The position numbers and the translations under genes are program-made. This document shows, one piece after another, positions 1 to 14,781 of a DNA stretch of 14,781 nucleotides (positions are counted from its first letter, which is position 1; every line of letters begins with the position of its first letter). This DNA comes from a virus (Duplodnaviria > Heunggongvirae > Uroviricota > Caudoviricetes): IMG/VR virus record IMGVR_UViG_2778261390_000002, positions 1 to 14,781 of that record; one strand, written 5' to 3'. The notes under the pieces were generated by a model that saw nothing but the letters and a program-made list of their open reading frames with translations, was not told where the DNA came from and searched no databases.

Positions 1-1125
1 ACTGGCAAACGCCGCCATATCCGGAATTTGGTTTTGCCCGTTACCCACATTTCGTTTTGCCGCTTCTCCCAAACCAAGGTATGCGAGAAGACCAGCTACA
101 TCCTTTCCACTCAAATTAGTCAGCGTATTGTCCAGCGGTTGTTTACCTGCTAGCGCATTAAGCATTGTCGTGGCAAAGTTCGGGTCATTCCCCAGCGCCG
201 CCGCCAGTTCGTTCAATGTATCCAGTGCCGCAGGTGCAGAACCCACCATTCCTGCAATCGCCGATTTCACAAAAGCCGTAGTGGCAATCTGTGTATTGTT
301 GACCGACTGTGCCGCAGTAGGTGCTGTTGGCGTTCCGGTAAGTGCCGGACTCGACAGCGGCGCTTTCAGTGCCAGCGCATTATTAATAGTGGTACTGAAT
401 TTCGGGTCATTGTTAATGGCTGCGGCAATTTCTTTCAGTGTGTCCAGCGTGGCTGGCGCACCGTTAATCAGAGCAGTAATAGCGGCCTGAACAAACTCTG
501 TGGTCGCAATCCGAGTGGTGTTATTTCCTGCTGCAGGCGTCGGCGCTTTTGGTTCTCCGGTAAATGTCGGATTATGTTTCTGCGCATACTGGGTATGAGG
601 ATCTTGTGCGGCAATGTGGTTTCTCATCTGGTCATCCACATACAGCTTTAATTCCAGGACTTTATCATCCACGTATTTACGGGTTGCCAGCACTACAGCA
701 GGGTCGATTTTCAGGATGATATTGTCCGTACTGCTGGTAATCAGCACCATGCGCACGGTCTGGGTACGCCCGCTGCCTTCAGCCAGTTGCGGCTTATAGC
801 TTTCCGGGCAGTTTCCCACGGCAATCAATGCCCCGGACTCATCAAACAGGCCCACTTCACGTATCCACCAACCGCCCTCGTTTTCAGGGATCACCTGTTC
901 AGCAATAATCTGGCTACTGTTCTGCGGGTCGATATAAAGCATATTCAGCGCAGCCCGGCGTTTCTCATTTACCAGTGCCGTCTGCTTTGCGTCCGGCGTT
1001 GGCAATACTCCGCCGCCATCGCCCACCGCCATATGGGTAATTTTTAGCGGCACACCGAGCGCGGCGGCGCTGGCAAGTTTCGCCGCGCCAATATCCGTCA
1101 GCAGGGTATAAAATTTTGTGCTCAT
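1..1125 (-). CDS. H: Tail fibre protein (P2 gpH-like), N-terminal ~375 codons; the 3' end lies beyond the window start
   Basis: Minus-strand frame is open from ATG at 1125 down to position 1 with no stop, which is why it is absent from the ORF track. The ATG overlaps the I stop as ATGA. N-terminus translates MSTKFYTLLTDIGAA, resembling P2 gpH. Codons 243-151 translate ...PAALDTLNELAAALGNDPNFATTMLNAL, a typical phage tail-fibre repeat signature. Position directly downstream of I fits P2 order. Confidence 0.85.
   Translation of the reverse strand, partial: MSTKFYTLLTDIGAAKLASAAALGVPLKITHMAVGDGGGVLPTPDAKQTALVNEKRRAALNMLYIDPQNSSQIIAEQVIPENEGGWWIREVGLFDESGALIAVGNCPESYKPQLAEGSGRTQTVRMVLITSSTDNIILKIDPAVVLATRKYVDDKVLELKLYVDDQMRNHIAAQDPHTQYAQKHNPTFTGEPKAPTPAAGNNTTRIATTEFVQAAITALINGAPATLDTLKEIAAAINNDPKFSTTINNALALKAPLSSPALTGTPTAPTAAQSVNNTQIATTAFVKSAIAGMVGSAPAALDTLNELAAALGNDPNFATTMLNALAGKQPLDNTLTNLSGKDVAGLLAYLGLGEAAKRNVGNGQNQIPDMAAFAS
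152..595 (-). repeat. Intragenic tandem duplication (two units of about 222 nt) inside tail-fibre gene H
   Basis: About 152-373 and 374-595 align by eye at roughly 65 percent identity (for example agcgcattaagcattgtcgtggcaaagttcgggtcatt against agcgcattattaatagtggtactgaatttcgggtcatt). In the gene frame each unit carries an ...LDTLNELAAALGNDPNF...-type motif. Boundaries are approximate. Confidence 0.6.
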
Positions 1126-1727
1126 GGATTCACTCTCATTGTGTCAATAACATGGACCGCCCCGCCTTCATGCGCGGTGCCACCGGAAATAATCGTTTCG
1201 TTGATATACGGATAGATCGTGATTTCTTCGCCAAGATAGCTGGCGGCTCCCACCCAATACGGGCCGCTGGTCTGCAGATTGATGGACATGCCGATCATGT
1301 GGCGGCTACATGGTTTGGCATCGCTTATCAGTCGCTCAAGTTCCAGATAGATATCTTCAGTGATGCCCTGGTCCTGCACGCCGATATCCAGGCGAAACGT
1401 GCCCGGTGCCTCTCCGGTTTGCCACCACTCAATAATGCGGATCAGAAAGCCGAACGGCTCCACCACCCGCCGCACGGCACTGGTGGTCCCTTTATGCTGA
1501 TGAATATAAAAAGCATCCTTCACCACCTGGCGCTTGACGCTTTCTGTCCAGCCTTCGTCCCAGCGATCCACAGAGAACGCCCAGGCGAGATAAGGCAGGA
1601 AGCTGACCGGGCAGGTAGCCGGATTCCACAAGTCACGCAGCGGCACCTGCAGATCAGAAATCCCGCTGCACGTTTGCGCCAGTCGGCGCTCCAGTGAAGT
1701 TGACCCCGATGGCAGCAGACTATTCAT
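1122..1727 (-). CDS. I: Baseplate assembly protein I (P2 gpI-like)
   Basis: 201-aa ORF starting MNSLLPSGSTSLERR..., containing WNPATCP and LAWAFSVDRWDEGW stretches that I recognise as gpI-like. ATG at 1727 with a G-rich SD-like sequence upstream. Overlaps the J stop and the H start, as expected for a translationally coupled baseplate operon. Confidence 0.9.
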   Translation of the reverse strand: MNSLLPSGSTSLERRLAQTCSGISDLQVPLRDLWNPATCPVSFLPYLAWAFSVDRWDEGWTESVKRQVVKDAFYIHQHKGTTSAVRRVVEPFGFLIRIIEWWQTGEAPGTFRLDIGVQDQGITEDIYLELERLISDAKPCSRHMIGMSINLQTSGPYWVGAASYLGEEITIYPYINETIISGGTAHEGGAVHVIDTMRVNP

Positions 1728-2628
1728 CCGTTCCCCCGTTGGTCACGCTCCACTCCGTACATGATGCCGCCTGCGTTTTGTTCAAAACCACATCCGCCAG
1801 CGGCGAAGCCAGCTCCACACGCTGCACACCCTCAACATGCAGGGCGGCAAAGATGGCGCTACGGCGAATATCCCGACCAAGCCGCGTCTGACTGGCGATG
1901 TATTTCTGCAGGCTGGCTTTTGCCGCTGCCATTACCGGCTCTGCTTCCGGTCCCGGATAGAGAAAAATGGTGGCTTCCACGCGATACGGGATGATTTCTG
2001 CGCTGCGAACCGTCAGACGGTCAGCCACCGGGCGGACGTTCTCACTGTTCAGAGCTTTTTCCACCACGTCCAGCAGGTCTTTTTCTGCAGTTCCATCGCC
2101 TTCGCGGCTAAGGACAGTCAGCACCACCTCTGCAGGTGCCGGGCTGGTTGCACTGGCATCCGCCACCCGACCGTCGGCGCTTCGGGCATGAAATTCATAA
2201 GCTGCAGTTGGCCCCGCAACAGAAAGCCCTTCAAAGGCTGCAGGCACACGCAGGCGTAACGCTTCATCGCTTTCCATCACAGCCGCAACGGGTGGCACAG
2301 CGTCATTATCAGCAGGCGTCACCGTCAGGCGTTTCACGTTGTAGTTGGCAGCGAGCTGGTCAAGATCGCCGCCCATTGCGTAAGCCACCATCACAGCCTG
2401 CGCGGCTTCGTTAATGCGCTGGCGCAGAAGCAACTCACGGTAAGCGTTCTCCTGCAGCAATTTGGTGACGGGTTCAGATTCCAGTTCCAGCGTGCGGATC
2501 ACTGCTTCCTGCTCATCTTTCGGATGAAGCGCAACAAATTCGGCCTTGCGTTCGGCAAGCAGCGTCTCAAAGTCCGGCACATCGACAATCTGCGGCGCAG
2601 GCAACTGCGAAAGGTCAATCACTGCCAT
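1720..2628 (-). CDS. J: Baseplate wedge protein J (P2 gpJ-like)
   Basis: Protein from the internal ATG at 2628 starts MAVIDLSQLPAPQIVDVPDFETLLAERKA... and is 302 aa, the length I recall for P2 gpJ. AGGAG lies 6-10 nt upstream of this ATG. The ORF-track start at 2667 is a GTG giving a 13-aa extension that I consider unlikely. Confidence 0.9.
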   Translation of the reverse strand: MAVIDLSQLPAPQIVDVPDFETLLAERKAEFVALHPKDEQEAVIRTLELESEPVTKLLQENAYRELLLRQRINEAAQAVMVAYAMGGDLDQLAANYNVKRLTVTPADNDAVPPVAAVMESDEALRLRVPAAFEGLSVAGPTAAYEFHARSADGRVADASATSPAPAEVVLTVLSREGDGTAEKDLLDVVEKALNSENVRPVADRLTVRSAEIIPYRVEATIFLYPGPEAEPVMAAAKASLQKYIASQTRLGRDIRRSAIFAALHVEGVQRVELASPLADVVLNKTQAASCTEWSVTNGGTDE

Positions 2629-2974
2629 TCTCTGCTCCTGTTGATACGGAAAGGGAAACAGGCACACCGTTATTACGCCGCCCGGTCAGCCCCACCACCA
2701 TTGAACCGTCAAAATTGCTGTTGATGGTGATGGAATCCAGCATCAGCCGTGGCTCCCAGCGACTCAGTGCCACATACACAGCCGACATGACCTGCAGCCG
2801 TAATGCCGGATTTTGTGGCTGATCTATTAAAGCCGACAGCAGAGAACCATATTCACGACGAGCAATGCGGCTACCCTGCGGCGTCAGCAGAATGTCCCGC
2901 ACCGACTGGCGCAGATGGTCAATATCAGTAATGGCTTTGCCGCTGGTATTGTTCATCCCGCTATAAAGCGTCAT
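2615..2974 (-). CDS. W: Baseplate wedge protein W (gp25/GPW family)
   Basis: 119-aa ORF starting MTLYSGMNNTSGKAITDIDHLRQSVRDILLTPQGSR..., GPW-like. ATG at 2974 overlaps the V stop (ATGA). GGAGG SD upstream. Confidence 0.9.
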   Translation of the reverse strand: MTLYSGMNNTSGKAITDIDHLRQSVRDILLTPQGSRIARREYGSLLSALIDQPQNPALRLQVMSAVYVALSRWEPRLMLDSITINSNFDGSMVVGLTGRRNNGVPVSLSVSTGAENGSD

Positions 2975-3549
2975 ACCGGGCCTCCGGTTGTGTCGCCGCC
3001 TTTCAGGACACCAGTATGCTGATGCGCATCAAGCACGATCCCGTTAGAACTCATCGCTCCGCCGCCCTGGGTAACACCGCCATTGATCACCACGTCGCTG
3101 TTAATGCGTGTGCGGTCAGCCTCCAGTACAAACTCACTGGTTTTCAGGGTGATGTTGTCGACAGCCTCAATGACCATTGATTTGATGCCCCTGACATACC
3201 AGCGCCCGGTGGCGGGTTCGTATTCAAACCAGCCACCGTCAGGATATTCTGTCACGCAGGCGTCCGCCGACGTCGACGGCGGTGCGAACTGATTCGAATA
3301 GACAGCGGGCAACGCAAAGGCGGTTTCCAGATTGCCACCCAGACTCAGCAGCACCACCTGCTCACCTTCCGATGGTCGCCACCATGTGCGTGCATTCCCG
3401 GCACGCAGCGTCAGCCAGCTGATCCAGTTGGTTTCAAGGTCGCCCGTTTTCACCCGGCAAAGCCAGTTCTCCCGGTCCACTTCGGTGACTACACCAGTGC
3501 GAATCAGGTTGGTGATAAGGCGCATGATTTCGGTTAAATGTGCGTTCAT
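2971..3549 (-). CDS. V: Baseplate spike / assembly protein V (P2 gpV-like)
   Basis: 192-aa ORF starting MNAHLTEIMRLITNLIRTGVVTEVD..., gpV-like. First gene after the S-V intergenic region. No SD upstream of the ATG at 3549; a late-promoter-like architecture ends 6 nt before it, so the mRNA may be leaderless. An internal ATG at 3525 is an alternative start. Confidence 0.85.
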   Translation of the reverse strand: MNAHLTEIMRLITNLIRTGVVTEVDRENWLCRVKTGDLETNWISWLTLRAGNARTWWRPSEGEQVVLLSLGGNLETAFALPAVYSNQFAPPSTSADACVTEYPDGGWFEYEPATGRWYVRGIKSMVIEAVDNITLKTSEFVLEADRTRINSDVVINGGVTQGGGAMSSNGIVLDAHQHTGVLKGGDTTGGPV

Positions 3550-3613
3550 GAGAAAAAACTAACCGCCATTGCAAACGCAATCGAGTAGATAGGAATGTTT
3601 GATTCATGGCACA
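3550..3613 (-). promoter_or_regulatory. Candidate Ogr-type late promoter for V: TGT-N12-ACA box plus -10-like hexamer
   Basis: TGTTTGATTCATGGCACA at 3596-3613 matches the TGT-N12-ACA dyad of P2/P4 late promoters. Its centre is 55.5 nt upstream of the A of the V ATG. On the minus strand TAGTTT (3561-3556) sits 34 nt after the box and 6 nt before the ATG. The same spacing is seen upstream of P. Confidence 0.55.
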
Positions 3614-3641
3614 ATACGTTGCTTACTTTTAAGGATATAAA

Positions 3642-4403
3642 ATGAAAGACAATTTAAATCTTCTTATAAAAAAATTAATAAGAAAGGCATTTCCTGAATT
3701 TAGCAATAAGGTAACATGGACTTTACTCACTGCAGGGATCGGTATTCTTGCACTACCTGCACCCACATATTTATTATTCGTAAACCTTATAATTGATTTT
3801 TACAACAAAACAACTAATTCAGAAATCAGCCTTCTTAAGATTGATAGCATTACACCAAGTAGTGGGGTTGCTTTAACTTTAATTCTATCCGGGCTAGTCT
3901 TTCACCTATTAATAAAAGCCCCCCATATATACCAAGAAATTCTAAAAGAGAATAACCAAAAAGAAATACAGGAAAGAAAAAGAGTAGCAGACGTTAAACT
4001 TTATGAGGCATTTATTGATATTCTACCTACAACCTCGTTATCAATTGAATTCTTAAAAGACCATGATTTTGAAAACTCCTATCATGATAATAATACAAAA
4101 GATATTAGTAATCTTGAATACGGGTGGGGTCATGCAGATCAACATTTTCATGACAATGAAATTGAAGATAAAGCCACTCATCTTTACAGTGAAATAATAA
4201 AGTTTAATTATTTTCTCGCTTATAAATCGCACAATATCAATGACTATATGTTTAGCATGCTTACTGACAGAGATCGAGCTATGGTGATGGAATTACTACC
4301 TCAAACAAAGGAAAATATAAAAATAGCCAATGAGTGGAGTTCTACAATTCATCAGCTTTACTGTGACTTTATCTCCACATGTAGGAATAACTTAGCCATA
4401 TAA
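3642..4403 (+). CDS. Hypothetical membrane protein encoded by an AT-rich moron between V and S; function unknown
   Basis: 253-aa ORF on the strand opposite to all flanking late genes. ATG at 3642 is preceded by AAGGA at 7 nt spacing. Composition is strongly AT-rich (by eye about 30 percent GC against mid-50s or higher in neighbours). Two hydrophobic segments (VTWTLLTAGIGILALPAPTYLLFVNLIIDF and VALTLILSGLVFHLLI) are followed by a roughly 160-aa polar, charged domain. I recognise no catalytic motif. Confidence 0.7.
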   Translation: MKDNLNLLIKKLIRKAFPEFSNKVTWTLLTAGIGILALPAPTYLLFVNLIIDFYNKTTNSEISLLKIDSITPSSGVALTLILSGLVFHLLIKAPHIYQEILKENNQKEIQERKRVADVKLYEAFIDILPTTSLSIEFLKDHDFENSYHDNNTKDISNLEYGWGHADQHFHDNEIEDKATHLYSEIIKFNYFLAYKSHNINDYMFSMLTDRDRAMVMELLPQTKENIKIANEWSSTIHQLYCDFISTCRNNLAI

Positions 4404-4421
4404 ATTATATGCTGTAGTTAA

Positions 4422-4865
4422 TTAAGACAAGTAACGAAAAAAAATATCACGAGTTATCATTTCCGCTTCGTCGTTAACACCCAAAAGGCGACGCTCTGCA
4501 TAACGGACCTCAGGTCCCTTACGACTGACACGATCGCGCAGGCCGTAGTGATGAACGCGGGCAATGCGCTGCACCTTACCTTCAAACTGCACGCTGGCAG
4601 AATCGGCGCTGGCGGCAGTTTTCAGATATTTTGTGGTGCGCAGCTTTGCAAACATCTGACGTTTGATACGCCCCTTTTTACTGCGTGCTGTTACCCGTCG
4701 CGGTTCATAACTACTGCCATCTGGATTGCGCTGCATCCTGATGTTCTTCTGTTGTGTCCGGCGCAGTTCCTGCGCCAGCTGGCGCATCATGCGACTTCTC
4801 GTGGCTGGTTCCAGATTCGCCAGCAAGGCACTCAACCAGTCGTCCACCTTCTGCAGTTCAGCCAC
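4422..4865 (-). CDS. S: Tail completion protein S (P2 gpS-like)
   Basis: 147-aa ORF starting (GTG)AELQKVDDWLSALLANLEPATRSRMMRQLAQELRR..., gpS-like. The start codon at 4865 is GTG, with no nearby in-frame ATG. Overlaps the R stop by 8 nt. The last 6 or so codons lie in the AT-rich moron segment. Confidence 0.85.
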   Translation of the reverse strand: MAELQKVDDWLSALLANLEPATRSRMMRQLAQELRRTQQKNIRMQRNPDGSSYEPRRVTARSKKGRIKRQMFAKLRTTKYLKTAASADSASVQFEGKVQRIARVHHYGLRDRVSRKGPEVRYAERRLLGVNDEAEMITRDIFFRYLS

Positions 4866-5289
4866 GTTTCACCGTCCACATTTCTTCAGGTTCATCGGGT
4901 TCTGCTACAGCTTCAACGCTCGACACACTGCCGTCAGTGCTGACCAGCACACGCTCCGTCAGTTGCAGGTTCAGGCTGATATCACAGACATCGTTGCGCA
5001 GAATATCCACCTCAAAGGTGAATAGTTTTTCCCGTAACGCCGGGTTATTGATGGCATCGGGCTGGTTATCCCTCAGCCACAGCAAAACCGGGGCCATCAG
5101 CAGATTCTGGTCGCCGCTGAAATCCTCAATCACCGCGTTCAGGGTGTAACGGTACTCCCACGACATGGAGCTGGCCCCCGTGGCAACCAGCGAACCGTTA
5201 TCCACAAACAGATGCAGTTTGTCCGGGTTATTGCGGACATAAGGCACCGCTTTATTGAGGGCGTGGCGCAGGGATTGTGGTTTGTTCAC
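4858..5289 (-). CDS. R: Tail completion protein R (P2 gpR-like)
   Basis: Protein VNKPQSLRHALNKAVPYVRNNPDKLHLFVDNGS... resembles the gpR N-terminus from its first residue. Start is therefore most likely GTG at 5289, with AGGAG 9 nt upstream. The ORF-track start at 5310 is a TTG adding 7 residues. Confidence 0.8.
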   Translation of the reverse strand: MNKPQSLRHALNKAVPYVRNNPDKLHLFVDNGSLVATGASSMSWEYRYTLNAVIEDFSGDQNLLMAPVLLWLRDNQPDAINNPALREKLFTFEVDILRNDVCDISLNLQLTERVLVSTDGSVSSVEAVAEPDEPEEMWTVKRG

Positions 5290-5542
5290 TGTTTCGCTCC
5301 TGACACGCAATAATCATGTCCACTTTGTCTGCACAGACCGCCCAGGCAGCCTCCGTTTCATCCAGCAACGCGTTCAGATCACCATTAGTGCGCGGCGCTG
5401 CCTGCTCCAGCCGACACGGAGTCACTTGCGGACAACCACTGACGGTAAGCTGCACCTCCGGTGAGCGTGGGGCGTTCCCGCAGCCGGATAATGTCAGCAG
5501 GCAAAGGAGTATCAGCCCAGCGGCGTAAATCCTCGTTCTCAC
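5252..5542 (-). CDS. lysC: Outer-membrane spanin lipoprotein (LysC / Rz1-like o-spanin)
   Basis: 96-aa ORF starting at GTG 5542 with GAGGA SD 9 nt upstream. N-terminus MRTRIYAAGLILLCLLTLSGC is a lipoprotein signal peptide with a lipobox; the mature part is Pro-rich. It begins inside lysB in a different frame and runs past the lysB stop, the overlapped arrangement typical of P2 lysB/lysC. Confidence 0.75.
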   Translation of the reverse strand: MRTRIYAAGLILLCLLTLSGCGNAPRSPEVQLTVSGCPQVTPCRLEQAAPRTNGDLNALLDETEAAWAVCADKVDMIIACQERNSEQTTIPAPRPQ

Positions 5543-5813
5543 GTTTCAGTTCCTCAATCCGGTGTTGTCGTTGTCTCAGCAGTGCGCTGGTCTGTTCTGC
5601 GTCGGCATAGAGCCGCGCCTGCTCCCGGTTGTTGGTTTCAGCCAGAATTGACAGACCGATCAGCTGGCTATTTTTCTTCGTTAGTTCCTGCGCTTTACTT
5701 TTCAGCGCCGCGCGCTGCGTTTCGATGGTGTGGCTGGCGCTGTTAAGCCGCCACGACTGCCAGCCCAGCGCAACGAGTGCCAGCGCCACCACTACTGCCA
5801 GAGCACGTGTCAT
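5385..5813 (-). CDS. lysB: Inner-membrane spanin (LysB / Rz-like i-spanin)
   Basis: 142-aa ORF with an N-terminal TM helix (LAVVVALALVALGW) followed by a charged, coiled-coil-like region (ELTKKNSQL...RIEELKRENEDLRRW). ATG at 5813 overlaps the K stop (ATGA). Sits immediately after the endolysin. Confidence 0.8.
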   Translation of the reverse strand: MTRALAVVVALALVALGWQSWRLNSASHTIETQRAALKSKAQELTKKNSQLIGLSILAETNNREQARLYADAEQTSALLRQRQHRIEELKRENEDLRRWADTPLPADIIRLRERPTLTGGAAYRQWLSASDSVSAGAGSAAH

Positions 5814-6325
5814 AGTCCAGCTCCTTTAAGGCACCAGGCCATCTCCCGCGCACGGCGGTTATCCAGCCCCTGATTAAAAACACCTTTTACATAAACCCAG
5901 CGCGGCAACTGTCGGCACGCATCCGCCCAGCGCCGCTGATTGAGTAATTTTACCAGTGTGGAACTGCAGGCATTTCCCGTTCCCACGTTGAAGGCAAACG
6001 ACACCGCAGCGTCATACACCTTCTGCGGCGGCTGTTGCTTCACACACCTTTCCAGCGCCCGCTCCACACGCAGCACGTTGGAGATCAGCCCTTCCGCTGC
6101 CTGTCGTTCCGTAATGGTTTTGCCCGGGATGACGCCCGATGTATTACCAATGCCGTCGGTCCAGACACCCGCGCTGCACTGATACGGCTGCAGACGACAG
6201 CCTTCGTAATCAGCAATCAGTTTCAGCCCCTCCACGGAGGTGTGAAGCTGCTGAAAACCCGGCAGCGTGGCAGCAATAGCCAGCACGGTCCCGACAAGGC
6301 AGCGTTTAACGATTGATGGATTCAT
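5810..6325 (-). CDS. K: SAR endolysin, GH24 lysozyme family (P1 Lyz-type)
   Basis: 171-aa ORF with an N-terminal signal-anchor-release-like segment (KRCLVGTVLAIAATLPG) and a lysozyme core containing E41-x8-C50-x5-T56 plus Cys43 and Cys9. This is the same layout as the P1 Lyz catalytic triad and caging cysteines. ATG at 6325 with GGGAGG SD. Confidence 0.9.
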   Translation of the reverse strand: MNPSIVKRCLVGTVLAIAATLPGFQQLHTSVEGLKLIADYEGCRLQPYQCSAGVWTDGIGNTSGVIPGKTITERQAAEGLISNVLRVERALERCVKQQPPQKVYDAAVSFAFNVGTGNACSSTLVKLLNQRRWADACRQLPRWVYVKGVFNQGLDNRRAREMAWCLKGAGL

Positions 6326-6521
6326 AGTCCTCCCGCGAGATCTGCCCGTCGCGCAGAAGCTGGTAGGCTTTGTGTTTGTAGTACCAGTTGATAGCCAGCA
6401 TCAGCACACCAATCATCAGGCCGCCCAGCGTTGAGGCATCCTTGATGGACAAATCGCCCAGCCAGGCCAGCACGACGGCGATGCAATACGTGATAAAGGC
6501 GCTGATTCGCTCAAGCGTCAT
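6306..6521 (-). CDS. Y: Holin, class II (two TM segments; possible pinholin)
   Basis: 71-aa ORF with two hydrophobic helices (ISAFITYCIAVVLAWL and LGGLMIGVLMLAINWYY) and a charged C-terminus. Lies immediately upstream of, and overlapping, the endolysin gene, at the position of P2 Y. Confidence 0.75.
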   Translation of the reverse strand: MTLERISAFITYCIAVVLAWLGDLSIKDASTLGGLMIGVLMLAINWYYKHKAYQLLRDGQISREDYESINR

Positions 6522-6524
6522 AAT

Positions 6525-6728
6525 TCAGTCCCATAGCTGGACGGTCTGCACGGTGGTGGTGGTCGGAATGTCCGGCAGCTCCACCTGCAGCCCGTGAGGT
6601 AAAAAGGGGCCATATTCGGCAAGCCCCGGATTTGCCTTCAGTACCTGCTCCGTGACACCCTGCGTGCGCCCGTAATGACGCCAGCAAAGCGCGTCCACCG
6701 TGTCATACTGATGCGCACGCACTTTCAT
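6525..6728 (-). CDS. X: Tail protein X (P2 gpX-like)
   Basis: 67-aa ORF MKVRAHQYDTVDALCWRHYGRTQGVTEQVLKANPGL..., matching gpX in size and sequence. Its ATG at 6728-6726 shares one nucleotide with the L stop codon (TGATG). Confidence 0.85.
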   Translation of the reverse strand: MKVRAHQYDTVDALCWRHYGRTQGVTEQVLKANPGLAEYGPFLPHGLQVELPDIPTTTTVQTVQLWD

Positions 6729-7255
6729 CAGATAAGCTCCACTGTGCAGTGCGGCGCGTCCTGTACCCGGCTGATGGCCCAGCGGGCGTCACGCCATAAA
6801 TCACCGCTGGCTTCCGCCAGTTCCTCGCCTCGCTTCACACCAGACGCCGTGGCGTCATAGTCCTGGTATCGTTCGTTGAGCATGGCGCGGGCCCAGCAGT
6901 AAACCGCGTTGAAATAGTGCTGAATGCGCTCACTTTTCCCGTCCAGATGTTCTGCCGGAAGCTCTGCCAGCGAGGCATATCCCAGCATCAGCTGGCGTCT
7001 GCGAAACTCATACAGCTCTGCGTTGACCTCTGAAATTGCCGACAGCGCAACCTGCTTTAAACGCGGCTGCGTCACCGTGCCGTCAGTGCGCATGACACTG
7101 CGAAACTCCGACAAGTCCACATCAGGCCAGAACGGCGTATTCCTGATGATTTCCGCCTGTTCCGGTGCCTGTTCTGGCGCAACAAACTTCATGCTGCTTT
7201 CTCCTGAAATAAAGGGCGGTGGACGGGGCTTTGATGTGGCAGTGCCTTTCGCCAC
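6728..7255 (-). CDS. L: Head completion / stabilisation protein L (P2 gpL-like)
   Basis: ORF contains ...IIRNTPFWPDVDLSEFRSV...ELYEFRRRQL...WRDARWAISRVQ, gpL-like. The long form (GTG at 7255, 175 aa) matches the roughly 169-aa P2 gpL in length and leaves only about 32 nt after M. An internal ATG at 7192 with a strong AGGAGA SD is an alternative start, so the 5' end is uncertain. Confidence 0.75.
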   Translation of the reverse strand: MAKGTATSKPRPPPFISGESSMKFVAPEQAPEQAEIIRNTPFWPDVDLSEFRSVMRTDGTVTQPRLKQVALSAISEVNAELYEFRRRQLMLGYASLAELPAEHLDGKSERIQHYFNAVYCWARAMLNERYQDYDATASGVKRGEELAEASGDLWRDARWAISRVQDAPHCTVELI

Positions 7256-7287
7256 CCCGTGCCGCCCGTGCGCGGGGGCACGTTCTG

Positions 7288-7938
7288 TCAGCGGCTGTCA
7301 TTGCGCAGTCTGCGCTCCAGCTGCTGTTTGTCTTTTTTCACGCCACAGCGGGGATCGAGCTGTAACGCATGGTTGAGATGATTAAGGGCGGAAGCCGGAT
7401 TGCTTTCACTCAGGACAGCGCCAATCGCTTTATGCAGACGCGCCCGTGACTGGTCCGGCATATCCAGACCGTCTGTCAGCTCCAGCGTCTGCAACAACAG
7501 ATCGGCATCAAAGCCGGTGGCGGCAAGCATTGCGCTCTGCGCGGCGTCTGCCATTTCCTCTGCCAGCACGGCCTGCACATTGCGGTTACCCAGTGGCATC
7601 ACCCAGCCATGACGCAGGGCATGACGCCCGATCTCCAGCGCCCCGGCATAATCTCCGGCATCAATGCGCCACAGCATCACGTACATCAGCACGTCATCCT
7701 GTTGAGTGCCTCCGGCAGCCAGGACGCCCTCTGCCCAGGCGGCGTACTTCGGCAGCAGCTCCACCTTTATTTCCGCTTTTTTCACCGTGGACTGAACGCC
7801 CTTGAGACGGCGGCGGTCTTCCGCCAGTTGCAGCAGCATCAGGTCATAGCCCGACGCGTGGCGAACACTGCCGCCCTCGCGGGCGGCCTGTTCAGCCTGA
7901 ACGCGCAGGCGATGCTGCCGTGCGGGACTCAGGCTCAT
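7288..7938 (-). CDS. M: Terminase small (endonuclease) subunit M (P2 gpM-like)
   Basis: 216-aa ORF MSLSPARQHRLRVQAEQAAREGGSVRHASGYDLMLLQLAEDRR..., gpM-like. ATG at 7938 with GGAG SD. Shorter than the roughly 247-aa P2 gpM because the basic C-terminal tail is missing. Confidence 0.85.
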   Translation of the reverse strand: MSLSPARQHRLRVQAEQAAREGGSVRHASGYDLMLLQLAEDRRRLKGVQSTVKKAEIKVELLPKYAAWAEGVLAAGGTQQDDVLMYVMLWRIDAGDYAGALEIGRHALRHGWVMPLGNRNVQAVLAEEMADAAQSAMLAATGFDADLLLQTLELTDGLDMPDQSRARLHKAIGAVLSESNPASALNHLNHALQLDPRCGVKKDKQQLERRLRNDSR

Positions 7939-7941
7939 GGA

Positions 7942-9000
7942 TTACGCTCCGGCTTCTGCTGCGGCTGCGCTGAAGTCGCCAATCTGGATGTTTTCCACCA
8001 GTGCAGCGCAGCGGTAGTCCTCAACCACATAGGCTTCGTTAACGGATTCAAAATTTTCAATCCGGTCACGTTTTGGGTTGTCGATAACCGAACGACGGCG
8101 GGTGTCTTCCTGCCAGTAGATGGACAGGTTATCCAGACGGGTGATCAGCAGCGCATTCGGCGGGAAGAACGGCGCACGCACGGCCTGCAGGCCACCCATG
8201 CGTTTCTGACTGATGATCATATCGGCAGCCAGTTTTTCACTGTTTTCCTGCTCTTTGTTGACCAGCGGGAAATACTTGTCAGACAGCAGTTCACGACCGC
8301 AAATCACAACCAGATCGTCATCGTCCTGATAGACCACGTCGATAAGCTCGTTAACGGCATCCATCACCACGGCGTCCAGGTTGGCATATTCGCCACCTTT
8401 CCCGACTTTCACCGCACCCGGTGTGGTTTCACCGCCCGTGGTGGTGCTGCCCATGACGTGATCCGGTGCATCCTCACGGATTTTCTGCAGCCAGCCTTTA
8501 TTCACATCCTGCAGTAGCGGGTTTTCGCTACGGTTGGAGGTTTTCGCACGCTTCACGCCGTTAAAGCCGATCATGATGCGGTCCAGTGCCTGACGTTTCA
8601 CGATGGCGTCACGGATACGCACCTGAAAATCCTGAAACTTCGCCCACAGGTCCAGCTTCGCGTAGGTCAGTACCGTGTCAAAGTTGGTCTGCTCGCATTT
8701 ATATTCCACATCGACCATCAGCGTCGGATCGACAGGTTCACGCTCTTTCGCGGTGGTATCAGTGGTTCCGGCAATGGTGCTGCCAACTCCCAACCCCAGC
8801 AGCTGACCGGACTGCTCAGTCACTGGCGTGACGTTAATCAGCGTCAGGAAAGCGGCGGACTGCTGGATCTGGTCTTCCAGTGTCTGCTGCACGGACGGCT
8901 CTACGGTGAACTTGCTGGACAGTTCTTCAACTGCCACACCGTTCAGACGCGCCAGTTGCTGCAGGTAAGCGTTAAAAGCAAAGCGGGTATTCTTCTTCAT
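7942..9000 (-). CDS. N: Major capsid protein N (P2 gpN-like)
   Basis: 352-aa ORF MKKNTRFAFNAYLQQLARLNG...KFTVEPSVQQTL...VVEDYRCAALVENIQIGDFS, closely resembling P2 gpN along its length. ATG at 9000 with GGAG SD. Confidence 0.95.
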   Translation of the reverse strand: MKKNTRFAFNAYLQQLARLNGVAVEELSSKFTVEPSVQQTLEDQIQQSAAFLTLINVTPVTEQSGQLLGLGVGSTIAGTTDTTAKEREPVDPTLMVDVEYKCEQTNFDTVLTYAKLDLWAKFQDFQVRIRDAIVKRQALDRIMIGFNGVKRAKTSNRSENPLLQDVNKGWLQKIREDAPDHVMGSTTTGGETTPGAVKVGKGGEYANLDAVVMDAVNELIDVVYQDDDDLVVICGRELLSDKYFPLVNKEQENSEKLAADMIISQKRMGGLQAVRAPFFPPNALLITRLDNLSIYWQEDTRRRSVIDNPKRDRIENFESVNEAYVVEDYRCAALVENIQIGDFSAAAAEAGA

Positions 9001-9016
9001 CAGGTTTTGTGCTCCA

Positions 9017-9850
9017 TCAGCAATTGGTCAGAGTGTCAGCGGGGGCGTTACCGCCTGTTGCACGCTGGCGGTAGTCCTGGCGGCTGTCTTCTTGGCTCAA
9101 CTTGTCCACCAGTTCGTTAAAGGCGGTCTGCTGTGCCTGCAGGGCAGTCTCCAGCTCAGACAGGCGTTCTTCCTGCTCAGACAGGGATTTTTCGGTGCGC
9201 GCACTCAGGTTCTGCTGCTCAGTGGCGACCAGTTCCACGGCCTTATGCACATCAGAGAACCGGGCATCATCGGACTGCTCTTTTTTGGTGAACAGCGCCG
9301 TGACACGGGCAAACAGGGACGGTTTGTCATCCTGGATTTCTTCCAGTTCGATCACCGTTTCCTCTGCAGCGGTAAAAAGATTGGCGGGATTCTGCTTGCG
9401 GTTTGCCAGCGGGTTTTGGGCTGCACTGGCGCTGAATGTCAGCATTTCAGTGCCCAGACTGGCAGGGTCATCAGTGGCAGCCAGGCCGACCAGGTAGGCT
9501 TTGCCCGTATCAGCGAACTTCGGGCTGACTTCCATAGAGGTGAATAATTTCTGGCCTTTTTTCACCAGTTCCACCAGGGACTCCGTTGGCTCAACGTCGG
9601 CATACAGCGCCATCTTGCCTGCCAGCGGACCTTCCGTGATTTCTTCAGCAAACAGCGCCGTCACCTTGCCGTAGCGGTTAAAGGTGCTGTCCGGGAGATA
9701 AGACTTGATGTGCTCAAGGTTAATCAGCGCGGTATACACCGCCGGGTTGTAGCTGGCTGCCATCTGTTCCAGCCATTCACGCTGGATTTCGCGTCCGTCG
9801 GTGGTGGCACCTTCCACCCCGATGCGAAAACGCTTTGCTTTCACTGTCAT
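9017..9850 (-). CDS. O: Capsid scaffolding protein O (P2 gpO-like)
   Basis: 277-aa ORF MTVKAKRFRIGVEGATTDGREIQ...YLVGLAATDDPASLGTEMLTF...ATGGNAPADTLTNC, gpO-like. ATG at 9850 with GGAG SD. First gene of the leftward late operon, divergent from P. Confidence 0.9.
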   Translation of the reverse strand: MTVKAKRFRIGVEGATTDGREIQREWLEQMAASYNPAVYTALINLEHIKSYLPDSTFNRYGKVTALFAEEITEGPLAGKMALYADVEPTESLVELVKKGQKLFTSMEVSPKFADTGKAYLVGLAATDDPASLGTEMLTFSASAAQNPLANRKQNPANLFTAAEETVIELEEIQDDKPSLFARVTALFTKKEQSDDARFSDVHKAVELVATEQQNLSARTEKSLSEQEERLSELETALQAQQTAFNELVDKLSQEDSRQDYRQRATGGNAPADTLTNC

Positions 9851-9928
9851 GAGCCGTGCTCCGTTAGAAAAAACTTACTGGAGCCTTATGGTTGCGGTGA
9901 TGGGGGCAGTGAAACAATGCGCGGTATT

Positions 9929-9992
9929 TGTACCGACAACCACACAAACCGCAGGCGGGGAAAGCCTTCATTCAAGGTTGTAGGTTTGTGCC
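9929..9992 (+). promoter_or_regulatory. Candidate Ogr-type late promoter for P/Q: TGT-N12-ACA box plus -10-like hexamer
   Basis: TGTACCGACAACCACACA at 9929-9946 matches TGT-N12-ACA. Its centre is 55.5 nt upstream of the A of the P ATG. TAGGTT at 9981-9986 sits 34 nt after the box and 6 nt before the ATG. This is the same geometry as upstream of V. Confidence 0.5.
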
Positions 9993-11759
9993 ATGAACAC
10001 CACACTGACACCCGCAGATCTCGATCCCCGTCGGCAGGCCATGCTGCTGTACTTTCAGGGATACCGCGTAGCCCGCATTGCTGAAATGCTGGGCGAGAAA
10101 GTTGCAACCGTTCACAGCTGGAAAAAACGCGACAAGTGGGGTGACTATGGGCCGCTGGATCAGATGCAGCTCACCACCGCCGCACGCTACTGCCAGCTCA
10201 TTATGAAGGAGCACAAAGAAGGGAAAGATTTCAAAGAGATTGACCTGCTGGCGCGCCAGTCTGAGCGCCACGCGCGGATCGGCAAATTTAACAATGGCGG
10301 CAACGAAGCCGACTTAAATCCTAACGTCGCCAACCGCAACAAAGGCCCGCGCCGTCAGCCGGAAAAAAATGTCTTCACCGATGAACAGATTGAGAAGCTG
10401 GAAGAAATCTTCCATTCCTCCATGTTCAACTACCAGCGCCACTGGTGGGAAGCCGGAAAAACCAACCGCATCCGCAACCTGCTGAAGTCACGCCAGATCG
10501 GCGCGACCTTCTATTTTGCCCGTGAAGCCCTGATTGACGCCCTGCTTACCGGACGTAACCAGATTTTCCTTTCTGCCAGTAAGGCACAGGCCCACGTCTT
10601 TAAGCAGTACATCATCGACTTCGCCAAAGAAGTGGAGGTGGAGCTGAAAGGCGATCCGATGGTGCTTCCTAACGGGGCCACGCTTTACTTCCTCGGCACC
10701 AATGCCCGCACGGCCCAGAGTTATCACGGCAACCTGTATCTGGATGAATATTTCTGGATACCGAAATTTCAGGAGCTACGCAAAGTGGCTTCCGGTATGG
10801 CTATTCACAAGAAATGGCGGCAGACCTATTTTTCCACACCATCCAGTCTGACCCACAGTGCTTATCCGTTCTGGTCCGGTGCGCTGTTCAACCGTGGGCG
10901 CAACAAAGCCGATAAGGTGGACATCGACCTGTCCCACAGCAATCTGGCCCCCGGCCTGCTGTGCGCAGACGGGCAATACCGCCAGATAGTCACCGTGGAA
11001 GATGCGGTGCGCGGCGGCTGTAACCTGTTCGATCTCGACCAGTTGCGCATGGAGTACAGCCCGGACGAATACCAGAACCTGCTGATGTGTGAGTTCGTGG
11101 ACGATCTCGCGTCCGTGTTCCCGCTCAGCGAGCTGCAGGCGTGCATGGTGGACAGCTGGGAAGTCTGGACCGACTTTCATGCACTGGCGCTGCGCCCGTT
11201 TGGCTGGCGCGAAGTGTGGATCGGTTATGACCCGGCAAAAGGTACGCAAAACGGCGACAGCGCCGGGTGCGTGGTGGTGGCACCGCCAGCGGTGCCAGGC
11301 GGTAAGTTTCGCATTCTTGAGCGTCACCAGTGGCGCGGGATGGACTTCCGCGCCCAGGCTGACGCCATCAAAAAACTGACCGAACAGTACAACGTGACCT
11401 ATATCGGCATCGACTCAACCGGCGTCGGTCACGGGGTTTACGAGAACGTGAAAGCGTTTTTTCCTGCCGTCCGGGAGTTTGTCTACAACCCCAACGTTAA
11501 AAACGCCCTAGTACTCAAGGCCTACGACATTATTAGCCACCGCCGCCTGGAGTTTGACGCCGGGCACACCGACATAGCGCAGTCCTTTATGGCAATCCGT
11601 CGCGCCACCACTGCCAGCGGCAACCGCCCGACCTATGAAGCCAGCCGCAGCGAAGAAGCCAGCCACGCCGATCTGGCCTGGGCAACAATGCACGCACTGT
11701 TTAACGAACCGCTGCAGGGCGAGTCCGCCAATACCAGCAATATTGTGGAGATTTTTTGA
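9993..11759 (+). CDS. P: Terminase large (ATPase) subunit P (P2 gpP-like)
   Basis: 588-aa ORF, close to the roughly 590 aa of P2 gpP, with gpP-like sequence throughout. 9993 is the first start codon after an in-frame TAG. Stop TGA overlaps the Q ATG (TGATG). Confidence 0.95.
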   Translation: MNTTLTPADLDPRRQAMLLYFQGYRVARIAEMLGEKVATVHSWKKRDKWGDYGPLDQMQLTTAARYCQLIMKEHKEGKDFKEIDLLARQSERHARIGKFNNGGNEADLNPNVANRNKGPRRQPEKNVFTDEQIEKLEEIFHSSMFNYQRHWWEAGKTNRIRNLLKSRQIGATFYFAREALIDALLTGRNQIFLSASKAQAHVFKQYIIDFAKEVEVELKGDPMVLPNGATLYFLGTNARTAQSYHGNLYLDEYFWIPKFQELRKVASGMAIHKKWRQTYFSTPSSLTHSAYPFWSGALFNRGRNKADKVDIDLSHSNLAPGLLCADGQYRQIVTVEDAVRGGCNLFDLDQLRMEYSPDEYQNLLMCEFVDDLASVFPLSELQACMVDSWEVWTDFHALALRPFGWREVWIGYDPAKGTQNGDSAGCVVVAPPAVPGGKFRILERHQWRGMDFRAQADAIKKLTEQYNVTYIGIDSTGVGHGVYENVKAFFPAVREFVYNPNVKNALVLKAYDIISHRRLEFDAGHTDIAQSFMAIRRATTASGNRPTYEASRSEEASHADLAWATMHALFNEPLQGESANTSNIVEIF

Positions 11760-12790
11760 TGGGAAAGAGTAAGAAAAACCGCGCTGCGGCGACGAATCAG
11801 CTCAAGCATAAAAGCCAAACTTCAGCCGAAGCATTCAGCTTTGGCGATCCCGTTCCTGTTCTGGACCGCCGTGAACTGCTGGACTATGTGGAATGCGTAC
11901 AGATGGACCGCTGGTATGAGCCGCCCGTCAGCTTTGACGGACTGGCACGAACCTTCCGCGCCGCCGTGCATCACAGCTCACCAATTGCGGTGAAATGCAA
12001 CATTCTGACCAGTACCTACATCCCTCACCCGCTGCTCAGCCAGCAGGCTTTTTCACGTTTTGTGCAGGACTATCTGGTATTTGGTAACGCCTACCTGGAG
12101 AAACGCACGAACCGCTTCGGTGAAGTTATCGCCCTTGAGCCTGCTCTGGCAAAATACACCCGACGCGGGTTAGACTTGGATACCTACTGGTTTGTGCAAT
12201 ACGGTATGACAACCCAGCCGTATCAGTTCACGAAAGGCAGCATTTTTCATCTGATGGAACCGGACATCAACCAGGAGATCTACGGCCTGCCAGGTTATCT
12301 TTCTGCCATTCCATCAGCCCTGCTCAACGAGTCCGCCACGCTGTTCCGCCGCAAGTATTACATTAACGGCAGTCATGCAGGCTTCATCATGTACATGACC
12401 GATGCCGCGCAGAACCAGGAGGATGTGAACAACCTCCGCAATGCGATGAAAAGCGCCAAAGGCCCTGGCAACTTCCGTAACCTGTTTATGTACTCGCCTA
12501 ACGGTAAAAAGGACGGGCTTCAGATTATCCCGTTGTCAGAAGTGGCGGCGAAGGATGAGTTCCTGAATATCAAGAACGTGAGCCGGGACGACATGATGGC
12601 GGCGCATCGTGTGCCGCCACAAATGATGGGGATAATGCCTAATAATGTCGGGGGGTTTGGGGATGTGGAGAAGGCCAGTCTCGTTTTTGTTCGTAATGAG
12701 TTAATACCATTGCAGAAACGACTAAAGGAACTAAATCACTGGCTTGGTGAGAAAGTAGTTAACTTTAAAACTTATGCCTTAAACTGTTAA
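11759..12790 (+). CDS. Q: Portal protein Q (P2 gpQ-like)
   Basis: 343 aa from ATG 11759 (MGKSKKNRAAATNQ...AFSFGDPVPVLDRRELLDYVECVQMDRWYEPPVSF...), gpQ-like. GGAG lies 10 nt upstream. The ORF-track start at 11756 is a TTG one codon earlier. Confidence 0.95.
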   Translation: MGKSKKNRAAATNQLKHKSQTSAEAFSFGDPVPVLDRRELLDYVECVQMDRWYEPPVSFDGLARTFRAAVHHSSPIAVKCNILTSTYIPHPLLSQQAFSRFVQDYLVFGNAYLEKRTNRFGEVIALEPALAKYTRRGLDLDTYWFVQYGMTTQPYQFTKGSIFHLMEPDINQEIYGLPGYLSAIPSALLNESATLFRRKYYINGSHAGFIMYMTDAAQNQEDVNNLRNAMKSAKGPGNFRNLFMYSPNGKKDGLQIIPLSEVAAKDEFLNIKNVSRDDMMAAHRVPPQMMGIMPNNVGGFGDVEKASLVFVRNELIPLQKRLKELNHWLGEKVVNFKTYALNC

Positions 12791-12807
12791 AAATGATTAT
12801 GAAACAA

Positions 12808-12826
12808 GGCGCTTAACATAAGCGCC
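12808..12826. terminator. Candidate bidirectional intrinsic terminator between convergent Q and the island gene
   Basis: Perfect hairpin GGCGCTTA-aca-TAAGCGCC (8-bp stem, 3-nt loop), placed between the Q stop (12790) and the minus-strand gene stop (12836). Flanks are A/T-rich on both strands, but neither side has a clean U-run. Confidence 0.45.
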
Positions 12827-12835
12827 CAATATATA

Positions 12836-14617
12836 TTAGATTATATTATAGGCCTTCGCTGACATAGATAATGTTCTAATCTGAACTTTTTGGGCATTCC
12901 ATTCCTCATCGTTAGATGAATACTCATCAATAAACTCATTAACCACCTTAAGGTTTGACTTCTTATACTCGTTTATTTTTTGACTTAAGCTATCATTTTT
13001 ACATGATTCATTCAAAGTAAAGCAAAGAGGAAGAAGATTCCCCATTAATCCAACAACCTCTGAGTCAAAACTACTTTGTGCACCAATATGCTCGAGTGAA
13101 ACTAAGTCTAATTTTAACTCATTAGTTCCTCGCAATTTCTTTTCAAAACGTTCAAAAATATACATTATGAGCTTACGCTGGGAGGCTTTTTTATTTGTAT
13201 AAAATAAATTTTTAACAAATGCCTCATTGAATACTTTTTCATTTGGACTTTTCGCAGAAAAGTATGCTATTGCTTCACTAATGGTTGATTCGATACTACG
13301 TTTATTAGTAGCTTTATCAAGGCTTACTGCTAATACTGAATACTTGGCGTCTATGCCAGAGGGTCTTAATCGGCAAATAGCATTAAATCTAAAGTGGAAT
13401 CTCTCTAAACACATTAGACACTCTATTAAACTTTTTTGCGAAAGACTTCTAGATTTATCTCTTCTTTTTCTTAATAATGACAAAATGAATGGGCGAGGGA
13501 TTGAAACATTGAATATTTCAAATGCTTTAAGTGAATTGTAAATATCTCGCTGATCCTGTTGAGGCCAATCATCAATATCTGGAGAAATTATCTTACAATA
13601 TAAATCAACATCTTTATGCAACTCATCCAAAAATGAAATTGCAGTTAATCCATAAACACCATCATTTATCTCTCTTTTAAAGGCACGGTATAGTTGATCT
13701 TCACCTATATAATTAAACTTAGAAAGCCACCAACACCTGACATAATCAACCATTGTAGCGTTACTATCTCTAGCTTCGATGCAATTAGTAATATAATCCC
13801 ATTTCTCTTTGGCTTTATCTATTGGATATGTTTCAATACAACTCTGGAAAACTTTATTTTTAATCAGATCAAGGGAGCTTAAGTTTATTCCCCTTGCATT
13901 CAAAACCTCGAAAATATCATACGCGTCATCTTCCTTGCCTACTGATATCCTTACTAATTTAAGATAATTAGTAACCATATTGTAAACGGCATTCAAGCAA
14001 AAAAGGTAATCTTCCTTTTTATACTTTACTGCACCGTCACGCAACAAAGAAGAACATAATGCTTTCTTTCCTAGCTTTCTGCTTAAATACAACCCAGCAT
14101 ATTGAATCTTTTTATCTTCATCGCAAGTCACATCAGCTTTATGCTCAACTCTATCTTGGAATTTTAGTTTAAAAAAAGCCCTGTCACTATTTTTAGAAAG
14201 CTTCTCAACTACTGAGTCGCCATTAGAACTGACAGAATTTCTATTGAACGTCTGATTTGCGGTTACGATATATGTTTTAAAAATATCATCAGCAAATTCG
14301 GCCTTCCCATTTTTTCTTAAAAACCTAGAAATTAAAGAAAGTAGAATTGTAATAACACTGAAACGCTGCTGACCATCAACAATCTCCAAAACATTATCAC
14401 TGTCAGCACCAGACAATACAATTGTACCAATAAAGTACTCATTGAATTCAAAGTCATCCCCTTTGGGATTTAATTTTATATTTCTTATTATGTCTTGCCA
14501 CAATTCATCAAGTTGTAACTTTTCCCAACTAAATTCTCGTTGATTCCGTGGAATCACATAACGCTGTTTAACAGAAAGTATATTTTTAATATTTAAAGGA
14601 GTTGCATCAAAATTCAT
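12836..14617 (-). CDS. DUF262/DUF1524 (GmrSD-family, ParB-like NTPase plus HNH-like nuclease) protein; putative type IV restriction / anti-phage defence enzyme
   Basis: N-terminal DUF262 motifs are present: RYVIPRNQREFSWEK (IPxxQRxFxW type), EIVDGQQRFSVI (DGQQR) and DIFEVLNARGINLSSLDLIKNK. C-terminal DUF1524 motifs are present: LEHIGAQ (EHIxxQ) and GNLLPLCFTLNESCKND. Strongly AT-rich. Start is most likely ATG at 14617 (MNFDATPLNIKNILS..., 593 aa), with a GGGAA SD-like sequence and a TTGTTT-N17-TAAATT promoter-like sequence upstream. The ORF-track TTG at 14668 would lie upstream of that putative transcription start. Confidence 0.85.
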   Translation of the reverse strand: MNFDATPLNIKNILSVKQRYVIPRNQREFSWEKLQLDELWQDIIRNIKLNPKGDDFEFNEYFIGTIVLSGADSDNVLEIVDGQQRFSVITILLSLISRFLRKNGKAEFADDIFKTYIVTANQTFNRNSVSSNGDSVVEKLSKNSDRAFFKLKFQDRVEHKADVTCDEDKKIQYAGLYLSRKLGKKALCSSLLRDGAVKYKKEDYLFCLNAVYNMVTNYLKLVRISVGKEDDAYDIFEVLNARGINLSSLDLIKNKVFQSCIETYPIDKAKEKWDYITNCIEARDSNATMVDYVRCWWLSKFNYIGEDQLYRAFKREINDGVYGLTAISFLDELHKDVDLYCKIISPDIDDWPQQDQRDIYNSLKAFEIFNVSIPRPFILSLLRKRRDKSRSLSQKSLIECLMCLERFHFRFNAICRLRPSGIDAKYSVLAVSLDKATNKRSIESTISEAIAYFSAKSPNEKVFNEAFVKNLFYTNKKASQRKLIMYIFERFEKKLRGTNELKLDLVSLEHIGAQSSFDSEVVGLMGNLLPLCFTLNESCKNDSLSQKINEYKKSNLKVVNEFIDEYSSNDEEWNAQKVQIRTLSMSAKAYNII

Positions 14618-14654
14618 ATCATCATTCCCTAGACATGACCATGGGTTGATCGTT

Positions 14655-14683
14655 AATTTACTTAACAAGATAGATTAAAACAA
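14655..14683 (-). promoter_or_regulatory. Candidate sigma70-type promoter for the DUF262/DUF1524 gene
   Basis: Minus strand reads TTGTTT (14683-14678), a 17-nt spacer, then TAAATT (14660-14655). Predicted start near 14648, about 30 nt upstream of ATG 14617. Lies in AT-rich DNA, so a chance match is possible. Confidence 0.35.
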
Positions 14684-14710
14684 CTATTACTAATTCATAT
14701 CTCAGCGCGC

Positions 14711-14730
14711 GCTCGTATCCCCGCCACGCC
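14711..14730. other. cos-like cohesive-end site (P2/186-type)
   Basis: Minus strand reads GGCGTGGCGGGGATACGAGC followed by GCGCGCTGAG. The first 13 nt match the 19-nt cohesive ends I recall for 186 (GGCGTGGCGGGGAAAGCAT) and, with one mismatch, P2 (GGCGAGGCGGGGAAAGCAC). Orientation and position fit P2, where Q is transcribed toward the left cos. An abrupt return to GC-rich sequence occurs at about 14703. Confidence 0.5.
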
Positions 14731-14781
14731 TGCCCGCTTTATGTAGTGGTTTTCATGCACCTGCATGATCTACGCAAAAGC

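Follow-up and report, generated by a model that had tools for sequence, protein, structure and literature searches.

A two-helix membrane protein encoded between the tail genes S and V of a P2-like prophage is a candidate single-gene anti-phage defence

Introduction

Why does a P2-like prophage carry a lone AT-rich gene on the opposite strand between its tail genes V and S, and could that gene protect the host cell against other phages? The window analyzed here is the whole 14,781-nucleotide stretch of IMG/VR record IMGVR_UViG_2778261390_000002 (positions 1 to 14,781), and the gene in question encodes a protein of 253 residues. A preliminary description had proposed superinfection exclusion or abortive infection as possible functions. 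We therefore examined the locus, the protein and its relatives in silico. The coordinates of all features are collected in Table 1.

Table 1. Features of the S-V region in the window.
Feature	Position	Strand	Evidence
gpV baseplate spike gene, conserved left border of the slot	2971..3549	-	Pfam Phage_base_V 6.1e-18 and Apex
Exchangeable cargo segment, ~920 bp, GC 0.32	3550..4469	.	Composition and alignment breakpoints
TGT-N12-ACA dyad, likely Ogr/B-type late activator site for the PV promoter (V operon)	3596..3613	.	Pattern match
TGgCACAAT extended -10-like element, putative cargo promoter	3607..3615	+	Read from sequence
AAGGA, Shine-Dalgarno-like	3631..3635	+	6 nt before the ATG; also upstream of the L002 and L005 homologues
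Cargo gene, 253 aa	3642..4403	+	ATG start; sole long ORF of the segment
FPEFSNKVTW motif codons (residues 17-26), just N-terminal of TM1	3690..3719	+	Family alignment
Predicted TM helix 1 (TM1), residues ~27-52, kink at LPAP	3720..3797	+	Kyte-Doolittle peak up to 2.03
Predicted TM helix 2 (TM2), residues ~72-95	3855..3926	+	Kyte-Doolittle peak 1.98
Domain X, C-terminal helical bundle, ~145 aa, residues ~110-253	3969..4400	+	AF2 pLDDT 88-98
AT-rich 16-nt inverted repeat between the convergent cargo and S stops	4388..4420	.	Hairpin -8 kcal/mol
gpS, last ~16 codons, AT-rich, specific to the cargo variant	4422..4469	-	GC and S alignments
gpS, whole gene	4422..4865	-	Pfam Phage_tail_S 9.9e-41
gpS, conserved part, right border of the slot	4470..4865	-	S alignments

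Results

The S-V junction is an exchangeable cargo site

The span from V to S measures 1895 bp in the window versus 1094 bp in empty slots, where a 71-bp spacer lies between the two genes. The GC content of positions 3550-4421 is 0.32 (0.318 for the ORF itself, with a GC3 of 0.27), compared with 0.572 for V and ~0.56 for the remaining late region. The limits of the exchangeable segment were defined by comparing prophages that carry different cargo. On the left side, DNA alignments lose homology at the V start codon, and the megablast matches of ~1000 E. coli genomes stop at query positions 150-158, which correspond to window positions 3549-3557. On the right side, both DNA and protein homology are lost within S, about 45-55 nt before its 3' end. 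Residues 1-131 of S are conserved and its C-terminus differs among all cargo variants; in the window the final 48 nt of the gene (4422-4469) have a GC content of 0.31 vs 0.558 in the remainder of S. Besides the cargo gene, the exchangeable segment takes in the region of the PV promoter on the V side and the final ~16 codons of S.

Slot content was recorded in a spread sample of 60 of the 1044 E. coli records. About 31 of these 60 prophages have an empty slot with the 71-bp spacer, as do phage 500465-1 and Klebsiella phages, and the occupied slots of the sample contain mutually unrelated genes. Cargos found in the slot include a TIR protein that matches PADLOC PDC-S66 and resembles SpbK and ThsB, an FRG protein (PDC-S15, 8.5e-32) and a DUF2971 protein (PDC-S31, 1.9e-24), all three PADLOC matches being to 'candidate' families and none to a validated system. 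In the BL21-type strains BLR(DE3), BL21-AI and NEBExpress the S-V cargo is a DUF6216 gene. Profile comparison found no distant kinship between the window protein and the DUF6216, 219-aa, 176-aa or TIR cargos.

The gene of the window is present in 12-14 of the ~1040 E. coli genomes that share the same V-S backbone and is missing from isolated phages of the same lineage. All 12 of its IMG/VR homologues (12/12) are located in the S-V slot, and some of them share only 47% identity with the window protein, yet their gpV is 96% identical. The homologue is the single gene of the slot in all prophages examined except at loci L006 and L007, where one extra gene encodes a 220-aa protein with no match to cyclase, TIR or PADLOC models.

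In the RefSeq record of P2, Orf30 (NP_046770.1, 261 aa, annotated 'nonessential') is flanked by S and V, runs on the opposite strand and adjoins the pV activator site. Orf30 thus shares position and orientation with the gene of the window, and it is likewise AT-rich and non-essential (PMC6823313). The two proteins are unrelated in sequence: hhalign of the 95-sequence family profile gave a probability of 0.15, profile comparison revealed no distant kinship, and tblastn against 50,697 phage records returned no match.

The preliminary description had proposed an AT-rich moron on the strand opposite to V and S, at the P2 orf30 position, in a locus of variable cargo, and had suggested that the acquisition reshaped the 3' end of S. 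The ORF, its composition and the calls for the flanking genes agree with the first of these statements and the P2 record with the second. The locus is indeed variable, being empty in about half of the related E. coli prophages and otherwise filled by unrelated genes, and each cargo variant comes with its own last ~15 codons of S. The S-V slot is a cargo site and the gene that it holds in the window is cargo, not core.

The cargo ORF is a real and conserved gene

At the base composition of the cargo, a stop-free run of 253 codons would arise by chance with a probability of ~1.5e-9, hence this is not a chance ORF. Its product is identical to WP_096148416.1, a 'hypothetical protein', and its close relatives form 31 clusters in Enterobacterales. 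The ORF at 3642-4403 on the plus strand is a genuine, conserved gene located in a slot with interchangeable contents. Comparison with the 60%-identical homologue of L002 gave a pN of 0.24 and a pS of 0.76, the latter value being saturated, and dN/dS is uninformative because the closest pair of alleles differs at 5 codons only (2 synonymous and 3 non-synonymous). In two pig ETEC strains the gene is interrupted by IS1, which is flanked by a clean 9-bp duplication. A search of 72,556 plasmids returned no homologue of the protein.

Regulatory elements around the cargo gene

The centre of the TGT-N12-ACA dyad is located 55.5 nt upstream of the V ATG, and this position is constant in six out of six aligned slot variants, the empty slot included, despite differing surroundings. 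At the equivalent place the P2 record is annotated 'activator binding site; activation of pV promoter', and transcription of P2 V starts at the first base of V. The consensus of Ogr/B-type activators has been described (PMC3931495). The right half of the dyad is overlapped by the TGgCACAAT element, a putative promoter of the cargo gene from which transcription would start near position 3622. Related -10-like elements (TGGCACAAT, TGATACAAT and TGACACAAT) are found upstream of the homologues in L002, L005 and L006. A strict sigma-70 scan called no promoter at 3607..3615, and a consensus scan of the cargo region called neither a promoter nor a terminator. The weak hairpin formed by the inverted repeat at 4388-4420 may serve as a bidirectional terminator; the repeat is not conserved in homologous loci. 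Reading its TAAC...GTTA palindrome as a vestigial attC at the 3' end of the cargo was considered and dropped, this palindrome not being conserved in the homologous prophage loci.

A two-helix membrane module precedes a conserved helical domain

The FPEFSNKVTW motif that precedes the first predicted transmembrane helix is invariant in 28 out of 28 aligned family members, and it is retained in the form FP(D/E)FxNKxTW in a subfamily of ~30%-identity proteins encoded by integron cassettes. AF2 models the TM1 region as two helices (24-36 and 40-58) with low pLDDT and TM2 as part of one long helix (72-127) that extends into the cytoplasmic domain, with pLDDT values of 58-72 in its membrane part. Overall the confidence of the model in the membrane module is low (pLDDT 40-65). 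The N-terminus and the stretch that follows TM2 are both rich in K/R. By the positive-inside rule this suggests that both termini face the cytoplasm (N-in/C-in), as would the ~160-aa polar domain, and the predicted periplasmic loop has ~20 residues.

Domain X carries the motifs D117, L120, LP-S, (H)DF, W162-x2-A-E/D-x2-F169 and N230, and these positions are nearly invariant across 95 distant relatives. The mean pairwise identity is 67% in the membrane module vs 52% in domain X, a difference that fits a fixed effector coupled to a faster-evolving sensor.

The window protein has no match in Pfam or NCBIfam, none in PADLOC-DB 2.0.0 at E <= 1, where domain X has no model either, and chance-level matches only in PHROGs (E >= 0.087). 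Searches of the PDB and BFVD also gave chance-level matches only for the protein and no specific match for domain X. With Foldseek the highest-ranking matches, none of them significant (E 0.6-1.3), were to chemoreceptors and histidine kinases, in their ligand-binding domains of the four-helix-bundle type. Neither sequence nor fold searches relate domain X to the cNMP-binding, SAVED, STING, SLOG or Macro domains. These results substantiate the earlier view of a protein with two transmembrane helices and a polar domain devoid of known motifs, and the profile searches proposed at that time yielded no structural or housekeeping protein. We also considered whether DHDF and QHFHD in domain X could represent HD-phosphohydrolase or HEPN motifs. 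This reading was rejected because the 95 relatives do not consistently retain these histidines and because neither the structure searches nor Pfam gave a match to an HD or HEPN entry.

Domain X is found behind transmembrane modules or TIR domains and in integron cassettes

An exhaustive phmmer search gave a family of 125 representatives in which domain X is C-terminal, placed behind one of several transmembrane modules or a TIR domain. Nearly all representatives have a hydrophobic N-terminus (TM-X architecture). Four of the 125 (P0099, P0112, P0122 and P0128, all on short contigs) have a TIR domain instead (TIR-X), three of the Cap12/Pycsar type and one ThsB-like. The 95 relatives share no common Pfam family and TIR was found in four only. 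Among these 95 proteins the only PADLOC matches were to TIR-type models and, in one case, weakly, to ZorA (E 6.7e-4), and a second scan of the four TIR-X proteins showed that their matches cover the TIR part only. Profile searches of an index of 5.8 billion proteins, run with full-length and domain X alignments against a limited word index, revealed no new architectures.

Twelve loci with ~30%-identity relatives were examined, and in 11 of them the gene is a single integron cassette between attC-type sites. In these 11 loci GTTAGCA is present upstream, and GCTAACAA, a palindrome and GTTAG or GTTAT follow one another at the stop codon. Long repeat arrays are seen in two loci (14 repeats in L028 and 4-5 in L023), an IntI-like integrase adjoins the cassette in L023 and lies nearby in L024, and one homologue is the first cassette of its integron. 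Each cassette contains one ORF and no phage genes are found near the integron relatives. Judged by these boundaries, the relatives travel as single-gene integron cassettes. The gene of the window itself has no conserved attC-like site at its 3' end, and its location is a prophage and not a cassette. One pattern scan for relatives returned no locus from Vibrio. Among other neighborhoods, one 34%-identity relative adjoins type I R-M genes and an SMC/AAA ATPase gene, and a short TM-X relative adjoins BrnT/BrnA and DUF4160/DUF2442 pairs.

Discussion

The cargo gene is a good candidate for an anti-phage defence gene, with odds that we place slightly above even. Our preferred explanation is that it encodes a self-contained defence of the abortive-infection type, with sensor and effector in one protein, carried as cargo of the S-V slot; we give this reading a probability of about 0.5, and the specific mechanism is less certain than the defence role. 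According to this explanation the gene would be expressed in the lysogen from the promoter that overlaps the PV activator site, and the cytoplasmic domain X would hold the protein inactive until it receives a cue from an infecting phage, either a phage protein or a change that the phage causes in the cell. Once triggered, domain X would change conformation or oligomerize, and the signal would pass through the long helix that runs into TM2. Assembly of the 2TM modules would follow, with depolarization or permeabilization of the inner membrane. The infected cell would stop before the phage cycle is completed. In the TIR-X relatives the same trigger would lead to NAD+ breakdown instead.

The alternation of TM-X and TIR-X proteins suggests, by analogy with CBASS, Pycsar and Thoeris, a sensor that switches on a suicide effector. 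The effectors of these systems (PycTM/PycTIR, TM-STING/TIR-STING, Cap15 and TM-Macro ThsA) likewise consist of a sensor fused to TM helices or to a TIR domain. In the family of the window protein the effector would come first and the sensor would occupy the very C-terminal end. Csx28, the membrane pore that is accessory to Cas13b, and the 2TM effectors of the SLATT type are also among the closest known systems. Defence-like genes appear enriched among the cargos of the S-V slot, which makes it a candidate defence site and would support the defence reading. Defence genes are reportedly abundant among integron cassettes (bioRxiv 10.1101/2024.07.02.601686, 10.1101/2024.07.02.601719). Two of these, Brigantia from the V. 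cholerae superintegron and Deva/BrcWGS21 from mobile integrons, are one-gene TM cassettes without known domain for which phage protection was shown (10.1101/2024.07.02.601686; 10.1101/2024.07.02.601719). Like the relatives of the window protein they are single integron cassettes, a likeness of description. Against the defence reading, most integron cassettes are non-defence genes, TIR fusions are rare, PADLOC 2.0.0 has no model for the protein and the scans called no canonical promoter or terminator.

The gene might instead be cargo unrelated to defence: it could act in lysogenic conversion or membrane stress, or it could stabilize the prophage or the integron as a membrane toxin or addiction gene. 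That no defence model matches the protein agrees with this possibility, integrons hold many toxin-antitoxin and uncharacterised cassettes (10.1101/2024.07.02.601686), and the IS1 disruption in the two pig ETEC strains would fit a costly or toxic gene. However, neither the slot nor the one-ORF cassettes contain a partner resembling an antitoxin, the Cap12/Pycsar and ThsB types of TIR found as fusion partners typically belong to immune systems, and the alternative cargos of the slot are defence-like. We consider cargo of this kind unlikely.

Superinfection exclusion, in which an inner-membrane protein blocks the entry of incoming phage DNA without killing the cell, appears slightly less probable again. 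HK97 gp15, T4 Imm and P22 SieA are small inner-membrane superinfection-exclusion proteins and some of them are encoded by morons among tail genes, a description that also suits the small inner-membrane protein of this prophage moron adjoining tail genes. In addition, Deva has been reported as a membrane-only integron defence cassette that impedes genome injection (bioRxiv 10.1101/2024.07.02.601719). The window protein differs from the three phage proteins in that its large conserved domain is predicted to be cytoplasmic, with only a short loop in the periplasm, and is also found on non-membrane TIR proteins. A domain that stands behind a soluble TIR without any TM helix could not work at the entry channel. 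Several unrelated TM modules are moreover interchangeable in front of domain X, and a generic effector fits this better than contact with an injection apparatus. With a polar domain predicted to lie in the cytoplasm and joined, in other bacteria, to a soluble TIR in place of TM helices, the sequence evidence favours an abortive-infection type over exclusion; the positive-inside topology is consistent with the fusion of domain X to a soluble TIR.

CBASS, Pycsar and Thoeris effectors respond to nucleotide signals, and the protein could by extension be an effector or adaptor that depends on a partner, domain X binding the small-molecule signal of another system or pairing with an identical domain elsewhere, in which case the gene would not be autonomous. 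Those effectors likewise show TM and TIR exchanged in front of a common C-terminal domain, and the weak top Foldseek matches are to ligand-binding four-helix bundles, at E-values that are not significant. In contrast to those systems, where a signal-making enzyme (CD-NTase, pyrimidine cyclase or ThsB) is encoded next to the effector, no adjacent cyclase, TIR or NTPase partner is found in any prophage slot or integron cassette. Domain X is unrelated to their sensors and matches no known nucleotide-sensor family, and mobility as a single cassette argues that the gene works alone. Dependence on a partner is improbable. As for an accessory role in the lytic cycle, such as tuning lysis or tail assembly, it is suggested by the siting of a membrane protein between the lysis/tail-completion operon and the baseplate operon but is very improbable, the gene being on the strand opposite to the late operons and outside them, missing from about half of close prophages and from isolated phages of the lineage, replaced by unrelated genes in other prophages, related to integron genes without nearby phage genes and matched in position by P2 Orf30, which is annotated as non-essential.

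Returning to the one-protein abortive-infection defence, its more general form is that domain X represents a new phage-sensing family that switches on either 2TM membrane disruption or a TIR NADase within one polypeptide, spread as one-gene units by the P2-like S-V slot in Enterobacterales and by chromosomal integrons in marine and soil Gammaproteobacteria, the S-V slot being a third, hitherto unexploited, P2-like defence hotspot. We advance this broader proposal tentatively, its odds being in our opinion a little short of even. The described P2 hotspots, old/tin between A and Q and Z/fun, follow the same logic as the S-V slot in that they hold swappable defence genes (PMC9122126, PMC9519451, PMC13586616). 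The S-V slot is not explicitly named in PMC9122126, PMC13586616 or PMC9519451, and PMC13586616 goes no further than a hotspot 'within the tail genes'.

If the gene protects, it would be a compact one-gene immune system, 253 aa long and equipped with a new sensor domain, and TM-X and TIR-X would constitute a natural pair for studying one sensor with two suicide outputs. The occurrence of the family in a prophage slot and in integron cassettes would then illustrate the passage of single-gene defences from one mobile platform to another of a very different kind. If it does not protect, it is an ordinary prophage moron. Protection would also make the S-V/orf30 junction a P2-like defence hotspot worth mining: extrapolated from the sample of 60, about half of the ~1040 E. 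coli genomes with the V-S backbone hold some S-V cargo. At the old/tin hotspot, the prophage of the window carries a GmrSD/HEC-06 type IV restriction gene.

A conserved cargo gene on the strand opposite to V and S

The segment between V and S (3550-4421) has a GC content of 0.32 versus 0.56-0.57 in the flanking late genes and, according to the ORF listing, contains one long ORF with an ATG start; as the preliminary description had stated, this ORF runs opposite to its neighbours. This cargo ORF is real, the chance probability of 253 open codons at such AT-richness being about 1.5e-9. Beyond gpV and gpS lie gpW and gpR. The region is identical between the window and E. coli strains A37 and M2, where the product is annotated as "hypothetical protein" (WP_096148416.1), and the gene was found in 12-14 of 5426 complete E. 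coli genomes. Comparison with a 60%-identical allele gave a pN of 0.24 against a saturated pS of 0.76, which at the sequence level indicates purifying selection. Two pig ETEC strains have an IS1 copy within the gene, flanked by a 9-bp target duplication. The insertion in ETEC4089 (and likewise ETEC1702) follows nucleotide ~206 of the gene (~3847 in the window), and the two resulting fragments are each annotated as a "hypothetical protein"; another strain (locus L033) also has IS1 in the S-V slot, there beside a DUF6216 gene. It appears that the slot is a preferred target of IS1, or else carrying its cargo may have a cost.

Coordinates of the window features and of the homologous or comparison loci
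Feature	Sequence	Position	Strand	Properties
gpV gene	window	2971-3549	-	Phage_base_V + Apex
TGT-N12-ACA dyad	window	3596-3613		
Cargo gene	window	3642-4403	+	253 aa
gpS gene	window	4422-4865	-	Phage_tail_S
Second TGT-N12-ACA dyad	window	9929-9946		
GmrSD-type gene	window	12836-14668	-	610 aa; GC 0.33
TIR slot cargo	L030	956-1756	-	266 aa; PDC-S66, SpbK- and ThsB-like; same strand as late genes
FRG slot cargo	L031	965-1900	+	311 aa; PDC-S15, 8.5e-32
DUF2971 slot cargo	L032	961-1830	+	289 aa; PDC-S31, 1.9e-24
DUF6216 slot cargo, E. coli B	L003	1750-2445		231 aa; membrane protein
Two-gene slot, distant P2-like prophage	L006/L007	5263-7011		
Homologue with gpV and partial gpS, Erwinia billingiae	L005	5336-7187		
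P0102 and preceding gene	L011	91-1265		
Integron array, Pseudomonas sp. G34	L028	4350-12960		
Integron, Stutzerimonas nitrititolerans	L023	6883-8832		
Integron, Gilvimarinus	L024	4492-8750		
V transcription start region, P2	L048	1740-1809		

The two N-terminal hydrophobic helices and the polar domain of about 160 residues described earlier were recovered, with the hydrophobic stretches at residues ~27-52 and 72-95. Six K/R residues at the N-terminus, a short neutral inter-helix loop and a K/R-rich stretch after TM2 predict, by the positive-inside rule, that both termini and hence the polar domain are cytoplasmic. The protein has no match in Pfam, NCBIfam or PADLOC and chance-level matches in PHROGs, in line with the earlier failure to recognise a motif in the polar domain. 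AlphaFold2 run with the family alignment folds residues ~100-253 into an all-helical bundle (pLDDT 88-98), into which TM2 extends as a single long helix (72-127); the membrane part is modelled far less confidently (pLDDT 40-65).

Pattern matching located a TGT-N12-ACA dyad, the consensus of Ogr-dependent late promoters (PMC3931495), centred 55.5 nt from the V ATG. It is held at the same position in 6/6 aligned slot variants, empty slot included, and the surrounding sequence differs. On the cargo strand its right half forms TGgCACAAT, an extended -10-like element, and downstream lies an AAGGA ribosome-binding site 6 nt from the cargo ATG; related elements precede the homologues in three loci (L002, L005, L006). 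We regard the cargo promoter at TGgCACAAT as putative because a strict promoter scan found none for this gene. For the P (terminase) gene, whose ATG is at 9993, the second dyad is likewise centred 55.5 nt upstream, and the P2 record places the V transcription start on base 1 of the V start codon. Given these spacings and this annotation, V, and perhaps P, appears to be translated from a leaderless mRNA in this phage group.

The S-V slot carries exchangeable genes

The P2 RefSeq record gives the order S, putative O-operon terminator, Orf30 (261 aa, opposite strand, annotated "nonessential"), pV activator-binding site and V. This layout matches that of the window and upholds the assignment of the locus to the P2 orf30 position. 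Phage R18C has a different, 741-bp ORF at that place (PMC6823313), and the locus is an already known variable site.

To survey the slot we evenly sampled 60 of the 1044 E. coli records with this V-S backbone. About 31 had an empty slot with a V-S spacing of only 71 bp, which is also present in phage 500465-1 and many Klebsiella phages. The others carried a DUF6216 protein (5/60, including the BL21-type strains BLR(DE3), BL21-AI and NEBExpress), an FRG-domain protein (3/60), a TIR protein (1/60), a DUF2971 protein (1/60), various hypothetical proteins (7/60), the gene of the window (1/60) or larger inserts (10/60; the one record inspected held IS1 and DUF6216). Profile comparison revealed no relationship among these cargos or to P2 Orf30. 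Three of them match PADLOC candidate defence models. The DUF6216 protein in the P2-like prophage remnant of E. coli B strains (genome matches H156-H158) has no PADLOC match.

On the V side, homology between variants ends precisely at the V start codon; on the S side it ends ~45-55 nt inside the S 3' end, so that each cargo supplies its own last ~15 gpS residues. In the window this variant-specific tail has a GC content of 0.31, which bears out the earlier remark that the AT-rich segment runs into the end of S and suggests a reshaping of that end. The papers on P2 defence hotspots cited here cover the A-Q (old/tin) and Z/fun loci, and one of these papers mentions a hotspot "within the tail genes"; the S-V slot is not treated as a defence hotspot in them (PMC9122126, PMC9519451, PMC13586616; 10.1101/2024.10.15.618418). 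Alongside the two described loci, the S-V slot may represent a third defence hotspot in P2-like phages. Just past the portal gene Q, at the old/tin position, the window has another AT-rich cargo gene. Its product matches Pfam GmrSD_N and GmrSD_C, PADLOC HEC-06 (2.7e-73) and phrog_21165, is annotated in A37 as "DUF262 domain-containing protein", and by these matches is a type IV (modified-DNA) restriction-like defence protein.

The close family comprises 31 clusters at 90% identity, all unnamed, from Escherichia, Salmonella, Klebsiella, Enterobacter, Raoultella, Lonsdalea and Erwinia. FPEFSNKVTW before TM1 is invariant, and the C-terminal part has conserved W-G-x-A-D-Q-H-F-H-D and A-N motifs. 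Wherever context is visible (two distant members of 45-49% identity and all 12 IMG/VR loci) gpV adjoins the gene, and in all but one gpS does too, with the orientation seen in the window; the exception is the L005 remnant with partial S only. In L045-L047 the cargo alleles are merely 47% identical though gpV is 96% identical; the slot therefore swaps divergent family alleles as well as unrelated genes. Mean pairwise identity in the prophage subfamily is 67% for the membrane module versus 52% for the C-terminal domain X, which would fit, without proving, a constant effector and a faster-evolving sensor. The E. billingiae locus (L005) resembles a decayed prophage remnant in which the V-cargo pair outlasted the remainder of the phage; its neighbours include SDR dehydrogenase genes, a peptidase M78 gene and a ParE/Phd pair. 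The two-gene slot of L006/L007 holds a 220-aa hydrophobic protein with no family match, then a homologue annotated as 336 aa; family conservation begins at residue ~73, and the called start is probably too far upstream.

Domain X is joined to membrane helices or TIR domains and travels in integrons

An exhaustive phmmer search of 1.84 billion representatives gave 125 proteins at E <= 1e-3. Domain X (~140-145 aa) lies at the extreme C-terminus in all but one aligned relative, behind differing N-terminal parts: the ~100-aa 2TM module again, carrying FP(D/E)FxNKxTW, shorter hydrophobic modules of other kinds with one or two helices, or a TIR domain. Four proteins have the TIR domain, which is of the Cap12/Pycsar effector type in P0112, P0122 and P0128 and TIR_2/ThsB-like in P0099. 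The PADLOC matches of these four are confined to the TIR part, and their domain X alignment is evident by eye (e.g. FLRDHDFGNSF...W-x2-AE-x-F-HD). Sensor-effector immune proteins such as PycTM/PycTIR and TM- or TIR-STING are characterised by this arrangement, a single C-terminal domain preceded by membrane helices in some proteins and by a TIR NADase in others. The likeness lies in the swapping of TM and TIR on a common C-terminal domain; here a signal-producing partner is absent.

A pattern scan of one genome per species identified 15 loci with ~30%-identity 2TM-X relatives, in Marinomonas, Halomonas, Pseudoalteromonas, Aeromonas, Photobacterium, Bowmanella, Stutzerimonas, Gilvimarinus, Pseudomonas and others, with no P2 genes nearby. 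In 11/12 loci examined the gene is a single integron cassette and so must work alone. GTTAGCA immediately precedes it, and its stop codon falls within GCTAACAA, after which comes an imperfect palindrome whose last bases are GTTAG or GTTAT. The 5' end (GTTAGCACYC..AGGAG) is alike across genera, which suggests that the cassette moved between integrons. In Pseudomonas sp. G34 at least 14 cassettes, the homologue among them, form an array with 14 near-identical attC-like repeats of 76-84 nt between them. The S. nitrititolerans homologue occupies the first cassette position, adjacent to a divergent IntI-type integrase (Phage_integrase + Phage_int_SAM_4), and an IntI-type integrase is also near in Gilvimarinus. 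According to two preprints, many integron cassettes without an assigned function, a sizeable fraction of those studied, confer phage protection, TM-only proteins included (10.1101/2024.07.02.601686; 10.1101/2024.07.02.601719). A 34%-identity relative adjoins type I R-M genes, an SMC/AAA ATPase and an IS element, and a short TM-X relative adjoins BrnT/BrnA and DUF4160/DUF2442 pairs; the R-M and BrnT/BrnA contexts point the same way as the defence lead.

A possible role in phage defence

The conserved cargo gene sits in a prophage slot where genes are swapped and where defence-like ones also occur; its product couples a 2TM module to a folded domain X that is elsewhere joined to other TM modules or TIR, and its relatives are autonomous single-gene mobile units. 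We put the probability of a defence role at roughly 0.5-0.6. More tentatively, membrane suicide could be the mechanism: the protein would be made in the lysogen, cytoplasmic domain X would detect an infection cue, the helix continuous with TM2 would relay the signal, and the membrane module would assemble and depolarise or permeabilise the inner membrane, causing abortive infection. In the TIR-X proteins the same event would switch on NAD+ hydrolysis.

Superinfection exclusion at the membrane is a possible alternative, which fits poorly with a cytoplasmic domain common to soluble TIR proteins. Reliance on a partner or signal encoded at another locus is less likely, as single-cassette mobility counts against it. 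A non-defence membrane or addiction function is a less probable but credible alternative, and the IS1 knock-outs would agree with the gene being costly. A role in the lytic cycle is unlikely, because the gene lies on the opposite strand, is patchily distributed and has relatives in integrons.

For the favoured defence reading, the working principle, in which a sensor is coupled to a TM or TIR effector, is a known one; domain X as putative sensor and the protein family are new to the libraries tested (Pfam, NCBIfam, PADLOC 2.0.0, PHROGs). The comparison with Brigantia and Deva, validated TM-only integron cassettes, is by description. The short TM-X relative P0102 is preceded, after a 5-nt gap, by a 195-aa gene without a family match, and this pair may be a two-gene variant of the system.

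What the first reader, a model, noticed from the sequence alone, without database searches (positions are those of the whole stretch)
3550..3613. Late-activator box and -10-like hexamer in fixed register with the V start codon; V mRNA probably leaderless
TGTTTGATTCATGGCACA (TGT-N12-ACA) is centred 55.5 nt upstream of the A of the V ATG. TAGTTT ends 6 nt before the ATG, and there is no Shine-Dalgarno sequence. P2 late promoters are described as lacking a -35 and carrying a TGT-N12-ACA dyad centred near -55; the P2 gene V transcript is, to my recollection, a textbook leaderless mRNA. The geometry here would start transcription at or within 1-2 nt of the ATG. The divergent moron start (3642) is only 29 nt beyond the box, and a TTGATT hexamer lies inside the box, so moron expression and late activation may interfere with each other.
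Basis: partly seen in the sequence, partly recalled or inferred. Interest (0 to 1): 0.45.

Follow-up and report, generated by a model that had tools for sequence, protein, structure and literature searches.

The report
P2-type late promoter, leaderless V
This is the ordinary late promoter of the baseplate gene V in a P2-like E. coli prophage, placed so that transcription should begin on the start codon itself, as was mapped long ago for phage P2, so it is a correct reading of a known arrangement, not a new kind of element.

Summary
The dyad TGT-N12-ACA lies at 3596-3613 and is centred 55.5 nt from the A of the V ATG (3549, minus strand). TAGTTT lies at 3556-3561, which is -12..-7. There is no Shine-Dalgarno sequence.

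The window is a 186/P2-like prophage of E. coli. An identical prophage encodes an Ogr-type zinc-finger activator.

The P2 RefSeq record places the V-operon transcription start on the first base of the V coding sequence. The mapped PP and PO starts lie 55.5 nt from their shared dyad centre.

I compared 39 largely non-homologous V upstream regions. 38 carry a perfect dyad, and 37 of these are centred -54.5 to -57.5 from the ATG. An nAnnnT hexamer starts 43.5 nt after the dyad centre in 32 of 38, and ends 5-8 nt before the ATG in 37 of 38. All start codons are ATG. The one lineage with the dyad 13 nt further upstream has gained a GAGG Shine-Dalgarno sequence.

The reading as an activator-dependent PV promoter giving a leaderless V mRNA is well supported, but it is a new member of a known kind.

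A conserved TAGATA-N18-TGgCACAAT spanning the dyad is the better moron promoter candidate. The terminase gene P shows the same leaderless geometry.

The parts
3596..3613 (.). Activator box TGT-N12-ACA (V strand: TGTGCCATGAATCAAACA), centred at -55.5 from the A of the V ATG. It is the predicted binding site of the prophage's Ogr-type zinc-finger activator.
   Evidence: A perfect dyad is present in 38 of 39 V upstream regions, in the same register (-54.5 to -57.5) in 37. The P2 activator site for PV is annotated with its centre at -55.5.
3556..3561 (-). -10-like hexamer TAGTTT at -12..-7 relative to the A of the ATG. It has no TG extension.
   Evidence: In the box-anchored profile, A (89%) and T (89%) occupy hexamer positions 2 and 6, with the hexamer starting 43.5 nt after the box centre in 32 of 38 promoters. 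Moron-family homologues have TAATTT, TATTTT, TAGTTT, CAATTT, TAGATT and TATGTT at the same place.
3547..3549 (-). V start codon ATG. The predicted transcription start is its A (3549), giving a leaderless mRNA.
   Evidence: The P2 record places the V-operon start on the first base of the V coding sequence. The A is the only purine between -6 and +2. A pyrimidine is at -1 in 30 of 37 relatives, p=9e-4, and ATG is the start codon in 39 of 39. The first 5 nt are unpaired in the predicted fold, z-score 0.1.
2971..3549 (-). Gene V (baseplate spike, 192 aa), first gene of the V-W-J-I-H tail operon.
   Evidence: Pfam Phage_base_V and Apex. 42% identity to P2 gpV, aligned from residue 3.
3562..3595 (-). 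Spacer between box and -10 (34 nt). The -35 position reads TCGATT (3 of 6), so there is no good -35.
   Evidence: Read. The sigma-70 consensus scan finds no promoter in the V-moron spacer; its only two matches in 3400-4500 lie at 4183-4270, inside the moron gene.
3586..3615 (+). Candidate sigma-70 promoter of the divergent moron: -35-like TAGATA (3586-3591), an 18-bp spacer, and extended -10 TGgCACAAT (3607-3615). The activator box lies inside its spacer and -10.
   Evidence: TAGATA-N18-CACAAT with the TG is conserved in 5 of 7 moron-family loci and is TGGATA in a sixth, while the flanks diverge. It is below the threshold of the consensus scan. This part is inferred.
3631..3635 (+). Shine-Dalgarno AAGGA of the moron, 6 nt before its ATG.
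   Evidence: AAGG is kept in 6 of the 7 moron-family loci.
3642..4403 (+). Divergent moron: a 253-aa helical membrane protein of unknown function, about 31% G+C against about 55% in the phage genes.
   Evidence: No Pfam or PADLOC hit and only a weak PHROG hit. Homologues always lie between S and V.
9929..9946 (.). Shared PP/PO activator box TGTACCGACAACCACACA, centred 55.5 nt upstream of the P ATG (9993) and 87.5 nt upstream of the O ATG (9850). It serves as an internal control for the geometry.
   Evidence: P2 has one shared site with the mapped starts 55-56 nt to either side.
9981..9995 (+). TAGGTT (-12..-7), then 6 nt, then the P start codon. The predicted PP start is the A of the P ATG, so the terminase mRNA would also be leaderless.

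Best explanation
Window 3550-3613 is the PV late promoter of a P2/186-like prophage.

During lytic growth the prophage's Ogr-type C4 zinc-finger activator binds the TGT-N12-ACA dyad (3596-3613). By analogy with P2 Ogr, it recruits sigma-70 RNA polymerase through the alpha subunit to a promoter that has only a weak -10 (TAGTTT, 3561..3556) and no useful -35.

The dyad centre is about 43.5 nt upstream of the hexamer, and the hexamer ends 6 nt before the ATG. Transcription should therefore start on the A of the V ATG (3549), or within a nucleotide of it. The V-W-J-I-H mRNA then has no leader and no Shine-Dalgarno sequence, and V is translated by the leaderless pathway, which needs a 5'-terminal AUG.

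Shown here: the sequence anatomy, its conservation, and the presence of the activator gene in the same prophage. Shown for P2 in its record: the transcription start lies on the start codon. Inferred: activator binding, the exact start and the mode of translation in this prophage.
For: 1. The anatomy is exact.
2. P2 record: the V-operon start is at 10308, the first base of the V coding sequence, and the activator site 10239-10266 has its centre at -55.5. The PP and PO starts lie 56 and 55 nt from the centre of their shared site. Their one-mismatch dyad is centred 78.5 and 95.5 nt from the P and O ATGs, with 23- and 40-nt leaders, which gives -55.5 in both cases.
3. Comparison covered 117 V loci, giving 60 distinct upstream sequences in 33 clusters below 70% identity, plus 6 further loci. 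38 of 39 have a perfect dyad. Centres are -55.5 (23), -56.5 (9), -57.5 (3), -54.5 (2) and -68.5 (1).
4. A hexamer nAnnnT starts 43.5 nt after the dyad centre in 32 of 38. Its end lies 6 nt (23), 7 nt (9), 8 nt (3) or 5 nt (2) before the ATG.
5. Natural control: in the one cluster with the dyad at -68.5 (L017; L033), the hexamer TATAGT moves with the dyad and the 13 extra nucleotides carry a GAGG Shine-Dalgarno (L033: GAAGGG). Among the other regions with a dyad, only L111 has an SD-like 4-mer, and there it overlaps the -10.
6. Start codons are ATG in 39 of 39, and a pyrimidine is at -1 in 30 of 37 (p=9e-4).
7. Within the same prophage, the two promoters that the rule predicts to have leaders have strong Shine-Dalgarno sequences: PF with a 30-nt leader and AGGAGG, PO with a 32-nt leader and GGAG. 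V and P have none.
8. An identical prophage in E. coli A37 encodes a 72-aa Ogr homologue, 56% identical to P2 Ogr, with the CX2CX22CX4C motif.
9. In genera where V overlaps the upstream gene (P88, phiT5282H) there is no perfect dyad, a Shine-Dalgarno is present, and P88 uses GTG.
Against: - No transcript 5' end, activator binding or reporter data exist for this prophage. The start is inferred from geometry.
- TAGTTT is a weak -10 without a TG extension.
- A P2-like TGCAAT lies at -24..-19 and could be an alternative -10.
- P2's own PV has TGT-N11-ACA centred at -57, so the 'N12 at -55.5' rule is not strictly universal. Phage 186 keeps only the upstream half-site before its V homologue.
- The comparative loci come mostly from one V lineage and share ancestry to an unknown degree, although their upstream sequences are not alignable.
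- A close relative (L051) has one T fewer between the -10 and the ATG, so the register tolerates a shift of 1 nt.
Confidence: 0.78

Rival explanations
1. PV is real, but transcription starts upstream of the ATG using TGCAAT (3573..3568, -24..-19) as the -10. This would give a leader of about 12 nt without a Shine-Dalgarno sequence.
For: TGCAAT resembles the TGCAATCT found before the P2 V ATG and in several relatives. It matches TATAAT at 4 of 6 positions.
Against: The dyad would then sit at about -43.5, not -55.5. That contradicts the spacing mapped in P2 and the constant 43.5-nt offset between dyad and hexamer in 32 of 38 promoters. TGCAAT is not conserved among moron-family promoters (TGCAAA, TACTTT, TGTTAT), whereas the hexamer at -12..-7 is. 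A 12-nt leader without a Shine-Dalgarno would translate poorly.
Confidence: 0.07
2. V has no promoter of its own here. It is expressed by read-through from the O operon or from elsewhere, and the dyad is a chance palindrome or a regulatory site that serves only the moron.
For: The count of dyads in the window is not above chance. No terminator-like site is found between S and V. Some P2-like genera do couple V to the upstream gene.
Against: The dyad recurs in the same register in 37 of 39 non-alignable upstream regions, including phages with no moron at all. An internal AUG without a Shine-Dalgarno on a read-through transcript would be poorly translated. The moron ATG is only 37.5 nt from the dyad centre, so the 55.5-nt geometry would place a start inside the moron coding sequence. 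The dyad therefore cannot activate the moron in the way it serves PP and PO.
Confidence: 0.04
3. The promoter is as described, but the start is 1-2 nt off the A. That gives a 1-2-nt leader, or a start at +2 or +3 that would require a downstream start codon (Met9).
For: The hexamer-to-ATG distance varies from 5 to 8 nt among relatives, and L051 differs from the window by one T. RNA polymerase start-site choice is flexible by about 1 nt.
Against: The A is the only purine between -6 and +2 in the window. The pyrimidine at -1 and purine at +1 are enriched. The N-terminal residues before Met9 are conserved as coding sequence, including against P2 gpV. There is no Shine-Dalgarno before Met9.
Confidence: 0.1

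Closest known systems
Bacteriophage P2 late promoter PV (Ogr-dependent; V mRNA starts on the ATG)
   Same: Same gene and same place in the genome, between S (or a non-essential divergent ORF, orf30 in P2) and V. An activator site is centred about 55-57 nt from the start, there is no -35, and a weak -10 ends 6-7 nt before the ATG. There is no Shine-Dalgarno sequence, and the transcription start is annotated on the first base of the V coding sequence.
   Different: There is no alignable sequence similarity in the promoter. Megablast similarity to even close relatives stops at window 3555, and a sensitive search of 3540-3660 finds no P2-like phage. P2 has TGT-N11-ACA at -57 and CAATCT with 7 nt to the ATG. 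The window has a perfect N12 dyad at -55.5 and TAGTTT with 6 nt. gpV is 42% identical.
P2 PP/PO and phage 186 p12/pV divergent late promoters sharing one activator site
   Same: The same dyad type, with the start 55.5 nt from the dyad centre. The window has the equivalent shared box at 9929-9946.
   Different: In P2, 186 and Kp4852-2 the P mRNA has a 23-nt leader with a GGCGAGG Shine-Dalgarno. In the window lineage the P ATG sits exactly where the start is predicted.
Classical leaderless mRNAs of E. coli phages and transposons (lambda cI from PRM, Tn1721 tetR)
   Same: A 5'-terminal AUG, no Shine-Dalgarno sequence and an unstructured 5' end. That leaderless translation needs AUG is established knowledge, not tested here.
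   Different: Here the promoter depends on an activator and drives a long structural operon, not a regulator gene.
Satellite P4 late promoters Psid/PLL (Delta-activated) and Serratia NucC-dependent promoters
   Same: The same TGT-N12-ACA class of site, recognised by Ogr-family zinc-finger proteins (from my own knowledge of the field; the consensus is cited in PMC3931495).
   Different: These were not examined here. They drive other genes and have leaders.

Membership tests
P2-type (Ogr/Delta/B-dependent) late promoter | Dyad TGT-N12-ACA centred about 55 nt upstream of the transcription start | tested here: met
   A perfect dyad lies at 3596-3613, 55.5 nt from the predicted start. The distance is measured to a predicted start, not a mapped one. 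The rule reproduces the mapped P2 PP and PO starts.
P2-type (Ogr/Delta/B-dependent) late promoter | A recognisable -10 but no functional -35 | tested here: met
   TAGTTT is at -12..-7. The -35 position reads TCGATT (3 of 6). The consensus scan finds no promoter in the V-moron spacer.
P2-type (Ogr/Delta/B-dependent) late promoter | A cognate Ogr-family C4 zinc-finger activator encoded by the same element | tested here: met
   The gene is outside the window. The prophage of E. coli A37 carries the V-moron-S region (3450-4520) at 100% identity. It encodes a 72-aa protein 56% identical to P2 Ogr, with CX2CX22CX4C.
P2-type (Ogr/Delta/B-dependent) late promoter | Located upstream of a late morphogenetic operon, at the position of P2 PV | tested here: met
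   The gene order I-J-W-V / moron / S-R-lysB...O / P-Q matches P2 and 186.
P2-type (Ogr/Delta/B-dependent) late promoter | Transcription depends on the activator and on the RNA polymerase alpha subunit (rpoA109-sensitive) | not testable with these tools
   This needs reporter fusions or in vitro transcription.
Leaderless mRNA | The transcript 5' end coincides with the A of the start codon | not testable with these tools
   Inferred from the geometry and from the P2 annotation. No 5'-end data are available.
Leaderless mRNA | The start codon is AUG, not GUG or UUG | tested here: met
   ATG here and in 39 of 39 relatives. S and R in the same window use GTG, and P88, where V is coupled to the upstream gene, uses GTG.
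Leaderless mRNA | No Shine-Dalgarno sequence upstream, and a 5' end free of structure | tested here: met
   There is no SD core in -17..-4. SD-like 4-mers occur only in the leadered L017, the promoter-less L027 and L111. The AUG is unpaired in the predicted fold, z-score 0.1.

The most novel reading that the evidence does not exclude
In this prophage lineage two of the four late operons would be made as leaderless mRNAs from Ogr-type promoters: V-W-J-I-H and the terminase/portal operon P-Q. In addition, the PV activator box would be nested in the spacer and extended -10 of the sigma-70 promoter of the divergent moron (TAGATA-N18-TGgCACAAT). One binding event by the late activator would then switch the baseplate operon on and the lysogenic-conversion gene off. 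Because the promoter lies inside the exchangeable S-V cassette, each moron would travel with its own copy of PV, held in register with the V ATG.
Probability: 0.3. Interest if true: 0.45.

Novelty: new member of a known kind. Interest (0 to 1): 0.25.

Why it matters
It confirms that the P2 PV design survives complete sequence turnover of the promoter. That design is an activator site at -55, a weak -10, and the start codon at +1.

This gives a simple rule for annotating late promoters and transcription starts in the very common P2-like prophages of Enterobacterales: the dyad centre plus 55.5 nt marks the start.

It also explains why the variable S-V 'moron' slot ends a few bases before the V ATG. 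The promoter is part of the exchangeable cassette, but its register to the ATG is constrained.

The rule flags likely mis-called starts, such as the P gene of a Gegevirus record. It also predicts a second leaderless late gene (P) in this lineage.

None of this changes the current understanding of P2 late gene control.

Tried and rejected
- **Alignment with P2 PV.** The promoter is not alignable with P2 or with close relatives. Megablast similarity ends at 3555, and a sensitive blastn of 3540-3660 gave only chance hits. I therefore compared sequences anchored on the ATG and on the dyad.
- **Literature.** I found no text in the held library stating that P2 V is leaderless. Julien & Calendar 1995 (PMC177091) is not held. 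I relied on the P2 RefSeq annotation instead.
Rejected. The hexamers 16-18 bp downstream (GCTTAC, CTTACT, TTACTT) lack the -10 pattern. TACTTT needs a 19-bp spacer and would place the start after the Shine-Dalgarno. TTGATT is not conserved.
- **Is the distal half-site more often ATTGT (making xACAAT on the other strand) in moron-bearing loci?** By eye it is so in about 40% of them, no more than the A+T content predicts. I therefore make no general claim beyond this moron family.
- **The 10-mer AGTTTTTTCT shared by PV and the O leader.** Hundreds of shared 10-mers are expected in a window of this size, so I dismissed it.
- **Known RNA families.** None found in the window.
- **Moron function.** There is no Pfam or PADLOC hit and only a marginal PHROG hit. 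The AlphaFold model has pLDDT 78 and pTM 0.60 and is all helical. No PDB match has E below 0.8.
- **P2 hotspot papers.** They analyse the Q-A locus, not the S-V slot.

Full report
**What is in the sequence**

Gene V (baseplate spike; Pfam Phage_base_V plus Apex) is on the minus strand at 2971-3549.

Read on that strand, the upstream region is ...aacgtatTGTgccatgaatcaaACAttcctatctactcgattgcgtttgcaatggcggtTAGTTTtttctcATG.

- The dyad TGT-N12-ACA occupies 3596-3613. Its centre is 55.5 nt from the A of the ATG at 3549.
- TAGTTT occupies 3561..3556, which is -12..-7 if the A is +1.
- The six bases between TAGTTT and the ATG are all pyrimidines.
- The TAG of TAGTTT is an in-frame stop, so this ATG is the first possible start.
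- No Shine-Dalgarno core precedes it. 13 of the 18 other gene starts tabulated for the window have a core of at least 4 nt.
- The divergent 253-aa ORF starts at 3642, behind an AAGGA Shine-Dalgarno.
- TTGATT is at 3599-3604.

**Is it more than chance?**

The count of TGT-N12-ACA in the window is unremarkable: 5 found against 3.4 expected. The position is what matters. With the base composition of the 92-nt spacer, a dyad within 2 nt of this register has a probability of about 1.6e-3. Together with an nAnnnT hexamer in register it is about 1.6e-4. The comparative data below settle the question.

**Where the window comes from**

- The V-moron-S region (3450-4520) is 100% identical to prophage DNA in several E. 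coli chromosomes (ETEC4089, A37, M2). 977 of 5426 complete E. coli genomes match the V part, but only 12 carry the moron.
- In strain A37 the prophage sits next to ssrA. It has the 186-type early region (CI, CII, Fil, a DinI-like gene) and the P2 late gene order.
- It encodes a 72-aa ogr/Delta-like zinc-finger protein. This protein is 56% identical to P2 Ogr and has the CX2CX22CX4C motif.
- The closest phage records are Escherichia and Klebsiella Peduoviridae of the genera Wadgaonvirus and Elveevirus.

**What is known for P2**

The P2 RefSeq record carries these annotations:

- The transcription start of the V operon is at 10308, which is also the first base of the V coding sequence.
- The activator binding site for PV is 10239-10266, with its centre at -55.5.
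- One shared activator site (3057-3087) lies between the PP start (3016) and the PO start (3127).

In my own measurement, the PP/PO dyad has one mismatch. It is centred 78.5 and 95.5 nt from the P and O ATGs. With the annotated leaders of 23 and 40 nt, that puts it at -55.5 from both mapped starts.

PMC3931495 quotes the TGT-N12-ACA consensus for the four P2 late promoters and their dependence on the zinc-finger activator Ogr.

P2's own PV is slightly deviant. No N12 dyad is present, even allowing one mismatch. The nearest is TGT-N11-ACA centred at -57, and CAATCT ends 7 nt before the ATG.

**Comparative test of the 'fixed register'**

I collected V homologues with their flanks from one genome per species (42 loci) and from viral contigs (80 loci). 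I added phage records and loci found through the moron.

Of the 117 usable loci, 60 have distinct upstream sequences. These fall into 33 clusters with less than 70% identity over -110..-7. Many have entirely different DNA upstream, either a different moron or none.

With six further loci, 38 of 39 upstream regions have a perfect TGT-N12-ACA. The centres are distributed as follows:

| Dyad centre from the A of the ATG | Regions |
|---|---|
| -55.5 | 23 |
| -56.5 | 9 |
| -57.5 | 3 |
| -54.5 | 2 |
| -68.5 | 1 |
| no dyad | 1 |

Anchoring on the dyad instead of the ATG, the only other strongly conserved positions are an A 44.5 nt and a T 48.5 nt after the centre, each at 89%. These are positions 2 and 6 of a hexamer that starts 43.5 nt after the centre. 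The pattern nAnnnT is present there in 32 of 38 regions.

The end of the hexamer lies 6 nt (23 regions), 7 nt (9), 8 nt (3) or 5 nt (2) before the ATG. Shifts of the dyad are matched by shifts of the hexamer.

Many of these hexamers are preceded by TG one or two bases upstream. An extended -10 of this kind makes sense for promoters without a -35.

**A natural control**

In the Scandinavium and Tatumella prophages (L017, L033) the dyad is at -68.5.

- The hexamer (TATAGT) keeps its 43.5-nt offset from the dyad.
- The extra 13 nt before the ATG read aaaaagaggaacag in L017 (aaaaagaagggcta in L033). They contain a Shine-Dalgarno sequence.

SD-like 4-mers occur in only two other regions. One is L027, which has no dyad and a G+C-rich coding-like upstream region. 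The other is L111, where the 4-mer overlaps the -10.

In the genera Xuanwuvirus (P88) and Novemvirus (phiT5282H), V overlaps the upstream gene. There is no perfect dyad, a Shine-Dalgarno sequence is present, and P88 uses GTG.

So a Shine-Dalgarno sequence appears exactly where the geometry predicts a leader or translational coupling. It is absent where the geometry puts the start on the ATG.

All 39 start codons are ATG, and a pyrimidine occupies -1 in 30 of 37 regions against a 55% background (p=9e-4). This fits the pyrimidine(-1)/purine(+1) preference of transcription initiation.

The first 5 nt of the predicted V mRNA are unpaired, and the 5' 60 nt are no more structured than shuffled sequence.

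**Internal control from the other late promoters of the same prophage**

Applying 'dyad centre plus 55.5' gives the following:

| Promoter | -10-like hexamer | Predicted leader | Shine-Dalgarno |
|---|---|---|---|
| PF | CAACAT, in register | 30 nt | AGGAGG |
| PO | none clear (CAACCA or AACCAT near -12..-7) | 32 nt | GGAG |
| PV | TAGTTT at -12..-7 | none (start on the ATG) | none |
| PP | TAGGTT at -12..-7 | none (start on the ATG) | none |

The P N-terminus aligns with P2 gpP from residue 3, so 9993 is a credible start.

The same arrangement for P is found in two other lineages:

- A Gegevirus with a diverged spacer has TATGTT, 6 nt, then the first ATG. The record annotates the second ATG, 9 nt downstream.
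- Yersinia phage 56.17 has TAGCCT, 6 nt, then ATG.

P2, 186 and Kp4852-2 instead keep a 23-nt leader with GGCGAGG.

**The promoter lies inside the variable cassette**

- Similarity to close relatives stops at 3555, six bases before the ATG.
- In relatives without a moron, the 68-nt S-V spacer is essentially just the promoter. It reads TGTATCAGCACTGATACA at -55.5 and CAACCT at -12..-7.
- In moron-bearing relatives, the whole spacer is replaced by a moron plus a different PV.
- Homologues of this particular moron form 31 clusters, all 'hypothetical' and all from Enterobacterales.
- In the prophage contexts examined, they lie between S and V, divergent from V, with a spacer of 92-93 nt (86 nt in one remnant). 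This holds even at 49-73% protein identity.

**Moron promoter**

The alignment of seven such spacers shows several conserved elements:

- ATTGT..CA and ACA of the dyad are invariant.
- A TATCTAC block directly after the dyad is conserved.
- The -10 hexamer of PV is conserved.
- The moron Shine-Dalgarno is largely conserved (AAGG in 6 of 7).

Read on the moron strand, TATCTA is TAGATA at 3586-3591. This matches TTGACA at 4 of 6 positions. Exactly 18 bp downstream lies TGgCACAAT at 3607-3615, an extended -10.

This pair is kept in 5 of 7 loci and is TGGATA in a sixth. The sequence on both sides diverges, and the general set of PV promoters does not conserve the TATCTAC block. It would start the moron mRNA near 3621-3622, about 20 nt before its ATG.

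The activator dyad lies within the spacer and -10 of this candidate promoter. Bound activator and RNA polymerase at the moron promoter should therefore exclude each other.

This is an inference. I give it roughly even odds, and it falls below the threshold of the consensus scan.

The dyad cannot activate the moron in the PP/PO manner. A start 55.5 nt from its centre would fall at 3660, inside the coding sequence.

**Verdict**

The finding is a correct identification of a PV-type late promoter with the start codon at +1. It is the known P2 arrangement in a new member.

The modest additions are:

- a quantitative rule: dyad centre, 43.5 nt, nAnnnT, 6-7 nt, ATG;
- its persistence through complete promoter turnover;
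- a likely second leaderless late gene (P) in this lineage;
- a candidate moron promoter wrapped around the activator site.

The exact transcription start and the dependence on the activator remain to be measured.

Noticed in passing
window 9929-9995: The terminase gene P appears to be leaderless as well. The shared PP/PO dyad is centred 55.5 nt before the P ATG (9993), TAGGTT is at -12..-7, and there is no Shine-Dalgarno sequence. The same geometry is found in a Gegevirus with a diverged spacer and in Yersinia phage 56.17. P2, 186 and Kp4852-2 have a 23-nt leader with a Shine-Dalgarno.
   Followed up: partly
window 9987-10004: A second perfect dyad, TGTGCCATGAACACCACA, overlaps the P start codon. 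Its first 11 bases are identical to the PV box (TGTGCCATGAA). Its start (TGTGCCATGAACACC) is also present in the three related phages checked (500465-1, Cartapus, ST512-KPC3phi13.2). It is 58 bp from the PP/PO dyad. It could be chance or a second activator site at the P start. Unexplained.
   Followed up: no
window 12836-14668 (minus strand): A 610-aa GmrSD-type (DUF262/DUF1524) protein matches PADLOC HEC-06 and type IV restriction models. It lies just beyond Q, in the cos-proximal Q-A slot that Rousset et al. 2022 describe as the P2 defence hotspot.
   Followed up: partly
window 3642-4403: The moron encodes an all-helical protein with two or three N-terminal hydrophobic helices. It belongs to a small family restricted to Enterobacterales and confined to the S-V slot of P2-like prophages. 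It has no Pfam or PADLOC hit, and the AlphaFold model (pLDDT 78) has no PDB match. In E. coli ETEC4089 and ETEC1702 the gene is interrupted by an IS1 element.
   Followed up: partly
window 4404-4421: The moron and S converge with only 18 nt between their stop codons, and no terminator-like hairpin is detected in 3400-4500. P2 has an annotated terminator after S. O-operon transcripts may therefore run antisense through the moron.
   Followed up: no
L017 and L033 (Scandinavium lactucae and Tatumella saanichensis prophages), about 70 nt upstream of V: These are natural leadered variants of PV. The dyad and TATAGT are shifted 13 nt upstream together, and the added leader carries a Shine-Dalgarno sequence (GAGG in L017, GAAGGG in L033).
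   Followed up: yes
L051 (IMG/VR contig 2744054627_000015), V upstream region: This promoter is near-identical to the window's but has one T fewer in the T-run between TAGTTT and the ATG. That moves the dyad to -54.5 and the hexamer end to 5 nt from the ATG. The homopolymer could modulate start-site choice.
   Followed up: no
L147 (Klebsiella phage ST258-KPC3phi16.1, MK433581) 295-306: The record annotates the terminase start at the second ATG (locus position 304). The promoter geometry and the N-terminal alignment favour the ATG at 295, so the start is probably mis-called.
   Followed up: partly

What the first reader, a model, noticed from the sequence alone, without database searches (positions are those of the whole stretch)
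9929..9992. P gene has the same box-to-ATG geometry as V, suggesting a second leaderless late transcript
TGTACCGACAACCACACA (9929-9946) is centred 55.5 nt upstream of the P ATG, with TAGGTT 34 nt after the box and 6 nt before the ATG. This is exactly the spacing found upstream of V (TAGTTT). Two independent promoters with identical 18 + 34 + 6 + 6 architecture are unlikely by chance. There is no convincing SD before the P ATG (only AGGT at -14). This suggests the P/Q operon is transcribed from a start at or next to the ATG.
Basis: seen in the sequence. Interest (0 to 1): 0.45.

Follow-up and report, generated by a model that had tools for sequence, protein, structure and literature searches.

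The report
Probable leaderless terminase operon promoter
In this P2-like prophage the late promoter of the terminase/portal operon sits so that transcription should begin exactly on the ATG of the terminase gene, a layout conserved in 80 of 80 related prophages but not in the model phages P2 and 186, which carry a 23-base leader there.

Summary
TGTACCGACAACCACACA (9929-9946), 34 nt, TAGGTT (9981-9986), 6 nt, then the P ATG (9993). The same 18+34+6+6 layout precedes V on the minus strand (3613 to 3547). The composite pattern occurs twice in the window and never in 200 shuffles.

The box is the Ogr/B-type activator site of P2 late promoters, shared with the divergent O promoter. In P2 and 186, whose GenBank records annotate these start sites, +1 lies box+34+hexamer+6. 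That rule puts +1 here on the A of the P ATG. P2 and 186 have a further 23-nt leader with a GAGG Shine-Dalgarno before their ATG.

All 80 related prophages, with terminase identity down to 71%, keep ACA-34/35-TAnnnT-6/7-ATG. TTGT, ACAA, G-33, T-12, A-11, T-7, C-1 and ATG are invariant in the 59 distinct sequences that share this window's exact spacing. The spacer is only 54% identical and has no indels. Shine-Dalgarno complementarity before P is weak and unconserved, and no alternative start codon is conserved.

The leaderless reading is well supported but inferred, because no 5' end has been mapped. It adds a second member to a known kind: P2 gene V is the annotated leaderless late transcript. 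Interest is moderate.

The parts
9929..9946 (.). TGT-N12-ACA dyad, inferred as the binding site of the Ogr/B-type zinc-finger late activator. It is shared by the divergent P (rightward) and O (leftward) late promoters.
   Evidence: TTGT and ACAA are invariant in 59 distinct relatives. The P2 and 186 records annotate a single activator site for pP+pO and for p12+pV at the homologous place.
9958..9963 (+). Weak -35-like element GGGAAA of the P promoter, 17 bp upstream of the -10 hexamer.
   Evidence: G9960 (-33) is invariant in all 81 aligned sequences. No consensus sigma-70 promoter is found here, as expected for an activator-dependent promoter.
9981..9986 (+). -10 hexamer TAGGTT of the P promoter.
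   Evidence: T-12, A-11 and T-7 are invariant while the middle three bases vary (TATGTT, TAGTCT, TATTTT, TAATCT, TAGGCT). It is homologous to TAGCCT, which lies 6 nt before the annotated +1 in P2 and 186.
9993..9993 (+). Predicted transcription start of the P-Q operon, which is the A of the P start codon (inferred, not mapped).
   Evidence: Box+34+hexamer+6 rule from P2 and 186. C-1 and A+1 are invariant in 59 of 59 distinct sequences.
9993..11759 (+). Gene P, terminase large subunit (588 aa).
   Evidence: Pfam Terminase_5 (residues 11-68), Terminase_6N and Terminase_6C. 63% identical to P2 gpP over the first 290 aa.
11759..12790 (+). Gene Q, portal protein. Its start ATG at 11759 overlaps the P stop as TGATG, and GGAG lies 8 nt upstream.
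   Evidence: Phage_portal.
9912..9917 (-). -35-like TTGTTT of the divergent O promoter, the mirror image of the P promoter's -35 position.
   Evidence: GAaACAA at -82..-76 is conserved, with ACAA invariant.
9888..9894 (-). -10 region of the O promoter (CAACCA, or AACCAT one base further). The predicted O start is near 9882 (plus or minus 3), giving a leader of about 32 nt.
   Evidence: Mirror symmetry about the box, as for the P2 pO start at 3127. The block GCAAMCATAAGGC is conserved.
9859..9862 (-). Shine-Dalgarno GGAG of gene O.
   Evidence: Anti-SD duplex energy is -5.8 kcal/mol here, averages -5.6 across relatives, and reaches -4.4 or stronger in 95% of them.
9017..9850 (-). Gene O, capsid scaffold/protease, first gene of the divergent late operon.
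   Evidence: Pfam Phage_GPO, E 7e-113.
3596..3613 (.). TGT-N12-ACA activator site of the V promoter.
   Evidence: P2 annotates an activator site centred 55.5 nt before the V start.
3556..3561 (-). -10 hexamer TAGTTT of the V promoter, 6 nt before the V ATG.
2971..3549 (-). Gene V (baseplate spike). The predicted leaderless start is at 3549.
   Evidence: Pfam Phage_base_V and GpV Apex. The P2 record places the V operon start on the first base of the V coding sequence.

Best explanation
The segment 9929-9995 is the late promoter of the terminase-portal (P-Q) operon of a P2-like prophage; the closest phage record, Escherichia phage 500465-1, is a Wadgaonvirus, and SopEPhi (Felsduovirus) shares the region. 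An Ogr/B-type zinc-finger activator binds the TGT-N12-ACA dyad. From there it recruits sigma-70 RNA polymerase to a weak -35 (G at -33) and a TAnnnT -10 on both sides, driving the O operon leftward and the P-Q operon rightward. On the P side the -10 hexamer ends 6 nt before the ATG, so RNA synthesis starts at or within one or two bases of the A of the ATG. P is then translated from a 5'-terminal AUG without a leader or Shine-Dalgarno sequence. Q follows by translational coupling (TGATG overlap plus its own GGAG). Leaderless mRNAs are translated poorly in E. coli. This would let one shared activator site transcribe both divergent operons while keeping terminase low relative to the SD-bearing capsid genes. 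What is shown: the geometry, its conservation, the homology to annotated P2 and 186 start sites, and the start codon. What is inferred: activator binding, the exact +1, leaderless translation and the stoichiometry rationale.
For: (a) The spacing is exact and the composite pattern has 2 hits against 0 expected.

(b) P2 RefSeq annotates the P-operon start at 3016 and the O-operon start at 3127 around one activator site. In the sequence each start lies box(18)+34+hexamer(6)+6. The annotated 186 p12 promoter feature ends on the equivalent G. Both phages then have 23 nt containing GAGG before the ATG, and this window has 0.

(c) P2 annotates the V-operon start on the first base of the V coding sequence. 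P2 is cited among the few leaderless cases in E. coli, with Christie & Calendar 1985 as reference (PMC4633059).

(d) 80 loci from different species, 100-71% identical in P, all fit ACA-34/35-TAnnnT-6/7-ATG. The 64 sequences (the window and 63 of these loci) with a perfect dyad centred 55.5 nt from the ATG give 59 distinct sequences. In these, TTGT, ACAA, G-33, G-17, T-12, A-11, T-7, C-1 and ATG are invariant, while the 34-nt spacer is 54% identical on average (minimum 15%) with no indel.

(e) The hexamer's middle bases vary freely, which fits a -10 element and not an SD. The anti-SD energy before P averages -3.2 kcal/mol and reaches -4.4 in only 29% of sequences, against -5.6 and 95% for O in the same loci.

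(f) The ATG is invariant and indels after it are multiples of 3. The next in-frame ATG (M17) is present in only 48 of 81 sequences. The conserved Terminase_5 domain starts at residue 11.

(g) The first 12 nt of the predicted mRNA are unpaired and the 5' end is no more structured than shuffles (z = +0.9). Positions +4..+21 are 75% A+C and 11% G, against 47% and 29% further in.

(h) The hexamer-6/7-ATG layout recurs in SopEPhi, Yersinia vB_YenM_201.16, Ralstonia RSA1, Burkholderia KS5 and phiE202, and a phiCTX-like Pseudomonas phage.

(i) An Ogr_Delta zinc-finger gene follows the tail gene D in the closest phage.
Against: No 5' end has been mapped for this clade, and the only transcriptome table I could reach (SL1344, which carries SopEPhi) lists no late-promoter start. 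Leaderless translation is weak in E. coli, and terminase is essential. In this particular sequence two AGGT motifs upstream of the ATG give an anti-SD energy of -5.6 kcal/mol, so a leadered minor transcript cannot be excluded. Nine loci have 7 rather than 6 nt after the hexamer, so the start could fall at -1 there. The ogr-like gene of this prophage lies outside the window. The P2 and 186 start sites are taken from GenBank annotation, not from the primary papers, which I could not read.
Confidence: 0.75

Rival explanations
1. Leadered transcript: transcription starts 15 or more nt upstream of the ATG, from another -10 in the spacer or by read-through, and P is translated through the weak AGGT/AAGGT Shine-Dalgarno-like motifs at -18..-8.
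For: In this window the upstream 18 nt pair with the anti-SD at -5.6 kcal/mol, similar to gene O. P2 and 186 do use a leader with an SD. Leaderless translation is inefficient in E. coli (PMC4633059).
Against: The SD-like motifs are not conserved (mean -3.2 kcal/mol, some sequences above 0). The only conserved positions between box and ATG are G-33, G-17, C-15, G-13, T-12, A-11, T-7 and C-1, which is a promoter pattern. No second -10-like element is conserved and no consensus promoter is found. The upstream DNA on this strand is antisense to the O-N-M-L operon.
Confidence: 0.1
2. Near-leaderless: RNA polymerase starts 1-3 nt before the ATG (for example at C9992), giving a very short 5' UTR without an SD.
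For: Start-site choice wobbles by one or two bases. Nine loci have 7 nt between hexamer and ATG. The V start in P2 was mapped with 1980s methods (my recollection).
Against: Pyrimidine at -1 followed by purine at +1 is the preferred start context (general knowledge), and C-1/A+1 is invariant. In P2 and 186 the annotated +1 is exactly 6 nt after the hexamer. Functionally this variant differs little from the main explanation.
Confidence: 0.12
3. Mis-assigned start codon: P really starts downstream at ATG 10041 (M17), and 9993-10040 is a 48-nt untranslated leader.
For: An in-frame ATG exists at 10041, preceded by GGCAGG.
Against: That codon is ATG in only 48 of 81 relatives and is GCA, GCC, CTA, TTG and others elsewhere. 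P2 has Ala there. The Terminase_5 domain begins at residue 11. Indels between 9993 and the conserved block are multiples of three. The ATG at 9993 is invariant.
Confidence: 0.03

Closest known systems
Bacteriophage P2 late promoter P_V and gene V mRNA
   Same: An activator site is centred about 55 nt upstream of the start. The P2 record places the start on the first base of the V coding sequence. It is a late structural operon and is cited as one of the few leaderless mRNAs in E. coli (PMC4633059). The window's own V promoter has the same layout as its P promoter.
   Different: It is a different gene (baseplate spike, not terminase). The P2 P_V dyad reads TGT-N11-ACA and its -10 is less clear. 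The V start is annotated in the P2 record, whereas the P start here is inferred.
P2 P_P / P_O and 186 p12 / pV divergent late promoters
   Same: These are the orthologous intergenic regions. One shared Ogr/B site serves two divergent promoters, with the same box+34+TAGCCT+6 geometry to +1 and the same flanking genes.
   Different: P2 and 186 have a 23-nt leader with a GAGG Shine-Dalgarno between +1 and the P ATG. This window has none, and its intergenic region is 142 bp against 173 bp in P2. Their left half-site is TGG rather than TGT. In a terminase tree, P2+186 (100% bootstrap) are sister (97%) to a Yersinia phage with the leaderless geometry, so the leader looks derived.
Lambda cI mRNA from P_RM and Tn1721 tetR
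   Same: They are leaderless mRNAs of mobile elements in E. coli with a 5'-terminal AUG, and they encode low-abundance proteins (PMC4633059, PMC3293720).
   Different: They are regulatory genes rather than a late morphogenetic operon, with a different activator and promoter type. Their 5' ends are mapped and their translation has been studied.

Membership tests
P2-type (Ogr/B/Delta-dependent) late promoter | Dyad TGT-N12-ACA (one mismatch tolerated) upstream of a late operon. | tested here: met
   A perfect dyad lies at 9929-9946 and at 3596-3613. TTGT and ACAA are invariant in relatives.
P2-type (Ogr/B/Delta-dependent) late promoter | Dyad centred about -55 from the transcription start. | tested here: inconclusive
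   There is no mapped start for this phage. The dyad-to-hexamer distance (34 nt) is identical to that of P2 P_P, P2 P_O and 186 p12, whose annotated starts lie 55.5 nt from the dyad centre.
P2-type (Ogr/B/Delta-dependent) late promoter | Poor -35, TAnnnT-type -10, and no match to a consensus sigma-70 promoter. | tested here: met
   No consensus promoter is found. T-12, A-11 and T-7 are invariant, and only G-33 is conserved in the -35 region.
P2-type (Ogr/B/Delta-dependent) late promoter | Transcription depends on an Ogr_Delta zinc-finger activator encoded by the phage. | not testable with these tools
   The gene is not in the window. The closest phage, 500465-1, encodes a 72-aa Ogr_Delta protein (E 9e-21) after gene D. 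Dependence needs an experiment.
Leaderless mRNA | Transcription starts on, or within a few nt of, the first base of the start codon. | not testable with these tools
   This is inferred from promoter geometry and conservation only. The SL1344 dRNA-seq table has no late-gene start for SopEPhi.
Leaderless mRNA | AUG start codon, which E. coli requires for unleadered translation (Van Etten & Janssen 1998; title read in the reference list of PMC4633059). | tested here: met
   ATG is present in 81 of 81 aligned sequences and in the other genera with the same geometry.
Leaderless mRNA | No conserved Shine-Dalgarno sequence upstream of the start codon. | tested here: met
   The mean anti-SD energy is -3.2 kcal/mol for P against -5.6 for O in the same loci. 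The hexamer's middle bases are free to vary. This window alone scores -5.6.

The most novel reading that the evidence does not exclude
A leaderless terminase-portal operon is the common, probably older, state in a large part of the Peduoviridae: Wadgaonvirus and Felsduovirus-like prophages of Enterobacterales, Yersinia, Ralstonia, Burkholderia and phiCTX-like phages. The 23-nt SD-bearing leader of the model phages P2 and 186 is then a derived insertion. Leaderless translation would be the device that sets low terminase output relative to capsid proteins from a single bidirectional activator site.
Probability: 0.45. Interest if true: 0.55.

Novelty: new member of a known kind. Interest (0 to 1): 0.4.

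Why it matters
Natural leaderless mRNAs in E. coli are few; lambda cI, P2 V and Tn1721 tetR are the usual examples. If confirmed, this adds an essential late gene whose promoter region is present in 1,086 of 5,426 complete E. coli genomes and in many other Enterobacterales. It also supplies natural orthologous pairs, leaderless here and in SopEPhi and leadered in P2 and 186, under the same activator. Such pairs are a clean system for asking what leaderless translation is for. On the practical side, gene callers and annotators should not expect a ribosome-binding site before this terminase gene. The P2 start site, 23 nt upstream of P, should not be transferred to these phages by homology.

Tried and rejected
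- **Literature.** I found no paper in the held library linking 'leaderless' with 'P2 gene V' or with P2-like late promoters. Julien & Calendar 1995 and the 2016 P2 review are not held. The P2 and 186 start sites therefore rest on GenBank annotation, plus the citation of Christie & Calendar 1985 in PMC4633059.
- **Direct 5'-end data.** The SL1344 dRNA-seq master table (PMC3293720; SL1344 carries SopEPhi) lists starts for the ogr-like gene, the tail sheath gene and sopE. It lists none between SL1344_2674 and SL1344_2696, so the late promoters appear silent there. Its table of leaderless transcripts was truncated in storage.
- **IMG/VR scan with P.** It returned 80 loci at 99-100% identity, which are useless for a spacing test. 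The one-genome-per-species collection gave the needed diversity.
- **Consensus promoter scan.** It found nothing in 9800-10050. This is uninformative for activator-dependent promoters. The one terminator-like hairpin, on the minus strand at 9935-9922, overlaps the box and is within the shuffle expectation.
- **Second TGT-N12-ACA at 9987-10004.** It overlaps the ATG and was considered as a second activator site like that of the P4 P_sid promoter (my recollection). I rejected this because the left half is TGG or GGC in relatives.
- **Downstream start at M17.** Rejected.
- **Origin of the P2 leader.** P2 has an 11-nt direct repeat, GTATTCATCAC...GTATTCATGAC. I noted it as a possible duplication origin but did not pursue it, and 186 does not show the repeat clearly.
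- **Bootstrap values for deep nodes of the NJ tree.** These are unreliable after rooting. I use only the P2+186 (100%) and Yen201+P2+186 (97%) nodes.

Full report
**What the window is.** The 14.8-kb window is the late region of a P2-like prophage, inverted relative to the P2 map. The genes are P (terminase large subunit, 9993-11759 +), Q (portal, 11759-12790 +), O (scaffold, 9017-9850 -), then N, M, L and onward to S on the minus strand, and V (2971-3549 -). At the DNA level it is about 99% identical to Escherichia phage 500465-1 (Wadgaonvirus). It is about 98% identical to many Klebsiella prophages and 91% identical to Salmonella SopEPhi, but it is not alignable to P2 by megablast. The P-O intergenic region with its flanks occurs in 1,086 of 5,426 complete E. 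coli genomes.

**The observation.**
- Upstream of P: box 9929-9946, 34 nt, TAGGTT 9981-9986, 6 nt, ATG 9993.
- Upstream of V on the minus strand: box 3613-3596, 34 nt, TAGTTT, 6 nt, ATG 3549.

The composite pattern TGT-N12-ACA-N34-TAnnnT-N6-ATG hits exactly these two places, with none in 200 shuffles. The bare dyad is not significant on its own: 5 hits against 3.4 expected.

**What the box is.** P2 RefSeq annotates one 'activator binding site; pO, pP promoters' between genes P and O. It also annotates a P-operon start at 3016, an O-operon start at 3127, the P ATG at 2993 and the O ATG at 3167. Reading the P2 sequence, the dyad is TGGCTTATCACTGACACA. On the P side it is followed by 34 nt, TAGCCT, 6 nt, and then the annotated +1 (G). 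On the O side it is followed by 34 nt, GAAACT, 6 nt, and then the annotated +1. Phage 186 has the same structure: one B-protein site, then 34 nt, TAGCCT, 6 nt, and the G on which the annotated p12 promoter feature ends. So box(18)+34+hexamer(6)+6 leads to +1 in the two model phages whose records annotate these promoters and start sites. Both then have 23 more nucleotides, containing GAGG, before the P ATG. In the window the same rule lands on A9993, the first base of the start codon. The window's intergenic region is 142 bp against 173 bp in P2.

**The V precedent.** The P2 record places the V-operon start on the first base of the V coding sequence, 55.5 nt from the centre of its activator site. 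P2 is cited, with Christie & Calendar 1985 as reference, among the few leaderless cases known in E. coli (PMC4633059). The P2 F promoter has a leader of about 25 nt. P2 leaders are therefore 23 nt (P), 40 nt (O), 0 nt (V) and about 25 nt (F). The window's V promoter repeats the leaderless layout. The closest phage, 500465-1, keeps the same total distance with a different sequence.

**Comparative test.** A scan of one genome per species returned 80 loci from Escherichia, Citrobacter, Klebsiella, Enterobacter, Pantoea, Erwinia, Photorhabdus, Xenorhabdus, Providencia, Yersinia, Rahnella, Pectobacterium and others. Their P identity to the window ranges from 100% to 71%.
- All 80 loci, plus the window itself, fit ACA-34/35-TAnnnT-6/7-ATG at the homologous ATG. 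Counts among the 81 sequences: 70 have 34+6, 2 have 35+6 and 9 have 35+7 (the regex's '36' class is the ACACA overlap of the 34 class).
- Sixty-four of the 81 sequences (the window and 63 loci) have a perfect TGT-N12-ACA centred 55.5 nt from the ATG.
- These 64 give 59 distinct sequences. In them the invariant positions are TTGT (-65..-62), ACAA (-49..-46), G-33, G-17, T-12, A-11, T-7, C-1 and ATG.
- The 34-nt spacer is on average only 54% identical (minimum 15%) and has no indel.
- The hexamer varies only in its middle three bases (TATGTT, TAGTCT, TATTTT, TAATCT, TAGGCT, TAGGTT). This is the signature of a -10 element, not of a Shine-Dalgarno sequence.
- G-33 sits where the G of a -35 TTGACA would be with a 17-bp spacer. 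Its mirror on the O side is a conserved TTGTTT.
- An invariant pyrimidine at -1 and purine at +1 is the preferred start context.

**Ribosome-binding site and start codon.**
- The anti-SD duplex energy for the 18 nt before P averages -3.2 kcal/mol and reaches -4.4 in 29% of distinct sequences. For O in the same loci the figures are -5.6 kcal/mol and 95%.
- This window is among the better scorers at -5.6, because of AAGGT and TAGGT. Those motifs are not conserved.
- The ATG is invariant, and indels between it and the conserved DPRRQ block are multiples of three.
- The next in-frame ATG (M17, 10041) is present in only 48 of 81 sequences.
- Pfam Terminase_5 starts at residue 11.
- The in-frame triplet at 9981-9983 is TAG, so no upstream start is possible in this window.
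- The first 12 nt of the predicted mRNA are unpaired, and the 5' 60 nt fold no better than shuffles.
- Positions +4..+21 are 75% A+C and 11% G across 68 distinct sequences, against 47% and 29% further downstream. This suits an unstructured 5' end. I recall CA-rich downstream regions being reported to enhance unleadered translation, but I did not check that source.

**Breadth in the family.** The hexamer-6/7-ATG layout is also found before the terminase gene in these phages.

| Phage | Genus or host | Hexamer and gap to ATG | Note |
|---|---|---|---|
| SopEPhi | Felsduovirus | TATGTT + 6 | |
| vB_YenM_201.16 | Yersinia | TAGCCT + 6 | |
| RSA1 | Ralstonia | TAGCGT + 6 | dyad is N13 and only 28 nt from the hexamer |
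| KS5 | Burkholderia | TAGCCT + 6 | |
| phiE202 | Burkholderia | TACGCT + 7 | |
| BR319a | phiCTX-like, Pseudomonas | CAGCAT + 7 | RefSeq calls an upstream GTG as the start |

A Reipivirus (Kp4845-1) has the same box+34+TAATCT+6 upstream geometry, followed by a 16-nt leader containing GGGGGA. More distant phages (Vibrio yong1, ESSI2_ev129, Mannheimia) look leadered and lack the dyad at this spacing. Smp131 is unclear. A neighbour-joining tree of the first 290 aa of TerL groups P2 with 186 (100%) and places them as sister to the Yersinia phage with the leaderless geometry (97%). By parsimony the 23-nt leader is therefore a derived insertion. The tree is small and phage mosaicism is a caveat.

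**Mechanism proposed.** An Ogr-family activator binds the dyad; a 72-aa Ogr_Delta protein is encoded after gene D in the closest phage. It activates both divergent promoters. The O transcript has a leader of about 32 nt with GGAG. The P transcript begins on its AUG. Q is coupled through TGATG and has its own GGAG. Leaderless translation in E. coli is reported to be about tenfold weaker than leadered translation (PMC4633059). The arrangement would therefore give low terminase output next to abundant capsid proteins from one regulatory site. That rationale is inference.

**What is missing.** There is no mapped 5' end. The SL1344 dRNA-seq table has no start in the SopEPhi late operons. The primary P2 papers were not readable here. 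I put 0.75 on a start at 9993 (plus or minus 2) with leaderless translation, including the near-leaderless variant at the margin. I put about 0.1 on a leadered transcript and 0.03 on a downstream start codon.

**Verdict.** The finding is a new member of a known kind: a second leaderless late transcript of the P2 type, in a gene that is leadered in the model phages. Interest is moderate (0.4). It would rise if the broader evolutionary reading holds.

Noticed in passing
window 12836-14668 (-), within the 33% GC island 12.5-14.8 kb: A 610-aa ORF directly after the portal gene has GmrSD_N and GmrSD_C domains and matches the PADLOC models HEC-06 (E 3e-73), Orf5 and mREase_IV. It is probably a type IV (modification-dependent) restriction or defence gene carried as a low-GC moron.
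   Followed up: partly
window 3642-4403 (+), within the 33% GC island 3.5-4.5 kb: A 253-aa ORF lies between S and V, divergent from V and in the same position as the nonessential orf30 of P2. It has no Pfam or PADLOC match and is absent from the closest phage, 500465-1, where S and V are 68 nt apart. Its ATG is only 29 nt from the V activator box.
   Followed up: partly
window 11745-11761: The P stop and the Q start overlap as TGATG, with GGAG 8 nt upstream. The real Q start is therefore ATG 11759, not the TTG at 11756 listed mechanically.
   Followed up: yes
window 9987-10004: A further perfect TGT-N12-ACA (TGTGCCATGAACACCACA) overlaps the P start codon. Its left half is not conserved in relatives, so it is probably a chance match.
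   Followed up: yes
L001 (P2) 417-384, minus strand: The P2 leader carries an 11-nt direct repeat, GTATTCATCAC...GTATTCATGAC. Its first copy starts at the annotated +1 and its second copy contains the P ATG. This is a possible trace of how the leader arose.
   Followed up: no
L164 (Ralstonia RSA1) 493-600; L168 (phiCTX-like BR319a) 380-403: In RSA1 the dyad is TGT-N13-ACA and lies only 28 nt from the hexamer, about -50 from the ATG, which is half a helical turn off the enterobacterial spacing. In BR319a RefSeq calls a GTG start 21 nt upstream of the conserved ATG, inside the predicted promoter, which may be a mis-annotation.
   Followed up: no
window 9978: The window has T at -15 where 98% of distinct relatives have C. 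The nearest relatives L083 and L084 have C there. The functional meaning is unknown.
   Followed up: no

What the first reader, a model, noticed from the sequence alone, without database searches (positions are those of the whole stretch)
12791..14702. GmrSD-family DUF262/DUF1524 nuclease-like gene in an AT-rich island between portal gene Q and cos
A roughly 1.9-kb AT-rich island lies between the Q stop and the cos-like site. It carries one gene, convergent with Q, whose product shows hallmark DUF262 motifs (QRxFxW, DGQQR, DIFEVLNxRG...DLIKN) and a C-terminal DUF1524 His-Me finger motif (EHIxxQ, GNLLPL...N). Single-chain DUF262-DUF1524 proteins include GmrSD-type type IV restriction enzymes that cut modified (hmC or glucosyl-hmC) DNA, and BrxU. 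The cos-proximal region of P2-like phages is a reported hotspot for anti-phage systems (old and tin in P2). This is therefore probably a prophage-carried defence enzyme against modified-DNA phages such as T-even phages. Which subfamily it belongs to, and its specificity, cannot be read from the sequence.
Basis: partly seen in the sequence, partly recalled or inferred. Interest (0 to 1): 0.7.

Follow-up and report, generated by a model that had tools for sequence, protein, structure and literature searches.

The report
Prophage-carried GmrSD-like defence nuclease gene
An intact gene for a GmrSD-like (HEC-06-type) NTPase-nuclease sits as swappable AT-rich cargo between the portal gene and the cos site of a P2/186-like E. 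coli prophage; it is most likely an anti-phage restriction enzyme, and both the protein family and the hotspot are already known, so this is an ordinary, untested member.

Summary
Window 12836-14617 (- strand) encodes an intact 593-aa protein. The gene lies in a 33%-GC island between portal gene Q and the 19-nt cos end (14712-14730). The best defence-model match is PADLOC HEC-06, over the full length (E 4e-73). HEC-06 is a published single-gene defence that needs its DGQQR and EH motifs and is reported to block T4. A distant HEC-06 homologue restricts T-even phages but not unmodified T4-GT7. Our protein is only 24% identical to the tested HEC-06. Among solved structures, the predicted fold is closest to DndI (TM 0.67), then SspE and BrxU. 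However, the phosphorothioate-sensor tyrosine is Asn here, and no relative examined sits next to dnd or ssp genes. The gene is under strong purifying selection (dN/dS 0.05). Alleles 35-100% identical occupy the same slot in many P2-like prophages, and other phages carry different defence genes there. Near-identical proteins are listed as cluster CLS_026 in a 2025 GmrSD survey, which tested only clusters 1-20. Verdict: a new, untested member of a known kind, in a known hotspot. Target specificity is inferred, not shown.

The parts
12836..14617 (-). CDS for a 593-aa GmrSD-like (HEC-06-type) protein. It is identical in length, and 99-100% identical in sequence, to RefSeq 'DUF262 domain-containing protein' WP_096148403.1 / WP_047662251.1.
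   Evidence: dN/dS 0.05 and no internal stops in the 6 copies checked
13847..14590 (-). N-terminal DUF262/GmrSD_N (ParB-like NTPase) domain, residues 10-257.
   Evidence: Pfam PF03235, E 4e-32, covering the whole profile 1-199/199
14363..14377 (-). DGQQR motif (residues 81-85), the NTP-hydrolysis motif of GmrSD-like proteins.
   Evidence: Invariant in 36 family members. Q79A/R80A in HEC-06 and R87A in DndI abolish defence.
12863..13243 (-). C-terminal DUF1524/GmrSD_C His-Me finger nuclease domain, residues 459-585.
   Evidence: Pfam PF07510, E 4e-9. The AF2 model shows strand 506-510, strand 528-532 and helix 533-539, i.e. a beta-beta-alpha element.
13088..13093 (-). E509-H510, the predicted catalytic Glu-His of the His-Me finger.
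   Evidence: Invariant in the family. The equivalent E471A/H472A mutations abolish HEC-06 defence.
13010..13042 (-). GNLLPLCFTLN (residues 526-536), holding the two Asn residues of the HNH-type motif.
   Evidence: G526, N527, L528, P530 and N536 are invariant. DndI N541A, in the corresponding motif, abolishes nicking.
12807..12827 (-). Terminator-like hairpin between the convergent stop codons of Q and the defence gene.
   Evidence: 9-bp stem with 5 G-C pairs and a T-rich tail on the - strand
14618..14711 (-). AT-rich non-coding leader between cos and the start codon. It contains an AGGGA ribosome-binding-like site at 14626-14630. The promoter is presumed to be here but was not identified.
   Evidence: Sequence. 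The consensus scan found no promoter-like site upstream on the - strand.
14712..14730 (-). cosL-like 19-nt cohesive-end sequence, GGCGTGGCGGGGATACGAG.
   Evidence: Alignment with the annotated cos of P2 and 186. The flank is conserved in 85 P2-like phage records.
11759..12790 (+). Portal gene Q (context). Its last ~80-120 nt are AT-rich and lie inside the variable cassette.
12709..14698 (.). Variable cargo cassette, i.e. the stretch with no similarity to other P2-like phages.
   Evidence: blastn borders against RE-2010 and vB_EcoM-813R9. Those phages carry an AIPR gene or a Hypoth_Ymh gene in the same slot.

Best explanation
The gene encodes a stand-alone, single-chain GmrSD-like enzyme of the HEC-06 type, carried as accessory cargo by a P2/186-like prophage in the swap slot between portal gene Q and cos.

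Inferred mechanism, from characterised relatives: the protein acts as an NTP-driven restriction nuclease. The N-terminal ParB-like DUF262 domain (DGQQR motif) binds and hydrolyses NTP and controls conformation and DNA engagement. The C-terminal DUF1524 His-Me finger (E509/H510, N527, N536) nicks or cuts the incoming DNA. It protects the lysogen from superinfecting phages.

Self/non-self discrimination is most likely intrinsic. The enzyme probably recognises hypermodified bases such as hmC or glucosyl-hmC of T-even phages, rather than depending on a partner modification system.

What is shown here: gene integrity, domain and motif content, family placement, cargo status and purifying selection. 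What is inferred from homologues: defence activity, NTP dependence and the modified-DNA target.

My confidence is about 0.85 for 'GmrSD-like/HEC-06-type anti-phage nuclease cargo' and about 0.5-0.55 for 'modification-dependent, T-even-type targets'.
For: Domains and models.
- Both Pfam domains score above cut-off.
- The best PADLOC model is HEC-06 PDLC04154, E 4e-73, covering residues 3-592. The experimentally tested HEC-06 protein scores best on the same models.
- BLASTP to the tested HEC-06 gives 24% identity over 437 aa, E 3e-27.

Published tests on relatives.
- HEC-06 defence requires DGQQR and EH (bioRxiv 10.1101/2024.01.29.577857). Both motifs are invariant in our family.
- HEC-06 is reported to block T4. 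A 22%-identical homologue restricts T-even phages but not cytosine-unmodified T4-GT7 (bioRxiv 10.1101/2025.02.28.640651).

Structure. The AF2 model has pLDDT 86 and a beta-beta-alpha nuclease element. The only significant PDB fold matches are DndI, SspE and BrxU.

Selection. dN/dS is 0.05.

Context.
- 9 of 9 homologue gene contexts examined in detail show solo genes without dnd/ssp/BREX/Hma partners.
- Alleles of 35-100% identity recur convergent to a P2-type portal in 25 IMG/VR loci.
- Other phages carry AIPR or Hypoth_Ymh genes in the same slot.
- The A-Q/cos interval is a validated defence hotspot, and the published tables already list DUF262/DUF1524 arrangements there (PMC9122126).
Against: - No experiment exists on this protein or its cluster. 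Near-identical proteins fall in CLS_026 of PMC12373910, and only CLS_001-020 were synthesised and tested.
- Identity to the tested HEC-06 is only 24%. Specificity in GmrSD-like enzymes varies widely, from glucosyl-hmC only, to 5mC/hmC, to phosphorothioate sensing.
- The HEC-06 phage spectrum is given only in figures I could not read.
- The nearest solved structure, DndI, is not modification-dependent in the type IV sense.
- No promoter was recognised upstream, so expression in the lysogen is unverified.
Confidence: 0.6

Rival explanations
1. It is a GmrSD-like defence nuclease whose trigger is not DNA hypermodification. It might sense another feature of infection, such as a phage protein, a DNA end or a replication intermediate. 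It could then restrict unmodified phages or act by abortive infection.
For: - The family is very diverse, and members differ in phage spectrum. The preprint's text says the HEC-06 spectrum differs from that of BrxU.
- The closest fold, DndI, cuts unmodified DNA.
- Neighbouring cassettes in the same slot are Abi-like, e.g. AIPR in RE-2010.
- The sensor-pocket residue 25 varies (N/Y/F) between clades, which hints at varying ligands.
Against: - A constitutively active nuclease on unmodified DNA would be toxic without a protective partner, yet the gene is solo in all contexts seen and is strongly conserved.
- The two published tests of HEC-06-type proteins point to T-even and modification dependence.
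Confidence: 0.22
2. It is a phosphorothioate-sensing enzyme like DndI or SspE. It would use host DNA phosphorothioation, made by dnd or ssp genes elsewhere in the genome, to tell self from phage DNA.
For: - The best sequence hit in the PDB is DndI 9JFL, E 7e-9.
- The best fold match is also DndI, TM 0.67-0.68 over the full length, followed by SspE.
- PADLOC SspE models hit the N-terminal ~100 residues.
Against: - The phosphorothioate-sensing tyrosine (DndI Y25, SspE Y30; PMC11662687) is Asn25 here and throughout this clade.
- No dnd or ssp gene lies near any of the 9 homologue contexts examined.
- The gene rides a transmissible prophage found in E. coli. Its 91%-identical allele is found in Salmonella, Citrobacter, Hafnia, Edwardsiella and Klebsiella. 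Dependence on a host modification system is therefore implausible.
- I could not scan the host genomes for distant dnd/ssp loci.
Confidence: 0.05
3. It serves the prophage itself rather than host immunity. For example, it could degrade host or competitor DNA during lytic growth, or interfere with P4-like satellites or rival P2-like phages at the cos site.
For: - It lies within ~100 nt of cos, on an element that is parasitised by cos-sharing P4 satellites.
- A hotspot system of phage AC1 also acts against P2 relatives.
Against: - The slot is dispensable: P2 and 186 have only ~190 nt there.
- The same family occurs on plasmids and as solo chromosomal genes with no phage nearby.
- The gene is transcribed convergently to the late operon and has its own terminator.
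Confidence: 0.08
4. It is a decaying or inactive remnant with no present function.
For: Some distant family members are fragmented, e.g. the Enterobacter asburiae pieces P0149-P0154. No promoter was detected.
Against: - The reading frame is intact in every copy checked, and dN/dS is 0.05.
- All catalytic motifs are invariant.
- The 18 complete E. coli genomes carry it at 99.0-100% nucleotide identity, in each annotated as a DUF262 domain-containing protein.
Confidence: 0.02

Closest known systems
HEC-06 (Hma-embedded candidate 06; PADLOC PDLC04154; tested protein WP_096851903.1; Payne et al., bioRxiv 10.1101/2024.01.29.577857)
   Same: - Single-chain architecture of about 560-590 aa: DUF262, helical linker, DUF1524.
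- It is the best full-length HMM match.
- DGQQR and EH are conserved, and both are required for HEC-06 defence.
- It acts alone as a defence gene.
   Different: - Only 24% identity.
- HEC-06 was found embedded in Hma systems, whereas this gene is solo cargo in a P2-like prophage.
- The residue at the sensor-pocket position is Phe in HEC-06 and Asn here.
- This protein's phage spectrum is unknown.
DndI of Salmonella enterica Cerro 87 (PDB 9JFL; PMC11662687)
   Same: - Closest solved structure by sequence (E 7e-9) and by fold (TM 0.67, full length).
- Same size, about 596 aa.
- It has the DGQQR ATPase and the C-terminal HNH-type nickase.
   Different: - DndI is co-transcribed with dndFGH and works with IscS-DndBCDE phosphorothioation.
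- Its sensor residue Tyr25 is Asn here.
- No dnd genes are linked to this gene.
- Identity in the structural alignment is 17%.
GmrSD (Eco CT596 / Eco94GmrSD) and BrxU (PDB 7P9K), type IV restriction enzymes
   Same: - The same two Pfam domains and the DGQQR and (D/E)H motifs.
- Single-protein, NTP-dependent, modification-dependent restriction of T-even phages. This is the working model adopted here.
   Different: - Similarity is confined to the N-terminal ~100-260 residues: mREase_IV E 2e-14 over residues 7-267, and a BrxU-like protein E 3e-5 over 116 aa.
- The fold match to BrxU is weak (TM 0.32-0.35).
- There is no RLFDS motif.
- The gene is not embedded in BREX.
SspE (PDB 6JIV, 7DRS)
   Same: DUF262 NTPase plus a C-terminal nickase. 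It is the second-best fold match (E 1e-14).
   Different: - SspE has 771 aa.
- It depends on SspABCD phosphorothioation.
- It has the sensor Tyr30.
- Sequence similarity covers only the first ~100 residues.
P2-like A-Q/cos defence hotspot (Rousset et al. 2022, PMC9122126; Moura de Sousa et al. 2026, PMC13586616)
   Same: Same locus class. The published Table S5A already lists 'DUF262/DUF1524' single-gene arrangements with the same DinI and hypothetical-gene neighbours.
   Different: - This gene lies on the Q side of cos, whereas P2's old and tin lie on the A side.
- No DUF262/DUF1524 system from the hotspot is named among those reported as validated there.

Membership tests
GmrSD family (Pfam GmrSD_N + GmrSD_C; Machnicka et al. 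2015 definition) | N-terminal DUF262/ParB-like domain scoring above the Pfam gathering threshold | tested here: met
   PF03235, 112.3 bits against a cut-off of 33.2; the whole profile is covered
GmrSD family (Pfam GmrSD_N + GmrSD_C; Machnicka et al. 2015 definition) | C-terminal DUF1524 His-Me finger domain scoring above the gathering threshold | tested here: met
   PF07510, 36.9 bits against a cut-off of 23; profile positions 3-135 of 138. The AF2 model shows a beta-beta-alpha element at residues 506-539.
GmrSD family (Pfam GmrSD_N + GmrSD_C; Machnicka et al. 2015 definition) | DGQQR NTPase motif and (D/E)H...N...N nuclease motif present and conserved | tested here: met
   D81-R85, E509, H510, N527 and N536 are invariant in 36 homologues down to 37% identity
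GmrSD family (Pfam GmrSD_N + GmrSD_C; Machnicka et al. 2015 definition) | Modification-dependent (type IV) cleavage of hmC or glucosyl-hmC DNA, stimulated by NTP | not testable with these tools
   This needs plaque assays and nuclease assays. The only support is indirect, from HEC-06 relatives.
HEC-06 (PADLOC) | Best-scoring, full-length match to a HEC-06 HMM | tested here: met
   PDLC04154, E 4e-73, residues 3-592 on profile positions 7-563 of 569. The top three hits are all HEC-06 models. The tested HEC-06 protein scores best on the same model. PADLOC's own calling thresholds were not available.
HEC-06 (PADLOC) | Provides phage defence as a single gene, dependent on DGQQR and EH | not testable with these tools
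   The motifs are present; the phenotype is untested. Cluster CLS_026 was not among those synthesised in PMC12373910.
HEC-06 (PADLOC) | Embedded in Hma, type I RM or similar systems (the context in which it was discovered) | tested here: not met
   The gene is solo in a P2-like prophage. No Hma, RM-I or BREX genes lie nearby in this locus or in the 8 further homologue contexts. Embedding is how HEC-06 was found, not a functional requirement.
Phosphorothioate-sensing DndI/SspE type | Genetic linkage to dndBCDE/iscS or sspABCD modification genes | tested here: not met
   None within 7-20 kb in any context examined. Whole host genomes were not scanned.
Phosphorothioate-sensing DndI/SspE type | Sensor tyrosine in the N-terminal hydrophobic pocket (DndI Y25, SspE Y30) | tested here: not met
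   The aligned residue is Asn25. It is Asn in every member of this clade, and Tyr or Phe in more distant clades.
Phosphorothioate-sensing DndI/SspE type | Overall fold similar to DndI or SspE | tested here: met
   Foldseek: 9JFL E 7e-16, TM 0.67-0.68; 7DRR/7DRS E 1e-14
BrxU | Full-length sequence similarity to BrxU, and embedding in a BREX locus | tested here: not met
   Only 116 N-terminal residues align with the 99%-BrxU-identical HEC-05 fragment, E 3e-5. Fold TM is 0.32-0.35. There are no BREX genes.
P2-like cos-proximal defence hotspot cargo | Lies between gpA and gpQ of a P2-like phage, next to cos, in a region that varies between related phages | tested here: met
   Prophage gene order; cos alignment; alternative cargo in RE-2010 and 813R9; recurrence of divergent alleles in the slot

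The most novel reading that the evidence does not exclude
The Asn25 clade (CLS_026 and relatives) might be a GmrSD-like enzyme with a new specificity. It could recognise a DNA mark other than hmC or glucosyl-hmC, such as deazaguanine, hydroxymethyl-uracil derivatives or momylated adenine. Alternatively it could respond to a non-modification cue, so that it restricts phages current type IV enzymes miss. In that case the variable pocket residue (N/Y/F at position 25) would act as a specificity switch across the family.
Probability: 0.15. Interest if true: 0.5.

Novelty: new member of a known kind. Interest (0 to 1): 0.25.

Why it matters
If active, this gene is one more example of temperate phages arming their hosts against lytic phages. 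It would be directly relevant to the resistance of farm-animal and clinical E. coli to T4-like therapeutic phages.

Its practical value is as a well-defined test case. It is compact, untested (cluster CLS_026), solo and naturally mobile. Divergent alleles sit in exactly the same slot, which suits comparison of specificity and of evasion by T4 internal proteins.

It does not open a new category. The protein family, its catalytic motifs, its defence role and the hotspot are all published.

Tried and rejected
- First attempt at the start coordinate (14618) was out of frame. Corrected to 14617.
- NCBIfam gave no meaningful hit.
- DNA (megablast) and protein (tblastn) searches of 50,697 deposited phage genomes found no close relative. 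The only hits were weak ones to Listeria phages. The gene is therefore known only from prophages and uncultivated viral contigs.
- The main texts of the two P2-hotspot papers do not mention GmrSD or DUF262. Only the supplementary tables do.
- I could not learn the phage spectrum of HEC-06 from the preprint, because it is only in the figures.
- I could not trace the origin of the PADLOC model name 'Orf5'. These models overlap the HEC-06 models.
- The phosphorothioate-sensing hypothesis was considered because DndI is the best PDB hit. I rejected it as the main reading because of Asn25 and the missing linkage.
- BrxU and classical GmrSD membership were rejected because similarity is N-terminal only.
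- The promoter scan found nothing convincing upstream.
Full report
**1. What is in the sequence**

The - strand of the window carries one long open reading frame at 12836..14668. The TTG listed by the ORF tool is not the likely start. An ATG at 14617, with AGGGA 9 nt upstream (14626-14630), gives a 593-aa product. This is exactly the CDS annotated in RefSeq as 'DUF262 domain-containing protein' WP_096148403.1.

GC content is 0.32-0.34 from 12800 to 14600, against 0.52-0.61 in the terminase and portal genes just upstream. The gene is convergent with portal gene Q (11759..12790, +). A 9-bp G+C-rich hairpin with a T-rich tail on the - strand (12807-12827) lies between the two stop codons.

**2. 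The element and the slot**

The 1.9-kb island is 100% identical to a stretch of E. coli ETEC4089 and occurs in 18 of 5,426 complete E. coli genomes. It is always chromosomal and 99.0-100% identical.

In ETEC4089 it lies in a complete 186/P2-like prophage. The gene order is tail and baseplate genes, lysis genes, capsid genes, P, Q, [this gene], DinI-like, a small hypothetical gene, replication endonuclease gpA, and so on to CI and integrase.

On the - strand, 14730..14712 reads GGCGTGGCGGGGATACGAG. It aligns base for base with the annotated 19-nt cohesive ends of 186 (GGCGTGGCGGGGAAAGCAT) and P2 (GGCGAGGCGGGGAAAGCAC), and with the GCGCGC that follows them. The ~85 nt from 14698 to the window end are conserved (80-99% identity, mostly 95% or more) in 85 deposited P2-like phages.

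In P2 and 186 the portal stop codon is only 187-196 nt from the cohesive end. Here the distance is 1.9 kb, so the gene is an insertion or replacement on the Q side of cos.

Similarity to Salmonella phage RE-2010 and Escherichia phage vB_EcoM-813R9 stops at 12775 and 12708 and resumes at 14699 and 14698. In exactly that interval those phages carry a different single gene, also convergent with Q: an AIPR (Abi-like) protein 'that prevents superinfection', and a Hypoth_Ymh-domain protein.

This is therefore a cassette-swap slot within the gpA-gpQ, cos-proximal hotspot described by Rousset et al. (PMC9122126). The supplementary tables of that paper already list 'DUF262/DUF1524' arrangements with the same DinI and hypothetical-gene neighbours.

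**3. What the protein is**

Pfam gives GmrSD_N (PF03235, E 4e-32, full profile) over residues 10-257 and GmrSD_C (PF07510, E 4e-9) over residues 459-585. Both are above the curated cut-offs.

Against PADLOC, the three best models are all HEC-06: PDLC04154 (E 4e-73, residues 3-592 on 7-563/569), PDLC04157 and PDLC04155. Models named 'Orf5' follow. The SspE and type IV 'mREase_IV' models match only the N-terminal 100-260 residues.

The HEC-06 protein tested by Payne et al. scores best on the same two models (PDLC04154 and Orf5 PDLC02687). It aligns with ours at 24% identity over 437 residues (E 3e-27). A 99%-BrxU-identical protein aligns over only 116 residues (E 3e-5).

PHROGs holds the family as phrog_21165, 'unknown function'.

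**4. Family, conservation and structure**

There are 904 homologues with E<1e-5. Nearly all are 575-597 aa with both domains. They come from Enterobacterales, Vibrio, Shewanella, Aeromonas and cyanobacteria.

In an alignment of 36 members down to 37% identity, the following are invariant: Y20, R24, Q26, R27, S30, W31, D81-R85, E237, L239-G243, L251-N254, E509, H510, Q514, G526-L528, P530 and N536.

The window gene compared with the 85%-nucleotide-identical allele of Salmonella and Citrobacter prophages gives dS 0.98, dN 0.049 and dN/dS 0.05. All six copies checked are free of internal stops. It is not a pseudogene.

An AlphaFold2 model built on this alignment has mean pLDDT 86. It shows an N-terminal alpha/beta domain, a long helical middle region, and a C-terminal strand-strand-helix element (506-510, 528-532, 533-539). 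That element carries E509/H510, N527 and N536, the layout of a His-Me finger.

The only significant matches among solved structures are DndI (9JFL, E 7e-16, TM 0.67-0.68 over the full length), SspE (E 1e-14) and BrxU (E 8e-6, TM about 0.33). DndI is also the best PDB hit by sequence (E 7e-9).

**5. Which mechanism**

Four kinds of GmrSD-like enzyme have been characterised.
- Classical GmrSD cleaves glucosyl-hmC DNA.
- BrxU also digests hypo-modified T4 DNA.
- SspE is activated by host phosphorothioate.
- DndI is a constitutive nickase that host phosphorothioate plus ATP hydrolysis keeps off self DNA (PMC11662687).

Because DndI is the closest solved relative, I tested the phosphorothioate reading. 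The sensor tyrosine (DndI Y25, SspE Y30) aligns with Asn25 in our protein. It is Asn throughout our clade, while more distant clades have Tyr or Phe.

None of the contexts examined contains dnd, ssp, BREX or Hma genes:
- this prophage;
- the 91% allele in Salmonella prophages;
- a 37% allele in other E. coli P2-like prophages;
- a 47% allele on an IncFII plasmid;
- a Vibrio copy beside a filamentous prophage;
- four solo chromosomal or integrase-island copies.

A nuclease that travels on a prophage cannot rely on a host-specific modification system. Here the host range covers E. coli and, for the 91% allele, Salmonella, Citrobacter, Hafnia, Edwardsiella and Klebsiella.

The most economical way for a solo enzyme to spare host and prophage DNA is to require a mark that only invaders carry. 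This is type IV logic. It fits the published data. HEC-06 loses defence with Q79A/R80A (DGQQR) or E471A/H472A (EH). HEC-06 is reported to block T4, and a 22%-identical Bacteroides homologue protects against T-even phages but never against cytosine-unmodified T4-GT7.

Two further points are inference only. E. coli hosts carry Dam/Dcm methylation (established knowledge). Some relatives also sit beside C5-cytosine methyltransferase genes. Both suggest that simple 5mC or 6mA is tolerated and that the target is a bulkier modification.

The mechanism I commit to is this. NTP binding and hydrolysis by the DUF262 domain gates DNA engagement, and the His-Me finger nicks or cleaves hypermodified incoming DNA, which protects the lysogen. 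Only the sequence-level prerequisites are shown here.

**6. Recurrence of the slot**

A scan of IMG/VR found 71 viral loci encoding relatives. Of the 36 with at least 34% identity, 25 have a P2-type portal gene convergent and 45-191 nt downstream. Allele identity in these ranges from 100% to 35%, while portal identity stays at 62-95% (mostly 73-95%). Divergent alleles of one family have therefore repeatedly been placed, or have diversified, in the same slot.

**7. Comparison with what is known, and novelty**

The family (GmrSD-like, HEC-06), its catalytic requirements, its defence role and the P2 hotspot are all published.

Near-identical proteins (WP_047662251 from strain ACN001 and WP_204148132 from FDAARGOS_1248) are listed as cluster CLS_026 in the enterobacterial GmrSD survey of PMC12373910. 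The 37%-identical slot-mates form CLS_024. That study synthesised and tested only CLS_001-020, so this cluster has no experimental record.

No deposited phage genome carries a close relative.

I therefore rate the finding as a new, untested member of a known kind. The added value here is:
- the subfamily placement (HEC-06-type by sequence, DndI-like by fold, not BrxU or classical GmrSD);
- the exclusion of the phosphorothioate and pseudogene readings;
- the exact borders of the cassette.

**8. Limits**

- Specificity and activity are inferred from relatives at 22-24% identity.
- I could not read the HEC-06 phage spectrum, which appears only in figures.
- No promoter was identified.
- Host genomes were not scanned for unlinked dnd or ssp loci.
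- AlphaFold inter-domain geometry is unreliable for this family, as Payne et al. also note.

Noticed in passing
window 3560-4420 (ORF 3642..4403, + strand): A second AT-rich island (GC 0.32 against ~0.56 in the flanks). It holds a 253-aa ORF antisense to the surrounding late genes, between baseplate gene V (2971..3549, -) and a virion-morphogenesis gene (4422..4865, -). From memory, this is the position of P2's non-essential orf30. The product has two hydrophobic N-terminal segments and no Pfam, PADLOC or PHROG hit. In ETEC4089 the same gene is split by an IS1 insertion. It may be another moron or exclusion gene.
   Followed up: partly
window 12670-12790 (3' end of Q): The last ~120 nt of portal gene Q are AT-rich (GC 0.35 against 0.53 for the rest of the gene). 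The same holds in RE-2010 and 813R9, which carry other cargo, but not in cargo-less P2 and 186 (0.51-0.54). DNA similarity between phages ends inside Q (12708-12775), while the encoded C-terminal peptide keeps its pattern. The swapped cassettes therefore seem to bring their own version of the last ~25-40 codons of Q.
   Followed up: partly
L002 2228-3892 and L003 2781-3932: The same Q-cos slot holds an AIPR-family ('prevents superinfection') gene in Salmonella phage RE-2010 and a Hypoth_Ymh-domain gene in Escherichia phage vB_EcoM-813R9. Both are convergent with Q.
   Followed up: no
L001 29609-31129 (outside the window): The same prophage in ETEC4089 carries a GapS1-family gene just beyond the integrase, i.e. 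a second defence-type cargo at the int-att end. Its Dam-like methylase gene (25143-26001) is frameshifted.
   Followed up: no
L004 5705-7749; L013 10830-12768: In Salmonella prophages with the 91% allele, the A side of cos carries a C5-cytosine DNA methylase plus a 285-aa unknown protein, probably a restriction-modification pair. A Vibrio relative also sits near a C5 methylase with an HTH gene. Coexistence suggests these enzymes tolerate at least some 5-methylcytosine.
   Followed up: no
L008 7001-8794: A 47%-identical family member is on an IncFII plasmid, near ParE/RelB, StbA/ParM partition genes and an AcrVA2-like gene. The family therefore moves on plasmids as well as phages.
   Followed up: no
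proteins P0149-P0154, P0159 (Enterobacter asburiae, cluster of P0097): In a distant (38% identity) chromosomal branch, some genomes have the gene broken into 131-, 235-, 197- and 464-aa pieces. This indicates local pseudogenisation, which is not seen for the allele in this window.
   Followed up: no
L001 21988-22012 (just beyond the window end): A strong G+C hairpin (GCCCGCCAGTTCTGGCGGGC) lies between the DinI-like gene and cos. It would stop read-through from the early/DinI side, so the defence gene probably needs its own promoter within about 14618-14760. None was recognised by the consensus scan.
   Followed up: partly
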